Source of the DNA: a bacterium
GTDB lineage: Bacteria; Patescibacteriota; Minisyncoccia; Phycocordibacterales; Zambryskibacteraceae
Direction of reading: 5' to 3'
NCBI GenBank assembly: GCA_030649135.1
Contig: JAUSGI010000002.1
Span: 6,294-70,293 of the forward strand
DNA: 64,000 nt
In this document: positions 1 through 64,000 of the stretch, piece by piece
Layout: the number at the start of each line of letters is the position of its first letter
Position numbering within the stretch: the first letter of the stretch is position 1
Position numbers and translations under genes: made by a program
The notes under the pieces: generated by a model
Database searches by the model: none
Seen by the model: the letters and a program-made list of their open reading frames with translations, nothing else
Told to the model about the DNA's origin: nothing

Positions 1-339
1 TGTGATAGCGACACCGGTAAGCAAACCTCCTCGCACCAACGGATGCTCGTATTGACTAATTTGGTATCCTTTCGGAATATCAGGGTAGAAATAGTTTTTA
101 CGGTCAAATTCCGTATAATCGGCAATTTCTCCGCCTATCGCCACTCCAAGGCGTAAAACACTTCGCACCGCTTCTTTATTTATCACCGGCAAAGTGCCGG
201 GATATCCTAGGCAGATTGGGCAGACATTGGTATTGGGGCGTGATTCGTCAGTATTATTTCCAGAGTTACAGAACATCTTAGTCTTAGTCGAGAGCTCCGC
301 ATGTATTTCAAGCCCAATAGTCAAGATATAGTCCTTCAT
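1..339 (-). CDS. gatB: Asp/Glu-tRNA(Asn/Gln) amidotransferase subunit B, N-terminal part; the 3-prime end runs off the window
   Basis: Minus-strand translation starting at ATG 339-337 reads [29 protein letters not shown]...[14 protein letters not shown]...[23 protein letters not shown]. This is the conserved GatB N-terminus and it stays open to position 1. Confidence 0.85.
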
Positions 340-341
340 GA

Positions 342-1301
342 TTAAAAAGTTTTGCTGATGACATTGCCAAATTCTTTGACTAGTTTGTCATCCAGTACGG
401 AAACCGGATATACCTTCGAGCTAACTTTTTTTAAGAGCTTGAGCTTTTTGCCCTGTTCTTCTTTTGTTAGAGTGTCAACTTTGGTAAGGACAACAACTTC
501 GGTCTTCTTCAACATGTTCTTATTATAGAGCCCAAGTTCGTTTCGAACCACTTTATAAGCGTTCAGGGGATCCTCTTCCTCGGCAGAAACACAATGGACG
601 AGAGCCTTGGTACGTTCGATATGGCGCAAAAACTTATGGCCCAAACCCTTGCCTTTGGCCGCTCCCTCCAAGAGACCGGGAATGTCGGCCAGGATAAGTC
701 CATAAAAGTCTCCTAAACTTGGTTCAACGGTAGTAAATGGAAAGTTGCCCACTTTGGATTGAGCACTAGTGAGAGCATTCAAGAGACTTGATTTGCCGGC
801 ATTGGGCAAGCCTACAATACCCACATCGACGACCAAGAGAAGCTCAATGTGAAAATCTGCCTCTTCCCCCGAAACACCGGGAGTAGACTGTTTGGGGCGA
901 ATATTGGTTGAACCCTTAAAATGATTGTTTCCCAATCCCCCTCTTCCTCCACGAAGAAGTAACACCTTTTCACCATCTTTCAGAAGTTCCGTGGCATACC
1001 CTGTGGTGAGATTCGTTAGGCGTGAGCCGACAGGTAGTTTTATGACAACATCTTTCCCCACTCCGCCCTGCTTGAGGTCTTTAGCTCCATCCTCTCCACG
1101 TCCCGCTTCAAACTTCCCCACATTGCGATAGGCCGATAGAATACCGATATCCCGTACAGCGAGAGCATGAACATCGCCCCCTTTGCCACCGTTACCACCA
1201 GAGGGACCGCCATGGTCTTTGCCTTTCTCATGTCGCCAGCGCACTACACCGTCGCCGCCGCGACCAGCTTTAAAGTGAAGTGTTAATTCGTCTATAAACA
1301 T
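342..1301 (-). CDS. obg: GTPase Obg/CgtA
   Basis: Glycine-rich Obg fold ([20 protein letters not shown]), G1 motif [11 protein letters not shown], and the DIPGLLEGA and LTKVD motifs. Confidence 0.9.
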
Positions 1302-1310
1302 TCCCTTACC

Positions 1311-2183
1311 TTATGCATTAAGAGCAATTTCCGCAAGTGCTATCGCACCCTCTTTGCTTTGAGCCACTGCCGTAAAGAGTGCCCTATGACAAAACACGGC
1401 ATCCGGTACGCCTGTGATTTGCTGTAACTCTTTGTCTTTTTTACCCGCCCAAGATAGAGGCAGGGGTCGGCGTGACACGAAGCCGGTATCTTGAACTACT
1501 CTAAGACCCCATCGACTGTCATTACGAGGATAGACTACAAACAACACCTCCGGTTTTTCCGCAAAAACACGCCCCCACGGCAATTCTTCCGGCAAAATAA
1601 CAATTCGTTTGTCAGGGCTCGCCTCATAAACTTCTCTGACTTTAGCCTCGCCCGCAATAATATTTTTAGCTTTAGCAATCTCCCTTAGCAAAAGCTCTCT
1701 GGCCACACCGACCAGTTGCATAAAAATTCTATAAAGTTCCTCCTCACTTTCATGAAGACTCGGTAGAAATGAATAGAGAAAATCGACAATACTGTATGTC
1801 CTGACATTTTTAAAACGGTAATCGGCAATAGAGACTCCGTTATCGTGAGCATCCAACGGCTGCATAAGATTAATATCTATCAAATCCGTGACCTCTTGAC
1901 TGCCGGATAGCTTCTCTCCGAACTCTTTCCACACTAGTCCACAAGAAGCATAAGGGATGCCGTTTGGTCTCTCTCCCGCACCGCCGGGCTGGTGATGGTC
2001 AAAACGATGGGTGGCCGGGTCATGGGTCATTCCAACATCGACAACATAGTCGGCCAGGGCAATCTGGTCTGCATCACGAGTGCGGACCACTTTGGACTCG
2101 CCAATTGTCAACATTAAAATGGCCACAGCAAAGATATCATCGGCTTGGAAAGAACCGCTATGAGTGAGGATGGTTTTTGCCAT
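1311..2183 (-). CDS. MYG1/UPF0160-family metal-dependent hydrolase
   Basis: Opens MAKTILTHSGSFQADDIFA and carries the His-rich metal motif DPATHRFDHHQ; both are typical of MYG1/GAMM1 proteins. Confidence 0.7.
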   Translation of the reverse strand: MAKTILTHSGSFQADDIFAVAILMLTIGESKVVRTRDADQIALADYVVDVGMTHDPATHRFDHHQPGGAGERPNGIPYASCGLVWKEFGEKLSGSQEVTDLIDINLMQPLDAHDNGVSIADYRFKNVRTYSIVDFLYSFLPSLHESEEELYRIFMQLVGVARELLLREIAKAKNIIAGEAKVREVYEASPDKRIVILPEELPWGRVFAEKPEVLFVVYPRNDSRWGLRVVQDTGFVSRRPLPLSWAGKKDKELQQITGVPDAVFCHRALFTAVAQSKEGAIALAEIALNA

Positions 2184-2721
2184 AAATTTTATCGGCCCAA
2201 GCGAGAAGCAAAATGTAGAGCGAGACGGTGAGCGACATCATAGGGATAGTGATATAGCCGAACGCCATAACGTAAATCTTCGAGCAGGCGCCACCTAGCG
2301 CGGTGCAGGGCAGAATTGATGTGCCGCCAAGAGAGATGTATGACTGATAGGCGGCAAGAAGAGCCGAAGCCAGAGCAAAAGGCAAGGCGTAGAGAAAGGC
2401 GGACTCGGCCTTTTTCCACAGAGCCACCCAAAAGATAATGGCCAAAGGATAGAGGAAAACTCTCTGCCACCAACACAACGAACACGGCTCGAAACCCATA
2501 ATCTCGGAATAAAAGAGTGAGCCGATAATAGCGACGAGAGCAGTCAAACATGCAAGCAGTATGGCATGTTTCCCTAGTGATACCGAGAGTATCATGCCCC
2601 ATGAGTTTCTGAAAATAAGAGCGAAAAACAAAACCACCCAAACGACGTGGGAGAAGAGAACCAGGTACGGCAGCAGTAAATTGATATTCTCAACCATTGC
2701 TTTCCGGTAATTCCACCTCAC
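2158..2721 (-). CDS. Disulfide bond formation protein B (DsbB/BdbC family) membrane protein
   Basis: Multi-TM protein with the paired cysteines CSLCWWQR in a periplasmic loop. The overlapping 150-aa ORF 2189..2641 is judged spurious. Confidence 0.55.
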   Translation of the reverse strand: MRWNYRKAMVENINLLLPYLVLFSHVVWVVLFFALIFRNSWGMILSVSLGKHAILLACLTALVAIIGSLFYSEIMGFEPCSLCWWQRVFLYPLAIIFWVALWKKAESAFLYALPFALASALLAAYQSYISLGGTSILPCTALGGACSKIYVMAFGYITIPMMSLTVSLYILLLAWADKIYGKNHPHS

Positions 2722-3094
2722 TATCTGGCAGAGGGCATCCTGTGGCTTCGCTCAAACGTTTCAAAGGAACTTCTCCACTCTCGCGACTACCATCGGCAAA
2801 TTCCCAAGTCGGGTAACCGGTAACCTTTGCTTCTGTACATATCGGCAGTTGATTTCTGCCATCCGGTGTAGAACATTCCACATAAGGAAGAAATTTAGCG
2901 GAAGAACCAAACAGGGCCTTCTGGTTCTGGCAATGTTGACACCAAAAAGCGCCATAAAAGATAGTCCCGCTGTCCTTGATACAGGACGCGAATGTGTCCA
3001 ACTTCCCCGGCTTACTAGGCATTCTGATAATCCAGACCAAACCGGCAACTGCCAATACTAACATCGAAAGCCATATTAACTTATTTTTCGTCAT
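2690..3094 (-). CDS. Membrane-anchored thioredoxin-like thiol-disulfide oxidoreductase (DsbA/BdbA-like)
   Basis: N-terminal TM anchor followed by the CxxC active site WCQHC. It lies adjacent to a DsbB-like gene. Confidence 0.55.
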   Translation of the reverse strand: MTKNKLIWLSMLVLAVAGLVWIIRMPSKPGKLDTFASCIKDSGTIFYGAFWCQHCQNQKALFGSSAKFLPYVECSTPDGRNQLPICTEAKVTGYPTWEFADGSRESGEVPLKRLSEATGCPLPDSEVELPESNG

Positions 3095-3108
3095 ATTTTT
3101 ATATTATA

Positions 3109-5574
3109 TCAGATGCTAGCTCCGTGGCACTTCTTGTATTTCTTGCCGCTACCGCAAGGGCATGGGTCGTTTCTACCAACTTCGGCTTTGGGAGAAACGG
3201 CTGAACGTGAGGTATCTGAGAGTGTCGTGGCCTCTACTGCTATGGGAGCCATCTTAAAAGAAGTGAGCGCTTCCAGATTGATAGCAATAACAAATTCGGC
3301 AATCTGCCGAGCAATGGACACTTCCATATCTCTGAAAAATCTTAAACCATCTTTCTTGTACTCCACCAGAGGGTCGCGTTGACCATAGGCACGCAAATTC
3401 ACGCTCCCGCGCAGATATTCCATCATCTCCAAGTGGTCAACCCAGAACAAGTCTATGGTCTGGAGAATCACCCTCCGCAGAACCTCGACTACTTCTGGAG
3501 TGTCAAGGGACATCTGTGACATTTTATTATTTACCTTATCCGTCATCTCTTGGTCTAAATGCTCCGCTACCTCGACTAAATATCCTTTGATTTCAGCCTG
3601 ACCACCGACCAAAACTTTGCGACGGTGGCCATAAATAATACCCCGTTGAAAATTTAGTACGTCATCGAACTCGAGCACATGTTTCCTAGCATCAAAGTTG
3701 AAACCCTCTATTTTTTCTTGCGCCTTTTCAAGAGAGTTCGTTATAAGCTTGTTTTCTATGGGTTCGTCTTCGGGTATGTTGAAGCGTCCCATCATCTTTT
3801 TAATGGCATCCACGGCAAAAATACGCATCAAAGAATCCTCCAGAGAAACAAAAAACTGCGTCTCACCCGGGTCTCCTTGCCTACCGGAGCGTCCACGTAA
3901 CTGATTATCTATACGCCGAGCATCATGCCGCTCGGTACCAAGGACAAACAGACCGCCAAGTGTCCTAATGTCTTCATAAGCCCCCCGGGCAGCGGGATTA
4001 CCGCCAAGCTTAATATCAATGCCACGACCGGCCATATTGGTGGCAAGCGTTACAGCCCCTCGCTTACCGGCTTGAGCGATAATCTCGCCCTCTCGTTCAT
4101 GGTTCTTGGCGTTTAAGATTTCATGTTTGATTCCCTCGTTCTTTAAATAAGTCGAAAGAAGTTCATTGTGTTCTATAGAGACCGTACCGATGAGAACCGG
4201 CTGGCCTATTTTGCTCAACTCTCCGACTTTTTTAGCCACCGCTTTCATCTTGCCGGCTTGCGTTTGGAAAATCTGATCGCCGTGGTCCGTGCGGGCCACC
4301 GGTTTATTGGTCGGGATAACAAAAGTTTCTAAGCCATAAACTTTATAAAATTCTTCTTTGGAAGTAACAGCGGTGCCGGTCATGCCGGAGAGCTTCCGGT
4401 ACATACGAAAATAATTTTGGAAAGTGATACTGGCGAAAGTGCGGCTCTCTTCCTTAATACCCACGCCCTCCTTGGCCTCTATGGCTTGATGCAAACCTTC
4501 CGACCATCTCCTGCCGGGTTGCAGACGACCGGTAAAGGCATCCACGATGACCACCTCGTTATCTTTGACTACATATTCTTTGTCTCGCTGATACAGAGAC
4601 TTGGCCCTGACAGCTGTCTCAAGATGATGCACATATTTGACGCCGCCTTCGGCGTAAATATTTTCGATTCCCAAGGATTTCTCGGCCTTATTTAACCCAT
4701 CATCCGTCAAAGAAATGGCGCGCAGCTTTTCGTCAACTGTAAAATCTGGACCCTCTTCAAGCCCCCGAGCAATCTTGGCAAATTTTTCATATAGTTCTCC
4801 GGCAGTACCGGTATTGCCGGAAATAATGAGAGGCGTCCGCGCCTCGTCAATCAGAATGGAGTCTATTTCGTCAACAATAGCGTAATGGTAGTCCCGTTGG
4901 GAAAGATGTTCCTTATTATAAAGCAGGTTATCACGCAGATAATCGAAACCAAATTCATTGTTGGTACCATAGGTAATATCCGCCCGATAAGCCTCTTGCT
5001 TGGTGGCCGGCCTCAAGAACTCATGAACCACGCGGAAAGAACCAAGTTCATCACGTTCTTTATCTTTCTCCATATGAGACTCGTCATAAATAAAAGACTC
5101 CGCATGATTGAGCACACCCACGGACAGGCCAAGATAAGCATAAATTTCTCCCATCCAGACAGCGTCACGGCGGGAGAGGTGGTCATTAACCGTCACTATA
5201 TGTACCCCCTTACTCATAAGAGCGACGAGGTAAGCAGGTAGTGTCGCTACCAAGGTCTTACCTTCTCCCGTTTTCATTTCCGCGATTCCACCTTTGTAGA
5301 GAGCAATGCCACCAAGAAGCTGGACATCAAAATGTCTTTGCCCGAGGGTACGCTTAGCCGCCTCCCGCACAACGGCAAAAGCTTCCGGCAATATATCGTC
5401 CAGAGTTTCACCTTTAGCGATACGGCTTCTGAATTCGGTAGTTTGGGCCTTCAGCTCTGCAGGCGAGAGATTCTCTAGCGAAGATTCGAGCGCATTCGTG
5501 CGCTCGACAATCGGTTTCCAAGACTTAAGTAATTTCTCCTCGGGAGTACCGAAAAGGCTCTTAAAAAAGGCCAT
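3109..5574 (-). CDS. secA: Preprotein translocase ATPase SecA
   Basis: 821 aa with DEAD-like motor motifs ([39 protein letters not shown]) and a C-terminal zinc finger [14 protein letters not shown]. Confidence 0.95.
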
Positions 5575-5617
5575 AAGACGCCTATTTTAACACGTTTTAG
5601 GCCCCCGCCCAAGCGGG

Positions 5618-5650
5618 GTAAAAAAGAAAAAACGCCCTTGCGGGGGCGTT
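5618..5650 (-). terminator. Rho-independent-type hairpin, symmetric A/T flanks (bidirectional)
   Basis: ACGCCC-ttgcgg-GGGCGT flanked by an A-run 5-prime and a T-run 3-prime. It lies immediately downstream of the tiny basic ORF on the minus strand. Confidence 0.5.
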
Positions 5651-5686
5651 TTTTCTTTGAGCGGTCCGCCGATGGGCAGACTACAC

Positions 5687-5746
5687 TTACCTTCTCTTCT
5701 TTGAAGACTTTCTCTTCTTGGAAGCAGCTTTTCTTTTCTTTGCCAT
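5687..5746 (-). CDS. Candidate tiny basic peptide, 19 aa (MAKKRKAASKKRKSSKKRR)
   Basis: ATG with a GGGG stretch upstream, stop TAA, then the strong hairpin terminator. The extreme K/R content resembles very small ribosome-associated peptides. It is below the ORF-track size cut-off. Confidence 0.25.
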   Translation of the reverse strand: MAKKRKAASKKRKSSKKRR

Positions 5747-5999
5747 TGTGTTGCCCCAACATGATGTCGGGAAATTATTATTAACGTCTGTCGCAGATAA
5801 ATATTTTTAGAAACAATCTGTCTGCGGTTGCATTCATTATGGTACTAAAAGTTAACATATACAATAGGGAAAATAAAAAAATGTGGATAACTTTTTAAAA
5901 ATTTCCGTCCGCACGCGGAGAGCGGGGCTAGCTCCAAACGAATATCTTTGTGAGTGCGGCCGCTCTCCACGAACAAAAAGAAACTAATACCATTATAAC

Positions 6000-6030
6000 T
6001 ATAAAAACGTAAATCCCGCCAGAGGCGGGA
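6000..6030 (-). terminator. Hairpin TCCCGCC-aga-GGCGGGA followed on the minus strand by a T-rich tract
   Basis: Located about 70 nt downstream of the stop of the 6100..8148 minus-strand gene. Confidence 0.5.
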
Positions 6031-6099
6031 CTTACGCAGACATTCGTTCGTTTGGTGCTAGTTTCGAGCACCCACTCCGCCAGCATAGCATAGTCTGGA

Positions 6100-8148
6100 C
6101 TAATTTGCAACTTTTTCGAGATATTGTCGGTAAATACTCTCCTTGGCAGGGTCCAGCTTGATACGACTCCCGAGTAGGCCCCTCACCCTATCGGTTCGCC
6201 CATTGGCATAATAGGCATTCAGAATCCGATCGTCGAAAATTACTTCCCTTTCGGTCAGTGTATTCATTATTTTACTTTCGACAATTTTATCACCGGCGTA
6301 AATCGCGCCCACCAGATAAATCACCCTGGCTTCCGTATATTCCGGTGCCAATTCGTATGCTTCTCTGAAAATATCGAGCGCCTTAAGTGGTTCCTTTTTA
6401 TTTATATAAGCTGCACCGATTTCAAAATACACCTGTTGTTTGCCCGGCATCAACGCTCGAGAAACTTCCAAATGAGTTAATGCTTCATCAAGAAGTCCGA
6501 CAGTAGAAAGAAACGACCCAGCCAGTAACTCGTAGCGAGCGTCTCCATTCAAATCATCTGTTTGTCCAAGCAGGACATCCTTGGCGAAACTGAAGAATGC
6601 GTTCTTCTCTTCCATAGAAAGACCGCTGGACAGGATGGCAATCGAGTTGGCGGCAATATGCTCCGCCACCTCCGGTCGACCAAGACGTGATGCGTTGTAG
6701 GCCTTCTTAAAGTTTGCCACCGCGACGGGAACTTGCCCAGACGTTTGCAGAGATTGGAGAGCTTTTATGATAAATATGTTAGTAATAATCGGTTTAATAT
6801 TGGCAAAATATAAAGAGAGTATAAGCAAAATAGAAACCACCGGCAAAGCAATTCCCTTCACTTGTATATCGGAAAGTGTTTGCCCCCACAGAGTTCCGCC
6901 ATTATTCCTATAATGCACATAGGCAAGGAGAGAGAAGAATAGGGTGTAGCTAATAAGATTGTCGAAGACGAAAAAGTTATGGAAAAAGTACGTGGCTACC
7001 AGGCCAGTGAGAACGGACTTCTCCGTGTGAGACAAATTGGCATATTTCCAAATGGAAAATAGAAGCGCCACGTATAGAGCCAAGTAAGAAACAAGGCCGA
7101 GTAACCCACCAGCCACCATCCAGTCCAGAAAAATGTTGTGAGCGCGGTCGAACCATGGCTCTAAATTAAACATCTGCGGGTCATAGTACTGATTAAAAAC
7201 ATAATTAAAATTATCCTGCCCCCAACCCAAGAGCGGTCTTTCTTGGAATCCTTTGACAGCCATCGGCCAGACAAAATATCTTCCCTGTGTCTTTATCGCT
7301 TCCGTAGTGAGAGAAGAGAAACGCGAAAGTATTGGACTATTCTGTATGAAGTTTCTGTCCTTAAACAACATGAAGCCTCCGACCAAGACCACCAATCCCA
7401 CCAGGAGAGCCGCACTCGCCCTGCGGACAAGTTTGTCTTCTTTATTGGCAAGGTTAAGAACGGCCATGATGAATATACCGCCAATGAGTCCGAGAATAGC
7501 CCCTCGTGTGGCTGTCTGGTAGAGAATGAAGGCTTGGGAAAGGATGAGCAGTCCGTAGACCCATCTCAAAGCCACATTCTTCCACTCACGCCAGAGAAAA
7601 AGCAAAGCGATAAAAATATGAAAAAGCATGTAGACGGCCAAATAAATAGCGTTGCCTAGGGTACCATCTACCCGTACTCCTCCTTGATTTATCGCTCTTA
7701 ATCCGATGATCTGCAAAATGCAATACAGAACCATCAAGAACGATGCCACAAGCGAGACATTCCACCATCTCTTCCAATCGATTTCTCTAAAAACAGAGGA
7801 AGTGACCACGAAAAACATTCCCAAGTGTAATAGAGTAATAAACCCTTCCATACGTTCGAAGTTCGACCAGAAACTCTTGACTGGGGCCACACCGAAGAGA
7901 TCGGCAACACCAACAATCACCAAAAAACCTACCACTGCGTACAAGATGACGGATTTTTTCGGGCGAGAATCGACATCGTAGAGGGCAAGCAAGACCCAGA
8001 CAGCAAACACAATTTCTACAATAATTCTCCAAGTAAAAGCCTTAGTAGTGATGAAGGGGAAAAAAAGTGAACTGGACACAAGAAATGGAACGAACGGAAC
8101 CAAGAAAAGGCCGACGAGGATAATGTTTCGCGGTATTTGTTTATTCAT
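6100..8148 (-). CDS. O-antigen ligase (Wzy_C/WaaL) family membrane protein with a C-terminal TPR-repeat domain
   Basis: About 12 TM helices, the ligase signature region (TATRGAILGLIGG ... WGQDNFNYVF ... AHNIFLDWMVAGG) and a soluble C-terminal helical-repeat (TPR-like) domain. Confidence 0.75.
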   Translation of the reverse strand: MNKQIPRNIILVGLFLVPFVPFLVSSSLFFPFITTKAFTWRIIVEIVFAVWVLLALYDVDSRPKKSVILYAVVGFLVIVGVADLFGVAPVKSFWSNFERMEGFITLLHLGMFFVVTSSVFREIDWKRWWNVSLVASFLMVLYCILQIIGLRAINQGGVRVDGTLGNAIYLAVYMLFHIFIALLFLWREWKNVALRWVYGLLILSQAFILYQTATRGAILGLIGGIFIMAVLNLANKEDKLVRRASAALLVGLVVLVGGFMLFKDRNFIQNSPILSRFSSLTTEAIKTQGRYFVWPMAVKGFQERPLLGWGQDNFNYVFNQYYDPQMFNLEPWFDRAHNIFLDWMVAGGLLGLVSYLALYVALLFSIWKYANLSHTEKSVLTGLVATYFFHNFFVFDNLISYTLFFSLLAYVHYRNNGGTLWGQTLSDIQVKGIALPVVSILLILSLYFANIKPIITNIFIIKALQSLQTSGQVPVAVANFKKAYNASRLGRPEVAEHIAANSIAILSSGLSMEEKNAFFSFAKDVLLGQTDDLNGDARYELLAGSFLSTVGLLDEALTHLEVSRALMPGKQQVYFEIGAAYINKKEPLKALDIFREAYELAPEYTEARVIYLVGAIYAGDKIVESKIMNTLTEREVIFDDRILNAYYANGRTDRVRGLLGSRIKLDPAKESIYRQYLEKVAN

Positions 8149-9448
8149 CGCTACTATCTTATCATGGTACCAATATATGCCAAATCTGCGTAATGAGAGC
8201 TACCGACTTCTCCGGTGGAGCGAGAGTTTCTTCAAAACTGACATCAACTACCTGGCTAGAGGGGGGTTTTGGCTCTCCATGAGCCAGGGTGTGGCCATGA
8301 TTGCGGGTTTTCTCATTTCTATCGCCTTCGCAAATCTTTTTACAAAAGAGTCATTCGGTACCTACAAATTTATCATTTCAATGGCCGGAATCATAGGAGT
8401 ATTTTCTCTGACCGAAATAGGGACATCGGTTACTCAAGCAGTGGCACGAGACTTTGGGGGTTCTCTCCGCCAAGGTTTCCGCGTGAACTTGAAGTGGAGC
8501 ATTGGAATGTTTCTAAGCGGGCTAGCTCTTGGCATCTACTACTATCTCAACGACAATATGCTTTTATCGTTCTCGTTTCTATTGGCGGGAATATTCTCTC
8601 CAGTCACCGCCAGCGCCAGTCTCTATGCAAACTACATCTTGGGCAAGAAGGACTTCAGAAGAAATTCCTTCTACGCCATGACTCGTAATGCCGCCCCCGC
8701 CCTCGCCCTTATTTTGACACTGGTGCTGACTAGAAGTCTGCCGGCTATTATTGTCGTCTACTTCTTTTCAGGAACGATCGTCACATTATTCCTCTATCAT
8801 AGAACCCTTCGTGCTTACGCACATGAGAACAACAAAGAAGACCCTGAACTTAGCTCCTATAGCAAACACTTGAGCGCCATGGAAGTCATTGGTAATGTTT
8901 CCGGCTACTTGGATAAAATCCTTATTTTCCACTACCTCGGCGCAATACCGCTGGCTGTCTATGCCTTCGCCATTGCTCCAGTTGAACAACTCCAAAGTGG
9001 AAAGAAAATACTAAGCACCTTGATTCTACCTAAATTGAGTGGGCGCTCTTATGAAGAACTACGAGAGTCTGCCCCACGTAAAGCTATAATTCTCACCTTC
9101 TATGCCTTATTGCTCGCCCTAGTCTGGATACTTCTTTCCCCTTACTTCTACAGATTCCTCTATCCGCAGTATCTTGATGCGGTCTTTTACTCGCAAGTTT
9201 ATTCCCTAACCCTCTTGGCCATTTCCGGTACTATATTCGACTATATGCTGGTGGCTCATAAGAAAAAGAAGGAGTTATACTTACATCGCACCATCATCCC
9301 AATCCTTAAGATTGCCCTTTTCGTTATTCTGCTTCCCCTCTTCGGTCTTATGGGTCTCATCGTGGCACACGTCATCACGAGATCTTTCGGTAGTCTCCTG
9401 CTTTATTATCTTGTCAAGCATCCCTTCAAGAGCCAAATAAATGCTTAG
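8048..9448 (+). CDS. Polysaccharide/oligosaccharide flippase (Wzx, MOP superfamily)
   Basis: 12-14 TM helices and the family-typical ARDFG motif. The true start may be the internal ATG at 8123 or 8177, because the 8048 start overlaps the convergent ligase gene by 100 nt. Confidence 0.7.
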   Translation: MMKGKKSELDTRNGTNGTKKRPTRIMFRGICLFIATILSWYQYMPNLRNESYRLLRWSESFFKTDINYLARGGFWLSMSQGVAMIAGFLISIAFANLFTKESFGTYKFIISMAGIIGVFSLTEIGTSVTQAVARDFGGSLRQGFRVNLKWSIGMFLSGLALGIYYYLNDNMLLSFSFLLAGIFSPVTASASLYANYILGKKDFRRNSFYAMTRNAAPALALILTLVLTRSLPAIIVVYFFSGTIVTLFLYHRTLRAYAHENNKEDPELSSYSKHLSAMEVIGNVSGYLDKILIFHYLGAIPLAVYAFAIAPVEQLQSGKKILSTLILPKLSGRSYEELRESAPRKAIILTFYALLLALVWILLSPYFYRFLYPQYLDAVFYSQVYSLTLLAISGTIFDYMLVAHKKKKELYLHRTIIPILKIALFVILLPLFGLMGLIVAHVITRSFGSLLLYYLVKHPFKSQINA

Positions 9449-10151
9449 AGTAACAACCAGTTGGGATGACGGCGACATTTTGGACAAACGTCTGGCTGAC
9501 TTGTTATTACGTTACGGAATCAAAGGTACATTTTATATTTCAAAAGACTATCGCCCCGAACATCTATCAGATCAAGAGATTCTGGACTTAGCCAAAGCGT
9601 ACGAAGTCGGAGCACATACTCTGACCCACCCAGACCTTCGCACCCTCACACCGGCAGAAAAGAAAAACGAAATAAATGGAAGTAAAAAGTGGCTTGAAGA
9701 ACTTCTGGGCGCTGAAATAAAAATGTTTTGCTATCCCAAAGGACTTTATGATGATTCTGTCGTTTCAGCCGTCAAGGAAGCGGGATTTCTTGGAGCTCGT
9801 ACTACCCAACTGGGTGCAATAACTTCAAGTGACCCATTTCTGATGCCTACCACCATTCAAATTTATCCGTTCCCTTTTCGTAAAGATCTAGGAAAATTTC
9901 TTCAACCTTACAAACAGAGGGCTCCAGCTTTAAAAACATTAGGTGTAAGTTATTTCTCAATGTATTCTTGGTTCAACATGTCAAAGGCCGTCTTTGACAT
10001 CGCCCTAGAGAAAGGCGAAACATTCCATCTGTGGGGCCATTCATGGGAAATTGAAAAATATGGCATGTGGGAAGAGCTGGAAAAAATCTTTCAGTATATT
10101 GGGAATAGGAAAGACTGTGTGTATTTAACGAATAGCGAATCAATAAAATAA
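9441..10151 (+). CDS. Polysaccharide deacetylase (NodB homology, CE4)
   Basis: Carries the NodB motifs TTSWDDGD, HTLTHPDL and FCYPKG. Confidence 0.75.
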   Translation: MLRVTTSWDDGDILDKRLADLLLRYGIKGTFYISKDYRPEHLSDQEILDLAKAYEVGAHTLTHPDLRTLTPAEKKNEINGSKKWLEELLGAEIKMFCYPKGLYDDSVVSAVKEAGFLGARTTQLGAITSSDPFLMPTTIQIYPFPFRKDLGKFLQPYKQRAPALKTLGVSYFSMYSWFNMSKAVFDIALEKGETFHLWGHSWEIEKYGMWEELEKIFQYIGNRKDCVYLTNSESIK

Positions 10152-10154
10152 CCA

Positions 10155-10787
10155 ATGGACAATTTTAAAAATACTCGCGCTGTCGTTGTGTACCTAAGTA
10201 AGTATATATCGGGCAAAACTCTTGACTATGGCGCTGGCTCTGCCAAATATAGAAACCTGATTGCTCCACAGACGAGCGAATACATAACCTTTGATATGGT
10301 TCCCGGAGAATACATTGATGTGGTAGGAGATGCCCTCAAACCCCCTTTTCCTGACAACTCTTTTGATACCGTCATCTCCACTCAAATGCTGGAACATGTA
10401 GAAAAGCCATGGGTAGTGGCAAGCGAAATAAGACGCATCCTGAAGCCAGGTGGTATCTGTATACTCACAGCGCCCTTTTGGGTCCCTTATCACGCTGACC
10501 CTCACGACTATTTTCGCTACACCAAAGAAGGATTAGAAAGTTTATTTAAAAATGAGGGCTTTGAAATAGAGGTGAGCGGTAATTACGGAAAACCCCCATC
10601 TGTCCTGGGAGAAATGATTCATTTCTCCTTTTTTAGCCCTTATGATGTTGTCTCTCAAAGAAAAGCAAGATGGCGCTCAAGAATAATGCGTTTCATACAA
10701 TCGTTAACCTATAAGCTAGACACTCTCTCTAAAAACAAGGTTGTTTACGCTAACGCTTATGTGGTCGCAAGAAAATCCTCCAGTTGA
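10155..10787 (+). CDS. Class I SAM-dependent methyltransferase
   Basis: Motif I LDYGAGSAKY and Methyltransf_11 features FDTVISTQMLEHV and LKPGGICIL. Confidence 0.75.
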   Translation: MDNFKNTRAVVVYLSKYISGKTLDYGAGSAKYRNLIAPQTSEYITFDMVPGEYIDVVGDALKPPFPDNSFDTVISTQMLEHVEKPWVVASEIRRILKPGGICILTAPFWVPYHADPHDYFRYTKEGLESLFKNEGFEIEVSGNYGKPPSVLGEMIHFSFFSPYDVVSQRKARWRSRIMRFIQSLTYKLDTLSKNKVVYANAYVVARKSSS

Positions 10788-12463
10788 TCCACGACCCATT
10801 TACTCCCATTCTGATATGGGTCGCCAAAGTATCGTTCTCGCAATTCTTTGATGTTATCCTCTGATATTTGGGGAATATTTTTTATTCTTTTAATAAGCTC
10901 ACCAGGATTCTCAGCAAATAACGGACTCCCTGTCCCATAATCCTTCATGTTAAAGCAATCTCCCCATTTATCTGTCTTAAAGAAAATAGGTATCTTAAAC
11001 TCTAATAAGGCCTCCAACACTGCTGTACTATGAGAACCAACAGCGGCATCACATTCTTTGACGGCGTCAGTGATACTACCCCTCAAGATTTTGAGATTTT
11101 TGTCTTCTAATATTTCTGGTTCATTGGCTAAAAGCCACTCTTCAAATCCATCTTTGGTTGGCCTAAACTTTATGCTCAATTCAATTTCACGATTATTTAA
11201 TAATTCATTTAGGTAAGGCAATACCTCATAAGGCGCGGCCAATTGTTCCGAAATAAAAAGTACTTTAACGGGCCCTTGGTTGCTTTGCCCTGGGTTTGTC
11301 GAAGGGTTGGTTTGCTTTTCTAATGGCCTCATCGGACCTGATACGTAGAGCTGTTCCGGAAGATAGGCTCTGCTATTTGTAATATAATATTCCTTCCACC
11401 AGTCGCTCCAGAGACCATATTTATCGGTGGTTAAAATTTTTTCTCCATCAAATCCAGGCATAAAATCATACACATTATAATATTTAGAAGGGGCACCATG
11501 CAGAAGGCCAACAGTCGGAACATTGTTCAATTTACACCCTAGGACAGCATGGAAATTTCGTTCCAAGGCCACCGGGAAAAACGCCGACTTCACGCCAATG
11601 ACCCGCAAAATCCATTTCATAATCCGGATAGCCCACATATCATTATAGACATTAAGAAGATGATGGGTGGCCACCAAAATCTTAAACTGTTTTTGTGGAT
11701 CTCTTTCTATTTGCTTACTGATCTGATGACGGCTCCCCAAGATGAAGCTTAGGAACTTACCAACGAAAGCCACCGCTTCTGAGTAAATGACTGGACGCCC
11801 CCTGGTAAGAAAATGCTCTAAAATTGTTTTCCCAGACTCTAGACTTCTAATGAATTCAACAAAGGGGAGATTCCGGTCACGCAATTCCCTGTAGACAAAT
11901 TCCATTCTAAAATCGTAGTCTTTAGTCTTTTCGAATTTATCGCCGGTAAAAACCAGTATTCGTCGTCTTTGAAATATAAGAAATGGCAGAGACAAGAGGG
12001 TCAGAATTATTTGAAGAAGAATGCCAAGAGGTAGAATAGCTAGACTTTTAAAACCAGGTTTATTGAGCACGCTCATCTCACATCCATAAGCAGATAGATA
12101 GTGGGCAAAAAGACTTTTATATGGGGGGTTGTAAAAATACACCTGCCGAAAATCCCCTAAATACGAAAGAAGTTTTTTATATTGTGTGTATGGAAGACAA
12201 AAGTAGGTAGAGAGACTATTGTAATGTATCCACCATAATTCATAGCCCTCGTAAATAAAAGATTTGGCGATGCGCGTCCCGTCTGGAAACTTGAGATACG
12301 AAAGCTCTTTGGCAAACTGACTAGCTTCATAAATACTTCCGGGTCCAATAAATTTATTGAGCTCTTCACCAGAAAGCACCATATCGTAGGAACGTAGATC
12401 CCCTTTCGGCATCTCTTCGCCAAAAACTACTAAAATTGATTTATTTTTCATTTCTATAACCAT
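10757..12463 (-). CDS. Putative polysaccharide biosynthesis protein (capsule/teichoic-type glycosyl- or glycerophospho-transferase-like)
   Basis: The start is reassigned to ATG 12463 (MVIEMKNKSILVVFG). The track's longer N-terminus runs through a GC-rich hairpin terminator and the neighbouring gene. The C-terminal region AVGSHSTAVLEALLEFKIPIFF resembles PF04464/PF05159-type transferases. Confidence 0.45.
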   Translation of the reverse strand: MVIEMKNKSILVVFGEEMPKGDLRSYDMVLSGEELNKFIGPGSIYEASQFAKELSYLKFPDGTRIAKSFIYEGYELWWIHYNSLSTYFCLPYTQYKKLLSYLGDFRQVYFYNPPYKSLFAHYLSAYGCEMSVLNKPGFKSLAILPLGILLQIILTLLSLPFLIFQRRRILVFTGDKFEKTKDYDFRMEFVYRELRDRNLPFVEFIRSLESGKTILEHFLTRGRPVIYSEAVAFVGKFLSFILGSRHQISKQIERDPQKQFKILVATHHLLNVYNDMWAIRIMKWILRVIGVKSAFFPVALERNFHAVLGCKLNNVPTVGLLHGAPSKYYNVYDFMPGFDGEKILTTDKYGLWSDWWKEYYITNSRAYLPEQLYVSGPMRPLEKQTNPSTNPGQSNQGPVKVLFISEQLAAPYEVLPYLNELLNNREIELSIKFRPTKDGFEEWLLANEPEILEDKNLKILRGSITDAVKECDAAVGSHSTAVLEALLEFKIPIFFKTDKWGDCFNMKDYGTGSPLFAENPGELIKRIKNIPQISEDNIKELRERYFGDPYQNGSKWVVDQLEDFLATT

Positions 12464-12477
12464 ATCATATAGGAAAA

Positions 12478-12507
12478 GGGCCGGCCGCGATGTACTGCGG
12501 CCGGCCC
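12478..12507 (-). terminator. Perfect 11-bp GC hairpin GGGCCGGCCGC-gatgtact-GCGGCCGGCCC
   Basis: Lies immediately downstream (minus strand) of the stop of the GC-rich 144-aa ORF and is followed by TTTTCC. Confidence 0.6.
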
Positions 12508-12515
12508 AGGTTAGA

Positions 12516-12950
12516 TCAGGCGTCCGGGTCGATGGCGTTGGGGCGGTATTCGAACCGCCAGATGGTGACGAGGTTGTCGTCACCGAACGGCTTGTTGTAG
12601 ATGCCCGCCAGGTGATTCTTGACCTCCTCCTGGCTCGTGATGTCCGGGGACATACCACGGAGGTCCTCCGCCGTCAGCTCGCTGATCTTCTTCACCAGAT
12701 ACTCGGTGACCTCGACGTTGGTCCCGTCATCTGGGAAGAACTTGGCCGCCACGCCTCGGGCCTGGTCGCCAGGCACCTCGATGTAGCGCACGAGGATATT
12801 GGTGAACCGCGGGATGCCGGTGGGCTTGGTCGGGTCGGAGCGATCACCGGGTCTCACGACCGAGGTGATCGTCTGATCTTTGAAGCCCTGCATGTGCTCC
12901 ACTCGGACCCAGAGTCCGGGCTGGCCATACTCCACGTTTCGATCCAGCAT
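12516..12950 (-). CDS. Hypothetical protein, 144 aa, conspicuously GC-rich orphan
   Basis: Self-contained cassette: consensus promoter, SD AAGGGGGAGGG, ORF, GC hairpin terminator. About 60% GC against roughly 35-40% in the flanks. No family recognised. Confidence 0.6.
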   Translation of the reverse strand: MLDRNVEYGQPGLWVRVEHMQGFKDQTITSVVRPGDRSDPTKPTGIPRFTNILVRYIEVPGDQARGVAAKFFPDDGTNVEVTEYLVKKISELTAEDLRGMSPDITSQEEVKNHLAGIYNKPFGDDNLVTIWRFEYRPNAIDPDA

Positions 12951-12997
12951 GAAATCCCTCCCCCTTGCTTGATTTGTAACAATTTTACTCCTCGCGT

Positions 12998-13026
12998 ATT
13001 ATAGCAAACTATGTAGAATGTGTCAA
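12998..13026 (-). promoter_or_regulatory. Consensus sigma70-type promoter TTGACA-N17-TATAAT for the 144-aa gene
   Basis: Minus strand reads TTGACAcattctacatagtttgcTATAAT. The -35 box overlaps the TGA stop of the upstream epimerase gene. Confidence 0.5.
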
Positions 13027-13937
13027 TAGTCTGGAGAATGCTTCATATGCTCATCGTATCCTTCAGGATTAATCCTCTGGTGAGTCTCATTGATTAAATC
13101 AAGTAAACCTTGTCCGATATCAGTCGATAAATTAGGTATGAGCTTCCTAGCTAGACGAGGTTGGAAGCTGTAACCTGTCATTTGATAGTGCCCGAGATCT
13201 CCTTTGTTTAAAAATTCAATTTCCACTTCATGGTTGAGCATCTCTTTAATCATCATTAGAAGGTCGCGAGACTTGAGTGTCTGGTGACCAGTAATAAGTA
13301 TGTGTTGGTTTTCAAATTCTGGTTTGAGTATTTCCACACTTGATCGGGCCGCATCTCTGACGTGAATATGCTCGCGCACTTCTTCCCCTGTTCCGGGATA
13401 AGAGATCTTTTTTTCTTTGATTGCCTGATTGATAAACTTATTGATACTTGAAAGATGATTGGATCGAGCCGGACCATAGAGTGAACCGTAACGCAAAATG
13501 GTGAAAGGCAAGCCATATTGGCGCTGATATGTCTCCGTAATCTTTTCACTGGCTAATTTAGAGTCGCTATAGAAGGCACCGAAACGGCTGTAGGCGTAAA
13601 CGGAACTAGCATAGACAAAGCGCTTAGCTCCAGCCTTACGAGCTGCTTCAAGGGCATAGGTATTACCTAAAATATTAACTTTAACGACATCAATTGGATT
13701 ATTTTTAGCCACATCAATATCCGCTACGGCAGCAAAGTTGTAAACAATATCGTACCCTTTGACAGCCTTTTCTACCGCCTTCTGGTCAGTGATATCACCT
13801 ACGATCATTTGTTGACCCGGCTTTAAGTATTCCGATTTGGTACGGCCGAATATAACCACGTCGTGCCCTGCTTCAGTCAAAGCATCAGCCACATAACTAC
13901 CGAGAAATCCCCCACCACCAAAGACAATGATTTTCAT
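13023..13937 (-). CDS. NAD-dependent nucleotide-sugar epimerase/dehydratase (extended SDR)
   Basis: Rossmann N-terminus GGGGFLGSYV and the catalytic YxxxK region; whole-protein architecture typical of UDP-sugar 4-epimerases. Confidence 0.8.
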   Translation of the reverse strand: MKIIVFGGGGFLGSYVADALTEAGHDVVIFGRTKSEYLKPGQQMIVGDITDQKAVEKAVKGYDIVYNFAAVADIDVAKNNPIDVVKVNILGNTYALEAARKAGAKRFVYASSVYAYSRFGAFYSDSKLASEKITETYQRQYGLPFTILRYGSLYGPARSNHLSSINKFINQAIKEKKISYPGTGEEVREHIHVRDAARSSVEILKPEFENQHILITGHQTLKSRDLLMMIKEMLNHEVEIEFLNKGDLGHYQMTGYSFQPRLARKLIPNLSTDIGQGLLDLINETHQRINPEGYDEHMKHSPDY

Positions 13938-13941
13938 CTCG

Positions 13942-14691
13942 TTATTGATAGGTTTTAAATAAGGGATCGTTTCTCATAATTTCTCGCACCCTGATCAAGT
14001 CAGCCTCGGTATCGACATTGAAAGTTTCTTGCTCTGTTTCTACTACCTTAACTTTAGCACCATGTTCAAGAAAGCGTAAGAGATCAATCGATTCTATTGT
14101 TTCAAGTGGTGCCATTCCCCAATTGGTAAAGTCCCGGAGGCTTTCTCGTCGTATGGGATAGACACAGACCATTTTGTAGTGAGAAATCGGCTCTTTGGTC
14201 TTTGCCTTGGAGGGAATGGGTTCGCGCGAATAGAACAATGCATCCCCCTTACCATCTCGAACCACCTTAACTCGATTGCGATCTTCAACTTCAGAAAGGT
14301 CAGTAATTTTTTGCACTAATGTTCCGCATGCATAAGAATCATCTTCAGCCAGTGGCTTGGTAATAGCATCAATCATTTCTGGATAAATCAAGGGCTCATC
14401 GCCTTGAACATTGACAACGAGATCAGCCAAAATCGTTTCATTAGCTTCAGCCAGACGATCCATGGCCATGGTGTGGTCAGGTCGAGTCATAATGGCTTTA
14501 CCACCAAATTTCTCCACTACATCAAATATTTCTTTGTTGGGAGTGGCTACCCAAACTTCATCTAGGAGTTTAGACATCTTGGTGCGAAGCCAGACGTGTT
14601 CAACCATCGTCTTGCCTAAAATATCCACCAAGGGCTTACCTGGGAAGCGAGATGACTCCATCCGAGCTGGAATAATGGCTACAATCTTCAT
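13942..14691 (-). CDS. KdsB-family cytidylyltransferase (CMP-Kdo synthetase-like / CMP-keto-deoxy sugar synthetase)
   Basis: Carries IIPARMESSRFPGKPL and NVQGDEPLI, the hallmark motifs of 3-deoxy-manno-octulosonate cytidylyltransferases. Confidence 0.75.
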   Translation of the reverse strand: MKIVAIIPARMESSRFPGKPLVDILGKTMVEHVWLRTKMSKLLDEVWVATPNKEIFDVVEKFGGKAIMTRPDHTMAMDRLAEANETILADLVVNVQGDEPLIYPEMIDAITKPLAEDDSYACGTLVQKITDLSEVEDRNRVKVVRDGKGDALFYSREPIPSKAKTKEPISHYKMVCVYPIRRESLRDFTNWGMAPLETIESIDLLRFLEHGAKVKVVETEQETFNVDTEADLIRVREIMRNDPLFKTYQ

Positions 14692-14714
14692 ATTTCTAGA
14701 TTAGAATATGTATT

Positions 14715-15458
14715 CTAAAACTGTCCGCCATTTACGTCAACTATGGCACCGGCCATATAACTTGAGGCATCTGAACTAAGGAACAGAATGACTTCAGCCT
14801 GTTGCTCTGGCTTGGCGATATAACCAAGTGGAATTTTCTCATTCAACTGTCTTTCTATATCGTCGTTGATAAGAGAACGCAGCATTGGTGTCATAGTCTG
14901 CGAGGGAGCAAGACAATTTACATTGATACCAAATCTTGCAACTTCCGCACCAAGCTGACGAGTAAATCCGATGATTCCAGATTTGGCGTAAGCATAGTGG
15001 AGTCCTGAAGTCATGCCCCGAAATCGCCCTGCGATTGAGGCGACGTTTACTACTTTACCGTATTTTCTTTTTTTCATTTCAGCGATAACGTATTTACAGC
15101 ATAGGAAAGTTGTCAATCCATTGTTGCGATTGATCATCTCCCACTTTTCAACAGTCAGTTCATCAATATTTCCTCCTCCACTGACACCAGCAGAATTAAC
15201 TAAAATATCGACCTGACCGAACTTCTTGACAGTTTCCTCCACCATCGCTTTCACCTGTGCTTCTTCCGCCAAATCTAGTTTAATCGCTAATACACGCTTG
15301 CCCGAAGGATCCAATTCTTCAGCGGTGACATCAACCTTTCCGTCACGGCCGGCAATAACTACAGAAGCACCACGATCGAAAAAAAGTTTGGCTGTGGCCT
15401 TGCCGATACCTGACCCTGCTCCGGTGACAATGGCAACTTTATTCTTAAATGTTTGCAT
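14715..15458 (-). CDS. Short-chain dehydrogenase/reductase (FabG-like)
   Basis: Start reassigned to ATG 15458 (MQTFKNKVAIVTGAGSGIGKA), which is the TGxxxGxG motif. The catalytic triad region NSAG...YAYAKSG is present. Confidence 0.8.
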   Translation of the reverse strand: MQTFKNKVAIVTGAGSGIGKATAKLFFDRGASVVIAGRDGKVDVTAEELDPSGKRVLAIKLDLAEEAQVKAMVEETVKKFGQVDILVNSAGVSGGGNIDELTVEKWEMINRNNGLTTFLCCKYVIAEMKKRKYGKVVNVASIAGRFRGMTSGLHYAYAKSGIIGFTRQLGAEVARFGINVNCLAPSQTMTPMLRSLINDDIERQLNEKIPLGYIAKPEQQAEVILFLSSDASSYMAGAIVDVNGGQF

Positions 15459-15459
15459 G

Positions 15460-16491
15460 CTAGTTTGGTTTAAGTATAACTTTAAGTGCCTTACGACTAA
15501 AGCCCAATTCAAACCCTTCTCGCCAGTCTTCGAGTGGTAACACTTTGGAAATCATTTTTTTGGCATTAACCTTTCCACTCGAAATAAGATCGATGCATTC
15601 TTTCCACATCTCGTGAGTATGACTGAAGCTTCCTTGCAGGCGAATATTTTTCCTAATCAAAGTGTCAAGTGTGGTGTTGGTCGTCTTCATAAACCAGCCG
15701 ACTTTGGTAATCTGTCCACCCGGCCGCACCATCTCAAGTGCTTGATCCATCGTTTTGGACGAACCGCCGACGGTATCTATCACCAGCGGCGCCCCGTTTT
15801 GTTTGGTCAGTTCTAGTACCTTTTCAACAGGATTTTCATTAGCATAAATCAAATAATCAGCTCCCAGATCTTTGCCAATCTTCATTCGATTTACATCTTC
15901 TGGCAATCCAATGAGTGCCACCTTAGCTCCACGCAGTGTCGCCATCTGTAGGCACAAAAGACCAACAGTCCCAACCCCGATAATTACAACCAGCTCCCCT
16001 TCTTTAGGATTACTATTAATAAGCGTGGCATTGTAAGAAACGCAAGCCGGCTCGACCATTGCCCCCTCTTCGAAACTGACGTTGTCCGGCAAAAGATGAA
16101 TGTACTCCAGCGGCACTTTCATAAACGGGGCGTAAGCGCCATTCATCCCACCACCAATATTTTTGCGCTTTTTGCAGAGATTATAATTACCCAAATCACA
16201 AACTTCGCATTCGCCACAGACAAAATCAATCGTCTCAGCAGTCACTCTGTCACCTATTTTGAAATTTTTTGCACCGGGGGGCAATTCAACAATCGTGCCG
16301 GAGAATTCATGGCCGGGAATAAAAGGAACTTTTTTATCGTCAAGCTCTTCGCGAAAGTGTTCAAGATCGCGACCGCAAATGCCTACTGCCTCAACACGCA
16401 AAATAGCATGCGTCTCATCGACTAGAGGTTTAGGTACCTCCTGAAATTCAAGTGTTTCTGGTTTGGTGCCAAATCTAACAAGTGCTTTCAT
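15460..16491 (-). CDS. Zn-dependent medium-chain alcohol/polyol dehydrogenase (sorbitol/threonine-DH-like)
   Basis: Zn ligand motifs GHEFSGTIVE and the CGECEVC structural zinc site, plus the Rossmann loop GVGTVG. Confidence 0.8.
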   Translation of the reverse strand: MKALVRFGTKPETLEFQEVPKPLVDETHAILRVEAVGICGRDLEHFREELDDKKVPFIPGHEFSGTIVELPPGAKNFKIGDRVTAETIDFVCGECEVCDLGNYNLCKKRKNIGGGMNGAYAPFMKVPLEYIHLLPDNVSFEEGAMVEPACVSYNATLINSNPKEGELVVIIGVGTVGLLCLQMATLRGAKVALIGLPEDVNRMKIGKDLGADYLIYANENPVEKVLELTKQNGAPLVIDTVGGSSKTMDQALEMVRPGGQITKVGWFMKTTNTTLDTLIRKNIRLQGSFSHTHEMWKECIDLISSGKVNAKKMISKVLPLEDWREGFELGFSRKALKVILKPN

Positions 16492-17489
16492 GGTCGTAAT
16501 GTTAGTAAATATTTTAGGCTAGTTTCTAGCTCTGTTGCTTCGTAGGAAATAATTTTATCTACTGGCTCCCCAGCTTCCCATGGCGTCTGCCAGGAACCAT
16601 CCGCTACACGCACAGTCTCATGTTCGAGGAGTTGGAAAAAAGTAACGAGTTCCGAGTGATTACGTGGCTTGATTTCCTCCCAAAAATCTGACCCGAGCCA
16701 TGAGATGTTTCTGGCTTCCAATGCACCAAGCTCGATGACCATTTTAGCATTTGGACAGTTTCTAGCAAGAAGTGGTAACACTTTTTTAAAATCAACCGAA
16801 CCGTCGCCAATAGAGCATCGCACCAAGCGAAAACCCTCTTCACTTTTAAATATTTTGTATTCTTTCAGATGAATATTAATAATGTGTGGTCCAAGTTTAT
16901 TAGCAAATACTATGGGATCTTCACACGTAGCAAAGGCATTACCAATATCAAAGTTGACTCCAACTACGTCAGCTCCAACTACTTCGATAATTTGTAATAA
17001 ATCATTTGAATCAAGATCTTGGTGATTTTCTATTGCAATTCTAAGACCATTCTGACGCAGTAATGGCGTAAGCTCACTTAATACAGAGATGACGTGCCTT
17101 ACGTGCTCATTCCATGGTTTACCAAGTTTCTTCCTATCACAGCCTAAAATATTGCTGCTCTTTATCCTGATGATTGGTGAACCAAATTCTTTGGCTAAAG
17201 GTATTAAAGTCCTAATTTGTTCGACATCAAGCGCGACTTCAGAATCCATTATGAAAAACAGGTTGTGATCAGAAAGTTTTTTCTTTAATTCCTTAAGCCG
17301 ACTGGGCTCAAGATCAGGCACAAAACGTGAAAGTGGTACTTCAATTCCACCAAAATCATGCCCTATTGCAAAATCAACAAATCCTTCCAATATCCATGGT
17401 TTGGGATTTTTCTTATCCGTACTCTTACCGATATTACCCATGCTATACCCAAAGGCTGAGCTAGAGAGTCCAATTTCTTTTATATTCAT
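16488..17489 (-). CDS. Sugar-phosphate isomerase/epimerase, xylose-isomerase-like TIM barrel
   Basis: Fold-level similarity to the AP-endonuclease-2 / xylose isomerase-like family; no sharp motif identified. Confidence 0.45.
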   Translation of the reverse strand: MNIKEIGLSSSAFGYSMGNIGKSTDKKNPKPWILEGFVDFAIGHDFGGIEVPLSRFVPDLEPSRLKELKKKLSDHNLFFIMDSEVALDVEQIRTLIPLAKEFGSPIIRIKSSNILGCDRKKLGKPWNEHVRHVISVLSELTPLLRQNGLRIAIENHQDLDSNDLLQIIEVVGADVVGVNFDIGNAFATCEDPIVFANKLGPHIINIHLKEYKIFKSEEGFRLVRCSIGDGSVDFKKVLPLLARNCPNAKMVIELGALEARNISWLGSDFWEEIKPRNHSELVTFFQLLEHETVRVADGSWQTPWEAGEPVDKIISYEATELETSLKYLLTLRP

Positions 17490-17494
17490 ACGGT

Positions 17495-18412
17495 TTATTT
17501 CTCTAACTTTTCCAGACCTTTGATCAAATTATTGACTGTATTATCGTGAACATAATTTTCTGCTTCTACTGTGTTGTAAGCATTGTGCGGAGTCAGAATG
17601 ACGTTATTCATTTTTCTTAATGGACTATCAATGGGAAGTGGCTCCATTTCAAAGACATCAATTCCTGCTCCAGCAATTTTTTTATGTTGTAAAGCTTGAA
17701 CCAATGCCTTCTCATCAATAACCGGACCACGTGCGGTGTTGAAAATATAAGCAGTCGGCTTCATCAGAGAAAATTCTTTTAAACTTATGAGATAGTGACT
17801 CGTTGGATTCAAATCAACTGTCAGTGCCACGAAATCAGACTGACGGAGGAGATCTTCTTTACTCACATTGGACAATTCTTCTCTGATATCACTGCCTAAA
17901 ACTATCATCTCAAATGCTTTGGCCCGCTTCGCTACTGCTTGGCCCACGTTACCCATACCAATAATTCCAATAGTCTTACCAGCAAGTGCTGTACCTGGCA
18001 CATGCTTCCATTCACCATCACGAATAGACTTATCCTGGCCCCTAACATCACGAGCAAAATGTAATAAGTAGGAAAAAATTATGGTAGCACAACTTTCCGA
18101 AAATGCCCCGGGCGAATTGTAGACCGCAATACCTCGACGTTTAGCCGATTCTAAATCAATACTATTGATACCCACGCCCCATTTGGAGATCACCTTCAAA
18201 TTCTTAGCCTTTTCCATCACCTGATCGGTAATTTCATCATCACTACAGATAATGGCGTCGTAAGGTTCGACAATGGGAAGCAGGTCTGCTTCTGGTACAA
18301 ACTGTGGACTAGTAATTAGGTCGAAGTCGATATTATGCTTTTCAAGCAACTCTTTATACTGCTCGAGGCGAGACTGCAAATGTATGCTAGATATAAGGAC
18401 TTTCCAGCGCAT
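17495..18412 (-). CDS. D-isomer-specific 2-hydroxyacid dehydrogenase (NAD-binding)
   Basis: NAD-binding loop GKTIGIIGMGNVG and the catalytic region with R/E/H typical of D-2-hydroxyacid dehydrogenases. Confidence 0.75.
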   Translation of the reverse strand: MRWKVLISSIHLQSRLEQYKELLEKHNIDFDLITSPQFVPEADLLPIVEPYDAIICSDDEITDQVMEKAKNLKVISKWGVGINSIDLESAKRRGIAVYNSPGAFSESCATIIFSYLLHFARDVRGQDKSIRDGEWKHVPGTALAGKTIGIIGMGNVGQAVAKRAKAFEMIVLGSDIREELSNVSKEDLLRQSDFVALTVDLNPTSHYLISLKEFSLMKPTAYIFNTARGPVIDEKALVQALQHKKIAGAGIDVFEMEPLPIDSPLRKMNNVILTPHNAYNTVEAENYVHDNTVNNLIKGLEKLEK

Positions 18413-18429
18413 ATATAGGCCATATTAGC

Positions 18430-19113
18430 CTAAGAACTAGCATTTTTCAAGATCTGATCTGTGTAGAGATAGGCTTCAGGAATTTGTTTCATGATTTGGG
18501 CAGGCATTTGGGAGGGGGGAACGATTTCGTTTTGTAGGCGCGTAATAATTTCTTTCTTAGCCGGGCCGAAAACAAAAGCGTAAGCAACAGGAATTTTAGC
18601 CAAAACCGATAAAGTTAAAGTTATTCTAGTGTAGGGGGAAGCTTCAAAAGAGCGAACCATCTCTCTATCAGAAACTTCCATAGTTTCTGGCAAGATGCCA
18701 GCAATGTGGCCATCTGTCCCAATGCCCAATTGAGCAATCACGAGAGCATCATCGTCAAATATTTTTTCTAATTTCTTTGTATATTCCACTATGGTTTCTT
18801 CCAGAGACTTATCAATCAGAACTGGGATAGTAGTGATATTTTCAATATTAAACCCAGTATCCATAAGTTGCTGCCAATTAGAATCTCTGTGACCAACAGA
18901 ACCAAAGCGTTCATCAGTTAACGCAACTGTAAGATTCCTCAAATCTGCTCCTGCCTCACGAATTTCATTCATGGCCATAACTGAAAACTCTATATTCGAC
19001 CCACCGCAGACGAGCCATAGCACTTTCCCATTCTGAAGAGATGCGGTAATCCTTTGTGCCATAACCGACATAGCTCGGGCTGGTTCTTTTTCTTGAATAA
19101 TTTGCAGTCCCAT
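18430..19113 (-). CDS. 6-phosphogluconolactonase / glucosamine-6-phosphate isomerase family protein
   Basis: NagB/Pgl fold markers: LWLVCGGSN and TDERF. Confidence 0.6.
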   Translation of the reverse strand: MGLQIIQEKEPARAMSVMAQRITASLQNGKVLWLVCGGSNIEFSVMAMNEIREAGADLRNLTVALTDERFGSVGHRDSNWQQLMDTGFNIENITTIPVLIDKSLEETIVEYTKKLEKIFDDDALVIAQLGIGTDGHIAGILPETMEVSDREMVRSFEASPYTRITLTLSVLAKIPVAYAFVFGPAKKEIITRLQNEIVPPSQMPAQIMKQIPEAYLYTDQILKNASS

Positions 19114-19126
19114 ACCTAGGAGGTTT

Positions 19127-19672
19127 TTACTTGGTTAACCTAAATACCCCTTCGTCCATAACAAAATCATATCCGTGGGAGCGGGCGGACCTTTTTATTT
19201 CCCTTATGTCACGCACAGTAAAGTGTCGAGCATCATCGATGAGGACATCGTGTCCTTTAACAGGGTGAGAGAATACTGCATCTAACTCTTGCCGGACAGG
19301 CGAATTATCAAGATTGAAGGGAGAACCGTGAGCATCTAGCCAAATCAAAGCCGGCTCTTTGACTTCTGCCATTACCTCGTATATTTTCTCCCCGCTATCT
19401 CCGTGATACAGATGGATGTTCCTTGCACTGGCAAACATGGCCACTGCCTGATTATAGAGTGTCGGGTCAAGTTCTATTGAATAAATCTCCCTAAAACTAT
19501 CTTTCATGGCAGCAATAGTGTCGCCTCGGTTCGTACCAGTTTCTACAAAGATATTTTTCTTCCCTTTATACGATAGCAATATTTCAACTTTCCGCTCCCC
19601 TGTTATTTTGAGGCCTTTCGCAGGATTTCTAAGACCTACAAATACAAGAATTTTTTTAATATAGTGTTTCAT
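19127..19672 (-). CDS. SAM-dependent methyltransferase (FkbM/TylF-like)
   Basis: The ORF track begins at a TTG three codons upstream; ATG at 19672 (MKHYIKK) is preferred. Shows VETGTNRGDT and LIWLDAHG. Confidence 0.5.
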   Translation of the reverse strand: MKHYIKKILVFVGLRNPAKGLKITGERKVEILLSYKGKKNIFVETGTNRGDTIAAMKDSFREIYSIELDPTLYNQAVAMFASARNIHLYHGDSGEKIYEVMAEVKEPALIWLDAHGSPFNLDNSPVRQELDAVFSHPVKGHDVLIDDARHFTVRDIREIKRSARSHGYDFVMDEGVFRLTK

Positions 19673-19686
19673 ATATAGCAATAATA
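19650..19686. repeat. Direct repeat copy 1 (about 32 bp) covering the 5-prime UTR and first codons of a methyltransferase gene
   Basis: TTTTAATATAGTGTTTCATATATAGCAATAA recurs at 20535-20571. Both downstream genes start MKHYIKK. Confidence 0.7.
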
Positions 19687-19687
19687 A

Positions 19688-20557
19688 TTATATTTCTTCA
19701 AAATCCAAGTGTTTTATTTGGCTGAACTGTTCCTCAAGACTACCGAATCTTTTAAGAGTATATGGATTATGATAAAAAGCTTCTTCGGGCGAGACTTCTC
19801 TAAACTTCCCCTGCGCCACATCTCTCCTGACAAAGAAAGCATCAAGGCCATGGCTATCACAGGCTACCAAGTTGTAGCCTTTTTTTATCGCTAATTTTGA
19901 CAAAGCTCTCAAAGAAGCGCCGTAATAAAAATCATTCTGATAACGACGGGCCGGATTGTAAGGAATAGTCAAAGAGCGATGGCCCATGGCGGTGTTATAT
20001 TCCATCACTACTACCCTCGGATTAATCACGTTAATCGCTTCCCACACCCAGTAGTCATTACCATCTATATCTATAGAGAGTAGGTCAATTTCACCTCCAA
20101 TGCCGTTATCTTGAAGCAATTGGTTTATATTTTCAGCGGTGACCAAACACGCGGCTACTTTGACCTTATATTCTTGGTAAAAATCCCTGGCCCTTTTTAC
20201 CCACTCCTCGTTGGCATCAATCAAGAGTCCATTCCAGCCAAAGTTTCGAGACAAATTCGCGGTATTACATTCTGTGCCGTCTTCTACACCTACTTCCACA
20301 AATATACAATTAGTCATTCCTATCTTGGAGAAGATGAGAGCCAAGATACCATCGCCACCGTGCTTGGAATAAACTTTAAATTCCGCATTTTTGAAAGCTA
20401 TTTTTTGACTTAAATTGGGGTCGGCTATTCCCTGATAGTAAGTCAAGAACAAGTTGCCCAACCGTTCTTCGAGAATATTAATTTTCTCTGGATAGAAAAT
20501 GTCCCTAATAAAAGCAAGAAGCTGTGGGGGTAGAAACTTTTTAATATAGTGTTTCAT
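19688..20557 (-). CDS. FkbM-family methyltransferase-like protein
   Basis: ATG start at 20557. Motifs FVEVGVEDGTEC and LLSIDIDGNDYWV match the Methyltransf_21 pattern. Confidence 0.5.
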   Translation of the reverse strand: MKHYIKKFLPPQLLAFIRDIFYPEKINILEERLGNLFLTYYQGIADPNLSQKIAFKNAEFKVYSKHGGDGILALIFSKIGMTNCIFVEVGVEDGTECNTANLSRNFGWNGLLIDANEEWVKRARDFYQEYKVKVAACLVTAENINQLLQDNGIGGEIDLLSIDIDGNDYWVWEAINVINPRVVVMEYNTAMGHRSLTIPYNPARRYQNDFYYGASLRALSKLAIKKGYNLVACDSHGLDAFFVRRDVAQGKFREVSPEEAFYHNPYTLKRFGSLEEQFSQIKHLDFEEI

Positions 20558-20571
20558 ATATAGCAATAAGC
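20535..20571. repeat. Direct repeat copy 2
   Basis: Same 32-bp string as at 19650-19686. Confidence 0.7.
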
Positions 20572-21770
20572 TTAGCTATTTGAACATTTAAATTGAAGTT
20601 TGTTTTGATTCTATCTAAACCAGCTTTACCAAATCTTTCTGCTTTTTCAGGATGGTTGATTAAATCAAGCATTTTTTCTGCCACTTCTTTTGTATGGAAA
20701 GGATTAACCACATATCCAGTGATACCATCCTCAATGATTTCCGGCGCTCCCCCATAGCAAGTGCCCACCACCGGTTTGGCGCAGGCCATCGCCTCAAGCA
20801 CGATTCTGGGGAAAGAATCGAAGATAATTGATGGCACCAAGACAAGGTCGGCACAGGCATAAGCAGATTTTATCTCGTCCCTTTCTATCCAACCAGTAAA
20901 AATTAGTCTACCCCCTATTCCCAACTTGTCTGCCGCCTCTTTCATGCTGGCGGCATACCCCTCCATTTTACCCGCAACCAGGAGTACTACATTATCTACT
21001 TCCTTCTCAAGCTCTGCCATCACTTCAAGTGCCTTTCCCCCGCCTTTAGCCTCACTTAACCGCCCACCGAACAATATTACTTTTTTATTTGTTAGATTAT
21101 ACTTTTCTCTAAATTGGGCTACTTCTTCTCCACTCGTGCGCCACAAATTCACATCAGCTCCGAAATACATCACTTCTACATTTACAATACCATTTTGTTC
21201 AAGAGCTTTTTTTAAGGCACCGCTTACTGCAAAAATTTTGTCCGCGTGTTTGAGATACTTTCTAATGAATAAATTACGAAGGGGATTCCACCTTTTTCTC
21301 GCCTGTTTCAGATGGTCAAACCAAGTTGTATGGGCATCAAAATTTTCCAAATACCGCTTGGTGTGTAGTTTCCCATAATTAAAAGACATGACATCATGAG
21401 CAGTCAAAACCACTACTTTGCTAAACCGCTTCGCAATCACCAGAGTATGGTAAGAGAGGTAGAAGTGAATGTTGTGGGCATGCACTACATCCGGCTTAAT
21501 GTTCTTAAGAAGTTTTGCCACTTGGCGTACAACTGGAGGATTGTACAGACCAAGATAGGAACGCCATCTGGTGGAATAATTGCTGGTAATTTTCCAAACT
21601 TTTATACCATGGTATTCCGATACTCCCGCCTCATCTCTATTTCTACACGTAGTGATCACATAAATCTCGTGACCCATCCTTTTCATGGCGATGGCAAAAT
21701 CATATGCGACAATCCCCGCCCCCCCAAAGCTCTGTGGCGGAAAATCGTCTGAAAGAAAGACTATTCTCAT
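20541..21770 (-). CDS. Glycosyltransferase family 4 (GT-B, Glycos_transf_1)
   Basis: N-terminal Glyco_trans_4 region FPPQSFGGAGIV and the C-terminal EX7E-type region FPRIVLEAMACAKPVV. Confidence 0.8.
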   Translation of the reverse strand: MRIVFLSDDFPPQSFGGAGIVAYDFAIAMKRMGHEIYVITTCRNRDEAGVSEYHGIKVWKITSNYSTRWRSYLGLYNPPVVRQVAKLLKNIKPDVVHAHNIHFYLSYHTLVIAKRFSKVVVLTAHDVMSFNYGKLHTKRYLENFDAHTTWFDHLKQARKRWNPLRNLFIRKYLKHADKIFAVSGALKKALEQNGIVNVEVMYFGADVNLWRTSGEEVAQFREKYNLTNKKVILFGGRLSEAKGGGKALEVMAELEKEVDNVVLLVAGKMEGYAASMKEAADKLGIGGRLIFTGWIERDEIKSAYACADLVLVPSIIFDSFPRIVLEAMACAKPVVGTCYGGAPEIIEDGITGYVVNPFHTKEVAEKMLDLINHPEKAERFGKAGLDRIKTNFNLNVQIAKLIAIYETLY

Positions 21771-23515
21771 ATTTTACGGTAAATGGCTATATCATCGAAT
21801 TCGGCCACTTTAGTTAGGAATTTGTATTTATCCAAATTCCAGAGAGGGTCACTCTTTTTATCCCAAACAAGATACGCCACTTCGTACTTAGTCCAGAGAT
21901 TCTTTAACCATTCCGCCGCGGGTAGAGAAAGCGTTTTTTTATAGGAAAGAGCAATTTCTCTGATTTTCTCATCGGGAAACGCCTCATGTGAACCAAAAAG
22001 CTCCCGATAATGAATCCCGTAAGCCTCAAAAGAAACTTTCTCGCGATCCTTGAGAAACGCATCTTCTACTTCTTTACTGTCCACACCAGCAAGCCTATAA
22101 AACGAAAACATGGTATTAAGCTGACGCGCATAGGTAGCGGATAGGGAGGCAAATGAAGTTGACCGATGGTAAAAAACATTCAGAGGAGTGTAGATAACAG
22201 TTATATGAGAAATCTCGTCATTGGCAAAGACAACAGACTCCTTCTCTGCATTCAGATTGAGCCATTTCATAACCGGCCCATATCTCTGACGCCCAATGAG
22301 AACCGTGCCCCCATCACCCATATCATGAGAATAGGAGTAAGCCTGGACATAAATACCTGTCGTGACACTTGTCACGATAATGAGAACGGCCAAAGCCTTC
22401 TTGTAGAAATCCAGCTTCCAACGAGCAAGCAGGTAGAAAATCACTATGAGCATAAAAATAATAGCCATCGGTTTGTGGAAAAACCAGTGGTAATGCGGCG
22501 CTTCAAGCACTTTGCCCGTGAAAAGCTGTTGATTCAGTGTGACAAAAGGGGTTAAGAGTAAAGCTAAACCAAAAAAATACTTTTCCCTATCCCCTTTCGG
22601 GAAACCTAAGAAAAAAATGATTAGGGCAACAATCACTCCCCAACCAACGAACAAGGGCGCATGGGTTAGAAGTACACCAATATTTGAACTAACTTCATTG
22701 TATGCGGGAAATTGGGTAACTCGGTATAGATTGATAACATAAGGGGTGGCCACCAAAAATGCGCCTAAAAATACGCTGGATATTCTTACCGCCTCTCGCC
22801 ATTTTTTCTGGATGAGAAGCAGCAAAACCAAAACGCCGCCAAAAGAATATAGGTACGTCCATGTGTAAAAATAGTTATAAAAATTCAAACCTAAGAGAAT
22901 GGCGCTAATAACACCGTACTGCCACTTCCGTTTGCGATAGAACAACCAAAAGGCGATTAGGAAGGCAAAAAGAAAAAAGTAGATCATAGCGGGATTCACC
23001 GGCTTGGAGAGCCGTAAAAAATTTTCGTAACTAACGCCGTGGAAGAATAACTGAACAAGGCCGGATTTGCTCAAAATAGAATCCGCCAGTAAATTTACTG
23101 CCGCACCGCAAAGGGCGACCAACTTATCTTTAGATAACAAAAAGACAAAGCCGTAAATTAAAAGGAAAACAATAAACGAGAGCACAAACCGAGATAACAA
23201 GAAGGTATTATTGATATCAAGGGAGAATATTTCCCCCATGTAGGCCACCACCATTGACCCCAGTGGCTGCAGGAGATACGGGTTATCCTTACCATCTTTT
23301 TGATAGATATTGCCGAAATTGGGGTGTCCATCTTGTACTTCCCGGGCTCGCGCCGACCAGGGAGAATCGGGCAACAACTCTATGCCTTGATAAATACCGT
23401 CATTTCTATGTTCAAGACGGAAATAAACCTGCGGTGAAGCCGCAATCACGGAGGTAAGTACAGCCAAAGCAATGGCCACCCGATGTTCACGGAGTATTTG
23501 TTTAAACTGATTCAT
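21767..23515 (-). CDS. Large polytopic membrane protein, putative GT-C-type glycosyltransferase (paralog of 34373..36079)
   Basis: About 12 TM helices plus a C-terminal soluble domain. Paralogy with the 34373 gene shows in the ARxxEVxDGxPxxGN and C-terminal ANDxIS blocks. A 4-nt overlap with the GT4 gene suggests co-translation. Confidence 0.45.
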   Translation of the reverse strand: MNQFKQILREHRVAIALAVLTSVIAASPQVYFRLEHRNDGIYQGIELLPDSPWSARAREVQDGHPNFGNIYQKDGKDNPYLLQPLGSMVVAYMGEIFSLDINNTFLLSRFVLSFIVFLLIYGFVFLLSKDKLVALCGAAVNLLADSILSKSGLVQLFFHGVSYENFLRLSKPVNPAMIYFFLFAFLIAFWLFYRKRKWQYGVISAILLGLNFYNYFYTWTYLYSFGGVLVLLLLIQKKWREAVRISSVFLGAFLVATPYVINLYRVTQFPAYNEVSSNIGVLLTHAPLFVGWGVIVALIIFFLGFPKGDREKYFFGLALLLTPFVTLNQQLFTGKVLEAPHYHWFFHKPMAIIFMLIVIFYLLARWKLDFYKKALAVLIIVTSVTTGIYVQAYSYSHDMGDGGTVLIGRQRYGPVMKWLNLNAEKESVVFANDEISHITVIYTPLNVFYHRSTSFASLSATYARQLNTMFSFYRLAGVDSKEVEDAFLKDREKVSFEAYGIHYRELFGSHEAFPDEKIREIALSYKKTLSLPAAEWLKNLWTKYEVAYLVWDKKSDPLWNLDKYKFLTKVAEFDDIAIYRKI

Positions 23516-24122
23516 TTTTAGAGTTTACCATAATAAATGTTGGGGAAAGAAATCCCACCAGCTTTTTAATTTTAAAAAAGAAGAAATTAAGATAGGGAAA
23601 GTATCCATAAATTTGGTAGCCACTGGCAAGCTTTTTAATACCCCTCAAATCAAAAAACTGTTTGTGGTCAGCATTTTGCAGTTTCTGGGGAGTCCAACCC
23701 CATAATTTAACAACATGATAAAACCAGAAAGCAGAATTGGGGGTAGTGATGATGGCAGTTCCTCCCGTTTTGAGAGTCCGCCCAATCTCTCTAATTAAAA
23801 AGTCCGGTTTGTGCAAATGCTCAATGACGTCGGTACACCAAATTAAGTCGAAATAGTTATTTCCAAAAGGGAGACCATTTTCAAGGTCATGTTTTATAGC
23901 TTCTTGGTATTTGGGCTCAATGTCTAGAGAAATGACCGTATAGCCAAACTCTTTTATTCTCTCCGACCAGTAACCATCTCTGCAACCCATATCGAGAGCG
24001 ACTAGCCCCTCCCCAGACTTCGGAATGAGAGACAGAGCAATCATTTTCTCTGCCGCGCCATGTTTATACTCAGCTTGCCCCAGATCGATAGGCAGTTTTT
24101 TCAGTAAAGAGATTAAATTCAT
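23502..24122 (-). CDS. Class I SAM-dependent methyltransferase
   Basis: Motif I LDMGCRDGYW and DLIWCTDVIEHL. Confidence 0.75.
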   Translation of the reverse strand: MNLISLLKKLPIDLGQAEYKHGAAEKMIALSLIPKSGEGLVALDMGCRDGYWSERIKEFGYTVISLDIEPKYQEAIKHDLENGLPFGNNYFDLIWCTDVIEHLHKPDFLIREIGRTLKTGGTAIITTPNSAFWFYHVVKLWGWTPQKLQNADHKQFFDLRGIKKLASGYQIYGYFPYLNFFFFKIKKLVGFLSPTFIMVNSKNESV

Positions 24123-24133
24123 TTCGGTTTATT

Positions 24134-25813
24134 TTACATCGTTTGATCACTTTTCTCAACGACAAAAATTAGACTCAAACCAAAACCTAGATTAATTTTG
24201 TTTTCAATATATTTGAACCAAAAATTCAAGACCTTAAAAAAAATGCCCTTTTTATTCTTGCCCCCCCTAATACTTTCAAAATGAGATTCTCTCTTTAAAA
24301 CTTTATACAAAATCCAATAAGGCAGAACTCCAAGCATATTCCAATATCTCACTTTTATTATTTTCAGCCCCAAATCTTCAAGCTCACGCGAAAGCTCTTT
24401 TTTGCTAAAGCGCCTAAAATATCCCATCATCTTATCTCTCGAGCCATATAGCGAAGGGAGTGCCGGAACCACTAAAATCAATCTCCCCTCTTTATTTAGA
24501 AGAGAGATGGCCTTTATGAGATTTTTTTTGTAGTCTTCAAGGCATTCCAAAACATCAATCATGATAATGTTGTCAAATCTCTTCTGGGAATCATACTGCT
24601 CAATAGAGACTTGATTAATGTCCAATTTACCAAAAAACTTTTCCGATAAATCAACCAATTTTTTATCCGGTTCTATCCCCTTCACCTCTATGTTCTTTTG
24701 GAGAGCCTTGGAAACCAAGAGCCCCAGTCCTGCTCCGATATCAAGAAGATTACCTTTTCTTAAGAAATTTAGAACAAAATCAGCCAGATTATTATTTCTA
24801 AAATCCTCTTCGGGGTTATTAAGATTTGAGTAAAATTCTGTGTGTGTTTTAGCTTGGTAGTCAAAAGTTCTTTTACCAAAAAAATTTCTATACCAAAAAG
24901 CCCAAACAAAAAACAGGAAAGAAAAAAGGATGATTTGGATATGGAGAATAAAACTCAGGTTGAAAGCATCCTCTATACTGACACTTAAAAGGACGAGTCC
25001 ACCGGCCACCGTTCCCTCAAACGCTCCAAAGTTTCCAATTAGATTGATGGGAATTAAACTGGCTAAAGCCGGGAAGACTCCAATAAACGCCGCCTCTATA
25101 AGAGAGAAATCAAACCCGGCAGAAAGTAATATCACCAAGACAAAGAGTGTGTCTAAAACCCAAACAAAAAGCGAGAGTGTGGCAAGAATAGCTAATCTTT
25201 TGAAATTCTTAATCTGCTCAAGAGCGAGAAAGGTTTCTGCCATAATCCGAGAAAATTTATTTAGGAACGAGTTTTTGAAAGAAAGACCGGAAAAAAATCT
25301 ACTTAATTCATGTCGATAAAAAACAATACCCCAAAGGATGACCACGCCAGATATTAAAATAGACACGATAAAAGTTAATGGGGTTGATGCTAAAAAACTT
25401 GGATTCTGACGAAAAATAAAAAAACCTGATATTAAAAAAAAGGTCAATACTATTAAAAGGTCGAAAACTCTAGCCAGCACGAGCGAAGTTACATTTTCTC
25501 CATTCGAGATATTCTTTTCTTCATTAACCATATAAAGGTACGTTATTTCTCCGGATCTAAAAGGCAATATGTTGTTCCAGAAACTATGTATGGAGACTAT
25601 ACTCAATAGTTTTTTTAGGCTAATTTTATTTCTTAGGACAAAACGAAAACGTAAAGTTTTAGCTACCAAATTTAAAATATACAGAAAGAAAGCCAGGACA
25701 ACTATAACGGGATTAATATTTTTAAGAATTTCAAATAAACCACTATCACCACTAAATCGCCATAATAAGTAAGCGACAATAACTGTAGTGGCTGCGGTTG
25801 CAATAATCTTCAT
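24134..25813 (-). CDS. Fusion protein: flippase-like/UPF0104 (lysyl-PG-synthase-type TM) domain plus C-terminal SAM methyltransferase
   Basis: The N-terminal 8-10 TM region has UPF0104-like features. The C-terminal part carries LLDIGAGLGLL and LILVVP methyltransferase motifs. Confidence 0.55.
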   Translation of the reverse strand: MKIIATAATTVIVAYLLWRFSGDSGLFEILKNINPVIVVLAFFLYILNLVAKTLRFRFVLRNKISLKKLLSIVSIHSFWNNILPFRSGEITYLYMVNEEKNISNGENVTSLVLARVFDLLIVLTFFLISGFFIFRQNPSFLASTPLTFIVSILISGVVILWGIVFYRHELSRFFSGLSFKNSFLNKFSRIMAETFLALEQIKNFKRLAILATLSLFVWVLDTLFVLVILLSAGFDFSLIEAAFIGVFPALASLIPINLIGNFGAFEGTVAGGLVLLSVSIEDAFNLSFILHIQIILFSFLFFVWAFWYRNFFGKRTFDYQAKTHTEFYSNLNNPEEDFRNNNLADFVLNFLRKGNLLDIGAGLGLLVSKALQKNIEVKGIEPDKKLVDLSEKFFGKLDINQVSIEQYDSQKRFDNIIMIDVLECLEDYKKNLIKAISLLNKEGRLILVVPALPSLYGSRDKMMGYFRRFSKKELSRELEDLGLKIIKVRYWNMLGVLPYWILYKVLKRESHFESIRGGKNKKGIFFKVLNFWFKYIENKINLGFGLSLIFVVEKSDQTM

Positions 25814-26856
25814 AGAGAAATGTGTCTGCCCCGGCTACGCATCGACTCTGAAGCTTTTTCAAGAAGATGGACCACTTGCTCTCCAAAAAATCCATCTGTT
25901 ACCGGTACTTTGTTTGATAAAATTAAATCTATAAAAGCAGCGCAGGCAGATTTAAGAGGTTCGTCATCGTAAGAGACGCCCGGAAGCTCATCACCTTTCC
26001 CGCCTAAAAAATCTTCAATACAAGCATCGAGAGCGCGCGATGGGGAATAACTTTCTTCCGTAGGATAGATTCGAGCCGTTCTTCCGGCAAAACTTCCTTC
26101 GTAGATAATCGTTTTCTCCTTACCTACAATACTGGCTCGGGCAGCCTTAGGAACATGGAGTCCTCGCACAGTCTGGTCTTTCCAAGCCAATTTAATTTCC
26201 GAACGAGTACCATCCTCAAAATGAACCTCCCCCTCAAGAGCCGACGGCGTTTGTGTATCTGGTATTCGTTCAATAATATTCATATGAAGTGAAACAGGTT
26301 TTTTGCCTATCAAAAAAAGCATAGAAGAAAAGGCATGGGGCCCAGAATCCCATAAAACGTCCGGCCCTTGGGGTTTTGCTCGAGCTCCGAGCCACTCAAA
26401 ACGAGAATGATAAATTTCTCCAAGCTTACCTTCATCAATTAGTTTTCGTTTTTCTATAAACACAGCGTCGTGGCAAAAGGTATGGTCGATAAAAATATTT
26501 AAGTGTTTCTTTTTGGCCAGATTATTAAGAAGGACTGCGCCCTTTTTTGTCACAGTCATTGGCTTTTCTATGTAGACATGCTTTCCTGCTTCAAGCACTT
26601 GGCGAGCAATATCAAGATGGGTGGCCGGTGGAGTAACGACAATCACGGCGTCTACCTGATGCTTGGAGTTATCCAGAAGTTCACTTATTTTTGTTGTACC
26701 TTTTATGCCAGAAACCTTCTCAGCCTCACCTAAAAGACCGGGGTCAAGGTCACAAATAACGGTCACTTTGGCCTGGGGTATGGATTGAAATTTATCAATT
26801 AGCTTCGGCCCCCAATACCCTAAACCAACTATTCCTAGATTTACCGTATTTTTCAT
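25810..26856 (-). CDS. Gfo/Idh/MocA-family NAD(P)-dependent oxidoreductase
   Basis: N-terminus LGIVGLGYWG and the EKP motif. Confidence 0.75.
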   Translation of the reverse strand: MKNTVNLGIVGLGYWGPKLIDKFQSIPQAKVTVICDLDPGLLGEAEKVSGIKGTTKISELLDNSKHQVDAVIVVTPPATHLDIARQVLEAGKHVYIEKPMTVTKKGAVLLNNLAKKKHLNIFIDHTFCHDAVFIEKRKLIDEGKLGEIYHSRFEWLGARAKPQGPDVLWDSGPHAFSSMLFLIGKKPVSLHMNIIERIPDTQTPSALEGEVHFEDGTRSEIKLAWKDQTVRGLHVPKAARASIVGKEKTIIYEGSFAGRTARIYPTEESYSPSRALDACIEDFLGGKGDELPGVSYDDEPLKSACAAFIDLILSNKVPVTDGFFGEQVVHLLEKASESMRSRGRHISL

Positions 26857-26860
26857 ACTT

Positions 26861-27763
26861 CTATCTGAAAGTCTTAATAACGAATTTAGGATTCTCTCTG
26901 CAATCTATAAATCTTCCCAGATTCCAAATGACGCTTAAAAGAGGCAGTATGATAATGATAAGTATGGATGAAGGCCAAAAGCCACCAGTAAGAACACCGC
27001 TTATGAGTAATAACCCAATAAATATTGTAAAGTAAATAGTTTTTTTTCTAATATTCTCAAGAGACTCCTGGTTCCTTTTTCTGATAAAAGGAACCACGAG
27101 GATGTCATTCATGATAATAAAGATTCTTTCTAGCCCGTAATGAGACTTGCCGGCCAGTCTGACTCTGTCTGGTACTTGTACTTCTGTAAAATCTTTCGGA
27201 TCAATATCATATATTACAGGAGAGAATCTGTTATTAAAACCTTTCGGTGTGTAATAATTTTTTATCACATCAGAACGATAAGCTTTAAGAGTGCACCCTG
27301 TATCGTGAACGGAAAAACCGGTGACCAGCGAAATAAGCTTGTTGGCAACTACCGATGGTATCACGCGATCAATAAGACCGATGCGTTTTTCTCTCCGACC
27401 ACTGACAACTTTGAAGCCGTCATTTATTTTGTTGACTAAAACTGGTATAAAACGCGGGTCATTCTGAATATCGCCATCAATAGTCACAATCACCTTACCT
27501 CGAGCTTTAGAGACGCCGGCGTAAACGGCCCAATTTTCCCCAACATTAAACTCTAAATCACAATAATGAAAATTATTGTCGTCTCTTCCGCGAATTTGCT
27601 CTAAAACTTTAAGGGTATCATCGTTTGAAAAATCGTTAACAAAAATTATTTCATAGCCCTTGTTATAAACGTCGAGAGATTCCTTTATCTCTTCATATAG
27701 CTGCATGGCATTACCTTCCTCATCATGCATTGGGACTACTACTGATATTTCAAGGTCATTCAT
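26861..27763 (-). CDS. GT2 polyprenyl-phosphate glycosyltransferase (GtrB/ArnC/DPM1-like) with C-terminal TM helices
   Basis: Motifs VVVPMHDEEGN, VNDFSNDDT and DGDIQNDP, followed by two C-terminal TM helices. Confidence 0.8.
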   Translation of the reverse strand: MNDLEISVVVPMHDEEGNAMQLYEEIKESLDVYNKGYEIIFVNDFSNDDTLKVLEQIRGRDDNNFHYCDLEFNVGENWAVYAGVSKARGKVIVTIDGDIQNDPRFIPVLVNKINDGFKVVSGRREKRIGLIDRVIPSVVANKLISLVTGFSVHDTGCTLKAYRSDVIKNYYTPKGFNNRFSPVIYDIDPKDFTEVQVPDRVRLAGKSHYGLERIFIIMNDILVVPFIRKRNQESLENIRKKTIYFTIFIGLLLISGVLTGGFWPSSILIIIILPLLSVIWNLGRFIDCRENPKFVIKTFR

Positions 27764-27775
27764 TTACACAATAAA

Positions 27776-28879
27776 TTACTGCTTAAAAAAGTCCTTCACG
27801 ACCGAGATAGTATACTCGATCTCCTCTTCAGTCAACTCAGCGAAGACGGGCAGAGCAATATTATCTTTTGAATATTGCTCCGCTCTGGGGAAAGAGCCAG
27901 CCGGAAGCTTGGCATGACTCCACGCTTCTTGAGTATGTAGAGGATATGGGTAGTAGCTCCCATTGCCTATTTCCTTTTCATCCAAATATTTTTTGAAAGC
28001 CTCTCTATTATTGGCGTAAAATATTCCTTGATGATAGACGGATTCTCCGTTGATAGATTCCGACATGGGAACGAGTGGCAAGTCTTTAAAAGCTTCTTTG
28101 TATCTTTTATAGATATCGACCCTTCTTTTGTTTCTCTCATCAAGAACTTTCAGCCCAAATAATAACCAAGCGGCTTGAATTTCGTCTAGCCGGCTGTTCC
28201 AACCATAGATGGTATGGAGATACTTGCTCTTCTCACCATGGTGAGCCAGCTGTACGATTTTTGAGTACAAATTGCTATCATCGGTAGTAATAGCCCCGGC
28301 ATCCCCGACTGCTCTAAGATTTTTAACCGGACCAAGACTGAAAACGCCAATCTTACCCAGACTACCAACTTTTTTACCATTGATCGATGCCCCTTGAGCT
28401 TGAGAAGCATCTTCAATGACAGGCACCCCGCTCTCTTCGGAAACCTTGAGGATTTCCTCCATTGCCGATGGGACGCCGAGCAGGTGGACCACTAAAATGG
28501 CCTTGGTCTTTTTGTTGATCGCTTTTTTCAATTGCTCCAAATCAGGTCCGTAATCATTTTCACTTTTATCAACTAGAACGGGAGTGGCTCCAATGGCCAT
28601 GATCGGTTCGATATCAGCGATGAAAGCATTGGCGTGAGTGATGACTTCATCGCCATGGCCGATATCAAAGGCTTTCAGGCTCAAAAAAATGGCATCCGTA
28701 CCTGAGGCCACACCCAAACAATGTTTAACGCCTAAATATTGGGAAAATTTTTCCTCAAAATCTTTTTTATAAGGACCGTTTAAAAGACGCCCGGACAAAA
28801 TAATGCCCCGAACTTGTACCAGCCATTCTTCAGCAATTTCTTTATTAAATCTCGTTAAATCCAGCAGTGGTACTTTCAT
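27776..28879 (-). CDS. DegT/DnrJ/EryC1/StrS-family PLP-dependent sugar aminotransferase
   Basis: GVASGTDAI and the conserved lysine region SLGPVKNL. Confidence 0.85.
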   Translation of the reverse strand: MKVPLLDLTRFNKEIAEEWLVQVRGIILSGRLLNGPYKKDFEEKFSQYLGVKHCLGVASGTDAIFLSLKAFDIGHGDEVITHANAFIADIEPIMAIGATPVLVDKSENDYGPDLEQLKKAINKKTKAILVVHLLGVPSAMEEILKVSEESGVPVIEDASQAQGASINGKKVGSLGKIGVFSLGPVKNLRAVGDAGAITTDDSNLYSKIVQLAHHGEKSKYLHTIYGWNSRLDEIQAAWLLFGLKVLDERNKRRVDIYKRYKEAFKDLPLVPMSESINGESVYHQGIFYANNREAFKKYLDEKEIGNGSYYPYPLHTQEAWSHAKLPAGSFPRAEQYSKDNIALPVFAELTEEEIEYTISVVKDFFKQ

Positions 28880-28891
28880 ATTAATTATAGT

Positions 28892-29845
28892 TTACTGCTT
28901 ATTTCGCCAATAAGTAATCGCTTTGTTAAGGCCTTCGTCTAATGAATATCGCGCTTGCCACCCCAAAACTTTTTTAGCCTTAGAAGAATCGAGGGAAAGA
29001 TAATCTTCAGCTATTGGACGCGTGGGATAATCTGGCGGGAAACGTTCTGCAATAATTTTCCCCTTAAACCCAAGCATGGATTTAATTTTTTTAGCTAGCT
29101 CCATCATTGTAATGCCAGAGCCATTGCCAAAGTTAAAAGTCCGATTGACTTCTTTTGATCTAAGCAAGGTTAGATACGCATTGACGTGGTCGTCAACATA
29201 CATCAAATCTCTCACTGCTTTCGGGGTGCCGATATAGACATCTTCCCCTGCCAACATTTTAGTAATGAGATACTCGACGATGAAACCTGCATTATGTTTT
29301 CTGCCGTAGGTATTGCATGGACGGAGAATTATATACGGTAAACCAAAAACTTTGCTAACCATTTCTAGATAGTATTCGCAAGCCGCCTTGGAGACCGCAT
29401 AAGGGCTACCGGGATGCAATAAAATATTTTCTTTAAAAGGTCTCTTCTCCTTCTGGAAACCATATGTCTCCATGGTCGAGGCAAAAATAAATTTCTTTAA
29501 TCTCGGAAGGTTAAGAGCAGCATGTATTAGATTAATAGTGCCAAGGTAATTTGCCTCATTAAATTCATGTGGCATCTCAAAAGAGTCGCGTACGGCAGTT
29601 TGGGCGCCGATATGCAAGATATAATCTGGCGCAAATTTTTTAACTACATTTTGTAGGGCATAATAATCAGTAAGGTTGGCCCTTAAAAGCGTTACCTTGT
29701 GAGCAATATCGGCAATTGGATCAAGGTCGTTCTTATTCGATGAAATACGGACTAAACCAGCAACTCGATACTTGCTGTCTTTGACTAGCTTACGAGCTAG
29801 TTCGCTGCCAATAAAACCGGTAATGCCAGTAATAAGTATCTTCAT
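28892..29845 (-). CDS. NAD-dependent nucleotide-sugar epimerase/dehydratase
   Basis: Rossmann N-terminus TGITGFIGSEL and the YxxxK motif. Confidence 0.8.
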   Translation of the reverse strand: MKILITGITGFIGSELARKLVKDSKYRVAGLVRISSNKNDLDPIADIAHKVTLLRANLTDYYALQNVVKKFAPDYILHIGAQTAVRDSFEMPHEFNEANYLGTINLIHAALNLPRLKKFIFASTMETYGFQKEKRPFKENILLHPGSPYAVSKAACEYYLEMVSKVFGLPYIILRPCNTYGRKHNAGFIVEYLITKMLAGEDVYIGTPKAVRDLMYVDDHVNAYLTLLRSKEVNRTFNFGNGSGITMMELAKKIKSMLGFKGKIIAERFPPDYPTRPIAEDYLSLDSSKAKKVLGWQARYSLDEGLNKAITYWRNKQ

Positions 29846-29846
29846 A

Positions 29847-30551
29847 CTAAGTTTGTCTATGGTTCTTTAGTATCTTTTCAGCCTCTTTTAAATCTTTTTG
29901 GTCGTTAACGGTGGTGAATAAGCCCTTATGCACATAAGACCTAAGTTTGCCCATCTTAGCCAGCTTCTTAAAAGTAGTTCTTTCAATTGACCCGTGCTTT
30001 GGTAAATATTTTAAAATTTCTTTATCAAACATATAGATACCAGTGTTCATTAAAACGTCTTCTAAGATTGGTTTCTCGAGAAAATCCTCAATCGAGTGGT
30101 CATGACCGAGTTTAACCACGCCATACGGATGGCGAGTAGGGCAAGTTACAATCGTAGCCACGGGCCTATATTTTTTATGATGTAGCTCTAAATCTCTTAA
30201 AGACAGGTCGGTAAATTGGTCAGAATTCATAGCAAAAAAATATTTTGGCAGATGGATATTCTCCAAAACACTACGGAAGGCATCGCCGGTTTCTTTAGCT
30301 CCACTGTGGTCATTATAAATAATACGAATACCGAAATTCTTGCCATTTCCCAAATGCTTCATCAGAACCTCTTTCTTGTAATCCACGCTTAAGACTAAGC
30401 GTTTTATTTTATTTTTCCTAAGCCAGATAAGAATCCACTCTATCATGGGCTTATCCAAGACCATCACCATAGTCTTGGGTTTATCTAGTGTGAAGGGAAG
30501 CATTCTAAATCCCTTGCCTCCTGCTAAAATAATGGCGGTTTCTACTTTCAT
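29847..30551 (-). CDS. Sugar-1-phosphate nucleotidyltransferase (glucose-1-P cytidylyl/thymidylyl-transferase-like)
   Basis: NTP_transferase signature AIILAGGKGFRMLPFT. Confidence 0.75.
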   Translation of the reverse strand: MKVETAIILAGGKGFRMLPFTLDKPKTMVMVLDKPMIEWILIWLRKNKIKRLVLSVDYKKEVLMKHLGNGKNFGIRIIYNDHSGAKETGDAFRSVLENIHLPKYFFAMNSDQFTDLSLRDLELHHKKYRPVATIVTCPTRHPYGVVKLGHDHSIEDFLEKPILEDVLMNTGIYMFDKEILKYLPKHGSIERTTFKKLAKMGKLRSYVHKGLFTTVNDQKDLKEAEKILKNHRQT

Positions 30552-30610
30552 ATTATCTTTAAATGGCCAATTTCTTGCTTAGTATATACTAGTGTACTAA
30601 TATGTAAATT

Positions 30611-31831
30611 ATGAGTAATAGTCAACCTAAAATGAGAGTGCCCTACGGTCTTTCTGTGCATGGTCAAGAAGAGATCGATGCTGTAGTGAAAGTTTTGAGG
30701 GGCAATACTGCCTTGGGCGACCGTACGAGAGAATTTGAAAAAAAAATAGCAAAAATGTTTGGTAAGAAATACGGGGTCATGGTCAATTCTGGATCATCGG
30801 CTAATTTACTGGCGTTTGAACTCTTACGTCTACCCAAGGGTAGCGAAGTTATAACTCCCATTCTAACGTGGGCTACTACTGTCGCTCCAATTGTCCAAAA
30901 GGGTCTTGTCCCAGTCTTTGTAGATGTGGACCCGTACACCTTTGTCGCCAATATAAAACAGGTAGAAAAAGCGATTACCAAAAAGACCAGAGCTCTCATG
31001 ATTCCGTCTCTCATGGGTAATATTCCTGATATGGAAAAACTGGCCAAACTAGCGAAGAAGTATAGACTTTATTTTATTGAAGACTCGTGCGATACGCTCG
31101 GAGGAAAATACAAAAGGAGGCCAACGGGAAGTTACTCCCATATCACTACCACTAGTTTCTATGGCTCCCACATTATTAATGGCGCCGGTGGGGGTGGCAT
31201 GATTTGCGTAAGCAACCCAGAATGGATGAGGCGCCTTACAGTTCTGCGCCTTTTTGGTAGGCAGTCTTCCCTCTTTGGTGAAAAAGAGAATTCCGAAGCC
31301 CTGGAAAATCGTTTCAGACAGAAGCTTGGTGGCATACCATACGATAGTAAATATCTCTTTAGTGAACTCGGCTACAACATGATGCCCCTGGAAATCTCTT
31401 CCGCCTTCGCTCTAGAGCAACTAAAGAAACTGCCCAAATTCGCCAAGATGAGAAGTAAAAATTTTGACAATTTATATAAATTTTTTAAGAACTATAAAAA
31501 ATACTTTTCCCTTGCTGTTCAGACGTCTCAAACTGAAACCATCTGGCTAGCCTTTCCTCTCGTCATTAATAATGGAGCACCTTTTACGCGTATGGAGCTG
31601 GTCACCTTTCTAGAGACAAACAATATACAAACAAGACCTATATTTACCGGGAATATTTTAAGACAACCAGGATTTAAAAATATCTCTCATCGCCTAGCGC
31701 AAAAAAGCTATCCTAATACGGAACACGTCATGCGTAATGGCTTAGTCATAGGTAGTCATCATGGTTTGAGTCCACGGCAAATTGCCTATTTAAAAGAAAA
31801 ATTTGTGGAATTTTTGTCTGATTACAAATAA
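30611..31831 (+). CDS. DegT-family PLP enzyme (sugar aminotransferase or CDP-4-keto-6-deoxyglucose-3-dehydrase-like)
   Basis: Matches DegT-family architecture; it sits beside a cytidylyltransferase. Confidence 0.7.
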   Translation: MSNSQPKMRVPYGLSVHGQEEIDAVVKVLRGNTALGDRTREFEKKIAKMFGKKYGVMVNSGSSANLLAFELLRLPKGSEVITPILTWATTVAPIVQKGLVPVFVDVDPYTFVANIKQVEKAITKKTRALMIPSLMGNIPDMEKLAKLAKKYRLYFIEDSCDTLGGKYKRRPTGSYSHITTTSFYGSHIINGAGGGGMICVSNPEWMRRLTVLRLFGRQSSLFGEKENSEALENRFRQKLGGIPYDSKYLFSELGYNMMPLEISSAFALEQLKKLPKFAKMRSKNFDNLYKFFKNYKKYFSLAVQTSQTETIWLAFPLVINNGAPFTRMELVTFLETNNIQTRPIFTGNILRQPGFKNISHRLAQKSYPNTEHVMRNGLVIGSHHGLSPRQIAYLKEKFVEFLSDYK

Positions 31832-31850
31832 GCCCTATGGATTAAAGGGG

Positions 31851-32546
31851 TTATTTCCCAAACCTTAATTTAATCAAAGTAAATATATAAGTCAGCATAA
31901 AGATAAACAGATTTCTTTTAGTCTTTCCAAACATCCTTTGGTTGAAAGTGAATGGTATTTCTTTTATTTTCAGGTTTTTATTATTTTTCTTCAACTTGAA
32001 GAGAATCTCTTCTACGATATCGAAATTATTGCAATATAAGTTAAGCCTTTTGAGGTCTCCTGCCTGATATAATTTAAAACTATTGGAGACATCCTTGCAG
32101 TTTAAACCCAGAACCAAAGAATATACTAGGTTAACCACGAGACTCATGAAGATTAACACTTTGCTATTTTTTGTAGCACCTCCCGCCACATAACGAGAAG
32201 CGATAACTACATCAAAATTATTTCTATATTTGTAAAGCTGACTTATAAATTCCGGATCATGAGAACCATCTGCGTCCATGAAGATAACGTACTCCCCCAT
32301 GGCCCTGGCGATGCCAGTGCGCACGGCATTACCGAAGTCGTTTCCTTTTTCGCGATTTACATACTTAATATGAGAGTCAAGACCAGAACAATAATCTTTA
32401 GTTCCGTCCATTGGCTCCATGGTATCAACAATAATAATTTCGTATGACGGCTCAGTTTGGTCCAATGTGGAACACAACCGAGGTAAAATGACTTTCAAAT
32501 TATCCTCTTCTTTATAAGATGGGATTATAACGCTTAAAGTTATCAT
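31851..32546 (-). CDS. GT2 glycosyltransferase (DPM1-like)
   Basis: Motifs SVIIPSYKEEDN, IIVDTMEPMDGT and MDADGSHDP. Confidence 0.75.
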   Translation of the reverse strand: MITLSVIIPSYKEEDNLKVILPRLCSTLDQTEPSYEIIIVDTMEPMDGTKDYCSGLDSHIKYVNREKGNDFGNAVRTGIARAMGEYVIFMDADGSHDPEFISQLYKYRNNFDVVIASRYVAGGATKNSKVLIFMSLVVNLVYSLVLGLNCKDVSNSFKLYQAGDLKRLNLYCNNFDIVEEILFKLKKNNKNLKIKEIPFTFNQRMFGKTKRNLFIFMLTYIFTLIKLRFGK

Positions 32547-33436
32547 TGCATTTTATTTTTATACCGAAGGTAATAATCTAATGTTTTTTGAAGCCCTGCA
32601 TCTAAACTAGTCTTTGGTTTTATCAAATTATTAAACTTGTCTAGTTTCGTAGGCTTATCCTTGTTATTTAAATCTACATGGATTTTTAACCGCTTGCCAA
32701 TTAATCTCATAATTTTTGAAACGAGTTTCTTTACCTCAATAGTCTCGTCATTGCCAATGACGAAAAAGTTTTTGGGGCTGTTTCTTATCGCTATCAAATT
32801 AGCGACAAAATCATCAATATAAACAAACTGAAGTCTACGCTTGCCATTCGAACGTAGGACCACGCCATCTTTGCTTTCAGCCGTTTTCATTATAAAAAAC
32901 GGGATTACTTGAGCAACCTCTGGGTTAAAGTCATTGCCTGGACCGTAAACTGCCGGTGGACGAACTATTTTAACATTTATCTTGGTCTGGGCCTCAAATG
33001 ATTTAAGGATTAGCTCATTCATGTATTTACCAATGACATAACCGTCAATTTGTATATCTTGAGATAATGCGTATTCAACAAGAACTGAACTAACATAGAT
33101 GATTGTCTTAATTTTGCTAGTCTTGGCCGCTTCTAAAAAAGTTAGCAGGGGCAAGGTATTATTAAAAATAGCATCAAATGGCCATCCAGTGTGAACAGCC
33201 ACATTTTTCTTAAAGGCCGCTAGATAATAGACAGCATCAATATTTTTAACAATTTTTTGGCAAAATTTCTTATTCCTCAAATCTCCATAAAAGACTTTTG
33301 CTCCAGAACATTTGAATTTTTCATCCCGCGAAACTAGAAATAAGTTGCTATTACCAACTAATTTTTTGGTCAAAGCGTGACCAACGAAACCATTTGCTCC
33401 CGTGACCAAGATATTTTGTTTTTTCTGTCTAGTCAT
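32543..33436 (-). CDS. NAD-dependent epimerase/dehydratase
   Basis: Rossmann N-terminus VTGANGFVGHAL. Confidence 0.7.
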   Translation of the reverse strand: MTRQKKQNILVTGANGFVGHALTKKLVGNSNLFLVSRDEKFKCSGAKVFYGDLRNKKFCQKIVKNIDAVYYLAAFKKNVAVHTGWPFDAIFNNTLPLLTFLEAAKTSKIKTIIYVSSVLVEYALSQDIQIDGYVIGKYMNELILKSFEAQTKINVKIVRPPAVYGPGNDFNPEVAQVIPFFIMKTAESKDGVVLRSNGKRRLQFVYIDDFVANLIAIRNSPKNFFVIGNDETIEVKKLVSKIMRLIGKRLKIHVDLNNKDKPTKLDKFNNLIKPKTSLDAGLQKTLDYYLRYKNKMQ

Positions 33437-33551
33437 CCGAATATTTTGCTAAGTCTAACAAATCATAGACTTATTAAAAACCGTTGACTTTAAATATGTA
33501 ATATGTTATTATAGTAAAAGAGTGTAAATCAAGTTTGGGAAAGGACTTCTC

Positions 33552-34310
33552 ATGGGTGGAGTAGTGGTCGTCACAACTACGTTATACAACAGCATCGAGG
33601 AATTACGGTTTCGCCTGGCCTGCGATATGGTCAGGGTGGCCGTAGCCGATGGGTACAAAGTTGTCATCGGTGACGACTCGTCTATTATTCCCGAAGTGGC
33701 GGGAACTTTCCGTAGTCTCGGCGCGAATGTCTATCCCCGGCACCACAAGGGCGTGGGGTCAGGACGACGGGAAGCATTCTTCCACGCCTGGGAAGTGTCG
33801 GTGCGGGAGAACTGCTCCGCCATCGTCTGGACCGAACCTGAGAAGGTCGACCTGATCCGATGGGTCGGGAAAATTATCAGGCCCCTCGAGAATGGAGAGG
33901 CTGACATCGTCATTCCCGCACGCACGGAAAGGAGCTGGCAGACCTGGCCAGCATTCCAGCGGGAAAGCGAGACGCGGGCCAACGGTGTCTACAACGAGGT
34001 TTTGGGTACGAGAGGCTTCGACCCGATGTTTGGGCCGGTGGCTTTCACTCTCGACTTCGTGCCAGAATTTGCTTTCTGTAACCCGAAGGCGCTCGGAGTG
34101 CCGGACACCTACGTCCAGCATTACGCACCGATCATCGCCCGACATCATGGCGCCCGGGTCGTGTCGGTTGAGGTCGACATGACCTATCCGCCCGAGCAGC
34201 GAGCCGAGGAAGAAGGAGCGGCGAAAGAGACCATGCTCGAGAAACGCAAGTGGCAGCTCGGGAGCCTCTCTGAGGCCTACCGAACCTTAGCGAAAATTTC
34301 TCCCCGATGA
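33552..34310 (+). CDS. GT-A-fold (GT2/DPM1-like) glycosyltransferase-like protein, GC-rich
   Basis: Motifs VVIGDDSS, HHKGVGSGRREAFFHA and EADIVIPAR. Upstream lies TTGACT-N17-TATTAT plus an AAAGGA SD. The GC is clearly above its flanks. Confidence 0.45.
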   Translation: MGGVVVVTTTLYNSIEELRFRLACDMVRVAVADGYKVVIGDDSSIIPEVAGTFRSLGANVYPRHHKGVGSGRREAFFHAWEVSVRENCSAIVWTEPEKVDLIRWVGKIIRPLENGEADIVIPARTERSWQTWPAFQRESETRANGVYNEVLGTRGFDPMFGPVAFTLDFVPEFAFCNPKALGVPDTYVQHYAPIIARHHGARVVSVEVDMTYPPEQRAEEEGAAKETMLEKRKWQLGSLSEAYRTLAKISPR

Positions 34311-34372
34311 AACGTGTCCAGTAGTGCATCACAATGGCGACCGCAGTAATACACGCGGTCGCCATTTTCACT

Positions 34373-36079
34373 TTAGAGAGGCAGGGACAAAATCACAAAT
34401 CTCCCGTCATCATACAGGGCCTTGTTTAAAGAGATGCGCTCAAGATTATCGTGAGCACGATCGAGGATGAGATATTTAACGTTAAATTGTTGGAGGAGGG
34501 TGGCTTGATCTTTTTTGACGGTCTTAAAACGCTCTACCAGCGTTTTGAAATATTCTTCCCCGCGGAGAGTAATCGAATCGGTACGTGGCGGACATTGGCG
34601 AGGACCAGCAAAACGCACCCAAACATCGCAGAGCCAGGCGCGCCGGTTTTGAGCTAGAGGCTCTAGTTCTGACGGCCCGGCGCCAGCGTAAAGCCCTAGA
34701 CCACTCTTTATGTCTTCGATCGTCAAAACATCCATGCTATGCGAGACGAGATATCTATCCTCAAGTTCGGGCCCAGAAATATTATGAAGTACCGTACCTT
34801 CTGTAAAGAGTGGGTAGTGCCGAGTCATAATCGGTATATATTCCGAAATTGAATCGTTCGCCCAAATCACAGATTGTTCTGGCACATTTTTATCTAGCCA
34901 TTTTAGCGGGCCAGCATAGGTCTGTAGATCGGCGGTATAATCACTACCACGTTCACCAAAAAACTTGAAAAAATCTAGCCCATGAGGAAGGTTTCTCACC
35001 ACTCCTACCGAGAGTATTGAGAGAAGAATCGCTACTACTATGTATTTGGTTCTGTGGGTTTTTAAAGTTTCTGAGAAATACCATTCATACAAACCGACTC
35101 CTAAAATTATCACCATCCATAAAATGACAAAACGTCCGACATGCACGCCAAGAGTCAGTTCGACGCCAGTAATGATATTTAAACACAAGCTAACGAAGAG
35201 TGCCGCACCTGTCGAGAACCAAAATACTTTTTGTTTTAAAGGCACCAGCCATGTCAAAAGCATTCCGACTGCCAACCAACGACCATAGAAAAAAACTTCT
35301 ATCGATGGAACGCGAGTGTAAACAAGACCAATGCGACTAAGGGTTTCAAAGTAATAAGGGCCCTGCATCTGCATCAAGGTATAGAAACCGAAAGGGATAA
35401 GGAGGAGTGCGGTAAAAATACCGCAGGTCAGAAGCGAGCGTAACTCTTGGAAACGTCTGGTAAACAAAAACCAGAAAAAAATAAAGGCAAAACTTAACAA
35501 GACAATATAAGAAAGATACGAGTAGACATAAAAGGCAGAAGCCGCAGCGAGCGAAAGCCAAACTATCCTCTTTCTCTCATGCGGCTCGTACAAGAACTTC
35601 AGAAGGGCAATGAGAAACATGAGAAAGAAAGGATAAACTATCTGCATAATGGTCGGCCGAAGCATGAGTGAATATAAACTGATATAGAGAAACACCGACC
35701 ACAGGAATGCCCACCCTCTCGGCAAACGCAAGAGCCGGAGCAGGGTAAAGGACAGAGCTAAAAATACAAAACTCCACGCGAACATATTAATCATAACGGC
35801 GAGATTAAACGGCACCCCAAGAAGCATTGGAATCGCTGAGACAATATCCGGCAAGAAAAACGCTGGAGCCAAATCCTTGCGGTATTCATAGACATACGGA
35901 TTGCCGAGGAGCGGGTATCCATCCACCACTTCATGCATGCGCGCATAGTAATACAAACTGTCGGTAGAACCTCTGGGTAAGACGCCCTGCCAGTTTCGCC
36001 ATCCCCCAACTTCGTATATGACAAAAATTGCTGGAATTAGTGTGGCCACCAAAGCGACGGCTAGGAACAATTTCTTCAT
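34373..36079 (-). CDS. Large polytopic membrane protein, putative GtrC/GT-C-type glycosyltransferase (paralog of 21767..23515)
   Basis: About 12 TM helices plus a C-terminal domain. It overlaps the GtrA-like gene by 4 nt. Confidence 0.45.
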   Translation of the reverse strand: MKKLFLAVALVATLIPAIFVIYEVGGWRNWQGVLPRGSTDSLYYYARMHEVVDGYPLLGNPYVYEYRKDLAPAFFLPDIVSAIPMLLGVPFNLAVMINMFAWSFVFLALSFTLLRLLRLPRGWAFLWSVFLYISLYSLMLRPTIMQIVYPFFLMFLIALLKFLYEPHERKRIVWLSLAAASAFYVYSYLSYIVLLSFAFIFFWFLFTRRFQELRSLLTCGIFTALLLIPFGFYTLMQMQGPYYFETLSRIGLVYTRVPSIEVFFYGRWLAVGMLLTWLVPLKQKVFWFSTGAALFVSLCLNIITGVELTLGVHVGRFVILWMVIILGVGLYEWYFSETLKTHRTKYIVVAILLSILSVGVVRNLPHGLDFFKFFGERGSDYTADLQTYAGPLKWLDKNVPEQSVIWANDSISEYIPIMTRHYPLFTEGTVLHNISGPELEDRYLVSHSMDVLTIEDIKSGLGLYAGAGPSELEPLAQNRRAWLCDVWVRFAGPRQCPPRTDSITLRGEEYFKTLVERFKTVKKDQATLLQQFNVKYLILDRAHDNLERISLNKALYDDGRFVILSLPL

Positions 36080-36492
36080 GAGTTTTCATTATGGATGCTA
36101 TCGGGAGAAAAAACCAGGTATTTAAACACAAAAAAACTATAGACGGCGACCAGACCGAGAACAAAAAATTGAGAGATTAGGTAATGAATATGAAGCATAT
36201 CCACACTTATGTATAGGAGTAAAGCATTAACGCCTAGATTTAAAATCTGAATTCCTAGATAAACGAGAGACTGCTGTCTGATTTTCTCTTTTGTATAGTC
36301 GTTGAAAGTGAAAAACTTCTGCATCATGAAACTCACGGCAACCGCCACGATGAAGGCTACGACGGAAGCCAGCAAATACCACATATAAAAAAAGTGTACC
36401 AAGATAAAAAGCATGGTTAGATTTATAACTGCGGCAGAACCACCGGAGATAAGATAGCGAATGGCGCGATGATTAAGGATGATTTTTATCAT
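36076..36492 (-). CDS. GtrA-family small membrane protein (polyprenyl-P-sugar flippase-like)
   Basis: 138 aa with 4 TM helices and YLISGGSAAVINL. Confidence 0.7.
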   Translation of the reverse strand: MIKIILNHRAIRYLISGGSAAVINLTMLFILVHFFYMWYLLASVVAFIVAVAVSFMMQKFFTFNDYTKEKIRQQSLVYLGIQILNLGVNALLLYISVDMLHIHYLISQFFVLGLVAVYSFFVFKYLVFSPDSIHNENS

Positions 36493-36532
36493 TTGGGTAT
36501 CTGTAAGGCGCTATGATAGTATAAACGCTAAG

Positions 36533-37090
36533 ATGATAAAAGAATACCTAGAAAAATCCTTGGCGGTAAAAAATGCCGCGCTGACCGATCAAAGCTTCCT
36601 TGAAAATGCGGAGAAAGCGGGACGGCAAATTTATGACTCGCTGATGGCCGGTAAACATATTTATATCGCCGGTGTTGGCGGAGCAGCCGCAGAGTCGCAA
36701 CATTTCTCCGCAGAACTCTTGGGTAAATACTCTGCGATGAGGAGAGCTTTTCCGGCAGTAGCCTTAACTACCGACTCCTCAATGCTTACTGCTTGGGCAA
36801 ATGATACCAGCTTTGACTTTATATTTTCGCGCCAACTTGAAGGCCTTGGAAAAGAAGGGGATATATTTGTCGCTCTCTCCGCGGGAGGAAACTCACCTTG
36901 TATCGTAGAAGCTCTTAAGACGGCAAACTCTATCGGAATGATCTCCATTGGTCTTTTGGGTAAAAGTGGCGGAAAAGCCAAAGAAATGTGCACCATTCCC
37001 ATCGTCGTCCCTTCAGATGTTACTTCTCACATTCAAGAAACCCATCTCATGCTTGTTCACTTTTTCTGCGAATATTTAGAACCGCAGTAA
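36533..37090 (+). CDS. gmhA: SIS-domain phosphoheptose isomerase (sedoheptulose-7-P isomerase)
   Basis: Motifs GVGGAAAESQHFSAEL and ALSAGGNS. The start is taken at ATG 36533; the track start at 36479 overlaps the GtrA gene. Confidence 0.7.
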   Translation: MIKEYLEKSLAVKNAALTDQSFLENAEKAGRQIYDSLMAGKHIYIAGVGGAAAESQHFSAELLGKYSAMRRAFPAVALTTDSSMLTAWANDTSFDFIFSRQLEGLGKEGDIFVALSAGGNSPCIVEALKTANSIGMISIGLLGKSGGKAKEMCTIPIVVPSDVTSHIQETHLMLVHFFCEYLEPQ

Positions 37091-37098
37091 ACAAATAC

Positions 37099-37127
37099 TT
37101 GACATTTGCATAGTATACAGATATAAT
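37099..37127 (+). promoter_or_regulatory. Perfect consensus sigma70-type promoter TTGACA-N17-TATAAT
   Basis: TTGACAtttgcatagtatacagaTATAAT, with a strong SD AAAAGGAGG 6 nt before the ATG at 37171. Confidence 0.55.
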
Positions 37128-37170
37128 CGGGAAAGAACTCATTCCCCTACACTACAAAAGGAGGGCACAC

Positions 37171-37848
37171 ATGCCCACGATTCTCAAGGCCATTCTTTGT
37201 GATGTCGACGGAGTGCTCGTCGACACAGAGGGTCTGCATTTTCAGGCGTGGGATTGGATTTGTCGTGATATCGGAGGACAACCCCTCACTCAGGAAGAAC
37301 ACGCTACTCTCGTTGGGAAAGACGGGCCAGTCATCATGAGGGAACTTTCCCAGATGAAGGGGTTCGGCGGCGATCTGACCAAACTCAATGACCGTTGCCG
37401 AGAGAAGTACATCGAGTTACGGCAGACTGGGAACATCCCAGTCATCATGGAGAACGTTATGCTTCTTCGTGAGTTTGCCGAGCTGTACTCGGGCTTAAGG
37501 TTCGCGGCTGTTTCTTCCGATACTCACGACCATATTCAGCAGAACCTTCGGGTAGCTGGGCTTGAAAATTTCTTCGAACTGGCAGTTTCCGCCCATTCAG
37601 ACGGTTTGAAGAAGAAGCCCGCCCCCGACGTGTGGTTGGTGGCGATGAAGAGACTCGGAGTCGCTCCAGAAGAATGCCTAGCTTTCGAAGATTCACCAGC
37701 CGGAGTCGAATCTGTCACCAGCGCCGGGGTCAGGGTAGTGGCGCTACCCAGCCCCTCAACTGTATCCTGTAGCTTCCCGACCGCTCACACGGTCATCAAA
37801 CCAGGAGAAAGGAAAAACGCCAGAGAAATCCTTGCGCGCGTGATGTAG
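37171..37848 (+). CDS. HAD-IA hydrolase (beta-phosphoglucomutase/phosphatase-like), GC-rich
   Basis: DVDGVLVDTE (DxD), the motif II S/T and the K/DD motifs AFEDSPAG. Confidence 0.75.
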   Translation: MPTILKAILCDVDGVLVDTEGLHFQAWDWICRDIGGQPLTQEEHATLVGKDGPVIMRELSQMKGFGGDLTKLNDRCREKYIELRQTGNIPVIMENVMLLREFAELYSGLRFAAVSSDTHDHIQQNLRVAGLENFFELAVSAHSDGLKKKPAPDVWLVAMKRLGVAPEECLAFEDSPAGVESVTSAGVRVVALPSPSTVSCSFPTAHTVIKPGERKNAREILARVM

Positions 37849-37860
37849 TGTGCTCACCAA

Positions 37861-37890
37861 GAGCCGGGTCCTGACCCGGCTCTTTTCAAT
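37861..37890 (+). terminator. Hairpin GAGCCGGG-tcctga-CCCGGCTC followed by TTTTCAAT
   Basis: 12 nt downstream of the HAD gene stop; it also abuts the stop of the convergent 37890 gene. Confidence 0.6.
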
Positions 37891-38381
37891 TACGATTTTT
37901 CTTTATAAATTTTAAGAATCTTTTCTATAATATTTGTCGTCGACTGAACACGGCCAGGAATAATTACCACCTTATCTACATTCTCGCGCACAAAGTCTGC
38001 TTGAATATTTTGTTCCACAGTATAATCTCCACCTTTAGTATAAATGTCAGGGTGGACTGCTTTCAAAAAAGTGCCCGGGTCTTTTTCATCAAAAATATGA
38101 ACGTAGTCGACGCAAGCCAGAGCTGCCACCACTTCCGCGCGTTCACGTTCAGGAATGATTGGACGAAGTTTTGATTTGTATTGTCTTACCGAAGCATCTG
38201 AATTTATACCCACTACTAGAATATCACCAAGCAATTTACTTTCTTCTAGAAGTATTTTCTGGCCGATGTGGAATACATCAAAAGCACCGTTGGTAGCTAC
38301 AATTTTTTTACCATGCTTTTTGAGTTCCTCGACTCTTGCTTCAAGCTCGGAGAGAGAAACAATTTTGTGAGCTGTTTTCAT
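37890..38381 (-). CDS. Heptose-1-phosphate adenylyl/nucleotidyl-transferase (HldE domain II / RfaE-II-like cytidylyltransferase fold)
   Basis: Start reassigned to ATG 38381 (MKTAHKIVSL). Carries the HxGH-type motif NGAFDVFHIGQ and the region GINSDASV. Confidence 0.7.
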   Translation of the reverse strand: MKTAHKIVSLSELEARVEELKKHGKKIVATNGAFDVFHIGQKILLEESKLLGDILVVGINSDASVRQYKSKLRPIIPERERAEVVAALACVDYVHIFDEKDPGTFLKAVHPDIYTKGGDYTVEQNIQADFVRENVDKVVIIPGRVQSTTNIIEKILKIYKEKS

Positions 38382-38409
38382 ATCAGACAGTATACAGCTG
38401 AAAAAATAC

Positions 38410-38437
38410 TTGACAAGTAGGCTAAATCTATTATAAT
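38410..38437 (+). promoter_or_regulatory. Perfect consensus sigma70-type promoter TTGACA-N16-TATAAT
   Basis: TTGACAagtaggctaaatctatTATAAT, then SD GAGGAG 6 nt before the ATG at 38477. It shares the AATACTTGACA prefix with the promoter at 37099. Confidence 0.55.
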
Positions 38438-38476
38438 CAGAAGCAGACACAATCAATATAAACGCGAGGAGAACGT

Positions 38477-39211
38477 ATGAACTTCGCTGAGTTCTGCTCA
38501 AAACAAAGCAGTATCTACGACGACATGCGGAAGCAGGAATGCGAGGAATCACGGATCACAGGGATGATGGAAGATCCCGGGCTCGTCACTAGGAGAGGCG
38601 GGTTTTTTCTCTCCCTCATTCACCCGCCTGAGTTTGCTCAGAAAGTAGCGGATTTCTCCGCCAAGGTTGGCGCCCTGATGCCAGCAATGGTTTACAGCAA
38701 CAAGGAGATACACACGACCGTCGGGTCAATTTCCACTTCGGTCATCCCACACTTCTATTTCGACGGAAACCGTGAGGACCATGCGCACCAGCTTTCCGTC
38801 ATCGAACGCGTGGCGGAGGAGACAGCAAAGAGAGTGAAAGCGGGGGTATGCAAAATTGGTTTTATTACGCCCTGCATCCTTCTGCCGAATCTCATCATCG
38901 CGCCGGGCGAAGCGAATCAGAGCGTCTTCGAAGTGACGACCGCGCTGACCGAATTCGGTACACAGATGGGGTTAGCAATGGCCCCATGCAAAAACGGCCA
39001 TGTGACAGTCAACCGCTTCACCGAAGCGAAGAGTGTAGGGGAAATATCCGATATTCTTAGGTTGATGGAGAAGGAGCCACCCTTTGGTGTCAGTCATCCG
39101 ATCGGGATCGCAGCGGGTTACACACTGCGTCACGAATCCGAACGAAATGTTACTGACCTTCGCGAAACACCCGGGCACTTCCACGGCACCAAGTTCTTCC
39201 GGTTCCAATAA
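38477..39211 (+). CDS. 2H phosphoesterase superfamily protein (LigT / cyclic phosphodiesterase-like), GC-rich
   Basis: Two H-x-T-x motifs, EIHTTVGS and NGHVTVNR, about 95 residues apart. Confidence 0.45.
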   Translation: MNFAEFCSKQSSIYDDMRKQECEESRITGMMEDPGLVTRRGGFFLSLIHPPEFAQKVADFSAKVGALMPAMVYSNKEIHTTVGSISTSVIPHFYFDGNREDHAHQLSVIERVAEETAKRVKAGVCKIGFITPCILLPNLIIAPGEANQSVFEVTTALTEFGTQMGLAMAPCKNGHVTVNRFTEAKSVGEISDILRLMEKEPPFGVSHPIGIAAGYTLRHESERNVTDLRETPGHFHGTKFFRFQ

Positions 39212-39215
39212 AGAC

Positions 39216-39246
39216 GGCCACCTCGAAGTTTGAGGTGGCCTTTTAT
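39216..39246. terminator. Bidirectional hairpin GGCCACCTC-gaagttt-GAGGTGGCC with T-tracts on both strands
   Basis: Sits between the convergent 2H-phosphoesterase and transaldolase genes. Confidence 0.65.
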
Positions 39247-39248
39247 CC

Positions 39249-39971
39249 TTAATACGCGCTGATGCCATAGCCCGCAGCCTTGGCATCATCGTAGAACATT
39301 CGTACTGTTTCGAGCGAGTAGACGTCGTGGTCCTTGCCGACGAGCGACAACTTCTTGAGGATGTCGTTGGTTGCCGTGATGATGTGACAACCGACGGAGT
39401 CGGCCTGGAAGACATTGAGAAGCTCGCGTGGGCTGGCCCAGATGAGCTCAGCCTTCGGCCTCGCTCTCATGATCTCGACTGCCTGTTGCATTAACGGCAT
39501 CGGATCAACCCCGGTGTCAGCGATACGCCCTGCAAATACCGAGATGATGGCCGGTGTCCCTGGTGAGAGATGCTCGGTCACGGCCTTCACTTGTTCCAGA
39601 GTGAGTAACGCCGTGACGTTGAGCTTCACGCCAGCGTGCGACAGCCGCTCGATAAGCGGGCCACTCGACTCCCCTGTCGTGTTGGTGACTGGAATCTTGA
39701 CGTAGACGTTATCGCCCCACGAGGCGATGACGCGCGCTTGCGCCTCCATCTCATCGAAGTCGTCAGCGAAAACTTCGAACGACACCGGGCGATCCGAGAT
39801 AGTGGCGAGCACTTCCTTGGCAAACGCCTTGTAGTCAGTGACACCCGCCTTCCTCATCAGCGTAGGGTTGGTCGTGAACCCTTTAATGAGGGGGTTCGCG
39901 TACATCTCCTTCATGCCGGTGAGGTCCGCGCCGTCTGCGAATAACTTGATTTTGAGTTCTTGGATGTTCAT
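39249..39971 (-). CDS. tal: Transaldolase / fructose-6-phosphate aldolase (short Tal/FSA type), GC-rich
   Basis: TTNPTL and the Schiff-base lysine region VYVKIPVT. Its ATG overlaps the stop of the upstream kinase gene (ATGA). Confidence 0.85.
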   Translation of the reverse strand: MNIQELKIKLFADGADLTGMKEMYANPLIKGFTTNPTLMRKAGVTDYKAFAKEVLATISDRPVSFEVFADDFDEMEAQARVIASWGDNVYVKIPVTNTTGESSGPLIERLSHAGVKLNVTALLTLEQVKAVTEHLSPGTPAIISVFAGRIADTGVDPMPLMQQAVEIMRARPKAELIWASPRELLNVFQADSVGCHIITATNDILKKLSLVGKDHDVYSLETVRMFYDDAKAAGYGISAY

Positions 39972-40933
39972 GAGTTTTTCTCCTTTAAGATTTTCACTAA
40001 ATCTTTCCTTCTGGGTGGCATAGTACCATGAATTTTAGTTGAAAGTGCTCCCCAGATATTGGCTATCCTAAGAGATTCTTCAGGTCGGTTTCTATCTCCA
40101 AGACTAAAAGCCGCCAAAAAAGCATCGCCTGCCCCGCAAACATCGACCGCTTTTACTTTATATGGCCGGCTTTTTATATACTGGTCACTAAATATAGCTA
40201 TGGAGCCTAGACCACCCAGTTTAACCACAACATTTTTTAGCTTTAACTTTTTCATTATTACCAAAAGAGACTGCTCAGGCTTTTGGAGATTAAACTTAGG
40301 GTACACACTCTTAGCTTCTTTTTGGTTTAAAAACATCGTGTCTACCCCTTTATATAAATGGTGATTCGAAGGACGGTGAAAAACTTGCACATCGACATGC
40401 AAAGGTTTTTTATATTTCTTACTCATAGCAACAATATTTTTAATCAACTTTTTTGAGAGCATTCCATGCTGGGGGTCCATAATAACAACAACGTCTACAT
40501 GTGGGGCATTAGCTTCCACTAATTTAATTATTTTTTTCTCCAGATCGGAATTAATGTAGTGATTATCAACTTTGTTAACTTGTAGGAGTTTCAGATTTTT
40601 GTCATACCATCTTCTCTTAACAGTCGTTTTCCGGGTCGGATCTATTAAAAAAATCTTTTTTAATTTTGGATGTGTCCACGAATCATAATATTTCGCATCT
40701 TCATCGTCACCCAAGATGGTAACAAAAGTTACCCTCCCCCCGAGATTTAAAATATGACTGGCAATCAGTCCATTACCACCGAAAAATATTGATGACTTTC
40801 TCTCTTCCATTTCTGGCGCAGGAGCATCAGGAGACAGACCGATAGTATTGCCATAAATATAAATATCCAGTATAGTGTCGCCCACTAGCAACACCTTTTT
40901 ATCTTTAAATGACCTTATAATATCTGGCTTCAT
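39968..40933 (-). CDS. PfkB-family sugar kinase, heptose-7-phosphate kinase-like (HldE domain I / RfaE-I)
   Basis: Motifs LLVGDTILDIYIYG, GGNGLIASHILNLGG and DVCGAGDAFLAAFSLG. Confidence 0.7.
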   Translation of the reverse strand: MKPDIIRSFKDKKVLLVGDTILDIYIYGNTIGLSPDAPAPEMEERKSSIFFGGNGLIASHILNLGGRVTFVTILGDDEDAKYYDSWTHPKLKKIFLIDPTRKTTVKRRWYDKNLKLLQVNKVDNHYINSDLEKKIIKLVEANAPHVDVVVIMDPQHGMLSKKLIKNIVAMSKKYKKPLHVDVQVFHRPSNHHLYKGVDTMFLNQKEAKSVYPKFNLQKPEQSLLVIMKKLKLKNVVVKLGGLGSIAIFSDQYIKSRPYKVKAVDVCGAGDAFLAAFSLGDRNRPEESLRIANIWGALSTKIHGTMPPRRKDLVKILKEKNS

Positions 40934-40957
40934 CCATGGTATAATACACTTTTTGCT

Positions 40958-41734
40958 ATGAAATATAAATCTATTCTTCTAGATGTCGACGGGACACTTG
41001 TCGCTGTCGGACCCAATACAATTCCATCTGAAAGAGTGCGAGAAGTCCTAAGCCATGCCAAATATGTGGCACATGTTTCTCTTGTTTCTGGACGTTGTCT
41101 TGATTGGCTCAAAGAAATCTTTCGAGTCCTTGATTTGACAGCTCCTTCTATTATCAACGGTGGTTCACAAATCATTAATCCAAAAACGGGAGAGATTCTT
41201 TGGGAGCGGCCAATCACGCAAGAAGATGTGGGAAAAGTGCTAAGAATAGTTACAAGAGACGGGATTCCTTTTGTGGTCAGTGACAACGGTATTGAGTATG
41301 AGAATCCACCCCAGTCCGAATTTACTAATCCCCTTGCTATAAAACTTTCGTATTTTGATTCTAAAGAGAAATCTGACCAGTGTCTAAAGATTCTAGAATC
41401 GATACAGGGTATTTCGGCCCATAAAACTTTTTCCTGGAATAAAGAAAGAAACTACATAATGGATATATACATCACTCATAGAGAAGCCACCAAACATCAC
41501 GCTGCCGAAGAATTAGCAAAAATTTTAGGAATTGAAACTCATGAAATGATAGGGGTTGGTGATGCTCGAAACGACGTTCCCCTGCTCAATGTGTGTGGAC
41601 TAAAGGTGGCTATGGGTAACGCCGACGACAAACTGAAGAAAATTGCTCATTACATTGCCCCTAGTGTAGACGAGGACGGTGTGGCTCACGTGGTGGAGAA
41701 GTTTATTCTTTCTCAATTGGTCTGTTCTGGCTAG
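40958..41734 (+). CDS. HAD-IIB (Cof/YidA-like) sugar phosphatase
   Basis: LLDVDGTL and GVGDARNDVPLL. Confidence 0.7.
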   Translation: MKYKSILLDVDGTLVAVGPNTIPSERVREVLSHAKYVAHVSLVSGRCLDWLKEIFRVLDLTAPSIINGGSQIINPKTGEILWERPITQEDVGKVLRIVTRDGIPFVVSDNGIEYENPPQSEFTNPLAIKLSYFDSKEKSDQCLKILESIQGISAHKTFSWNKERNYIMDIYITHREATKHHAAEELAKILGIETHEMIGVGDARNDVPLLNVCGLKVAMGNADDKLKKIAHYIAPSVDEDGVAHVVEKFILSQLVCSG

Positions 41735-42860
41735 CTTCTTTGAGAGCTTCTACTGCCGCAGTTATAACATCTTCAAGACGGGTGGACTCCGCTATGCGCT
41801 CCGCTTCTTTAACATCGTGATTCCGCGTGTTCATAATACAAAGTAATGGTTTGGGTCCTCCGGGGGGAAAGACCATCTTGTGAATTTTGCCTTGCGGCGG
41901 CTGGTCCCATGGATTAACTGGGCCGAGGATATCGACCGTTGGGATATTAAAGGCTTCAGCAATGTATAGAGGGCCAGTATTGACACTCACAAAAACATCC
42001 AGCTTCGATATGATCGCCTTTAATTCGTCTATTGATACAGAAGTGGTATCAGTCACCATTGATTTATCCTCGATCGCCAACATCATTTCATTAGACTCGC
42101 GTAGGTCGTTCCTACCGCCAATAACAAAAATATGGACGCTAAACTTTTCGATAAGATGATTCGCTACTTTGGCAAAATTTTTTGGACTCCATTGCTTTTC
42201 TTTATTACCAGAACCGGCTGCAATACCAACGATATATTTGTATGGTTCACATATTTGAGAAATTATCTCCGCAGCCCTTTTTTCAGCAGTTTCGGAAAAG
42301 CCAAGGTGTTTGGTGGTATCGTCTGTAAAAATACCGAGTGATTCGAGAGCTTTCAATCTTTCTCTGGGAGCATATCCATCCAACTGATGCGGAAAGGTCT
42401 TAATAAGCCTCTGAAGAATTTTATAGGGCCTGGTCACATCATGGGCTACACCTCCCACGGCAGCCGGAGCTATCACTAAGGGAATCCCGGCAAGGTAAAG
42501 TAGAGAGGTGTGTTTAAATGATGGGCCAGTCACTATCGCTACTTCAGGATGATATTTTTTAATACGTTCTGTAGCCCCTTCATCCTCCAGATCAACATAT
42601 TCATTAACCAATCTACTGTCCGACAAAAGTGGACGATGCAATTTAGAATTACCCGCTACGATAATACGCGCTTTCGGTAAGTGCGCTCGAATGGCACGCA
42701 AGACTGGTGTAGCACAGACCACATCGCCCAGTTTACCAGTTGGCACCACCACAATATCGGAAATGCTTTTGGGAATCTTAGTGGCAGTTCCGTGGAAAAG
42801 TGCCCTTATTAGACATTGGACAAGAAGTAGCATTCTATTGGCTCTATTTAAAAAATCCAT
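41703..42860 (-). CDS. Glycosyltransferase family 9 (ADP-heptose:acceptor heptosyltransferase, RfaF/RfaC-like)
   Basis: GT9 architecture: PTGKLGDVVCATPVLRAIR, then GIAAGSGNKEKQWSPKNF and the VNTGPLYIAEAFNIP region. Confidence 0.8.
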   Translation of the reverse strand: MDFLNRANRMLLLVQCLIRALFHGTATKIPKSISDIVVVPTGKLGDVVCATPVLRAIRAHLPKARIIVAGNSKLHRPLLSDSRLVNEYVDLEDEGATERIKKYHPEVAIVTGPSFKHTSLLYLAGIPLVIAPAAVGGVAHDVTRPYKILQRLIKTFPHQLDGYAPRERLKALESLGIFTDDTTKHLGFSETAEKRAAEIISQICEPYKYIVGIAAGSGNKEKQWSPKNFAKVANHLIEKFSVHIFVIGGRNDLRESNEMMLAIEDKSMVTDTTSVSIDELKAIISKLDVFVSVNTGPLYIAEAFNIPTVDILGPVNPWDQPPQGKIHKMVFPPGGPKPLLCIMNTRNHDVKEAERIAESTRLEDVITAAVEALKEASQNRPIEKE

Positions 42861-42888
42861 GTCGTTTTTTATAATTATAATACAAAGT

Positions 42889-42917
42889 GGGGCGGAGAGC
42901 TTGTGACTCCCCGCCCC
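42889..42917 (-). terminator. Hairpin GGGGCGGAGAG / CTCCCCGCCCC
   Basis: Downstream (minus strand) of the rSAM gene stop, followed by an A/T-rich tract. Confidence 0.5.
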
Positions 42918-42923
42918 GGTTTC

Positions 42924-44450
42924 TCAAGTAGTTTTTCCGCCCTCCCATCGCGTCCCGATTTCTATCTGGAGACGCTTTCTGCGGTACTCCTCCGAGTTGA
43001 CGCCAAACTCCGCCCATTGTTGCAGTTCCTCGATTCTTTCCGGAGGTACTGTCGTGTTCTTCATGACAGCATTCCTCCAGTTAAAAATATCGGGGTCGAA
43101 GTCTTGCACCAAGTACCCGTCACGCAGAGCCAAATCATGTAGGTTACTGCCGGGCAGAGGAACAGGGATCTTGAAAGAACAGTAATCTGCCCCCGCACCC
43201 ACCAGCCGCCGGCCGAGCTCGATCGAGGACATCATCTCTGCCTCGGTCTCGTCCGGGAAACCGATCATCATGTTGATGGGGCACGTGATACCGATATTCC
43301 TCGCAACCCTCACCAGCTCGACTACATCGAGTCGTTCATGGTTGAGCTTCCTCGTCGCATGCTGGTCAAGAATGCGCTGGGAAGCTGACTCCACCGGGAA
43401 AACGATCTGTGTGAGACCGCAGTCATAGAGGAGTTGCAGGAACTCTACATCGATGACCGGCTTGCCTCCGACGCTTCCCTTGAGAAAGTGCACCAGATTC
43501 ACTCCGTTCACGTCAGCGAGCTTGAGCCCCAGGCCTCGGACTTTCCCGAGAATCTTACGCATCCGCGGCTTGTTGGCCAGGAGCGTATCATCCTCGAGGT
43601 AGACTTTTGTGACACCAAGGCTCTTGAGTATTGAGAGCTCTTCGAACACCCGCGCTTCGGACTTGAAGCGCAACTTGGCGATCCCGCCACTCTCCTCTTC
43701 ATTTTCACTTTCTTTAGAGATGTGGCAGTACGAGCACTTGAAAATACATCCGCGGGATGTTTGCATGTTCCCGGAACGCTCTGGGTCTTTGAGAAAGGCC
43801 CTTCCGCCAGCTGCTTCGGCACGATCGTAATGCATCCAGGGAAGCTTGTGCCATGCCGGGATGGGCAGAGCATCAAGATTAGTGAGCGTATCCCCCACTT
43901 GAGGAAAACGTCTCACGATTCTCCCATTCTGCATGGTGACTGTTCCAGAGACGGCGAGACTTTCCCCCGCTTCCCAGGCTTGGATGACCTCGACGACCAC
44001 CCGCTCACCTTCGGTATTGCAAATGGCATCTACGCCGGCCGCGAGGAACCGTTTGTGAAGAGCTCGGGCGTTAACGCCACCGGCAATGACCAGGATTTCC
44101 GGAGATACTGCCTTGGCCGCCTTGACGACTTCAAGTGCCATCCTGTGCTGCGGAGTGAAAATGGAGCTAAGACCGACAACGTTGTAGCCACCACGAGCGA
44201 TGACCTCACTCATCCGATCGGTCGTCATGCCGATACGGGTGAGGCCGTTTTCCTGCATGACAAGCTTGTCGAAGGTGTCTTCAAGCTTGTCATCCGGCGT
44301 GCCGACATTGGCGTCGAGCAACTCCGACTCAATACCGGCTCGTTCGAGCGAGGCATCGAGATACAAGAGACCGAGCGAACCATCGACACGACGGGCTTCT
44401 CTCTTCGCCAACTGGGTAGGATGGTAAATGAGCAGAGCTTTTGCCTTCAC
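42924..44450 (-). CDS. B12-binding domain radical SAM enzyme (class B rSAM, methyltransferase-like), GC-rich
   Basis: N-terminal cobalamin-binding-like Rossmann region and the radical SAM cluster motif SRGCIFKCSYCH. GTG start preceded by SD AGGGGGG. Confidence 0.8.
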   Translation of the reverse strand: MKAKALLIYHPTQLAKREARRVDGSLGLLYLDASLERAGIESELLDANVGTPDDKLEDTFDKLVMQENGLTRIGMTTDRMSEVIARGGYNVVGLSSIFTPQHRMALEVVKAAKAVSPEILVIAGGVNARALHKRFLAAGVDAICNTEGERVVVEVIQAWEAGESLAVSGTVTMQNGRIVRRFPQVGDTLTNLDALPIPAWHKLPWMHYDRAEAAGGRAFLKDPERSGNMQTSRGCIFKCSYCHISKESENEEESGGIAKLRFKSEARVFEELSILKSLGVTKVYLEDDTLLANKPRMRKILGKVRGLGLKLADVNGVNLVHFLKGSVGGKPVIDVEFLQLLYDCGLTQIVFPVESASQRILDQHATRKLNHERLDVVELVRVARNIGITCPINMMIGFPDETEAEMMSSIELGRRLVGAGADYCSFKIPVPLPGSNLHDLALRDGYLVQDFDPDIFNWRNAVMKNTTVPPERIEELQQWAEFGVNSEEYRRKRLQIEIGTRWEGGKTT

Positions 44451-44508
44451 GGTGTGTTCCCCCCTTGATTTTGGAACGTTTCTTGAAACAGATTAACAGA
44501 AATATCAA

Positions 44509-45684
44509 TTAAGTCAAGGTCTTTTTTATAAATTCGGCGATAGCGATGCCGCGTTTTTCCCAAGTGTATTTATCTTTAGTAATCCAGGCTTGGTTCGACA
44601 AACTTTGGGCCAGTTCTCGGTCATTATAGATTTTTAGGATAGCCTTCGCCCACCCTTTCGGAGTATTCGTCTCTATAATCAGGGCATCGGCTCCGTCGGT
44701 AAGCACCTCTTCGATACATGCTGTATGACCACCAACAATCGGCCGGCGACTAGCAAGTGCCGGAAACATTTTGGCAGGAGAATCCCCTATTAAATCTTTC
44801 TTTCGTTTTGGGATAAGAATGATATCGAATGCCTGTAGATATTTCGGTATCTCGCTCCTTTCCTGCCACGGCACAATAATTACCCGCCCTTGGACACCAC
44901 TTTCTTGCGCAATTTCTCGTAACCATCCCGCATTCTCGTTCAGTTCACCCACAATCACAGCCACGATATTTGTCGGTAGAGATGCAAGGCTCTTCACGAT
45001 ATCGTCCACTTCATAGTAGTCATTATTCGGATTGGCTCCGACCACACCGGTGTATCCTATAAGAAATAAATCGTTGGGAAGCTCTAATTCTTTCCGAAAT
45101 GTGTATCTGTCTTGCGAATAGTCAAACCATGAATCCTCGGCCGCGCTACACAGAGAGAGCAGAATACTGTGATTGGATTTTTGATAATACCGTTTAAGTC
45201 CAGAACTGATGGCAATTACGCCGTCCGCCCATCTTACTGAAACCGTATTCAAAAATTGCCTAGGCTTGCTTTCCAGCACCGAATGTATCTCGAAAAACAC
45301 TTTTTTCTGCAAAATCATCTTCGCCGCCAAGACTGCGGGGAAAAGCGACTCGTCTCGAAAATAAACCGCGTCGAATTCTCCCGTATGCATGAGGAAAAAC
45401 CAGGTGAGACGAAGATTGGCAACAAAAAACATAAATAGTTCATACCAACTCTTACCGCCATACCTGGAGACGGTATTTGTCGCTTGTAGGCAGACAATAT
45501 CAAATGGCTGATGGATACCCATCTTGCTGAAGAAGACGTGCCTGTCTCTATCTTGGTCCGTTGTCATAAACCTGACTTGAATATCTTTGTCGGTATTTAC
45601 GGCTTCACATGTTTTAGCCAGATTATAAACATTGGTCCTTCCGGCCAAAAGATTTACCCTAGAGATAAAGAGTATGCGTATCAT
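44509..45684 (-). CDS. Glycosyltransferase, GT-B fold (GT4-like)
   Basis: C-terminal Glycos_transf_1-like region with conserved acidic residues. Confidence 0.65.
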   Translation of the reverse strand: MIRILFISRVNLLAGRTNVYNLAKTCEAVNTDKDIQVRFMTTDQDRDRHVFFSKMGIHQPFDIVCLQATNTVSRYGGKSWYELFMFFVANLRLTWFFLMHTGEFDAVYFRDESLFPAVLAAKMILQKKVFFEIHSVLESKPRQFLNTVSVRWADGVIAISSGLKRYYQKSNHSILLSLCSAAEDSWFDYSQDRYTFRKELELPNDLFLIGYTGVVGANPNNDYYEVDDIVKSLASLPTNIVAVIVGELNENAGWLREIAQESGVQGRVIIVPWQERSEIPKYLQAFDIILIPKRKKDLIGDSPAKMFPALASRRPIVGGHTACIEEVLTDGADALIIETNTPKGWAKAILKIYNDRELAQSLSNQAWITKDKYTWEKRGIAIAEFIKKTLT

Positions 45685-46430
45685 AGTCTTACATCTTTAC
45701 GCTTGACTTCTTCTTGATGATAAAGTGGAAGAAGAGCCTCGTAAGAACCGACTTCGGCCCCAATACTTTCAAAGTAACGCGGGAAATATTTCCCGCAATT
45801 TAACCGCAAGGTTTCGGAACTAAGTTTTATTTTGGATAGAAAGTTAAAAAGGTCAAATCCAGCGAGGGTAGAAACACCGGCATAATCGTAGTCGATAAGG
45901 TAAATATCTTTTTCCGAGACAAGGACATTATCCGGTGTCATGTCTCCATGTTGGGTAATCACGGGCAATCTAATATTATCGGGAAGTGTCTGAAATTCCT
46001 TGGTATTTTGTGCCAAATGAGACTGCCAAGCAATATAGTTTTCCATCACCAGCTCCACGTCTTGAGTTGAAGCCGAAAATCTCACCCCTGGGCAAACGGA
46101 TTCAATACAAAATACTATTTTCCCATCATCATAGAGATAAAGTGGAAGAGCAAAGAGGCTGGAATGAACACTTCCCTTCACCTCTTCTTGAAGCTTCTGA
46201 AGATTATGATGATTCTCCCTGATACTCTCTCCCGCCGCGTAAGTACGAGTAGTTTTAACACAAAGGGTTGGCCATTTTTCCTCTTCTTCAAAGACAAAGA
46301 TGAGAACCTTGCCTTGGTCGACTTTAGTCCCAGAAGCCGGAGTACTGGTCTTCATAAACGACAGTTTGCTCTCTCTGGCATGAAGCCATTCTGGATGCTC
46401 TTTTATAAGCTTGGTTAGAATAGCAATCAT
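45681..46430 (-). CDS. Protein-kinase-like-fold phosphotransferase (APH / choline kinase / LPS core kinase-like)
   Basis: Catalytic loop HGDMTPDNVLV and the metal-binding motif YLIDYDYAG. Confidence 0.55.
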   Translation of the reverse strand: MIAILTKLIKEHPEWLHARESKLSFMKTSTPASGTKVDQGKVLIFVFEEEEKWPTLCVKTTRTYAAGESIRENHHNLQKLQEEVKGSVHSSLFALPLYLYDDGKIVFCIESVCPGVRFSASTQDVELVMENYIAWQSHLAQNTKEFQTLPDNIRLPVITQHGDMTPDNVLVSEKDIYLIDYDYAGVSTLAGFDLFNFLSKIKLSSETLRLNCGKYFPRYFESIGAEVGSYEALLPLYHQEEVKRKDVRL

Positions 46431-47329
46431 TTCTGTACTACTATGCCAAAACTAAAGAAAAAATAGCGATAGAGCCACAACAAGATTGATGAGTGCACAA
46501 TGGAGTGCAGGGCATACGAGAGCGCATTTAGATTGTCATATGGAATCATCATTCGTGGCAAATTATATCCCGGGTATGTAAGGTAAAATTCTATATTATT
46601 GAAGCCGGCTTCGCGGAGAAGTTTCTCATAGCCACTTTTGGTATAAGTGTAGGTATCGTAACTTCTCCCTCTCCTCAACTTCATGTAGATATTAGCTACA
46701 AAACGTGGCATGTAGCTCGTAAAGTAAAGTCCGCTGTGGTCCCGGCCTCGTAGATAGGCCAAGGCGAAGCGATTCTCGATGCCAATATAGAGATGCCCGC
46801 CTTTTTTTAATAAATCTTTGGCGATTTTTAAACTGGCGATTTGCGCCTCTCGGGGGTCGTGAAAGCGCTCTGTAGCACCGACCCATTCCAGAAGTCCATT
46901 CATGACAATTAAGTCAAAGCTCTCTTTTCCAAAAGGTTTGTCCAAAATATCTCCCACATAGACCTCGATATTTTTGAGACCCTCTTTTTCGGCTCTTAAT
47001 TTCAGAAACTTCATCCGCAAATATGAACCATCAAGAGCCACAACACTTGACGCAACCCTGGCCAGCGGAATACTAATCCGCCCCATACCGGCCCCAACGT
47101 CCAAGACTCTAAAGTCCTCGGCCAGAGGAATAACGAAGCGCCAATCAGCCCTGTTTTCCTCAAAAGTTTGGTCAAATTTATTGCTGAAACGACTTCTAAA
47201 CTCATCCCATCCCTCCTTTTCTATCACTTCAACGGCTCTCTCCAGCTCTTCTTTGGGCGCTTTTCCCCAATAACGATCTTCGGAGAAAAAGGGTATGCCT
47301 TCAACTATTTTCTTATAATTTGCGTTCAT
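46427..47329 (-). CDS. Class I SAM-dependent methyltransferase
   Basis: VLDVGAGMGRISI and FDLIVMNGLLEWV. Confidence 0.75.
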   Translation of the reverse strand: MNANYKKIVEGIPFFSEDRYWGKAPKEELERAVEVIEKEGWDEFRSRFSNKFDQTFEENRADWRFVIPLAEDFRVLDVGAGMGRISIPLARVASSVVALDGSYLRMKFLKLRAEKEGLKNIEVYVGDILDKPFGKESFDLIVMNGLLEWVGATERFHDPREAQIASLKIAKDLLKKGGHLYIGIENRFALAYLRGRDHSGLYFTSYMPRFVANIYMKLRRGRSYDTYTYTKSGYEKLLREAGFNNIEFYLTYPGYNLPRMMIPYDNLNALSYALHSIVHSSILLWLYRYFFFSFGIVVQK

Positions 47330-47940
47330 TTTGTTACCTCTAAATTCAGAGAATTATCACGATTTGATTTGTCATGAAATTCATGATGTTCGGCACTTTC
47401 GACATCCCATGGTCTCAACTGACCGGAAAAACCCGCTTCTTTAAGAATCTTTTTTGCATAATTAAAATTCCAGATAGTGCAATGCCTATCAAAGTCCTGA
47501 TCTTGGCCAAGAAGCTGATTAATAATGCTATCCGTTTCTTTCCCGGACGCGTTATAAAAATCTATGAGCTTGTCGAAATCAGGAACTCCAAATCTTAGGA
47601 TACCTCCCGGCTTAAGTACTCGCCGCCATTCTGCCAAAGTCCCAAGGAGATTGCTTCTGGGAATATGCTCGAGAACGTGACTGGCGTACACCATGTCAAC
47701 CGACTCATTGGGAAAGACCGAAAGGTCTCGGATATCCAAAACCAAATGGGTCTTGCGAAACGGAAAAGCATCAATATTTATAAATTCCGATGAGGTATTT
47801 ACCCCGCTGCCCAAATTCAGATAAATCTTTCCATCTTTATTCTTTGGAATCCTCTCCCTAAAAATTAAAAACTTTATACGCCACAAGAGACGATAAAGCC
47901 ATAATCTCGATGGTAGAGTCCATGCTTTGAATTTATCCAT
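47326..47940 (-). CDS. Class I SAM-dependent methyltransferase
   Basis: LNLGSGVN, VDMVYASHVLEHI and LKPGGILRF. Confidence 0.75.
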   Translation of the reverse strand: MDKFKAWTLPSRLWLYRLLWRIKFLIFRERIPKNKDGKIYLNLGSGVNTSSEFINIDAFPFRKTHLVLDIRDLSVFPNESVDMVYASHVLEHIPRSNLLGTLAEWRRVLKPGGILRFGVPDFDKLIDFYNASGKETDSIINQLLGQDQDFDRHCTIWNFNYAKKILKEAGFSGQLRPWDVESAEHHEFHDKSNRDNSLNLEVTK

Positions 47941-47948
47941 AGAAAAAC

Positions 47949-48914
47949 CTATTTCTGCTGGTTTTGCTTATCTATCCAACGGTAAGTTTCAGCCAGTCCG
48001 ATTTGAAGTTTCTGACTGGGGGCCCAACTTAATTTTTCTTTTATCAATTTATTATCGGAGTTACGGCCTCGCACACCAAGCGGACCTTCAATATGTTTGA
48101 TACTTAGCTTTTTACCGGCAATCTCCATGACCATTTCTGCCAATCCGTTGATAGTCACCATCTCATCCGAACCAATATTAACTGGCCCAGTAAAGTCAGA
48201 ATCCATAAGCCGTCTGACACCGTCTAGGCACTCATCAATATATAGAAACGAGCGTGTTTGCTTACCGTCACCCCAGATTTCAATTGTGCCCCCTTCCGAT
48301 GCTTCGGCGACCTTCCTACACATGGCGGCTGGGGCTTTTTCCTTCCCACCGCGCCAAGTACCTTCCGGCCCGAAGATATTATGAAACCGCGCAATGCGAA
48401 CATCCAGACCATAGTTTCGGTAGTAGGAAAGATACATCCGTTCACTAAAAAGTTTTTCCCAACCATATTCGCTGTCGGGCGCGGCGGGGTAAGCCGATTC
48501 TTCCGAACACTTGGGATTATCTGGGTCAAGTTGGTTATACTCGGGATAAATACAGGCAGAAGAAGAGTAGAAGATTTTTTTTATGCCAGCTTTTTGTCCA
48601 AAGGAAACAACATTTAAGTTGATGCTGGCAGAATTGTGCATCACGTCGGCATCATGTTCCCCGCTAAAGATGTAACCGGCACCACCCATATCGGCAGCCA
48701 ATTGATAAACCTCGTCAAACGGCTGGTCCAGTACATTTTTAACCACACTCTGGTCTCGTAGGTCGCCAATAACAAATTCATCAGCCACAGTTGGGGAAAA
48801 TTCTGGCTGCTTCAAGTCTACGCCTCGGACCCAGGCACCCTCGCCCTTTAACTTCTTAACCAAATGGCCACCAATAAACCCGCCAGCACCACAGACTAGT
48901 ATTTTTTTTGCCAT
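47949..48914 (-). CDS. NAD-dependent nucleotide-sugar epimerase/dehydratase
   Basis: Rossmann N-terminus CGAGGFIGGHL and the YxxxK motif. Confidence 0.8.
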   Translation of the reverse strand: MAKKILVCGAGGFIGGHLVKKLKGEGAWVRGVDLKQPEFSPTVADEFVIGDLRDQSVVKNVLDQPFDEVYQLAADMGGAGYIFSGEHDADVMHNSASINLNVVSFGQKAGIKKIFYSSSACIYPEYNQLDPDNPKCSEESAYPAAPDSEYGWEKLFSERMYLSYYRNYGLDVRIARFHNIFGPEGTWRGGKEKAPAAMCRKVAEASEGGTIEIWGDGKQTRSFLYIDECLDGVRRLMDSDFTGPVNIGSDEMVTINGLAEMVMEIAGKKLSIKHIEGPLGVRGRNSDNKLIKEKLSWAPSQKLQIGLAETYRWIDKQNQQK

Positions 48915-48927
48915 AAGTGGGTGTATT

Positions 48928-49953
48928 CTACCTCGTTAAGAATTGAGGCGCAATTTCATTAATAACCTTGCGGGCTAAGATTTTAGGAGTAAATTCTTGC
49001 TGGTATAGCTGGTAAGCATGTTCCGCAACTTGTTCAAGTTCTTTCGGGTGACCCCTTAACTCAACAATCTTACGAGCCAACTCACGATAACCCCCCGGTG
49101 GCACGGTAAAGCAGGTTTGGTTATCGGCGAGAAACTCCATCACACCTTTATTTTCTCCAGTAAGATACGGGAGTTTCATCGCCATGCTTTCAAAAACTTT
49201 ATGTGGAATCGTGGTGTGAACCCGCGGATGATTAGCTAATTGTCCAAGCGACAGGTGACATTCCGTCATTTTTTGTCGCAATTCATCTATGGGAAGTCTC
49301 GTAGTAACAAGTTCGAGATTCTTGGGTTTAAGCTCATCTATCAATTTTTCAATTTCTTTTAACAGTAAACCACGACCAATAATTCGGATTTTAATATCTT
49401 CTTGCTCTAACTCTTTGGCCGCCCGAACGACAACTTCTGCCCCAGCTTCTGGCAGAAACATGCCACGGAAAACAACAGTAAATTGTTTTAATTTGGCAAT
49501 GGCGGGGTCAAAGTAAAATTGTTTATCGTCCGTCCCAACGAAGTGGACCGAGATTTTGTCCGGATTAATTCGGAAAATTTTGACCACTAAATCTTTTTGA
49601 GACTGACACTCAAGAAATACCTTATCGGCCAAACTGAAAGCCAGGAAATCTATTAGCCAATATCGCACCAGATTCGCGCCCCGGGATATCACCATGCTGT
49701 CATAAAAAGTGGCCAGAGCATTGTATATAATTCTTTTTCTGGTAAAAAATCTAAGAAAGATAATTAAGATACTTGAGGCGTAGCCTATCATTACTAAATC
49801 ACTCTCTGGTTCCAGATTACGAAAGTCTTTCAAAAGCTTGCAATATCCATTAAAGCCGAGCTCTTTGACTTCTACTCCATTTTCTTTTAAACCCATGACG
49901 GTAATCCGGTCTCGCGGATTATCGAGTTTGAAGCTCACGTAGCAGATTTTCAT
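48928..49953 (-). CDS. Glycosyltransferase family 4
   Basis: C-terminal Glycos_transf_1 region FRGMFLPEAGAEVV ... FESMAMKLPYL. Confidence 0.7.
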   Translation of the reverse strand: MKICYVSFKLDNPRDRITVMGLKENGVEVKELGFNGYCKLLKDFRNLEPESDLVMIGYASSILIIFLRFFTRKRIIYNALATFYDSMVISRGANLVRYWLIDFLAFSLADKVFLECQSQKDLVVKIFRINPDKISVHFVGTDDKQFYFDPAIAKLKQFTVVFRGMFLPEAGAEVVVRAAKELEQEDIKIRIIGRGLLLKEIEKLIDELKPKNLELVTTRLPIDELRQKMTECHLSLGQLANHPRVHTTIPHKVFESMAMKLPYLTGENKGVMEFLADNQTCFTVPPGGYRELARKIVELRGHPKELEQVAEHAYQLYQQEFTPKILARKVINEIAPQFLTR

Positions 49954-50891
49954 AATTCTCGCGCCAACTTATCCATGAGTAGATTAAGGCTGTGGTCTTC
50001 TACCTTGAAGTTTTTTAGGTCCGGGTTCCTAACTTCGAGCTTCATCCCGCAAGCGGCAGCTTCAATTATTGTTTTATCCATACTTCCGGCAGGAGTGAAG
50101 TTGGCGTAAGTTTCGTGTGTTTGGTAAAGCTTGAGAGCCTCGACTTGATTTACCGGTCCGATGAATTTGATTTTATCGTTAAGATTTTGCTTTACACGTT
50201 CTCCATATTCCTTATCATCCGGCAAAATAGGCCCGGCAATAGTTGCAGTATATTCGGTACCCCCGACCCAATCAATGAACTCTAAAACCTTCTTTACCGG
50301 AGAAATGCGGCCTAGGAAAAGAACGGAATTAGGTATTCTCTTTACACTTGGGTCAGGTTTGAAAAAATCAGTATCTATACCAGCGGGCATCAATTTAGTC
50401 TTTTTGAATCTGGCAGTATAAGAACTCGGCGAAGTGCAGAAAACTTTATCTGAAAGTAATACGGCCATACGAGTCCATAAATTCCCCTTCGCATGATTCC
50501 TCCACAAACATACTTTCTTGCCCATTAGCCACCACGATTTCCAACCGAGGATGACATACTCTTGATTCATGTGCACAAACACAGAATTATAATTTCTCCT
50601 CTCCCGCCAAATATATTCATAAAATCTGAAAATGTATTTGAATCTAGACCGACCACCCTCTTTGCCAAGAGATAGTACCTTAACATTTGCCGGTAAATGA
50701 TAGCTCCCCCGTGAAATAATTTTTCCTCCAGAAAAATTATCGCCTTGCGATATTTCACGGGGTGAACCCCTCTCAAGACAGATTACTGTCACAAACTCAA
50801 ATCGCTTAGCAAACTCCCGTACCCAGCGTACAAAGAAACCAAGCACAGGATTATTCTCGTCTAGTGATTGTGTAATTATTAGTAATTTCAT
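49950..50891 (-). CDS. Glycosyltransferase (GT-B, GT4-like)
   Basis: General GT4-like architecture with conserved C-terminal E residues. Translationally coupled to the upstream GT4. Confidence 0.55.
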   Translation of the reverse strand: MKLLIITQSLDENNPVLGFFVRWVREFAKRFEFVTVICLERGSPREISQGDNFSGGKIISRGSYHLPANVKVLSLGKEGGRSRFKYIFRFYEYIWRERRNYNSVFVHMNQEYVILGWKSWWLMGKKVCLWRNHAKGNLWTRMAVLLSDKVFCTSPSSYTARFKKTKLMPAGIDTDFFKPDPSVKRIPNSVLFLGRISPVKKVLEFIDWVGGTEYTATIAGPILPDDKEYGERVKQNLNDKIKFIGPVNQVEALKLYQTHETYANFTPAGSMDKTIIEAAACGMKLEVRNPDLKNFKVEDHSLNLLMDKLAREL

Positions 50892-51114
50892 GTGGAGGGC
50901 CTTGTGAAATACGATTTGAGCCTGTTTTTTGTCGATTCTACAGCCCCCTTCAAGTGTTGCTCAAATCGTAATTCAATATCATTAGTATACCCGACATAAA
51001 AATTTCCATCTTTTTGACTCTGTAGAACATAGACGTAGAATTTTTCATCAAATACAGACATGATATTGAATTATTTCACTGGGCAAGTCCAACGATGGAA
51101 AAAACCCAAAATAG

Positions 51115-51967
51115 GGTCACTTTTATCGACTTTCTGGGTGATCACCAGCAGTTTCATTGGATTTCCTCGCTCCTATTTTCTTATATGCGGAAGGTTAAAC
51201 CTTGCGTATTGGTCTTACTTCCATCATAATTCTAGTATGACACGCCCAATTATATTATCAATCGGAGAATTTTATCACATTTATAATCGTGGCACTGAAA
51301 AAAGAAAGATTTTTTTATCCAAACATGACTACGAACGTTTTATAGCTCTTCTCTATCTTTGTAACTCCACTATCTCCGTCCGTATAGACATGCGACGCAA
51401 ATCTTTAGATGAAACCCTCGATACTGACCGTGATAAGAATCTGGTAGATATTGGTAGCTACTGTTTAATGCCCAACCACTTTCATATTCTACTTAAAGAA
51501 AGAGTTGAAAATGGTATTAGCCTATTTATGCAAAAATTAACTACGGCTTATACTATGTATTTCAATAAAAAATACGAACGTAACGGATCTCTTTTCCAAG
51601 GAACTTTTAAGGCAGAGCATGCGGATAAAGACAGTTACTTGAAATATCTATTCGCATATATTCACTTAAATCCAGTCAAACTGATTGAACCCGAATGGAA
51701 GAAGGTGGGTATCAAAAACCGCACAAATGCTAAGCAGTTTCTGAGAAATTACCCTTATTCTAGTTATTTTGAATATACCGGAATCGACAGAAAATGGAAG
51801 ACTATTCTAACGCCTAAGGCGTTTCCAGACTATTTTGATACTACCGATGGCTTTCAGAAAATGATTGATTACTGGCTTGAGTTTAGTTCTGAACAATCCT
51901 AGTGTAGTGCGTAAGGTTTAACCTTGTTCAAAAAGGTCATTTTTATCGACTTTCTGGGTAACTACCA
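51115..51967 (+). mobile_element. IS200/IS605-like unit: Y1-transposase gene flanked by 33-bp direct repeats and subterminal palindromes
   Basis: GGTCACTTTTATCGACTTTCTGGGTGATCACCA at 51115-51147 matches GGTCATTTTTATCGACTTTCTGGGTAACTACCA at 51935-51967. The palindromes AAGGTTAAACCTT at 51191-51203 and AAGGTTTAACCTT at 51913-51925 are subterminal. Confidence 0.5.
51237..51902 (+). CDS. tnpA: IS200/IS605-family Y1 (HUH) transposase / RAYT-like
   Basis: YHIYNRGTEKRKIF, HUH motif LMPNHFHILL and the catalytic Tyr region GSLFQGTFKAEH..YLFAYIHLNP. Start reassigned to ATG 51237. Confidence 0.75.
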   Translation: MTRPIILSIGEFYHIYNRGTEKRKIFLSKHDYERFIALLYLCNSTISVRIDMRRKSLDETLDTDRDKNLVDIGSYCLMPNHFHILLKERVENGISLFMQKLTTAYTMYFNKKYERNGSLFQGTFKAEHADKDSYLKYLFAYIHLNPVKLIEPEWKKVGIKNRTNAKQFLRNYPYSSYFEYTGIDRKWKTILTPKAFPDYFDTTDGFQKMIDYWLEFSSEQS

Positions 51968-51973
51968 ATAATC

Positions 51974-53257
51974 TCATTGAGTTGGTGTGTCTGGGGTCTT
52001 TTCCGCATTTTCAGTTTGCTCTTCTTTTTTCATAAGTTCAAATGCTTGGCCGAGATATCTCAATACATGGTGCCCGACAAGATAATGGAATAGGAGGCCA
52101 ACCAGTCCGGCAAGAATGACGAGCAAGAGGAGATAAACGAGATTGTCTTTGATAAATTTGCTAATAAGCGATGACGACGAGACTGCCGCTGTGACATCTC
52201 TGATATTGCCGGCCTTATCGAAGACTCGCACCATAACGTTTAAGTCGCCGCGAGCGAGCGGTATCTGAAAAGGACTCTCCGTTTGGACAAAAACGGGGGA
52301 GACGGTAACTGGTTGGCTTTTATCAATTATTCCGACCTCATAATAATCCACTCCCGACAGATTATCCGTAGTAAAGAAAGAGATTATCGACCGTTCGACC
52401 AAATTCACCGCTGCCAACAAATAACTAACTTCCGGTTTGAAGTCTGCCGGCGGGACAGTGTCAATTCTTATCAGAAAATGCCCAGTCGTCCCCCAGACTC
52501 CATTTTTATTGGCTTTAATATGAAAATACCATAAGCCATCGGCCAAACTTTCAAACGCTTCTGAAGTCTCGTTGGCAGTAATGGAGTTCTCTGGGATTGT
52601 GGATGGTTTATCATCCAAAATATAACTAAATCCCGAAACGCCGGCATCCCGATCCCATGAGATTACCGGACTGTCATTGTTGTACCACTCACCCTGGAAC
52701 GGATGGGTCTCCGAGAAGACCTTCACCCCTTCCGGAGCCTTCGGCACAATCGCATATTCCGCCCTGCCCAACTCTACTTCGGCTTCCGTACCTTGGCCAT
52801 CATTCAAGAGTACTTTTGAATTAGCGCCAAAAGAGACCGTTGCCCAGCCAGTCCTCTTGGCTTTAAAAGTGATTGTCCCCACTAAACCGGAGTTCGTAGT
52901 AATACCGTCCGGTATGACACCGACATAACTGGCCGTACCGCGAGTGTTATCGTAACTTGGCGGTTCCACCCAGACACCGATAATAGAGAGGCCGCTCGAC
53001 GGTTTTATGATTTCCAGCTTATCTTTGTCGAAGTTAACCCTGATTTCAATACCATTGATTTCGGCGCCGTCTGTATCGACTAGAATCGGGATATTGAAGG
53101 TTGAGTTCTCGACAAAGCTGGCGGCACGGGGAGAGAATGAAAGTTCGATTTTCGGAATTAATTGCGAGACATCCAGAGAGACTGTCTCGGCGTATGTATG
53201 AGACCAGATGAGAGCCGTGAGAACAAACAGTAGAAGTATTCTTGAAATACGTGCCAT
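51974..53257 (-). CDS. Cohesin-domain surface protein with signal peptide and C-terminal TM anchor
   Basis: Signal peptide, then a cohesin-like beta-sandwich (INGIEIRVNFDKDKLEIIKP...GLVGTITFKAKRTGWATVSF), a second conserved domain (VMVRVFDKAGNIRD) and a C-terminal TM helix. Confidence 0.6.
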   Translation of the reverse strand: MARISRILLLFVLTALIWSHTYAETVSLDVSQLIPKIELSFSPRAASFVENSTFNIPILVDTDGAEINGIEIRVNFDKDKLEIIKPSSGLSIIGVWVEPPSYDNTRGTASYVGVIPDGITTNSGLVGTITFKAKRTGWATVSFGANSKVLLNDGQGTEAEVELGRAEYAIVPKAPEGVKVFSETHPFQGEWYNNDSPVISWDRDAGVSGFSYILDDKPSTIPENSITANETSEAFESLADGLWYFHIKANKNGVWGTTGHFLIRIDTVPPADFKPEVSYLLAAVNLVERSIISFFTTDNLSGVDYYEVGIIDKSQPVTVSPVFVQTESPFQIPLARGDLNVMVRVFDKAGNIRDVTAAVSSSSLISKFIKDNLVYLLLLVILAGLVGLLFHYLVGHHVLRYLGQAFELMKKEEQTENAEKTPDTPTQ

Positions 53258-53266
53258 TATTATTAT

Positions 53267-54244
53267 CTAATCCCCGAGATCCTTCTCAGCGTGGACAACT
53301 TCCTGATGGATGATTTTTTCAGCATCTGCCAAGTTCTGCTTTAGGCGATGCGTGATTGTCTCTTCTTCCGCGGTTAGCTTCCGTTTATCGCGGGTCCGCT
53401 CCAAAATATGGAGGCTATCACCGACATCCTCTTTCAGAAGTTCAAAAGATTTTCCCGTCAATCGGTCTATATTATGCAGGTCTTTCCTCATATCCTTCCG
53501 CAATCTCGATACATTGCCCGCCCCCTTCGCGGCAGTATGAGTGAGAAGGAATATAAGCGCGACAATGAGAGCGAGCAGGAAGAATAACGCCAGAAGCCAG
53601 CTTATGGCAGTTTTAAGCGACGGGGTGCCAAATGGAAGAGTGTCCGCTTCTTCCTCCTTATCAAGCGTTCCAAGATCAATGGCGGGTGCTAAATTGTCTT
53701 CTCCATCTGTACCATTAGTCTCGAGCACTGCTGGCGGAGTGACGGGAAGTTGCTGCTTTTGCTCCAGCGCAAACGAGGCAGTGCCGAGGGTCTTAAGAAT
53801 ATTGGTGCCATAGCCATCGTTGGCAAGAAGTGAACCCGATGTCAAGCGAATGAGGGCGTTACCCGTACCGACTACCTTAAAATTGACACCCAAAACCCTG
53901 CCGTTAGATTCGCTAAAGCCGGGGTTAGGCACCACGCCCTCGAAAGTCACCGTGCCGCGAGAGTTGGAAAATGACGGTTCCTGGATCCAGAGCGATAGCA
54001 CCGACCCAATCTTCGATATGGAAGTCACCTGCAGACTGTCCGCCGGGAATGACAGCACGCCGGAAACGGCATTGATGGACTGCTGGGGACTTGAGACCAT
54101 GATGCGCACCGAGAACGTATCCCCGACGGAGTACGTCCCAGTTAAGGGAGAGAGAAAAATAGTATCGGCAAAAACGCTCTTCGGTGATACGAGGACTAAA
54201 AGAATCGTGAGCGTAAAGAGCGCCTTAAGAGTAAAAGAACGCAT
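53267..54244 (-). CDS. Cohesin-domain membrane protein with cytoplasmic coiled-coil tail
   Basis: Signal peptide, a cohesin-like domain (INAVSGVLSFPADSLQVTSI...GRVLGVNFKVVGTGNALIRL), a TM helix and a charged helical C-terminus. Confidence 0.55.
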   Translation of the reverse strand: MRSFTLKALFTLTILLVLVSPKSVFADTIFLSPLTGTYSVGDTFSVRIMVSSPQQSINAVSGVLSFPADSLQVTSISKIGSVLSLWIQEPSFSNSRGTVTFEGVVPNPGFSESNGRVLGVNFKVVGTGNALIRLTSGSLLANDGYGTNILKTLGTASFALEQKQQLPVTPPAVLETNGTDGEDNLAPAIDLGTLDKEEEADTLPFGTPSLKTAISWLLALFFLLALIVALIFLLTHTAAKGAGNVSRLRKDMRKDLHNIDRLTGKSFELLKEDVGDSLHILERTRDKRKLTAEEETITHRLKQNLADAEKIIHQEVVHAEKDLGD

Positions 54245-54945
54245 AACAATATTATAATACTAATCAAAACACTTGCATAATGGTATGGACCAGCTGTGGA
54301 TGCATCTCTATGATTACCTGCCTTATCCACCGCGCGAATGTGTATCTTCTGGAAAGTCTCTAGGTGCGATAAAACTAAGGGTGATTCTGTTTCTATCCAA
54401 TTTTCATCTCTAGGACTAAGAAACCAAGTGGAAGCCGCCTCGTAGCGCTCGACGCCCGTGCCCTTGTCTTGAGCGGTAAACGAAATGAAATGTCTGCCGC
54501 CAAAAATATCCGGCGATGTTGATATTATAGGCTCAAAAGGTTCCGGTGGTACCGTATCTTCGGCTATTTCCGTTTGTCGTAAAGAGAGCCTGACCGAAAC
54601 GCTTTCTCCGGAACCGTCATTTTTATATGCTTTTATGTTGTTGAAAGAGAAGCCGGCAATATTTGAAGCGTCAAAAGCAAAAAGCCGATATTTCCCCCTA
54701 AATCCGCCCGGTGTTATACCGGCAAACGGGATGGTATTTCCAAGCAGCTCCGGCGAGGTAACCCAGATAAGAACGGCTGAATTGCCGGTATAGATATTTT
54801 CCACGCTTACATTTGTTGGCAAAACTAAAGTTCCCTCAATGGCATTGATTGTTTCTGTACCCGTATCAACTTCAATCACGGCAGTAACTGCTCCAGCAAA
54901 GAGTGGTAGAGAAAAGAGAATGATTATGATAAGAATTTTTCTCAT
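54196..54945 (-). CDS. Cohesin-like surface protein with C-terminal TM anchor
   Basis: Signal peptide, a cohesin-like domain, the conserved block HIRAVDKAGNHRD shared with the 51974 protein, and a C-terminal TM helix. Confidence 0.5.
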   Translation of the reverse strand: MRKILIIIILFSLPLFAGAVTAVIEVDTGTETINAIEGTLVLPTNVSVENIYTGNSAVLIWVTSPELLGNTIPFAGITPGGFRGKYRLFAFDASNIAGFSFNNIKAYKNDGSGESVSVRLSLRQTEIAEDTVPPEPFEPIISTSPDIFGGRHFISFTAQDKGTGVERYEAASTWFLSPRDENWIETESPLVLSHLETFQKIHIRAVDKAGNHRDASTAGPYHYASVLISIIILLCVLLLLRRSLRSRFF

Positions 54946-54946
54946 A

Positions 54947-56287
54947 CTAGCCAGTCCAATTAAACGCCATTATAGAGAAGTCTACGAGATTGACCTTGCC
55001 ATCGCCATTGATATCAGCACTCTTGGGCGGAGCTGGCCTATTATACCAATAGGCAACAATGGAAAAGTCCACGAGGTTGACACGGCAATCGGCGTTCGCA
55101 TCTCCTCGTTTATCGCACTTTTGGGGAGTTTTGGCAAAAAGAATACTGATGTTGCCGACAACGAAAGGCACTGCCAGGCTGTACGGGCTTATCTCATTTG
55201 CTTTAGCAGCTTTCGACTTGGTGCTATGGTCGCCATACTCGAGTGGTGTAGTATCAAAGTTGTAGAGATATATCCCGTTCACATCTGCCGGAGTTTTGGC
55301 GAAGAACTGCTGGTCGGAATTTATTTGTATTGTTACTTCGCTTTGGTGAGCTACCTGACCGAATATGGTAATGTCATCCCCTTTTCTCACTTGCGATTTA
55401 TCCACAGCCACAGTCGGCGCTATGAATATGCCGGTAATATCGGTGGTCACTCCTGCGGTTACGCTCACCGGGAATGTCAATAAAGATGACCTATTACCTT
55501 GATTGTCCTCGCTATATATGGAAAAGAAATAATTGCCGGCAGTCAGATTGGTAAGTGATGCCTGGAAATTGGACGTGGCGTCAGCAATTGTTGTGGCAGA
55601 CACTTGGGCATCTTTAAGGATAGTGATGGGTCTTCTCGGATATGCTCGGCCGGAGAAATTGACCCCGCCTGTAGCATAGGTCGTCACGCCTCCTCCACCA
55701 CCACCACCACCCCCACCACCTCCGCCTCCTCCGCCATCATCATCGTCGTCAACCGGTGCGGTGGGGGTAGCGGAAACCTCGGTAGAAGTGGCAATGGTAT
55801 TATCCAGAGCATCCAAAACCCTGACAACGAAGTAATATGTGGTGCCGGCAGTAAGCCCCGTGCGCGTGGAAGCAAGTACGTCACCAACATCTGTATAAGT
55901 ATATGCACCGCCGGCAGTAGTGGACTGACCCACCGAATATCCTCCTACCGCCCAGCCAGTCGAGGCATCCGCGGTCGTCCAAGTGAGTGACACTTGCTCG
56001 GCACCGGCGGTGGCCGTCACGGCAGGAGTGGAAACAAACGGAAAATAAAGAAAGCCACCAAAAAGTTGATAGAGACTGTTGGTGGTTGAAGTGCCAATCG
56101 CCATTTGGGAAATGACTGCGTTTAGTCTGAAACTAGTGGAAGTAGAGTATCCGCCGGAAAATAACACGGGGTTAGAGACCGTATAAGTATCGGAAGAAAA
56201 ATCCTGCGCATAGGCGGCGTTGACGGTGAGAAAAAATAGAAAACATAAACTTAGAAGCGTTAGAAATCGTACTTGTGGAAAAAACAT
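54947..56287 (-). CDS. Secreted FN3 / Ig-like protein with C-terminal type-I dockerin
   Basis: Signal peptide, a fibronectin-III-like domain (LTWTTADASTGWAVGGYSV...TYYFVVRVLD), a D5-G17 linker and two dockerin Ca-binding repeats (DANADCRVNLVDFSIVAYW and DINGDGKVNLVDFSIMAFNW). Confidence 0.7.
   Translation of the reverse strand: MFFPQVRFLTLLSLCFLFFLTVNAAYAQDFSSDTYTVSNPVLFSGGYSTSTSFRLNAVISQMAIGTSTTNSLYQLFGGFLYFPFVSTPAVTATAGAEQVSLTWTTADASTGWAVGGYSVGQSTTAGGAYTYTDVGDVLASTRTGLTAGTTYYFVVRVLDALDNTIATSTEVSATPTAPVDDDDDGGGGGGGGGGGGGGGGVTTYATGGVNFSGRAYPRRPITILKDAQVSATTIADATSNFQASLTNLTAGNYFFSIYSEDNQGNRSSLLTFPVSVTAGVTTDITGIFIAPTVAVDKSQVRKGDDITIFGQVAHQSEVTIQINSDQQFFAKTPADVNGIYLYNFDTTPLEYGDHSTKSKAAKANEISPYSLAVPFVVGNISILFAKTPQKCDKRGDANADCRVNLVDFSIVAYWYNRPAPPKSADINGDGKVNLVDFSIMAFNWTG
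55689..55746 (-). repeat. Low-complexity tract encoding DDDDD-GGGGGGGGGGGGGGGGG
   Basis: CCTCCACCACCACCACCCCCACCACCTCCGCCTCCTCCGCC...ATCATCATCGTCGTC on the plus strand. Confidence 0.8.
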
Positions 56288-56347
56288 ACTAAGTAATTAT
56301 ACAACATAGTAACTGTGCAGAATATATAGTACCGAGTACTGAAAGCC

Positions 56348-57089
56348 GAGAGCTTTAGACTCTCACTAATACTGTATACTTATAGATATCTCCCAAACAT
56401 GAGAAAGGAACCTATCATAACAAACCATTATTATCACATTTATAATCGAGGAGTGGATAAGCGTGACATATTTAGCGATATAAAAGACCTTAAACGTTTT
56501 AAAGAAAGTGTAAAACAGTTCAATCAAGTCGATGGCATAGGTAGCCTGGAACTATATCGCAAATCCGTGAGAGCTTTAGGCTCTCACTTTGAATTGAAAT
56601 CGAAACCGATTGTGGATATTGTCGCCTTCTGCATAAATCCTAATCATTTTCATTTTATCTTAAAACAACTGGAGGACGGCGGAATAGCAAAATTCATGCA
56701 GAAATTACTCGGTGGATACACATATTACTTTAATCAGAGACATGCACGTTCTGGTTCATTATTTCAAGGAACATTCAAGTCTAAACTAATCAACCACGAT
56801 GACTATTTTAGAAAAATATTTGCGTATGTAAACCAAAATTATTCTGTTCATAACATACCAAAAAATAAATCAATTTTTATTTTTGCAAGCAATACAGAAT
56901 ACGAGAGTGGGCATTTTGATTTTGTTTCTAAAATCGAAGGACAGGAAATGTTAAAAATTTTTGGTGGAAAAAATAATCTTAAAAAACACTGCGAAGAAAT
57001 TATATCTATTATTCGAAAAGAACGTGGCAAAACTTCTCTAGAAGAACCAGACGAACTGCCTATGTGAGTGAGAGCCTAAAGCTCTCACT
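56348..57089 (+). mobile_element. Second IS200/IS605-like unit: Y1-transposase gene flanked by about 20-bp terminal inverted palindromic repeats
   Basis: GAGAGCTTTAGACTCTCAC at 56348-56366 and its reverse complement GTGAGAGCCTAAAGCTCTCAC at 57069-57089 match at 19 of 20 positions. Each forms a hairpin. Confidence 0.5.
56399..57067 (+). CDS. tnpA: IS200/IS605-family Y1 (HUH) transposase / RAYT-like, diverged paralog of 51237..51902
   Basis: YHIYNRGVDKRDIF, INPNHFHFIL and GSLFQGTFKSKL..IFAYVNQN. Confidence 0.75.
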   Translation: MRKEPIITNHYYHIYNRGVDKRDIFSDIKDLKRFKESVKQFNQVDGIGSLELYRKSVRALGSHFELKSKPIVDIVAFCINPNHFHFILKQLEDGGIAKFMQKLLGGYTYYFNQRHARSGSLFQGTFKSKLINHDDYFRKIFAYVNQNYSVHNIPKNKSIFIFASNTEYESGHFDFVSKIEGQEMLKIFGGKNNLKKHCEEIISIIRKERGKTSLEEPDELPM

Positions 57090-57101
57090 AAACAAACGAT
57101 C

Positions 57102-57632
57102 TTATAGGAAGAGCCAGGTTTTTATTATAGGAGAAAGCCAGGATTCTTGCTCACGAAGAGCGGTCACTTCATAGAGAAATCCCTTATGGACAAACCAGAC
57201 TTCCCAAGTCTCACCGAGCTTAACACTCTTGCTATAGAAAGACGTGGCGAGCACGCCATCAAGATAAAAAGTGGAGGGATTCTGTTTGATGCCGGACGGC
57301 ACGTCCAGCAAGAAACGCTTATCACTTATCTTTTCCTCGCCATAGGGAACCACAAAAATCTGGAAACCCATTTTTTCGTCTTTATTTTCAAAAATAAAAG
57401 TCTTTGCCCCATCACCCTCATCGAACTCTCTTGCAATTGTGCCTGCCGGATAGAGCAGGGAGAAAATGTATCGTTCGCTTCGATATTCGTGCCACCCATC
57501 GGGCACGTCTCGCACGGCACCCGCTGTCCTGTTCTCGTCGTCTCCACCACGCTTTTCCGGTAAATAAAAAAATGCTCCGACAATAAGCCCGAGGGTTATA
57601 ACAATACCGACCACAATGCTTGTGTATTTCAT
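57102..57632 (-). CDS. Hypothetical N-terminally membrane-anchored protein
   Basis: Start at ATG 57632 (MKYTSIVVGIVITLGLIVGAFFY), followed by a single TM helix and a soluble domain. Confidence 0.4.
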   Translation of the reverse strand: MKYTSIVVGIVITLGLIVGAFFYLPEKRGGDDENRTAGAVRDVPDGWHEYRSERYIFSLLYPAGTIAREFDEGDGAKTFIFENKDEKMGFQIFVVPYGEEKISDKRFLLDVPSGIKQNPSTFYLDGVLATSFYSKSVKLGETWEVWFVHKGFLYEVTALREQESWLSPIIKTWLFL

Positions 57633-57748
57633 ACTTTTACACATATAATTATATCACCGCACACCTTGGCACGAAACGGTGATATACTTTAAGAGAGTGG
57701 GTGGGTGGTCGACCCCACAAGAAAAGATTACGAGTAATGAATTAAAAA

Positions 57749-57928
57749 ATGAAAAAACTTTTGCCTATGGGCCTAATCGTAGTGGGGTTAATCGTGGTGG
57801 CATTCTTAGTCGCAGGGACAAATCAAACTTTTGCAAAAAAACCGACACCGCCACCGGATACCTCAACGACAACACCGCCGACTACCTCAACGACCACGAA
57901 ACCAGCGGTGTCTCCAATGGACCCATAA
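57749..57928 (+). CDS. Candidate small secreted/membrane Pro-Thr-rich peptide (59 aa)
   Basis: MKKLLPMGLIVVGLIVVAFLVAGTNQTFAKKPTPPPDTSTTTPPTTSTTTKPAVSPMDP. It is followed by a perfect palindromic terminator. Below the ORF-track size cut-off. Confidence 0.35.
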   Translation: MKKLLPMGLIVVGLIVVAFLVAGTNQTFAKKPTPPPDTSTTTPPTTSTTTKPAVSPMDP

Positions 57929-57953
57929 ATTCCACGCTATTGAATCTCCAAAC

Positions 57954-57989
57954 CAAAATACCACGTTTAAACGTGGTATTTTGGTTTTT
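57954..57989. terminator. Perfect 28-nt palindrome AAAATACCACGTTTAAACGTGGTATTTT plus T-run (bidirectional)
   Basis: Lies between the small plus-strand ORF and the stop of the convergent 1025-aa gene. Confidence 0.7.
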
Positions 57990-58010
57990 TAAAATTACAC
58001 AGATGCCAAC

Positions 58011-61000
58011 TTATTGCGTGTAATAGACCTTCGCCTGAATATGGTCCAAGTTTATTGCAGGAAACTCTCCACCACCTAGAGAGTCAGCGTTAATTCTCAA
58101 TCTAAAATTGGCATCGGAAAATTCCGTATCCGCCCAGATTCTGCCCCACTTGTCAGTGGCGCCTCCTAAGGTATAAATAACGTCTTCTGAAGTAGTTAAC
58201 TCCCCCGTATCATAACCGGATGTTGTATAAGTTGGTCCCCCATCCCACGAAAGTTCCACACCTATGATACAAGAGGTGCAATCCACGTCTTTAACCTCGG
58301 CCTTTACCTCTATGCCGTCTATCGTCGCCCCAGCCGGAATACTAAAAGAAAAATTATAATAATCCTGTTCCTGGTTTAACGTAATTTCTACCGCATAATC
58401 ATTATTTGAAGAAAAGGCGCTGGAACCGCTTCCCCACTGATTATGGTCCTCCCCAGTAGCTGTAGGTGATTTAAGCCCAGTATCACCCGGGCCGCCACCG
58501 CCACTACTACCACTGCCATATAAAACCACCTTCCCATTTAGAAATTTAATAGTAGAACCTTCAAAGAGACGCAGGGTGCGCGCCGCGGTGCTGTTGCCAG
58601 TCACAAATTGCTTGATAGCTCCATAACCCTCCAATGCTCCGGCGAAGGCATAGGCACGGAAGAAGTAGGTAGTATCGGCAGCAAGCGAAGCGATGCCGCT
58701 ACTGAAAGAGCTATTGCTTGCAAGCGCGCCGAGTGTGGTAGTCGCCGCAACCGCAAGCGTCGAATCAGTACCGTAGGCAAAACCATGCTCTGTAGCATTA
58801 TCTCCTCCCGTTTTGGTGCCGTTAAGATTGGCAGAGTTAAAGCCCGGGGTGGCAAAATTGGTGGTGACGGTGGGAGTAATAATATTCTCTTCCTCGGCAC
58901 TTATGGTATAAAAAGTGGAAGTGGCATTTTGGTTATTATATTCTGTCTGAATCCAGTCATACGAACGAGCGGTACTTGAGATTCGAACTTCGTCTATAAC
59001 ACCACCGAAGAAAATATTGGTGCCAAAAGCATTAGACCCTTGGCCCAAAAGAAGGTTGTTCGTGTTGACTTCAAAATCAGTGCTAACGGTAGAACTAGCA
59101 ACCCGCACGCCGTCCACATAATAATTCATAATTGAGCCAGTATGCGTCACAGCCACATGCTTGAAGACGTCCGGCGCCGTCGAAGTGGCAAAAGTGGTCG
59201 GTTTCCCTGCCCAGTCAAAGACGTACCCACTCCCCGTCTGAATCATTTCATAGGCGGCGAGCTTGGAAACAAATGGATGCGCCGGAAGTGTGGAAGAGGC
59301 GGTAGTCCATACGGGAGTCGTACCGTCATGCCCAAAAGCGCTGTAAAAAAGACTTTTGCCGTCACTTTCAAGAGCCGCGTCAGCGGACTGAGCAGCTGCG
59401 GTAGCATTCGGCTGACCGGTGCCAAGGTTAATCCACGACAGCGCGGGAGTTGTACCGTCGAGGGTTGAGGAGGCGTAAGAGTAGCTTTCCGTAGCACCAC
59501 TGAACATAAACGCCGCGTGGTACATATAGTCTCCAACGATTGTAGAGTCATTAAAAGAATGATCCGTGGAGCCGGTGGCTTGGGGGTCAGCATCATTAGT
59601 AAATGCATCGGTGGAAGAAAGATCAAGAGGCATATCCACGCGGGCGTAGTTGGATAAAGAGTTGGTCCCCAAACCACACATACCTGCTATATAAAGTCGG
59701 TCACCGTTCGTATTAAGACCAGCCCCACATCCTTCCGAAGCGGTTCCCGCAGGAGGAGTGTTATTGGGGTCTATCCAGCCAGTCCAGTCACTGCCGTCGA
59801 TATTAATAGAGGCCACCATATCATTCTCGGTACCACCGGTGAGCATCAGAGCATAGAAATATGCTCTCTTGCCTGTAACCACGACATCAATACTCGAGGA
59901 TTCCGCGGCACCTATACCAGTCGGGTTTGCGGGATTTTTCCAAGTAGATATGGCGCCACCGAGAGTTGATGTGGCATAGCTGAAAGTGGCTGTCGTACTG
60001 TCGTTGTTTAAAACTGCGTACCAGATGTACTGCCCATCGGAGTCTACGCCGATAGAGCTTCCGTCGGTCGAGGCACAGGCACCAGTCGGTGAGGTACCAA
60101 CAGCCCAAGCGGTAACAGAAGAACCACTAAGAGTCGAGGAAGCGGTCTTAAAGGCATCTGTCGCTGTCGTACAATTGATATTTCCATAGTAGATACGCTC
60201 ACCGACGACAACTGAATCCAATTGACTGTATTCGTCACCCCCAACTCCCGCTGGCGCGGTGCGAGTCACCCATGGTGACATGTTGGTTGTCGGCTTGCTT
60301 GAAGTACTGGTGGTTTGCACCCACGCTTCTATGGTACCGGTGTTTAGAATGTCGAGGTCAGCGTGGTCTGTTACGGTAGAGACGTCATTAACACCGTCGA
60401 AGGTATAGGCAGGACCAAATTTCCCTACATTAGCGCCAGCTGTGGCACCGGAGACCGAACCATTTTGTGCCGTGCCGGCAGAATCGCTATTGGAAGAACC
60501 TGTATCGTCCATGTGCCAGACACCGACGAATGTCCCTTCCGTTGTGGCATCCCATGTGCCGGAAACATCTTCGGTCGGCGTAGTCACACCTGAATTACCG
60601 TAAAACATATAGATAGTCGTGTCGTTATCGAAATCCAGAGTCGGAACTTCCACCCACATGATTACCTCTCCCGTGGTAGGAGTATAGCGTTCCACTTCGT
60701 GTTTAAGTTGAGACGACCCCTGAGTGTCCGTTGCAAATACAATATCGTCTCCCCCGAGGTCGGTCACATGACCACCACTACCATCATCCTCCTTAAACTC
60801 TGCCTCGGTAAACGACATCAGAACCGGAAAGCCGGTGAAGTTGGCTGTCCCGATAACCTGCGCGTTTTGGATAGTAATAGTACGGCGGTAGGTATAACCA
60901 TTGTCGAACGAGGCCTCCGCCCTTTTCACCTCAAAGCCGAGTTCTATTTTCTTATCGGAAAAAGGCAGTTTAATCGTTAGCAGCACGGGAGAGAATACCC

Positions 61001-61088
61001 ACACAAAAATGAAAAGAAAGACAAAGGCACTGCGTATGAGTCTCTGCGATAGCCGGTTCGAGCGCAATGTTTGATGTAAAAAATTCAT
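58011..61088 (-). CDS. Giant (1025 aa) extracellular DUF2341 / LamG-like (concanavalin-A-like lectin) domain protein
   Basis: N-terminal TM/signal; YTYRRTITIQNAQV...FPVL, typical of DUF2341; the LamG hallmark FFGGVIDEVRISSTARSYDWI; FN3-like and Ser/Thr/Gly-rich regions. Confidence 0.6.
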   Translation of the reverse strand: MNFLHQTLRSNRLSQRLIRSAFVFLFIFVWVFSPVLLTIKLPFSDKKIELGFEVKRAEASFDNGYTYRRTITIQNAQVIGTANFTGFPVLMSFTEAEFKEDDGSGGHVTDLGGDDIVFATDTQGSSQLKHEVERYTPTTGEVIMWVEVPTLDFDNDTTIYMFYGNSGVTTPTEDVSGTWDATTEGTFVGVWHMDDTGSSNSDSAGTAQNGSVSGATAGANVGKFGPAYTFDGVNDVSTVTDHADLDILNTGTIEAWVQTTSTSSKPTTNMSPWVTRTAPAGVGGDEYSQLDSVVVGERIYYGNINCTTATDAFKTASSTLSGSSVTAWAVGTSPTGACASTDGSSIGVDSDGQYIWYAVLNNDSTTATFSYATSTLGGAISTWKNPANPTGIGAAESSSIDVVVTGKRAYFYALMLTGGTENDMVASINIDGSDWTGWIDPNNTPPAGTASEGCGAGLNTNGDRLYIAGMCGLGTNSLSNYARVDMPLDLSSTDAFTNDADPQATGSTDHSFNDSTIVGDYMYHAAFMFSGATESYSYASSTLDGTTPALSWINLGTGQPNATAAAQSADAALESDGKSLFYSAFGHDGTTPVWTTASSTLPAHPFVSKLAAYEMIQTGSGYVFDWAGKPTTFATSTAPDVFKHVAVTHTGSIMNYYVDGVRVASSTVSTDFEVNTNNLLLGQGSNAFGTNIFFGGVIDEVRISSTARSYDWIQTEYNNQNATSTFYTISAEEENIITPTVTTNFATPGFNSANLNGTKTGGDNATEHGFAYGTDSTLAVAATTTLGALASNSSFSSGIASLAADTTYFFRAYAFAGALEGYGAIKQFVTGNSTAARTLRLFEGSTIKFLNGKVVLYGSGSSGGGGPGDTGLKSPTATGEDHNQWGSGSSAFSSNNDYAVEITLNQEQDYYNFSFSIPAGATIDGIEVKAEVKDVDCTSCIIGVELSWDGGPTYTTSGYDTGELTTSEDVIYTLGGATDKWGRIWADTEFSDANFRLRINADSLGGGEFPAINLDHIQAKVYYTQ

Positions 61089-61101
61089 ATAAGTTTACTG
61101 A

Positions 61102-62088
61102 TCATTGGCTGGCGTGCGAAAAAAATTCAAGCGCTATGTTCGATACTGCATGCATCATACGCGCCGCCTGTTCCCGTTCGACAATGTCGTCATTTATCCC
61201 TCTCACCTCAACCATGACGGTTATAAGATATGGCCGGTTCGGGAGATAAACGATACCGGAATCGCTATATGAGTTAGTACTGGGACCCATGCCGTATTTA
61301 TGGGGGAAAGGAATCGTTTCTGGAACCGGCTGTCGCAAAAAATCTTTAAACTCTGCGTGGTTTAATAATTCAAGGATAAGTTCCGAGTTTTCCCTATTAA
61401 GATAACTGGCGGTGTAAAGCGCTCGTATTGTCCGGGAAAACTCTTTCGAGGTTACCTCCCCTTTTTCATTAAACAAATCATCAAGACCGAGTGCTTCCTG
61501 TAGGGCGCCTAATTTTGATTGAGGAATATTTCTCGCCAGGATGTTATAGGCAGTGTTATCGGAACGAATTAGAAGCTCTTCTAAAAGTTTCTCTACCGTA
61601 AACTTGGTACCAACCGGTTGCGTATGGATATTGGATGATGCACTCGTACGATCCCCTTCTTCAAGTGCTAAAGTCTGCCCGCGTGTCCAAGTTCCAGCTT
61701 CAATCATTCCCATCACGGCAAACGCCATGGGGATTTTGGCTAAACTCTTGGGCACGAAGCGATTCTCCGGATTGATATTAATATTGGCGCCAGTGTTTAG
61801 AAATTCGATGTATATCGAAATTCTCATATCTTTCTCAGATGCGACAAAATCGCGTAACCGTTCGCGCAGTGGCTGTAAGGTAGAGAGAAAATGTTCCTGC
61901 GGGACAAGATGCCGCGCCACATCAATGAGTGGATATTTTTGCTGTAATTTTTCTATGTTTTCACTCCCCTGACCACCATTGAATACATAAGTGCGGAACA
62001 CAATAAGGACAAGCGCTAGTAAGAGAATGGAGCTTGCTATCCGCCACTGTTTGAGTGCTGTCTGTAATTTATCTTTATCCTTCATCAT
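61102..62088 (-). CDS. Class A beta-lactamase-like serine hydrolase (membrane-anchored)
   Basis: SxxK (KSLAK), SDN loop (IRSDNTAYNIL) and a KTG-like KYGMG motif, with an N-terminal TM helix. Confidence 0.6.
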   Translation of the reverse strand: MMKDKDKLQTALKQWRIASSILLLALVLIVFRTYVFNGGQGSENIEKLQQKYPLIDVARHLVPQEHFLSTLQPLRERLRDFVASEKDMRISIYIEFLNTGANININPENRFVPKSLAKIPMAFAVMGMIEAGTWTRGQTLALEEGDRTSASSNIHTQPVGTKFTVEKLLEELLIRSDNTAYNILARNIPQSKLGALQEALGLDDLFNEKGEVTSKEFSRTIRALYTASYLNRENSELILELLNHAEFKDFLRQPVPETIPFPHKYGMGPSTNSYSDSGIVYLPNRPYLITVMVEVRGINDDIVEREQAARMMHAVSNIALEFFSHASQ

Positions 62089-62091
62089 TTT

Positions 62092-64000
62092 TTATTGGCT
62101 GGCTGAAGATTCTGGTTCAGGTGTGATTTCGGGCTCTGGAGCGGGCTCTGGAGCCGGTTCAAGAGCCGGTTCGGTCGTCGGTTCTGGGGTCGGTGTTACT
62201 TCCGGTGTAGGTTCGGGAGTTGGCTCTGGCGTAGGTTCAGGGGTCGGTTCCGGTTCCGGAGTTGGTTCGGGAGCAGGTTCAGGGGTTGGCTCTGGTGTTG
62301 GTACCGGCTCCGGTGTAGGTTCTGGGGTTGGCTCGGGAGCGAGTTCTGGCGTAGGTTCTGGAGTTGGAGCTGGCGTTGGGATAATGCTCTGTCCTGCAAG
62401 CATCGCCGCGAGCTGGTCACCGGTAACACACACTTCTGTGCCGTCAGATTTTTTCACACAGAGATTATCCGTATGAACCTCCTTCGCGAAGAACTTTGTA
62501 ACGCCGTTTGTGGCATCAGCCAGCCACACAGTAATGCGCGCAAAGATGTTACTAAAGAAACTTTCAGCGAAAGATTCCGAAGCTGGCGTGGAACTTGCGG
62601 TTGTCGAGGCAATAGTGGCGAGATTGAGGTCAAGCTCTTTGAGCGCATTCACAGTGACGGAGAGAATAGCGGTTGAGTTTATTGTTTGCGCAGTACCATC
62701 AGGATTGAAGTACGCGAGTTGCGGACTGGTTGAGGCTACTTCTTCGGCAATGAAACCCCAGTGAGTGCTGGTTGAAGTGTTGTCATTGTATTTGAACGAG
62801 ACAGGTCGGAGAGTGCGTAACATCTCCAGACCGGTTTCCGGTAACGAGTTGATACTATTTTTAAAGCGGGCGGAAGATGCGTTACAGGTGTCGCCTGTTT
62901 GGGTGGTAATTTCCAATGTTGTAGTATCAATACATACCGAATTATCGGCCCCGGTAACTCCGCTCAAGCCATTGATAGCTACAGTACCGTTAACCGAGAG
63001 AGTTCTCCACGGCGTGCTGGAGCTGATGCCTGTGAGAATACTGGTGGCGCCAGCTCCTTTGGTAATAGTAAACGCAACATTTGTAGAAAGGTTGGTGGAA
63101 GATGCGATGTTGAAAGACTTGTTAGTAGAGAGATAACCGATAGACCAAGCATTTTCGTCATTGGCAAATTGGAAGTTTGCATCGCCCGTGTTGGCACTAT
63201 TACCTATGGTCGTCAGACCGTTACTGTCAATATTGAAGACCGTAGTAGTAGCAAAGGCAGATGTGGAACTACTGATAGTAAAGAGTGGTACGGTCCCTCC
63301 GGATTTTCCCGCAATTGATAATCTTCCCCAGGGTGTCGTTGTGCCGATGCCAATGTTCCCATTCGTTGCCAAGAAAATAGTAGAGGTGGCAGACAAAGTG
63401 CTGGCGCCATTGTAGTACGGGAACTGTCCGGCTGTGCCGGTGATACCAGTAATTGCCCCCGTGCCATTACCCTGCAAAAGCCCCGTGAGAGTTCCCGCCC
63501 CTGTGCCTCCATTTTCCACAGTCAAGTCTGCCGTAAGAGTAAGTCCCGCGAACGTAGGTGAGCTTGCTTGTTTAACAGCTTGGTCGAACCAGTCATCGAG
63601 AGTGGGGGCGCCAGTGACGGTGAAAGCTTTGCCATTAACTGTGAGAGACGAAGTAAAAAGATTAGTTGAACTGGCAGTAGTGGAAAATAAATTAGTCGTA
63701 GTGGCATTAGTAGTAGTGCCCCTAGTGGCGACAAAGTTATCTATAACACTTGGGAGAGCAACAGTTGAGGAGGCATAGAAAGCAGTTTTGAACCAAGTTG
63801 GAGTAGTAGTGGAGTTTGTCGTAGTGCTATATGTGGTGTCGGATGTCCATGGCCATGTGCCACTGCCGCTATCATCCGCTTCGCAACCGAACTCTCCACC
63901 GGCCCAGGTGAGGACGTTGTTGGTTTGGCAAGTGGCAAGACCGGCGCCATTAAAGAGAGCGGTGTAGAGGTTCGATGAAGATGCGGTGGTGGAGAAGAAG
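62092..64000 (-). CDS. Tail-fibre-like surface protein with peptidase-S74 intramolecular chaperone domain and C-terminal TPEP-repeat tail; 5-prime end beyond window
   Basis: The reading frame is open from 64000 to the stop at 62092. It has Gly/Thr/Ser-rich beta-helix-like repeats and the S74-type block [28 protein letters not shown]. The tail contains about 20 TPEP repeats. Confidence 0.6.
62095..62385 (-). repeat. Imperfect tandem repeat (period 12-18 nt) encoding (T/A)PEP repeats
   Basis: GGTTCNGGNGTNGG-type units recur on the plus strand across about 290 nt. Confidence 0.75.

What the first reader, a model, noticed from the sequence alone, without database searches (positions are those of the whole stretch)
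12516..12950. Orphan 144-aa GC-rich protein carried on a complete promoter-SD-ORF-terminator cassette
I cannot assign this protein to any known family. It nevertheless has the cleanest expression signals in the window: TTGACA-N17-TATAAT, SD AAGGGGGAGGG, and a perfect 11-bp GC hairpin terminator. Its -35 box overlaps the stop codon of the upstream epimerase gene. The track-predicted N-terminal extension of the downstream gene runs antisense through its terminator and is therefore a spurious ORF. A self-contained single-gene island inside a glycan locus is typical of immunity, toxin or anti-phage singletons.
Basis: partly seen in the sequence, partly recalled or inferred. Interest (0 to 1): 0.55.

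Follow-up and report, generated by a model that had tools for sequence, protein, structure and literature searches.

The report
Strongly expressed ASCH-fold glycan-locus accessory gene
This small GC-rich gene is not a stray toxin or defence gene but belongs to a rare, unnamed protein family with an ASCH-type barrel fold that candidate-phyla-radiation (Patescibacteria) bacteria keep, with its own strong promoter and terminator, directly in front of a sugar-transferase gene in their surface-glycan loci.

Summary
The 144-aa ORF at 12516-12950 (minus strand) has 62% GC and GC3 0.85 in a ~42% GC locus. It has a 12/12 sigma-70 promoter with an extended -10, a strong SD and an 11-bp GC hairpin terminator.

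The defence, toxin or immunity reading does not hold. About 20 distinct homologous loci, all Patescibacteria where named, carry the gene in the same kind of glycan locus. Each locus with enough flank has a KdsB/CTP_transf_3 cytidylyltransferase. In most loci the gene lies directly upstream of a ~560-600-aa GT-B-fold protein.

The near-consensus promoter, SD, terminator and GC3 excess recur across the family, even though synonymous sites between loci are saturated. Distant relatives are fused or adjacent to shikimate-dehydrogenase-like, shikimate-kinase and dehydroquinate-synthase-like genes.

Most likely this is an abundant accessory protein that binds or processes an acidic sugar for the neighbouring transferase. 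The biochemical role is inferred, not shown.

The parts
12998..13026 (-). Sigma-70 promoter of the 144-aa gene. The -35 TTGACA is at 13026-13021, the spacer is 17 nt, TG is at 13006-13005 and the -10 TATAAT is at 13003-12998. The -35 overlaps the TGA stop of the epimerase gene.
   Evidence: One search gives 12/12 with TG. One search shows it is one of three 12/12 sites in 64 kb on both strands. Equivalent near-consensus promoters occur in homologous loci.
12951..12991 (-). Inferred 5' leader of about 41 nt, assuming a TSS about 7 nt after the -10. It contains the SD AAGGGGGAGGG at 12966-12956, 5 nt before the ATG.
   Evidence: Sequence. No Rfam family matches. Leaders of homologues are 35-69 nt long and are not conserved in sequence. 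The TSS is inferred, not measured.
12516..12950 (-). CDS of the 144-aa ASCH-fold protein, called 'X' in the report. GC is 0.618 and GC3 is 0.848.
12474..12507 (-). Intrinsic terminator: an 11-bp all-GC stem (12507-12497 / 12488-12478), an 8-nt loop and a short T-tract TTTT(CC). The short T-tract probably makes it leaky.
   Evidence: A hairpin follows the stop codon in all 22 homologous loci folded (20 distinct proteins), usually with a T-run; it is weak in L039. Leakiness is inferred.
10757..12451 (-). Partner gene: a 564-aa GT-B-fold protein, putatively a membrane-anchored transferase. Its ATG lies only about 22 nt after the T-tract of the X terminator.
   Evidence: Start supported. AF2 pLDDT 74.8. 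Foldseek hits are all GT-B glycosyltransferases or 2-epimerases. Faint hits to glycosyltransferase models BFO_1060 and DUF6716. Synteny with X in at least 17 loci.
13023..13937 (-). Upstream NAD-dependent epimerase/dehydratase gene. Its stop codon overlaps the -35 box.
13942..14691 (-). KdsB-type CMP-ulosonate cytidylyltransferase, which defines the locus type.
   Evidence: Pfam CTP_transf_3. NCBIfam KdsB models score above their cut-offs: NF009905 290.5 vs 255, TIGR00466 166 vs 155.2.

Best explanation
The ORF encodes a real cytoplasmic 144-aa protein of a rare, unnamed family with an ASCH/PUA-like beta-barrel fold.

In Patescibacteria it is an accessory component of surface-glycan loci built around a KdsB-type cytidylyltransferase. 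That enzyme activates an acidic, Kdo-like sugar as a CMP derivative. The gene is placed directly 5' of a ~560-600-aa GT-B-fold putative transferase.

It is transcribed as its own unit from a near-consensus extended -10 promoter, translated from a strong SD, and closed by a hairpin terminator. The protein should therefore be made in large excess over the enzymes around it. In the window, the partner gene starts about 22 nt after the T-tract of the terminator, so it is probably expressed by read-through.

**Inferred mechanism.** The protein uses the ASCH substrate pocket. Arg33, Asp103 and Tyr117 are retained, but the catalytic Lys and Thr/Glu are replaced by hydrophobic residues. With this pocket it binds or chemically processes a carboxylated sugar or its CMP derivative for the neighbouring transferase. 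It does not deacetylate N4-acetylcytidine.

**Shown:** gene reality, fold, loss of the ASCH catalytic dyad, conserved synteny, and conserved expression signals and GC3 excess.

**Inferred:** high abundance, read-through coupling, the ligand class, and functional coupling with the partner.
For: **Family and conservation**
- 16 clusters were found in 5.8 billion proteins at 46-55% identity. Invariant residues are R33, D36, R37, R55, D74, D96, D103, E108 and H113.
- A profile search found 128 representatives.

**Fold**
- The AF2 model has pLDDT 86.9.
- Foldseek top hits are all ASCH domains.

**Pocket**
- HHalign of a 63-sequence profile against YqfB is colinear over 90 columns (E 9.6e-4).
- It aligns R33 with Arg26, D103 with Glu74 and Y117 with Tyr89.
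- It places I28 at Lys21 and V31 at Thr24. The roles of these residues come from PMC6972931 and bioRxiv 10.64898/2026.02.27.708502.

**Context**
- A CTP_transf_3/KdsB-like gene is present in every locus with enough flank. X is followed by the GT-B partner on the same strand in at least 17 loci, while the gene upstream of X varies.
- The partner has a GT-B fold.
- A relative of the partner sits with KdsA-, KdsC- and KdsB-like genes in a Zambryskibacteria locus.

**Expression unit**
- Promoter, SD and terminator recur across the family.
- GC3 exceeds the neighbours' mean in 16 of 19 loci.

**Link to ulosonate or carbocycle chemistry**
- Distant relatives are fused to shikimate-dehydrogenase-like domains or to shikimate kinase.
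- Others are adjacent to an SDH-like gene.
- A close relative lies next to a DHQ-synthase-family gene.
Against: - No ligand, activity or interaction has been measured or modelled.
- X is absent from most loci that carry the partner family (more than 400 partner homologues against 16 X clusters). It is absent even from the closest partner relatives. The partner therefore does not need X.
- X evolves much faster than the sugar-nucleotide enzymes: 37-51% identity against 73-85% between the window and L007, L009, L017 and L020. This fits poorly with binding an invariant CMP-sugar.
- A terminator separates X from the partner.
- High expression is inferred only from consensus signals.
- The window locus shows no KdsA/NeuB-type synthase among the ORFs scanned, so the activated sugar is unknown.
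Confidence: 0.5

Rival explanations
1. A defence, toxin or immunity singleton: a self-contained gene that protects against phage or competitors and merely resides in a variable glycan locus.
Against: There is no PADLOC hit. There are no homologues in viral contigs, phages or plasmids. There is no nuclease or other effector domain and no small cognate partner ORF. All roughly 20 loci are glycan loci, and X holds a fixed position upstream of the same GT-B gene. Distant relatives are fused to metabolic enzymes.
Confidence: 0.05
2. A canonical ASCH function unrelated to the glycan. X would be a nucleoside or RNA N4-acetylcytidine deacetylase, or an RNA-binding protein, carried on a horizontally acquired 'moron-like' cassette that happens to land in a recombination-prone locus.
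For: The closest structures are YqfB and other ASCH proteins, many of which remove ac4C. The gene is an autonomous transcription unit, has GC3 0.85 and resembles a recent import. The window holds other GC-rich single-gene islands with their own promoters.
Against: The Lys and Thr/Glu that mutagenesis showed to be required in the ASCH deacetylases tested (YqfB, TthASCH, EOLA1, TRIP4) are Ile/Leu and Val/Trp/Tyr here. Pfam ASCH does not match even at E<=1. The position next to the GT-B partner is conserved across loci at synonymous saturation, which random landing would not produce.
Confidence: 0.12
3. An RNA- or transcription-level regulator of the glycan operon. An abundant ASCH-type RNA-binding protein would control read-through of its own terminator, and so the expression of the downstream transferase.
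For: ASCH was originally predicted to bind RNA, and some members act on tRNA. The terminator lies immediately before the partner gene, leaving no room for a promoter in the window.
Against: The leader and terminator sequences are not conserved between loci. In the ASCH study, tRNA binding came from an appended HTH domain, and the stand-alone ASCH domain tested showed no detectable binding. Fusions of relatives are to enzymes, not to nucleic-acid-binding domains. There is no Rfam element.
Confidence: 0.08
4. The GC-rich cassette is simply a recent horizontal replacement of the resident X allele by one from a GC-rich Patescibacterium. On this view the composition has no functional meaning.
For: The window allele has the most extreme GC3 (0.85). 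It is only 49-51% identical to the alleles in L007, L009 and L017, whose flanking enzymes are 74-85% identical to the window's. GC-rich Patescibacteria with the gene exist: L018 has gene GC3 0.79 against neighbour 0.80.
Against: The GC3 excess recurs in 16 of 19 loci and in several subclades. These include L007, L009 and L017, which share an X subclade (69-72% identity) although their synonymous sites are saturated. X GC3 stays at about 0.65-0.69 while host GC3 ranges from 0.29 to 0.49. No flanking repeats or integration scars were found.
Confidence: 0.25

Closest known systems
E. coli YqfB (N4-acetylcytidine amidohydrolase) and other stand-alone ASCH-domain proteins (PDB 9kyf, 3s9x, 1t62, 2z0t, 5guq)
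   Different: Sequence identity is about 10%, and Pfam ASCH does not match. The Lys and Thr/Glu of the GxKxx[E/T]xR octapeptide are replaced by hydrophobic residues. X has its own invariant set: D36, R37, R55, D74, D96, E108 and H113. It has about 40 extra residues. Its genomic context is glycan biosynthesis rather than nucleoside or RNA metabolism.
Auxiliary partner proteins of GT-B glycosyltransferases (e.g. EryCII with EryCIII, PDB 2yjn)
   Same: A separate protein is encoded next to a GT-B transferase and is needed for, or modulates, its activity. EryCIII is among the structural matches of the partner.
   Different: Known activators of this kind are P450-like proteins of about 400 aa, not ASCH barrels. 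No interaction between X and the partner has been shown. The comparison rests partly on my own knowledge of the EryCII/DesVIII class.
3-dehydroquinate dehydratase as a domain neighbour of shikimate dehydrogenase and shikimate kinase (plant DHQD-SDH; fungal AROM order SK-DHQD-SDH)
   Same: Distant members of the X family occupy the same architectural positions. They are N-terminal to an SDH-like domain, C-terminal to a shikimate kinase, or encoded beside an SDH-like gene. A close member lies beside a DHQ-synthase-family gene.
   Different: X shows no sequence similarity to type I or type II dehydroquinases, with no Pfam or NCBIfam hit. The SDH-like partners are divergent. No activity is known. 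The domain order of plant and fungal enzymes is cited from general knowledge, not from a tool result.
Kdo pathway and capsule-type CMP-Kdo glycan loci (KdsA/KdsC/KdsB plus a Kdo transferase)
   Same: The cytidylyltransferase passes the KdsB model cut-offs. A related locus has KdsA-, KdsC- and KdsB-like genes around the same GT-B family. Flippase, Wzy_C-like and deacetylase genes complete the locus.
   Different: No described Kdo pathway includes an ASCH-fold component. The window locus lacks a recognisable KdsA/NeuB among the ORFs scanned, and carries AP_endonuc_2, Zn-ADH, SDR and 2-hydroxyacid dehydrogenase genes instead. The hosts are Patescibacteria, which as far as is known have no outer membrane or LPS (my own knowledge).

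Membership tests
ASCH superfamily (PUA-like beta-barrel) | ASCH beta-barrel fold | tested here: met
ASCH superfamily (PUA-like beta-barrel) | Significant match to the Pfam ASCH sequence model | tested here: not met
   There are no Pfam hits at E<=1. A profile of 63 family members finds no ASCH chain in the PDB by sequence. Only a weak colinear HHalign match to YqfB was found (E 9.6e-4, probability 22%).
ASCH / YqfB-type N4-acetylcytidine amidohydrolases | Octapeptide GxKxx[E/T]xR with the catalytic Lys and Thr/Glu (Lys21 and Thr24 in YqfB) | tested here: not met
   Only the Arg is kept (R33, at least 90% conserved in 63 sequences). Lys21 aligns with I28 and Thr24 with V31.
ASCH / YqfB-type N4-acetylcytidine amidohydrolases | Hydrolysis of ac4C or N4-acylcytosines | not testable with these tools
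   This needs an enzyme assay.
Anti-phage defence system component | Match to a known defence protein model, or residence in defence islands, prophages or mobile elements | tested here: not met
   PADLOC gives 0 hits and PHROGs 0 hits. There are no relatives in IMG/VR contigs, phage records or plasmids. All contexts are glycan loci.
Toxin-antitoxin or immunity pair | Two small adjacent co-transcribed genes (toxin plus cognate antidote) | tested here: not met
   The flanking genes are a 304-aa epimerase and a 564-aa GT-B protein. No conserved small ORF accompanies X in other loci.
Integron-type or other mobile gene cassette | A recombination site (attC-like imperfect palindrome) or flanking direct or inverted repeats | tested here: not met
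   The only strong palindrome is a perfect GC hairpin followed by a T-run, which is a terminator. No flanking repeats longer than 13 nt were found.
CMP-ulosonate (Kdo-type) glycan locus, as an accessory member | Co-location with a KdsB/CTP_transf_3 cytidylyltransferase and a transferase in multiple genomes | tested here: met
   The KdsB models score above their cut-offs. CTP_transf_3 is present in all loci with enough flank. The GT-B partner lies downstream in at least 17 loci.
CMP-ulosonate (Kdo-type) glycan locus, as an accessory member | A biochemical role in making or transferring the sugar | not testable with these tools
   Inferred from synteny only.
3-dehydroquinate dehydratase (functional analogue) | Sequence or fold membership in the type I (AroD) or type II (AroQ) families | tested here: not met
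   There are no Pfam or NCBIfam hits. The fold is ASCH, not a TIM barrel or a flavodoxin-like fold.
3-dehydroquinate dehydratase (functional analogue) | Genomic or domain association with neighbouring shikimate-pathway steps | tested here: inconclusive
   Distant relatives are fused to SDH-like domains or to shikimate kinase, or lie adjacent to an SDH-like gene. One close relative lies beside a DHQ-synthase-family gene. The window gene itself has no such neighbour.

The most novel reading that the evidence does not exclude
The family could be a new class of small enzymes built on the ASCH barrel. These enzymes would act on 3-deoxy-2-ulosonate or dehydroquinate-type carboxylated rings. One example would be a third, non-homologous kind of dehydroquinate-dehydratase-like enzyme in the distant branch that is fused to shikimate dehydrogenase or kinase. 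In Patescibacteria this chemistry would have been recruited to tailor a CMP-activated Kdo-like or even carbocyclic sugar for the cell surface. In addition, the recurrent pairing of consensus promoters with GC3-enriched genes would reflect expression-linked selection on codon or mRNA composition in these reduced genomes, rather than horizontal transfer.
Probability: 0.15. Interest if true: 0.8.

Novelty: new variant of a known kind. Interest (0 to 1): 0.5.

Why it matters
Surface glycans are among the few features that can explain how ultra-small Patescibacteria attach to and live on their hosts, and their biosynthesis is almost entirely unannotated.

This work defines a compact, testable module: a KdsB-type activator, a highly expressed ASCH-fold protein, and a large unnamed GT-B family with more than 400 members.

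It shows that the ASCH barrel has been repurposed outside nucleoside and RNA deacetylation. So far ASCH proteins are known only as ac4C erasers and a ribonuclease.

The domain fusions of distant relatives to shikimate-pathway-type enzymes give a concrete biochemical lead.

Separately, near-consensus promoters are consistently linked to GC3-enriched genes in AT-rich genomes. If this is expression-driven, it would be a usable predictor of highly expressed genes in uncultivated lineages.

Tried and rejected
**Sequence and RNA libraries**
- Pfam, NCBIfam, PHROGs and PADLOC gave nothing for X. The only line was a meaningless 11-bit GarL match.
- Sequence searches of the PDB with two profiles returned only chance hits.
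- Rfam found nothing in 12300-13200.

**Mobility**
- No flanking direct or inverted repeats suggest a mobile cassette.
- No relatives appear in viral contigs, phages or plasmids.

**RNA structure as an explanation of GC richness**
- Dinucleotide-shuffle z-scores of the CDS are -2.6 (window) and -2.9 (L017), but close to 0 in most other loci. I rejected this as a general explanation.

**Antisense ORF**
- I treat the 130-aa ORF at 12612..13004 (+) as a by-product of high GC, because conservation follows the minus-strand frame.

**Paralogy and neighbour checks**
- The 564-aa partner and the 582-aa unknown at 21767..23515 are not related.
- The convergent ~350-aa unknown next to X in L003 and L011 is not related to the DHQ-synthase-like gene in L016 and has no PDB relative.

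- The AFDB50 fold library was not available.
- Model coordinates are not exposed, so I could not map conserved residues in 3D or co-fold X with the partner.
- No public source gives any family member a name other than 'hypothetical protein'.
- Literature searches for ASCH with shikimate, and for Patescibacteria with Kdo, found nothing relevant.
Full report
**1. The observation**

The ORF 12516..12950 lies on the minus strand and encodes 144 aa. It is 61.8% GC with GC3 0.848. The nine surrounding genes are 39-45% GC with GC3 0.32-0.43, and the change in composition coincides with the gene's boundaries.

Upstream lies TTGACA-N17-TATAAT (13026-12998). It matches 12/12 with an extended -10 TG. Its -35 box overlaps the TGA stop codon (13025-13023) of the epimerase gene 13023..13937.

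The SD AAGGGGGAGGG ends 5 nt before the ATG. A perfect 11-bp all-GC hairpin (12507-12478) followed by TTTTCC lies 8 nt after the stop codon.

In the whole 64-kb window, on both strands, only three 12/12 promoter matches exist, and this is the only one with TG.

The 633-aa 'extended' ORF of the downstream gene (10757..12658) is on the same strand, so it crosses the terminator in sense, not antisense. It is nevertheless spurious. Thirty-one homologues and the NCBI model begin at the ATG at 12451, giving 564 aa. Conversely, NCBI's model of the gene itself (125 aa, P0001) is too short, because the N-terminal MLDRxV..G.W.R segment is conserved in homologues.

**2. It is a real protein of a rare, unnamed family**

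Pfam, NCBIfam, PHROGs and PADLOC give no hit.

A search of 5.8 billion proteins finds only 16 clusters: the window protein itself plus 15 at 46-55% identity. None has a name or a Pfam domain. The alignment has 16 invariant positions, nine of them charged or histidine: R33, D36, R37, R55, D74, D96, D103, E108 and H113.

An exhaustive profile search of 1.84 billion representatives finds 128 proteins at E<=1e-3, most of them 120-150 aa. A second word-indexed search with a 63-sequence profile again returns only 'hypothetical protein'.

GTDB genomes that carry the gene are all Patescibacteria: Patescibacteria group, Ca. Saccharibacteria and Ca. Paceibacterota.

**3. Fold**

An AlphaFold2 model built on the family alignment is confident (pLDDT 86.9, pTM 0.79).

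- Foldseek against the PDB returns E. coli YqfB (ac4C amidohydrolase, 9kyf) first, followed only by ASCH-domain structures.

The protein is therefore an ASCH/PUA-like barrel.

The chemistry differs. Mutagenesis of YqfB and other ASCH proteins shows that the Lys and Thr/Glu of the octapeptide GxKxx[E/T]xR are essential for ac4C hydrolysis (PMC6972931; bioRxiv 10.64898/2026.02.27.708502). A colinear HHalign of the 63-sequence profile with YqfB (90 columns, E 9.6e-4, probability only 22%) gives these equivalences:

| YqfB residue | Family residue | Status |
|---|---|---|
| Arg26 | R33 | retained |
| Glu74 | D103 | acid retained |
| Tyr89 | Y117 | retained |
| His70 | D96 | changed |
| Lys21 | I28 | hydrophobic |
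| Thr24 | V31 | hydrophobic |

The family alignment has no conserved Lys in that strand in any register. The same pocket is probably used, but not for YqfB-type amidohydrolysis.

**4. Genomic context: a fixed slot, not a singleton island**

I recovered about 20 distinct homologous loci.

- All of those with usable flanks are glycan loci, with a CTP_transf_3 cytidylyltransferase, glycosyltransferases, a flippase and a Wzy_C-like protein.
- The window's cytidylyltransferase (13942..14691) exceeds the curated cut-offs of KdsB models: NF009905 290.5 vs 255, and TIGR00466 166 vs 155.2.
- In at least 17 loci, X is followed on the same strand by a homologue of the window's 564-aa protein. The two are directly adjacent in most loci and one gene apart in L001, L003/L004 and L011.
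- The gene upstream of X varies: epimerase, glucosamine-isomerase-like, NeuB, cyclase, inositol-phosphatase-like or RNase_T.
- L007, L009, L017 and L020 reproduce the window's order: AP_endonuc_2, Zn-ADH, SDR, KdsB-like, epimerase, (GlcN_iso-like), X, partner.

The partner has no Pfam family and only faint glycosyltransferase hits. Its AF2 model (pLDDT 74.8) matches only GT-B glycosyltransferases and GT-B-like 2-epimerases, including NeuC, CalG1-4, EryCIII and MurG (probability 1.0, TM 0.3-0.57). By eye it contains one long hydrophobic helix (about residues 138-160). I did not test this with a transmembrane predictor.

The partner family is large, with more than 400 hits that include Zambryskibacteria, Vogelbacteria and Pacebacteria. 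Its closest members lack X.

- L021/L022 have the window's overall layout, down to Wzy_C and SecA, but the 2-hydroxyacid dehydrogenase gene overlaps the partner directly.
- In L023/L024 (Zambryskibacteria) the partner sits among KdsC-like, KdsA-like and KdsB-like genes, which is a canonical Kdo pathway.

X is therefore an accessory, sporadically present gene tied to this GT-B family. It is not an obligatory subunit.

**5. The cassette architecture is a family trait**

I scanned each locus 160 nt upstream of the conserved start. The terminator figure below covers 22 loci, which include near-duplicates of the 20 distinct proteins.

| Promoter match | Loci |
|---|---|
| 12/12 | window, L001, L017, L018, L020, L033 |
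| 11/12 | L008, L016, L019 |
| 10/12 | L007, L038, L040 |
| 9/12 | L009, L031, L039 |

Most of these carry the extended-TG element, and the -10 lies 35-92 nt from the start codon. GGAGG-type SDs are the rule. A hairpin follows the stop codon in all 22 loci folded, with MFE -8 to -31 kcal/mol in 70 nt. It is usually followed by a T-run and is weak in L039.

Against the background rate in the same loci, the enrichment is extreme.

| Threshold | Loci with a site 40-130 nt upstream | Background P per window | Binomial P |
|---|---|---|---|
| >=10/12 | 12 of 20 | 0.012 | ~1e-18 |
| >=11/12 | 9 of 20 | 0.0013 | - |

Two caveats apply: the loci are related, and intergenic DNA is AT-rich.

Leader sequences are not conserved, and no Rfam family matches.

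In the window, the partner's ATG lies about 22 nt after the T-tract of the terminator, leaving no room for a promoter. Its transcription must therefore come from read-through or from within X. This is an inference.

**6. Composition**

X has a higher GC3 than the mean of its neighbours in 16 of 19 loci.

| Locus | X GC3 | Neighbour mean GC3 |
|---|---|---|
| window | .85 | .44 |
| L017 | .65 | .29 |
| L038 | .74 | .38 |
| L037 | .80 | .46 |
| L001 | .72 | .42 |
| L007 | .69 | .41 |
| L008 | .62 | .37 |
| L020 | .55 | .33 |

The exceptions are L003 and L011, where X has no promoter of its own, and L018, whose host is itself GC-rich.

Between the five loci that share the window's enzyme set, four-fold degenerate sites are at or near the identity expected from composition alone. 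Neutral sites have therefore been randomised. Even so, L007, L009 and L017 share an X subclade (69-72% identity) and keep GC3 at 0.65-0.69 against host values of 0.29-0.49. This argues against a passively decaying relic in those lineages.

The window's allele is a separate case. It has the most extreme composition, and it is only 49-51% identical to the alleles of L007, L009 and L017, although the flanking KdsB-like, epimerase and SDR genes are 74-85% identical to the window's. An allele replacement in the window lineage is plausible.

X and the partner (49-66% identity) both diverge much faster than the sugar-nucleotide enzymes.

RNA structure does not explain the GC richness in general. CDS folding z-scores are -2.6 and -2.9 in two loci but about 0 in most.

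The only three other 12/12 promoters in the 475 kb of strand sequence examined also precede GC-enriched genes:
- window 37171..37848, a HAD hydrolase;
- window 38477..39211, an unknown protein;
- the 348-aa unknown in L011.

The link between consensus promoters and GC enrichment may therefore be general in these genomes. I cannot decide between expression-linked selection and repeated import of promoter-bearing cassettes.

**7. Leads to function**

Distant family members (E 1e-7 to 1e-15 against the profile) show the following associations.

- Several are fused N-terminally to shikimate-dehydrogenase-like domains: P0048, P0054, P0063, P0074 and P0097. P0089 has the domain at the C-terminus instead.
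- P0053 is fused C-terminally to a shikimate kinase.
- P0053 follows an SDH-like gene (L013/L014).
- A stand-alone member overlaps the start of an SDH-like gene (L025/L026).
- In L016, a close relative (48% identity) is convergent with a DHQ-synthase-family gene, in a locus that also has CTP_transf_3.

Kdo8P and DAHP synthases belong to one Pfam family (PF00793, seen). Kdo-type acids and dehydroquinate/quinate share an alpha-hydroxy-carboxylate on a six-membered ring with an adjacent methylene (general chemistry, my own knowledge).

The simplest reading that unifies these contexts is that the family's pocket recognises this class of carboxylated ring compounds. The pocket has three near-invariant Arg residues plus Asp, His and Tyr. 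This is an inference, and no ligand has been tested.

**8. Verdict**

The defence, toxin or immunity idea is not supported:
- no PADLOC hit;
- no relatives in viral contigs, phages or plasmids;
- no cognate small ORF;
- a fixed position in glycan loci.

The best-supported description is an abundantly expressed ASCH-fold accessory protein of a GT-B transferase in KdsB-type glycan loci of Patescibacteria. It most likely binds or modifies the acidic sugar or its CMP derivative.

Membership in the ASCH fold superfamily is met structurally. Membership in the ac4C-amidohydrolase group is not met.

I rate this a new variant of a known kind and of moderate interest. It offers a concrete and cheap experimental path, plus an unexplained but reproducible compositional signature.

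Noticed in passing
window 33552-34310 (+), 37171-37848 (+), 38477-39211 (+), 39249-39971 (-), 42924-44450 (-): Five further gene-sized GC-rich islands (GC 0.53-0.59, GC3 0.60-0.75) lie in the same AT-rich region. They encode an unknown 252-aa protein, a HAD hydrolase, an unknown 244-aa protein, a transaldolase/FSA-like protein and a B12-binding radical SAM protein. The HAD and 244-aa genes are preceded by the window's only other 12/12 sigma-70 promoters, at 37099 and 38410. The 252-aa gene has a 10/12 promoter with TG.
   Followed up: partly
window 12516-12950 (-) and 10757-12658 (-): There are two start-codon problems. The public NCBI model of the 144-aa gene (P0001, 125 aa) starts 19 codons too late, judged by N-terminal conservation. 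The mechanical 633-aa ORF of the partner is an over-extension of the 564-aa gene that starts at 12451.
   Followed up: yes
window 10757-12451 (-); loci L021-L024: The 564-aa partner belongs to a large family (more than 400 hits) of unannotated GT-B-fold proteins in Patescibacteria with no Pfam model. In Zambryskibacteria it is embedded in a KdsA/KdsC/KdsB-like set, which makes it a candidate Kdo-type transferase family.
   Followed up: partly
P0048, P0054, P0063, P0074, P0089, P0097, P0053; loci L012-L014, L025-L026: Distant relatives of the 144-aa protein are fused to divergent shikimate-dehydrogenase-like domains or to a shikimate kinase, or are translationally coupled to an SDH-like gene. 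The L013 context includes prefoldin, which is typically archaeal. The arrangement mirrors the position of dehydroquinase in plant and fungal multi-domain enzymes.
   Followed up: partly
L016 8492-9553 (-): A 3-dehydroquinate-synthase-family (sugar phosphate cyclase) gene lies convergent with, and immediately next to, a close X homologue. The surrounding Patescibacteria glycan locus also has CTP_transf_3, an SDR and two 2-hydroxyacid dehydrogenases, and it lacks the GT-B partner.
   Followed up: no
L003 8521-9600 (-), L011 1305-2351 (-): A conserved unknown protein of about 350 aa (55% identity between the two loci, no Pfam or PDB relative) is convergent with X in the two loci where X lacks its own promoter. 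It is itself GC-enriched, and in L011 it is preceded by a 12/12 promoter with TG.
   Followed up: partly
window 21767-23515 (-) and 19127-19681 (-): Two more proteins in the glycan locus, of 582 aa and 184 aa, have no family assignment. The 582-aa protein is not a paralogue of the 564-aa partner. It is conserved in L019, L021 and L022.
   Followed up: no
window 6100-32000: The glycan super-locus extends over about 26 kb on one strand. It encodes Wzy_C-like, flippase, deacetylase, methyltransferase, GT4, GT2, LPG_synthase_TM-methyltransferase fusion, GFO/IDH/MocA, two DegT aminotransferases, a 4,6-dehydratase and a nucleotidyltransferase. It abuts SecA, as in the related loci L001 and L021. No KdsA/NeuB-type synthase was seen among the ORFs scanned, so the sugar activated by the KdsB-like enzyme is unclear.
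   Followed up: partly

Follow-up and report, generated by a model that had tools for sequence, protein, structure and literature searches.

Two predicted GT-C-fold membrane proteins of an unannotated family in candidate Gtr/Arn-type glycosylation modules of a Patescibacteria surface-glycan cluster

A 64,000-nucleotide stretch of a Patescibacteria genome (hereafter the window) is one very long surface-glycan cluster with many transferases, and it probably encodes two multi-component transmembrane glycosylation modules of the Gtr/Arn type. The modules are built around two polytopic membrane proteins, A (568 amino acids, positions 34373-36079) and B (582 amino acids, positions 21767-23515), both encoded on the minus strand. 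Judging from structure prediction, A and B are most likely membrane glycosyltransferases with a GT-C fold that, with lipid-sugar synthases and a GtrA-family protein, glycosylate the cell surface, working from the outer side of the membrane. What would be new is the protein family, a candidate addition to the GT-C superfamily; the mechanism itself is familiar.

Gene content of the two candidate modules

The coordinates of all open reading frames (ORFs) named in an earlier note on this DNA were confirmed in the window. Module A would consist of protein A, a GtrA-family small membrane protein of 138 amino acids (36076-36492, minus strand; PF04138, E = 1.2e-22) with four hydrophobic segments in a hydropathy analysis, and a DPMS/AglJ-like GT2 (31851-32546, minus strand; PF00535, E = 2.8e-28) that is a candidate polyprenyl-phosphate sugar synthase. 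As previously reported, the GtrA gene overlaps the gene for A by 4 nt (ATGA), and the gene for B overlaps by ATGA that of a cytoplasmic GT4 glycosyltransferase of the GT-B fold (20541-21770, minus strand; PF00534, E = 9e-38), so that GtrA is predicted to be translationally coupled to A and the GT4 to B. The GtrA-family protein is a candidate polyprenyl-P-sugar flippase or a partner of A, the flippase role of GtrA proteins being debated (PMC7389260). The DPMS-like GT2 lies two genes from A and is overlapped by the gene of which it is the downstream neighbor, encoding a NAD-dependent sugar epimerase/dehydratase (32543-33436, minus strand; PF01370, E = 6e-33). The gene convergent to A (33552-34310, plus strand) encodes a soluble protein of 252 amino acids whose resemblance to GT2 (GT-A) enzymes is weak (PF00535, with an E-value of 2.4e-3 that is below cutoff) and which has no NCBIfam or PDB match; the same position in relatives is occupied by a DPMS-like GT2.

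Module B would consist of an ArnC/GtrB-like GT2 (26861-27763, minus strand; PF00535, E = 5e-25), which is a putative polyprenyl-phosphate (amino)sugar synthase, one or more methyltransferases, protein B, and the GT4. A SAM-dependent methyltransferase (23502-24122, minus strand; PF13489, E = 5e-19) shares 14 nt with the beginning of the gene for B, and a second SAM methyltransferase domain is fused to an LPG_synthase_TM ("flippase-like") domain (24134-25813, minus strand; PF03706, E = 2e-34, residues 10-299; PF13489, E = 6e-14, residues 342-487; TIGR00374, 1.3e-20). A GFO/IDH/MocA-type sugar oxidoreductase (25810-26856, minus strand; PF01408, E = 1e-21) is also encoded here. Pfam matches identify a DegT aminotransferase (27776-28879, minus strand), a 4,6-dehydratase (28892-29845, minus strand), a sugar-1-P nucleotidyltransferase (29847-30551, minus strand), and another DegT aminotransferase (30611-31831, plus strand); by this domain content, 27776-31831 is a set of nucleotide-amino-sugar genes, which may feed the adjacent GT2 of module B.

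Based on their closest relatives, both GT2s are assigned to the polyprenyl-P-sugar synthase type. For the GT2 at 26861-27763, the nearest solved relatives in the PDB are ArnC (8.5e-29) and GtrB (1.2e-17), and the ArnC model NF007986 is matched at 3.4e-35, below the equivalog cutoff. The nearest solved relative of the GT2 at 31851-32546 is DPMS from P. furiosus (5mlz; 1.3e-21, residues 3-226), and its best NCBIfam match is AglJ (3.5e-13, below the equivalog cutoff). C-terminal transmembrane (TM) helices had been assigned to both enzymes; this holds for the former, with hydrophobic segments at residues 243-261 and 267-285, and is weaker than claimed for the latter because its hydrophobic tail spans only ~13-17 amino acids. 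The former is the likely donor-maker for B and the latter the likely donor-maker for A.

An unannotated family with a predicted GT-C fold

The description of A and B as clear paralogs was correct as to homology but overstated, because the two proteins are far apart: BLASTP aligned them at 28% identity over only 190 amino acids (E = 2e-7). An hhalign comparison of the A family (with B removed) against the B family gave a probability of 99.9 and an E-value of 6.9e-36 over 527 columns at ~23% identity, and the A-family HMM recovered B from the window at 7e-32, suggesting an ancient paralogy with full-length similarity at the profile-profile level. Searching the window with the A and B HMMs returned A and B only and no third copy; two Pfam-less ORFs considered as candidates (10757-12658 and 49950-50891) were unmatched by these HMMs, and the translation of the first lacks a run of TM helices. 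Orthologs of A and of B at 60-87% identity each were found in many other MAGs, showing that neither is a chance ORF. The proteins had been called giant, yet their lengths are ordinary for GT-C. The ARxxEVxDGxPxxGN block noticed earlier is indeed common to both, reading YYYARxHEVxDGHPxxGNPY in A and ARAREVQDGHPNFGNIY in B, and its E-x-x-D-G...G-N core is found in both proteins.

When A, B, and each of the 37 sequences in the A1 alignment were scanned against Pfam-A with hmmscan (E ≤ 1), no GT-C or other family was matched, and A and B left the GT39, GT83, GT85 (AftA), STT3, PMT/PMT_2, YfhO, and GtrC-type models unmatched. An NCBIfam scan of both proteins was likewise without match, as was a search of the whole PDB sequence set with a profile (E ≤ 10), and the family is therefore considered unannotated. 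The lack of matches to GT39, GT83, STT3, and YfhO agrees with the earlier suggestion of an undescribed GT-C-like family, and the literature covered (GT-C and Patescibacteria, CPR and GtrA, new GT-C families from AlphaFold) does not describe it. The superfamily comprises ~2,200 clusters at 50% identity, whose members are named "hypothetical proteins" and often occur as several paralogs per genome. Named homolog sources are nearly all Patescibacteria/CPR, in line with the proposed lineage restriction.

The predicted structures of A and B fit solved GT-C enzymes. AftA was the top match for A in the structure search, and AglB and STT3 were among the best matches. All of the best matches are active glycosyltransferases, with higher Z. 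True transporters reached a Foldseek probability below 0.1, and a transporter reading was rejected on this search. Protein A has 11 predicted TM helices, within the range of 8-13 expected for the GT-C superfamily, an N-terminus inside, and an extracytoplasmic C-terminal domain of ~200 amino acids; the soluble C-terminal domain pointed out earlier is real, and in the predicted structures it is a globular domain of the AglB/STT3 type. Clusters of Lys and Arg (MKK, RLLRLPR, ERKR, TRR, KQK, and KTHRTK) fall on alternate loops of A, and the N-terminal fusions found in relatives carry cytoplasmic domains (GT2, methyltransferase) and GtrA, which together give the loop with the motif, and likewise the C-terminal domain, an extracytoplasmic position.

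Conservation was scored across 119 diverse representatives, with the first extracytoplasmic loop (EL1) defined as residues 25-90 of A. The GT-C interpretation had called for conserved acidic residues in this loop, typically the site of a DxD motif or a modified form of it in GT-C enzymes, and they are present: the acidic share is 97% at E65, 84% at D40, 77% at E50, 76% at D78, and 62% at D53. Nearly invariant polar or charged residues in outward loops are E65, R141, Q146, R249, and H313. Given their conservation and topology, the EL1 acidic residues and these outward-loop residues may be catalytic.

An unlikely alternative is that A and/or B are divergent relatives of AglB, STT3, and PglB, the oligosaccharyltransferases (OSTs), and, in place of adding single sugars, transfer a pre-assembled polyprenyl-P(P)-linked oligosaccharide en bloc to a protein (a pilin, S-layer, or surface protein) or other acceptor, the AglJ/DPMS-like GT2 starting the lipid-linked glycan and the coupled GT4 extending it. 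The AglB and STT3 structural matches, the AglJ match of the GT2, and the coupling of B to the GT4 are all consistent with such a role, as is the segment PLKWLxxNxxExSVIWAN, which follows the last TM helix where OSTs carry WLxxNTP...WWDYG. However, an equivalent of WWDYG is absent across the 119 representatives, in which V404 is the only invariant position of SVIWAN, W406 is kept in 49%, A407 in 55%, and Asp or Asn at 408 in 65%. OSTs also carry an acidic DxD/ExD pair in the TM3-TM4 loop, whereas the same representatives have R141/Q146 and no conserved acidic residue there. The STT3 Pfam is unmatched even at E ≤ 1, AftA is a single-sugar transferase, and direct GT2-GT-C and GtrA-GT-C fusions best suit monosaccharide lipid donors. 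Less likely again is that the family is a Patescibacteria-specific offshoot of AglB/STT3 that has lost the sequon-binding motif WWDYG and constitutes a new bacterial OST type, attaching GtrA-delivered polyprenyl-monophosphate glycans to surface proteins or pili. An AglJ/DPMS-like GT2, either fused to the protein or encoded next to it, would start these glycans, and a GtrA subunit in physical attachment would hand them over; if so, the GtrA-GT-C fusions would show GtrA to be a donor-delivery subunit of the GT-C protein and not a free-standing flippase.

It is improbable that A and B have the GT-C fold but are not glycosyltransferases, acting instead as a scaffold or lipid-binding subunit, as a polymerase/ligase-type protein, or as a lipid-linked-sugar transporter. 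PIG-U/GAB1 are non-catalytic scaffold or lipid-binding subunits of this kind in GPI transamidase, and Pfam, NCBIfam, and PDB searches gave no sequence-level link between A or B and characterized enzymes. Against this stand the higher Z of active glycosyltransferases, the low Foldseek probability of true transporters, the outward position of E65, R141, Q146, R249, and H313, as in a catalytic/donor-phosphate site, and linkage and fusion to GT2s of the polyprenyl-P-sugar synthase type.

Fusions and gene neighborhoods in relatives

Elsewhere, A-subfamily proteins are fused to GtrA (n = 7, at the N-terminus), to a DPMS-like GT2 (n = 3; P0251, P0266, and P0274), or to a methyltransferase (n = 1; P0250), and the eleven fusions were counted as independent events. 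Neighborhoods were sampled at 23 A-family species-level loci (30-62% protein identity) and 18 B-family loci. A GT2 was present within 1 kb of the A-family gene in 16 of the 23 loci and within 5 kb in 20, while GtrA was adjacent or fused in only 6 and was never next to B. Methyltransferases were found within 1 kb in 12 of the 23 A-family and 5 of the 18 B-family loci. A GT4 directly follows the B-family gene in 7 of 18 loci, and the order ArnC-like GT2, methyltransferase, B, GT4 is repeated at loci L003 and L004. The fusions and the conserved GT2 adjacency strengthen the Gtr-like reading of the earlier note and point to functional coupling of GtrA, GT2, and GT-C; adjacency and fusion to polyprenyl-P GT2s further suggest that A and B use a polyprenyl-phosphate-linked sugar donor. 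It is very improbable that A and B operate independently of GtrA and the nearby GT2s, with these serving other steps of the cluster: proximity alone is weak evidence because the window is one very long multi-transferase glycan cluster, most related loci lack GtrA, and the DPMS-like GT2 is not immediately beside A, but the eleven independent fusions, the ATGA coupling of GtrA to A, and the retention of a nearby GT2 across such divergent loci argue otherwise.

The LPG_synthase_TM protein was considered as a conserved upstream neighbor of A and B. Domain coordinates showed that only its methyltransferase half is conserved in this position, and the idea of a conserved flippase neighbor was therefore dropped. 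Separately, heptose-nucleotide genes are present at the loci where GtrA lies near A. That A uses a heptose donor is only a lead, because a GT9 heptosyltransferase in 5 of 7 such loci and in the window explains these genes without A.

Proposed mechanism and comparison with known systems

From these data we infer the enzymatic activities, the pairing of GT2 with GT-C proteins, flipping by GtrA, and the acceptor. A membrane-associated GT2 at the cytoplasmic face would take the sugar of a nucleotide sugar and attach it to polyprenyl phosphate. The lipid-sugar would then reach the outer face, with GtrA the candidate for this step in module A; in module B, whose sole candidate is the non-conserved LPG_synthase_TM domain, it may be flipped by a shared flippase or, conceivably, by the protein with this domain. 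Finally, A or B would transfer the sugar to an extracytoplasmic acceptor using outward-loop residues (E50/D53/E65 of EL1, R141/Q146, R249, and H313), with the AglB-like C-terminal domain holding the acceptor, which we guess to be a wall or surface polysaccharide from the same cluster.

Patescibacteria (CPR) account for a large fraction of the diversity of bacteria, and their attachment to host cells likely makes surface glycans central to their biology, yet to our knowledge their envelopes are barely characterized. For ~2,200 clusters of "hypothetical proteins," the analysis provides a predicted fold together with a probable mechanism, and it names candidate catalytic residues of A and B. The natural fusions of GtrA, GT2, and methyltransferase to GT-C could help decide whether GtrA is a flippase or a GT-C partner.

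Compared with STT3, AglB, and PglB (GT66), the proteins lack WWDYG, the TM3-TM4 acidic pair, and a PF02516 match, and have 11 predicted TM helices whereas OSTs have 13. Mycobacterial AftA (GT85) together with the GtrA-family protein Rv3789 is another close system, but sequence identity is ~10%, the AftA Pfam is unmatched, the cluster lacks UbiA-type phosphoribosyltransferase and DprE-like arabinofuranose-donor genes, and donor synthesis here looks GT2-based. The Arn pathway consists of ArnB, ArnC, ArnE-F, and ArnT (GT83); in contrast, an ArnT/PMT_2 sequence match and an ArnE/F-type flippase are absent here, lipid A is not evident, and B comes coupled with a methyltransferase and a GT4. Multi-component (three-component) systems are defined by a GT-A C55-P-sugar synthase, a GtrA-type flippase, and a GT-C enzyme, and known examples are GtrA/GtrB/GtrC of Shigella and Salmonella phages and CsbB/GtcA/YfhO and GtlA/GtcA/GtlB of Firmicutes (PMC8035078). 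Unlike in these systems, the predicted GT-C proteins described here have no detectable similarity to GtrC types, YfhO, PMT_2, or any Pfam, possess an AglB-like C-terminal domain, can be fused to GtrA, GT2, or methyltransferase, frequently have a SAM methyltransferase as an extra component, and belong to a Patescibacteria organism; a GtrA component was found for module A only. As in the Gtr systems, however, a GT2 related to GtrB, ArnC, or DPMS, a GtrA-family protein, and a polytopic predicted GT-C protein with acidic residues in an outer loop are encoded by clustered, translationally coupled genes.

A new family with a predicted GT-C fold

The two large membrane proteins, A (568 aa, 34373-36079, minus strand) and B (582 aa, 21767-23515, minus strand), lie in open reading frames that the earlier note had delimited correctly, and both gene overlaps that it described are present. 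The stop codon of the gene for a 138-aa GtrA-family protein (36076-36492, minus strand; PF04138, E 1.2e-22) shares an ATGA with the start codon of A, and B shares an ATGA with a GT4 gene (20541-21770; PF00534, E 9e-38). A and B had been called clear paralogs; they are homologous, but only distantly so. Their BLASTP alignment spans 190 residues with 28% identity (E 2e-7). When B was left out of the A-family profile, this profile and that of the B family aligned across 527 columns (probability 99.9, E 6.9e-36). The proposed ARxxEVxDGxPxxGN-type block is real in both proteins, reading YYYARxHEVxDGHPxxGNPY in A and ARAREVQDGHPNFGNIY in B. A and B each have orthologues of their own in other metagenome-assembled genomes (60-87% identity), and 15 of 25 related loci contain both subfamilies. 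Hence the duplication that gave rise to them is ancient. No third copy was found in the window.

With thresholds as lax as E <= 1, no Pfam or NCBIfam model matched A, B, or any of the 37 family members aligned, in keeping with the suggestion that they belong to no familiar family, and no PDB sequence was matched by the family profile at E <= 10. AlphaFold2 runs on family alignments gave confident predicted models for both A (pLDDT 92.0, pTM 0.91) and B (pLDDT 88.8, pTM 0.89). When the B model was compared with solved structures, the scores were 18.1 for Pmt4, 17.9 for STT3B, 17.7 for AftA, and 17.1 for AglB, with sequence identity of about 10% in the structural matches to the A and B models. 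Foldseek returned concordant GT-C matches (STT3A/B, DPY19, AftA, and PglB at E 2e-6 to 1e-4) and matched transporters only at probability <0.1. The predicted fold, the lack of a sequence-family match, and conserved acidic residues in an outer loop support the reading of A and B as an undescribed GT-C-like family. They would form the GT-C component of the system, and they fall outside every sequence-defined family checked (GtrC types, YfhO, PMT/PMT_2, ArnT, AftA, and STT3). They make up a new family inside a known superfamily and a known pathway type. A literature search found no paper describing this family.

Searching 1.84 billion representative proteins with a family profile retrieved 2,187 members at E <= 1e-3, with 1,534 at E <= 1e-10. 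Homologues whose source organism is named come almost always from Patescibacteria/CPR, including Zambryskibacteria, Vogelbacteria, Falkowbacteria, Nomurabacteria, Magasanikbacteria, Curtissbacteria, and Paceibacterota, which agrees with the proposal of a lineage-specific family. A-family genes are also present in three TPA MAGs labelled 'uncultured Gammaproteobacteria' (loci L014, L015, and L016), labels that may be wrong; the GT2-methyltransferase-A order of L014 and L016 is the same as that of a Paceibacterota locus (L024). The novelty is moderate: the GT-C family is new and restricted to its lineage, and the mechanism proposed for it is a familiar one.

Predicted topology and conserved positions

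The model of A has 11 TM helices, and Lys/Arg clusters (MKK, RLLRLPR, ERKR, TRR, KQK, and KTHRTK) fall on every other loop. Some A-type proteins of other genomes carry N-terminal fusions to cytoplasmic GT2 or SAM methyltransferase domains, or to GtrA. Together, these two patterns put the N-terminus of A on the inner side of the membrane; the first loop (residues 25-90), which bears the motif, and the C-terminal domain are then on the outer side. Conservation was assessed across 119 representatives, one per 50%-identity cluster. Conserved acidic residues are present in the first extracytoplasmic loop, where Y44, G54, N60, P61, and E65 (97% acidic) are conserved, and D40 (84%), E50 (77%), D78 (76%), and D53 (62%) are further acidic positions. 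Conserved residues in the remaining outward loops are R141, Q146, R249, and H313 (99%), and those in the C-terminal domain are E438, R442 (100%), C484, and C496. The two cysteines, kept in approximately 81% of A-subfamily representatives and absent from B, suggest a disulfide in the extracytoplasmic domain of A, which would fit the presence of a DsbB-family gene (2158-2721, minus strand) in the window.

Oligosaccharyltransferases carry a DxD pair in the TM3-TM4 loop. Since the 119 representatives have neither an equivalent of WWDYG nor a conserved acidic residue in the TM3-TM4 loop, A and B are not typical oligosaccharyltransferases despite their AglB-like domain.

Partner genes and related loci

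Both GT2 genes match PF00535 (26861-27763, E 5e-25; 31851-32546, E 3e-28), and two hydrophobic C-terminal segments were found in the first, as had been claimed. Its nearest solved relatives are ArnC (8.5e-29) and GtrB (1.2e-17); those of the second are the dolichyl-phosphate-mannose synthase (DPMS) of P. furiosus (1.3e-21, residues 3-226), followed by GtrB and ArnC. All of these solved relatives are polyprenyl-phosphate glycosyltransferases. The nucleotidyltransferase, 4,6-dehydratase, two DegT aminotransferases, epimerases, and oxidoreductase encoded between and around these genes place the ArnC-like GT2 in an Arn-like amino-sugar context. A 252-aa soluble protein (33552-34310, plus strand) resembles GT2 enzymes only weakly (E 2.4e-3), and neither NCBIfam nor the PDB yielded a relative. 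Its gene is convergent beside A, at a position held in relatives by a DPMS-like GT2, and a homologue in L006 adjoins such a GT2. A fusion of an LPG_synthase_TM ('flippase-like', TIGR00374) membrane domain with a SAM methyltransferase (24134-25813, minus strand) occupies a position held in relatives by a methyltransferase only.

Sampling a single genome from each GTDB species yielded 25 loci; L001 brings the number to 26, and these contain 23 A-type and 18 B-type genes. Of the 23 A-type genes, 16 have a DPMS/ArnC-type GT2 no more than 1 kb away and 20 have one within 5 kb, while 12 have a SAM methyltransferase at up to 1 kb; GtrA is adjacent in four and fused in two. Seven of the 18 B-type genes have a GT4 within 1 kb, in six cases directly downstream, overlapping or at <=5 bp, and L003 and L004 repeat the order of the window, ArnC-like GT2, methyltransferase, B, GT4. 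Joint action of the three components is argued most strongly by fusions among the retrieved sequences (seven GtrA-A, three DPMS-like GT2-A, and one methyltransferase-A). GT2 homology, GtrA, gene linkage, and these fusions support the Gtr-type interpretation of the region.

The glycan cluster and a proposed pathway

A single long glycan cluster occupies the window from ~6.1 to 50.9 kb. Besides heptose-nucleotide genes, a GT9, several GT4 genes, and numerous methyltransferases, it encodes a Wzy_C-type ligase/polymerase, a membrane protein of 682 aa (6100-8148, minus strand; O-antigen ligase/PglL type) that could be a ligase or an O-oligosaccharyltransferase for the cluster's glycan, and an adjoining Wzx-like flippase (8048-9448). 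The heptose-nucleotide-pathway-like set (36479-40933) encodes a SIS isomerase, HAD phosphatase, cytidylyltransferase-like protein, transaldolase, and PfkB kinase. It adjoins GtrA and A in L002, L004, L007, and L021 and GtrA-A fusions in L001 and L012, and is absent from the related loci compared that lack GtrA. A GT9 co-occurs in L001-L004 and L021, and neither L007 nor L012 gave a GT9 match. A heptose is one possible donor for A. The GT9 heptosyltransferase-family gene of the window (41703-42860) and two methyltransferases neighbour a B12-binding radical SAM enzyme (42924-44450; syntenic in L004 and L007) and a choline/ethanolamine-kinase-like protein (45681-46430), a neighbourhood that hints at C-methylated or phospho-substituted sugars.

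GC content is 0.36 at 24001-26000 and 0.46-0.51 at 34001-40000, a shift that suggests a mosaic origin of the A module and heptose genes relative to the B module. Two adjacent ORFs on the minus strand (19127-19681 and 19688-20566) share an initial peptide, because a 38-nt direct repeat (19647-19684 and 20532-20569, 95% identical) extends over the start-codon region and the first ~11 codons (MLYMKHYIKK) of each. A cohesin-domain protein (51974-53257) and a dockerin-domain protein (54947-56287), which make an uncommon pairing in a CPR bacterium, are encoded between two IS200-like (Y1_Tnp) transposase ORFs (51060-51902 and 56399-57067).

In the pathway that we propose, a GT2 on the inner face would make a polyprenyl-P-sugar, which in the A module would be moved or handed over by GtrA, and A or B would then pass the sugar to an acceptor that the AglB-like domain holds outside the membrane. 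Methylation of the sugar, or of the lipid-linked intermediate, is suggested by the methyltransferase that recurs among the loci. Given the single long cluster, its own polysaccharide is the most economical guess for the acceptor, with a protein as the main alternative. The GtrA-GT-C fusions bear on the debate over whether GtrA proteins are flippases or act as partners recruiting GT-C enzymes such as AftA (PMC7389260). The system would operate in the manner of the Gtr, Arn, CsbB/GtcA/YfhO, and AftA/Rv3789 systems.

Follow-up and report, generated by a model that had tools for sequence, protein, structure and literature searches.

The heptose genes of the window (the whole 64-kb stretch of DNA that was analyzed) appear, with moderate confidence, to form, within a large surface-glycan locus of Patescibacteria (Paceibacteria-type), the module for sugar supply, which would provide NDP-heptose for a lipid-linked surface glycan and not for lipid A-core. 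All the genes named in an initial annotation were found where it had placed them and matched the expected families by open reading frame (ORF) and profile searches, in the order GT9-Cof-HldA-TAL-HldC-GmhA (TAL, transaldolase). From sequence, we infer the substrates, the nucleotide used, the acting HAD, and the acceptor. The transaldolase would supply sedoheptulose-7-P, which GmhA would convert to D-glycero-D-manno-heptose-7-P and the PfkB/HldA-type kinase to the beta-1,7-bisphosphate; a HAD phosphatase, most likely the conserved Cof-type enzyme replacing the missing GmhB, would take off the 7-phosphate. The cytoplasmic GT9 would add the heptose to a lipid-linked oligosaccharide built by neighboring GT4/GT2 enzymes and decorated by methyltransferases and a radical-SAM enzyme. 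After export or ligation by Wzx with a Wzy_C-type protein, the product would end as a surface polymer of a single-membrane cell rather than as lipid A-core.

The first enzyme, a GmhA-type sedoheptulose-7-phosphate isomerase (36533..37090, plus strand; the ORF can start at 36479), matched SIS_2 at 70 bits. Its top models, TIGR00441 among them (155 bits, below the cut-off of 209), were all phosphoheptose isomerase, and NF010546 gave 171.6 bits, also below its cut-off. The best PDB matches were again all phosphoheptose isomerases (1TK9, E value of 1.4e-44), outranking the paralogue DiaA, and the H/E/Q/H active-site positions aligned with those of Campylobacter jejuni GmhA (155 bits). The gene is kept in the same place in loci L004, L005, L085, L087-089, and L111. 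Farther along, a stand-alone HldC-type heptose-1-phosphate nucleotidyltransferase (37890..38381, minus strand) scored 151.6 bits with TIGR02199 rfaE_dom_II (cut-off, 181.5) and had HldC of Burkholderia pseudomallei as its best PDB match (5X9Q, 97.6 bits, 44% identity), with an HxGQ motif where HxGH is usual. Between these two genes lies a HAD-IA hydrolase of the beta-phosphoglucomutase family (beta-PGM-like; 37171..37848, plus strand; TIGR02009, 98.7 bits; GC3 of 0.60) that the initial annotation missed. It has its own predicted 12/12 consensus promoter at 37099-37127, and homologues occur within the cassettes of L089 and L119 (37% identity), with weaker ones in L092-096. We consider it a candidate accessory gene, whose product might serve as the 7-phosphatase instead of Cof.

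The PfkB-family kinase (39968..40933, minus strand) is of the HldA/RfaE-domain-I type (heptose-7-phosphate 1-kinase), with TIGR02198 rfaE_dom_I leading the other models by about 100 bits (160.8 bits, cut-off of 345, versus 57 bits for ribokinase); in a single-sequence search, other PfkB kinases were as near to it as HldA was. Homologues of 48 to 50% identity carry a fused HldC domain. The N terminus of its 321-aa ORF fits the family consensus, so that the start originally assigned is right, and the coupling to the transaldolase was verified as a 4-nt ATGA overlap in which the transaldolase start lies on the kinase stop codon. The transaldolase (39249..39971, minus strand) is of the "staph" type (TIGR02134, 373.8 bits, above the cut-off of 282), has a GC3 of 0.74, and is syntenic in relatives with 76 to 84% identity. 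It converges on a gene for a 2H-phosphoesterase-fold protein (38477..39211, plus strand), correctly labeled before and lacking a Pfam match, and between them is a bidirectional terminator-like hairpin (39216..39240), which has 7 GC pairs in its 11-bp stem and a T-tail on either strand. The proposal that horizontally acquired transaldolase and 2H genes had split two halves of HldE failed, since HldC and HldA are separate throughout the family. A TAL-family gene was found near the kinase in 23 of 28 kinase-centered loci, and members of the 2H family repeatedly accompany HldC-type genes. Where fused forms do appear in the kinase family, they read HldC-HldA, the reverse of Escherichia coli HldE. 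The high GC3 of both genes is real and is also common to the relatives, so any transfer must be old.

A Cof-type HAD-IIB phosphatase (40958..41734, plus strand; TIGR00099, 126.8 bits) is convergent with GT9, their 3' ends overlapping by 32 nt. Neither a GmhB nor an HldD-type epimerase was recognizable in the window by profile searches (NCBIfam profiles for the former), and in view of the latter the heptose is probably left as the D,D form. The suggestion that Cof substitutes for GmhB is plausible on sequence grounds, because the gene is syntenic in every close relative (L004-006, L084-090, and L111, 60 to 80% identity) and never co-occurs with the small HAD-IIIA-like phosphatase of a sister cassette type.

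The last gene of the pathway encodes a GT9-family, heptosyltransferase-like glycosyltransferase (41703..42860, minus strand), and the analysis bore out this assignment as a full-length GT-B enzyme whose predicted fold is nearest to the LPS heptosyltransferases WaaF and WaaC of E. coli. PF01075 scored 51.8 bits against a gathering threshold of 22; the motifs LGD, K-x-W-P, and DTGP are conserved; and the predicted structure (AF2 pLDDT of 91.3) had WaaF (1PSW), 3TOV, and WaaC as top Foldseek matches. The GT9 of Veillonella parvula (3TOV, a structural-genomics entry) was also the best sequence match among solved structures (family profile over residues 32 to 333, E value of 5e-29) and shares LGDV, K-x-W-P, and D(S/T)GP, although identity is only about 20%; Veillonella is a diderm with LPS. 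Profile and PDB matches thus uphold the step assignments of the initial annotation (GmhA, HldC, kinase, Cof, transaldolase, and GT9). As for the profiles named there, PF01075 exceeded its gathering score, whereas TIGR02198 and TIGR02199, the best matches, and TIGR00441, one of the top ones, stayed below their cut-offs. Since GmhA, HldA, and HldC all scored below the NCBIfam equivalog cut-offs, they are divergent members, identified at the level of the family.

The block GT9-Cof-HldA-TAL-HldC-GmhA is no chance arrangement, being syntenic in three GTDB genomes and at least eight metagenome contigs, and the order is repeated in loci L004-L006 and L084-L089/L111; L084, the closest relative, has no GmhA at the corresponding position. 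Co-occurrence extended to the 28 kinase-centered loci, with HldC within 7 kb of the kinase in 24 and GT9 nearby in 17, the latter being present in 17 of the 18 loci with kinases above 300 bits. More distant loci of the same kinase family also have a TAL-family gene, HldC, and usually GT9, with a bicupin in place of GmhA and a small HAD in place of Cof; bicupin was present and GmhA absent in 18/28, RpiB appeared in 14/28, and class II aldolase in 10/28. The pathway steps are further tied together by fusions in the wider family (HldC-HldA, RpiB-HldC, and cupin-HAD). From the side of GT9, a heptose gene of any kind lay within 10 kb in only about 13 of 80 Patescibacteria loci, so that the link between GT9 and heptose rests mainly on the kinase-centered view.

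The surroundings are those of a glycan locus, as initially proposed, with GT2/GT4 genes, Wzx, a Wzy_C/O-antigen-ligase-like protein, and cohesin/dockerin proteins, together with methyltransferase genes. Directly upstream of GT9, a B12-binding radical-SAM (methyltransferase-like) enzyme (42924..44450, minus strand) is a probable glycan-modifying partner; it is syntenic in L006, L084-088, and L111 (61 to 90% identity), and the heptose cassette of L164 also contains a radical-SAM gene. The cassette is flanked by a GtrA-like protein (36076-36492) and, at 34373-36079, a polytopic membrane protein of 568 aa with about 10 to 12 transmembrane (TM) segments and no Pfam match, both on the minus strand and both syntenic in L004-006 and L084-089. 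Another membrane protein lacking a Pfam match (582 aa, roughly 8 TM; 21767..23515, minus strand) is among the commonest GT9 neighbors, with homologues in 41 of the 80 loci (E < 1e-6), the 19 strong ones all on the same strand and 1.7 to 6.2 kb downstream of GT9; unk313 (36/80) and generic GT4 genes are also frequent. Surface proteins are encoded downstream (51974-56287, 58011-61088, and 62092-63525).

The glycan super-locus also includes a KdsB-type CMP-3-deoxy-manno-octulosonate (CMP-Kdo) synthetase (13942..14691, minus strand), missed initially, which passed the trusted NCBIfam cut-offs (NF009905, 290.5 versus 255; TIGR00466, 166 versus 155.2). At least one Kdo-pathway-type enzyme is therefore present, and as this KdsB is genuine, chemistry like that of the LPS core might still operate. 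GT9 could, like WaaC/WaaF, add heptose to Kdo or a Kdo-like ulosonic acid activated by KdsB, giving a Kdo-heptose motif whose anchor would be a lipid or polymer other than lipid A. KdsB-like genes are found downstream of GT9 on the same strand in 10 to 13 of the 80 loci, L059 has the row GT9-MT-HAD-KdsA-like-KdsB, and WaaF and WaaC, nearest in fold, act on Kdo-lipid A or Hep-Kdo. However, no KdsA, KdsD, or Kdo transferase was recognizable in the window, a KdsA-like gene appeared in just 1 of 160 loci, KdsB and GT9 are 27 kb apart in the window, and co-location is no proof of Kdo as the acceptor; we consider this acceptor unlikely, if conceivable. It amounts to a more specific version of the explanation that we prefer. 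A different activated sugar (an octose, a differently configured heptose, or another ketose-derived aldose) or another GT9 donor seems less likely still. The sub-cut-off scores of all core enzymes would suit it, as would the wider kinase family, in which a bicupin isomerase takes the place of GmhA and TAL/FSA, RpiB, and class II aldolase are further companions, and CAZy GT9 includes more than heptosyltransferases; yet the clade of the window has a clear GmhA in the block, and in both cassette types RfaE domains I and II are the best matches of kinase and nucleotidyltransferase.

Almost all GT9 homologues that carry a name come from Patescibacteria (Paceibacteria-type) metagenome-assembled genomes (MAGs), a few bearing DPANN archaeal labels, and the same MAG origin holds for nearly all those of the kinase; if generic or odd TPA labels are set aside, all 80 GTDB GT9 loci are from Patescibacteria. 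These CPR/Patescibacteria, with tiny genomes, are described in the literature as monoderm or Gram-positive, which makes a non-lipid-A acceptor the likeliest reading, as the initial annotation had supposed. An ordinary diderm LPS inner-core locus, with ADP-heptose for WaaC/WaaF-type transfer to Kdo2-lipid A, would account for GT9, GmhA, HldA, HldC, and KdsB, all classical LPS-core functions. Besides the lineage, the setting (Wzx/Wzy-type with GtrA and cohesin/dockerin proteins) and the failure to find lpx, waaA, or kdsA among the envelope-glycan genes of the 64-kb window make it highly improbable. Only slightly more credible, and very unlikely in itself, is O-heptosylation by GT9 of proteins that are secreted or lie at the surface (for example, the cohesin/dockerin or repeat proteins encoded downstream), comparable to that of autotransporters by TibC/AAH. 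Those enzymes are also GT-B and use ADP-heptose on a non-LPS acceptor, and TibC is a structural relative of GT9, but a far worse match (E value of about 1e-8 and TM-score of about 0.52, versus 1.4e-17 and 0.81 for WaaF/WaaC); TibC/AAH are absent from the sequence-profile matches. Moreover, the conserved GT9 neighbors are GT4/GT2, methyltransferases, and a polytopic membrane protein, with no specific substrate protein among them and no autotransporter substrate in the window.

Compared with known systems, the proposed NDP-heptose supply for a lipid-linked glycan shares with the LPS-core ADP-heptose route GmhA, a PfkB-type kinase, a cytidylyltransferase-fold HldC, and a GT9 of WaaF/WaaC-like predicted fold, and separate HldA and HldC genes are an arrangement already known. 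It differs in having a Cof-type HAD-IIB instead of GmhB (HAD-IIIA), in lacking a recognizable HldD in the window, in the embedded transaldolase and 2H phosphoesterase, and presumably in the acceptor, which would not be Kdo2-lipid A in a host lineage described as monoderm. The S-layer glycan route of the Gram-positive Aneurinibacillus thermoaerophilus, which makes GDP-D-glycero-alpha-D-manno-heptose via GmhA/HddA/GmhB/HddC, likewise starts with GmhA and supplies heptose to a surface glycan other than LPS in a bacterium with one membrane. There, however, the kinase is the GHMP-type HddA (alpha-anomer) and HddC has an NTP_transferase fold, whereas the PfkB-type kinase and HldC-type transferase of the window indicate, judged by their families, a beta/ADP-type route; the window has a single NTP_transferase (29847-30551), whose match is generic (HddC, 102 bits versus a cut-off of 300). 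NDP-heptose enzymes are also known outside LPS, from the Streptomyces pathways for septacidin and hygromycin B and from the cross-kingdom HBEs of Tang et al. 2024 (as summarized in PMC11461863). All four activities (isomerase, kinase, phosphatase, and nucleotidyltransferase) are present there in organisms that lack LPS, the nucleotidyltransferase being alone or fused to the kinase. The pathway of the window is instead coupled to GT9 and a Wzx/Wzy-type glycan locus and not to a natural-product cluster, and the HldC-HldA fusion order sets its kinase family apart. ADP-heptose biosynthesis was noted as encoded in Paceibacteria in 2022, and the present cassette is a variant of this known system.

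The genes of the split nucleotide-heptose pathway proposed by the initial annotation were all recovered, each in place and in its expected family, by an open reading frame (ORF) listing combined with profile searches. In the step-by-step profile check the GT9 glycosyltransferase scored above its cut-off, and GmhA, the HldA-type kinase, and HldC fell below their equivalog cut-offs with the expected families still as top models. The top-scoring NCBIfam models for GmhA (SIS_2 family, 36533 to 37090, + strand) were phosphoheptose isomerases, all of them under the equivalog cut-off (TIGR00441, 155 bits versus 209.45; NF010546, 171.6 versus 276). In a search of PDB sequences its best match was Campylobacter jejuni GmhA (1TK9, E = 1.4e-44), which together with 12 more GmhA structures outranked the paralogue DiaA (E = 2e-27), and the active-site segments QHFxAEL and IQExHxxxxH aligned with those of characterised GmhA. 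The stand-alone HldC (37890 to 38381, - strand) reached 151.6 bits on TIGR02199 (cut-off 181.5), with B. pseudomallei HldC as its best PDB match (97.6 bits). Its nucleotidyltransferase motif, at residues ca. 34 to 41, reads FHIGQ and not HxGH; FHIGQ also occurs in the HldC of one homologous locus (L051), and HVGH is kept in three close relatives (L004 to L006). The PfkB kinase of the HldA (RfaE domain I) type (39968 to 40933, - strand) scored 160.8 bits on TIGR02198 versus a cut-off of 345, a model that nevertheless led by ca. 100 bits (ribokinase came next with 57) and was covered from position 2 to 313 of 315. As a single sequence searched against solved structures, this kinase matched HldA no better than it matched PfkB kinases of other types. 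Its ORF is 321 aa long, with an N terminus that agrees with the family, and its stop codon overlaps the start of the transaldolase gene (TAL; 39249 to 39971, - strand; TIGR02134, 373.8 bits, above cut-off) as ATGA.

Two further genes had been missed, an HAD-IA gene between GmhA and HldC (37171 to 37848) and a KdsB-type gene (13942 to 14691, - strand; NF009905, 290.5 bits versus 255; TIGR00466, 166 versus 155.2). The pathway contains no HAD-IIIA histidinol-phosphatase-like gene that would correspond to GmhB: its two HADs are the HAD-IA protein and a Cof-type HAD-IIB protein found by profile search (40958 to 41734, + strand), and matches to HAD-IIIA models were marginal. From synteny with the rest of the cassette, we infer that Cof takes the place of GmhB. 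There was no recognisable HldD either, since the four SDRs of the window scored 36 to 71 bits on TIGR02197 (cut-off 274.6) and were all better matched by other sugar dehydratase/epimerase models; the expected product is therefore a D,D-heptose. The S-layer-type GDP-heptose pathway (GmhA/HddA/GmhB/HddC) differs from this set, which has a PfkB-type kinase and a CTP_transf_like transferase in place of a GHMP-family HddA and an NTP_transferase-fold HddC; no GHMP kinase of the HddA family was found among the window ORFs.

The GT9 gene itself (41703 to 42860, - strand) matched PF01075 with 51.8 bits (gathering score 22), a match confined to residues 173 to 325. Its AF2 model (pLDDT 91.3, pTM 0.89) is a two-domain GT-B fold for which Foldseek returned WaaF 1PSW as the best hit (E = 1.4e-17, TM 0.81), together with 3TOV and WaaC (6DFE/2H1H). 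The structural ranking was E. coli WaaF, then 3TOV, then WaaC, with TibC far more distant, and the family profile aligned over nearly the full length of the GT9 structure 3TOV (E = 5e-29). The motifs LGD, K-x-W-P, and DTGP are conserved and aligned to LGDV, KRWP, and DSGP of 3TOV; among 29 family members D46, K222, W224, and G296-P297 were invariant, and T295 nearly so. The N-terminal G-D motif holds what we take to be the equivalent of the catalytic Asp of WaaC, and the D-(S/T)-G motif belongs to the donor site. Since the model lies nearer to WaaF/WaaC than to TibC, a lipid-linked glycan would be favoured as the putative acceptor over protein heptosylation. We found 197 homologues, the named ones from Zambryski-, Levy-, Vogel-, Kaiser-, and Yanofskybacteria (Patescibacteria) plus a few with DPANN labels; the GTDB (one genome per species) yielded 80 loci, all of the Patescibacteria type barring generic TPA labels. 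In NCBI records, these proteins carry the GT9 annotation already.

The gene order GT9-Cof-HldA-TAL-HldC-GmhA-GtrA-568-aa membrane protein was common to the three closest GTDB relatives (GT9 identity of 63 to 69%) and at least eight metagenome contigs. When metagenomes were scanned with the kinase family as the seed, 80 loci were returned; counts were made for the 28 that extend 4 kb or more on each side, the neighbourhood being defined as 7 kb around the kinase; the counts include near-duplicates (e.g., L087/L088/L100, L102/L103/L105, and L144/L145/L147), and the fractions are approximate. HldC was present in 24 of the 28 and a TAL/FSA-family gene in 23, followed by a phosphomannose isomerase (PMI)-like bicupin (18), a small HAD-IIIA/EcbF-like phosphatase (15), RpiB (14), a class II aldolase (10), Cof (7), and GmhA (6). 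GT9 appeared in 17, and in 17 of the 18 where the kinase exceeded 300 bits; this co-location with heptose genes is the one line of support for ADP-heptose as the putative GT9 donor. Seen from the GT9 side the link was weaker, with any heptose gene within 10 kb in ca. 13 of the 80 GT9-centred loci. GmhA and the bicupin were mutually exclusive (GmhA only in 6 loci, bicupin only in 18, both in none, neither in 4), and Cof went with GmhA as the small HAD did with the bicupin. Given these alternations and counts, the window is one variant (GmhA, Cof, and a staph-type TAL) of a broader cassette.

In the sister version, the order is RpiB(-)HldC, HldA, PMI-like bicupin, TalC/FSA-type TAL, and small HAD, with or without the class II aldolase and GT9 (L102, L105, L109, L112, L115, L118, L119, L127, L133, L137, L144, L146, and L147; e.g., L112, 8872 to 14418). 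Fusions tie several steps together, namely HldC-HldA, RpiB-HldC, and bicupin-HAD, the last found in L118 at 10904 to 12073. Kinase homologues with 48 to 50% identity carry a fused HldC domain; the database proteins P0211, P0214, and P0221 (L096 region, 9530 to 10888) are such HldC-HldA fusions of 461 to 463 aa with the nucleotidyltransferase at the N terminus. E. coli HldE has its domains in the reverse order, which implies an independent fusion event. The bicupin is a candidate for a non-orthologous substitute of GmhA; nothing on a cupin heptose isomerase was found in the searched literature. The closest relative, L084 (GT9 91% identical), has no GmhA at this site, so that any GmhA it possesses must lie elsewhere; the position of GmhA and HAD-IA (13040 to 14580) is occupied there by a YdjM-like membrane protein of 119 aa and a 394-aa protein without Pfam match. 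A B12-binding radical-SAM methyltransferase-like gene adjoins GT9 in the window clade (42924 to 44450, - strand) and lies within the heptose cassette of the locus L164 (3315 to 5126), a placement that hints that the heptose or the glycan may be C-methylated or modified by some other radical reaction.

Within the cassette, in the window clade and in L118 and L119, lies a gene (38477 to 39211, + strand, in the window) for which the label of 2H phosphoesterase proved correct, as the protein carries two H-x-T/S motifs on a 2H fold. The family at first seemed ultra-rare (nine clusters), an artefact of word-indexed searching; an exhaustive search at E ≤ 1e-3 gave 395 representatives. Four of five sampled distant members directly adjoin an HldC-type gene whose product shares 42 to 48% identity with HldC of the window; in most cases a further 2H gene, of the PF13563 type, accompanies the pair. 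The fifth member belongs to another nucleotide-sugar cluster. The trio of 2H, HldC-type, and PF13563-type 2H genes (L164, 5230 to 8076; L165, 1149 to 3109; L166, 5350 to 7391; L167, 3406 to 5405) is kept even without other heptose genes nearby, and L164 holds the full set GT9-PfkB-rSAM-SIS-2H-HldC-2H'. The window has no second (PF13563-type) 2H gene, and L111 retains a fragment of one. The L164 GT9 (1 to 2236, - strand; 792 aa) is fused to a Glyco_trans_1_2 domain and adjoins the PfkB kinase, a two-transferase fusion in a heptose cassette. Beta-manno NDP-heptoses are labile and break down to heptose 1,2-cyclic phosphate; speculatively, a possible role of the 2H protein would be to hydrolyse this compound back to the HldC substrate. 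A profile search of the protein against PDB sequences returned nothing useful, and neither heptose cyclic phosphate nor any link between a 2H enzyme and heptose was found in the searched literature.

The initial annotation had read the TAL and 2H genes as a horizontally acquired insert between the two HldE halves. The region is indeed a compositional mosaic, with a GC3 of 0.60 to 0.74 in five genes (33552 to 34310, 37171 to 37848, 38477 to 39211, 39249 to 39971, and 42924 to 44450, among them TAL, 2H, HAD-IA, and radical-SAM), versus 0.31 to 0.48 in their neighbours and 0.31 to 0.39 in HldA, HldC, Cof, and GT9. However, the bias of TAL, 2H, and radical-SAM is common to relatives, so any transfer must be old, and this shared bias, synteny, and the order of the natural fusions conflict with a recent insertion that split HldE; the recurrence of the 2H family beside HldC-type genes speaks against a random insert. 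Two promoter sequences with perfect 12/12 matches to the sigma-70 consensus (TTGACA-N16/17-TATAAT) lie directly upstream of the high-GC3 accessory genes HAD-IA (37099 to 37127, + strand) and 2H (38410 to 38437, + strand). A strong bidirectional hairpin is located at 39216 to 39240, and a terminator with a 12-bp stem (42917 to 42889, - strand) separates the radical-SAM gene from GT9.

GT9 also belongs to a second conserved arrangement. The gene at 21767 to 23515 (- strand) encodes a 582-aa protein with ca. eight transmembrane (TM) segments and no Pfam match, which has homologues in 41 of the 80 GT9 loci (E < 1e-6); 19 strong ones lie 1.7 to 6.2 kb downstream of GT9 on the same strand, and the window copy is very strongly conserved with that of L018 (12901 to 14676; 716 bits). 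A KdsB-like gene occurs 3' of GT9 on the same strand in 10 to 13 of the 80 Patescibacteria loci, and in L059 GT9-MT-HAD-KdsA-like-KdsB are consecutive. A conserved order is seen, GT9-GT2-MT-8TM-GT4-FkbM-like-KdsB, which suggests a core locus for an envelope glycan, so far uncharacterised. The window retains the order GT9/8-TM/KdsB, with ca. 18 kb, heptose cassette included, inserted between GT9 and the 8-TM gene. Upstream of KdsB on the same strand (14715 to 19113) are SDR, Zn-ADH, TIM-barrel isomerase-like, 2-hydroxyacid dehydrogenase, and Pgl-like genes, which might make a non-canonical ulosonic acid. PDB sequence searches with unk313, a common neighbour of GT9 in Patescibacteria loci, and with unk633 gave nothing useful, and lenient Pfam scans of six unassigned ORFs gave only sub-threshold GT1/GT2 hints.

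Heptose and GT9 enzymes are textbook functions of the LPS core, and ADP-heptose is an agonist of innate immunity. Within the 64-kb window, where KdsB is present, neither lpxA-D nor waaA was found, and KdsA and KdsD were not visible. CPR have been placed in a monoderm clade and predicted to be Gram-positive, and a cultured strain of the class Paceibacteria is Gram-positive. The co-location of GT9 and KdsB makes a Kdo-heptose motif on an anchor other than lipid A a live, unproven possibility; on Kdo in CPR, nothing was found in the searched literature. The surroundings are a glycan super-locus of ca. 45 kb with a Wzy_C-type protein, Wzx, many GT2/GT4, methyltransferases, aminosugar genes, and GtrA, after which come IS200-like genes and cohesin/dockerin proteins. 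The cohesin and dockerin/Big_6 surface-protein genes (51974 to 56287) lie between two IS200-like Y1 transposase genes (51060 to 51902 and 56399 to 57067, both + strand). Further on are a 1,025-aa DUF2341/LamG protein (58011 to 61088, - strand) and a protein that combines a Peptidase_S74 (endosialidase-chaperone) domain with proline-rich acidic repeats (62092 to 63525, - strand), both typical CPR surface or phage-tail-like proteins. The window also encodes Obg, SecA, and DsbB, and scans for tRNAs and Rfam families gave no matches. Its DNA is also present in a Logan contig (37 kb), and the NCBI MAG protein P0244 (Q7R69_00260) matches part of the 2H gene with 100% identity.

In the pathway that we propose, TAL would supply sedoheptulose-7-phosphate, which GmhA would convert to heptose-7-phosphate; the HldA-type kinase would add a phosphate at position 1, Cof, or possibly HAD-IA, would take off the 7-phosphate, and HldC would add the nucleotide. 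GT9 would then move the heptose onto a lipid-linked surface glycan, for export from a monoderm cell through its Wzx/Wzy-type machinery. The weak points of this scheme are the core-enzyme scores beneath the equivalog cut-offs, HxGQ in place of HxGH in HldC, and the lack of GmhA at this site in L084. The most inclusive version, which as a whole we consider improbable, is that Paceibacteria-type CPR build an inner-core-like Kdo-heptose glycoconjugate without lipid A, through the conserved co-directional GT9...8-TM...KdsB locus and a self-contained heptose cassette, with a previously unrecognised 2H family, almost always beside HldC, serving the nucleotide-heptose step and the PMI-like bicupin replacing GmhA in sister lineages.

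That Paceibacteria encode an ADP-heptose pathway is already reported in the KEGG-module analysis of Chiriac et al. (PMC9166423), and NDP-heptose enzymes are described across kingdoms, outside LPS producers, by Tang et al. (2024), as summarised in PMC11461863. As far as the searched literature goes, what appears to be new is the cassette architecture with embedded TAL, Cof for GmhB, and the HldC-2H pairing, as well as the GmhA/bicupin alternation and the conserved GT9...KdsB locus. If true, an entire abundant radiation of ultra-small single-membrane bacteria would retain, for a surface polymer other than LPS, a dedicated heptose cassette together with a WaaC/WaaF-like transferase, which would widen the known uses of heptose and GT9 chemistry. 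It would also provide candidates for three so far unassigned activities, namely a Cof-type heptose-bisphosphate phosphatase, an HldC-coupled 2H phosphoesterase, and, in the relatives, a cupin-type heptose-phosphate isomerase. A conserved envelope-glycan locus of Paceibacteria is indicated, the product of which may matter in host attachment.
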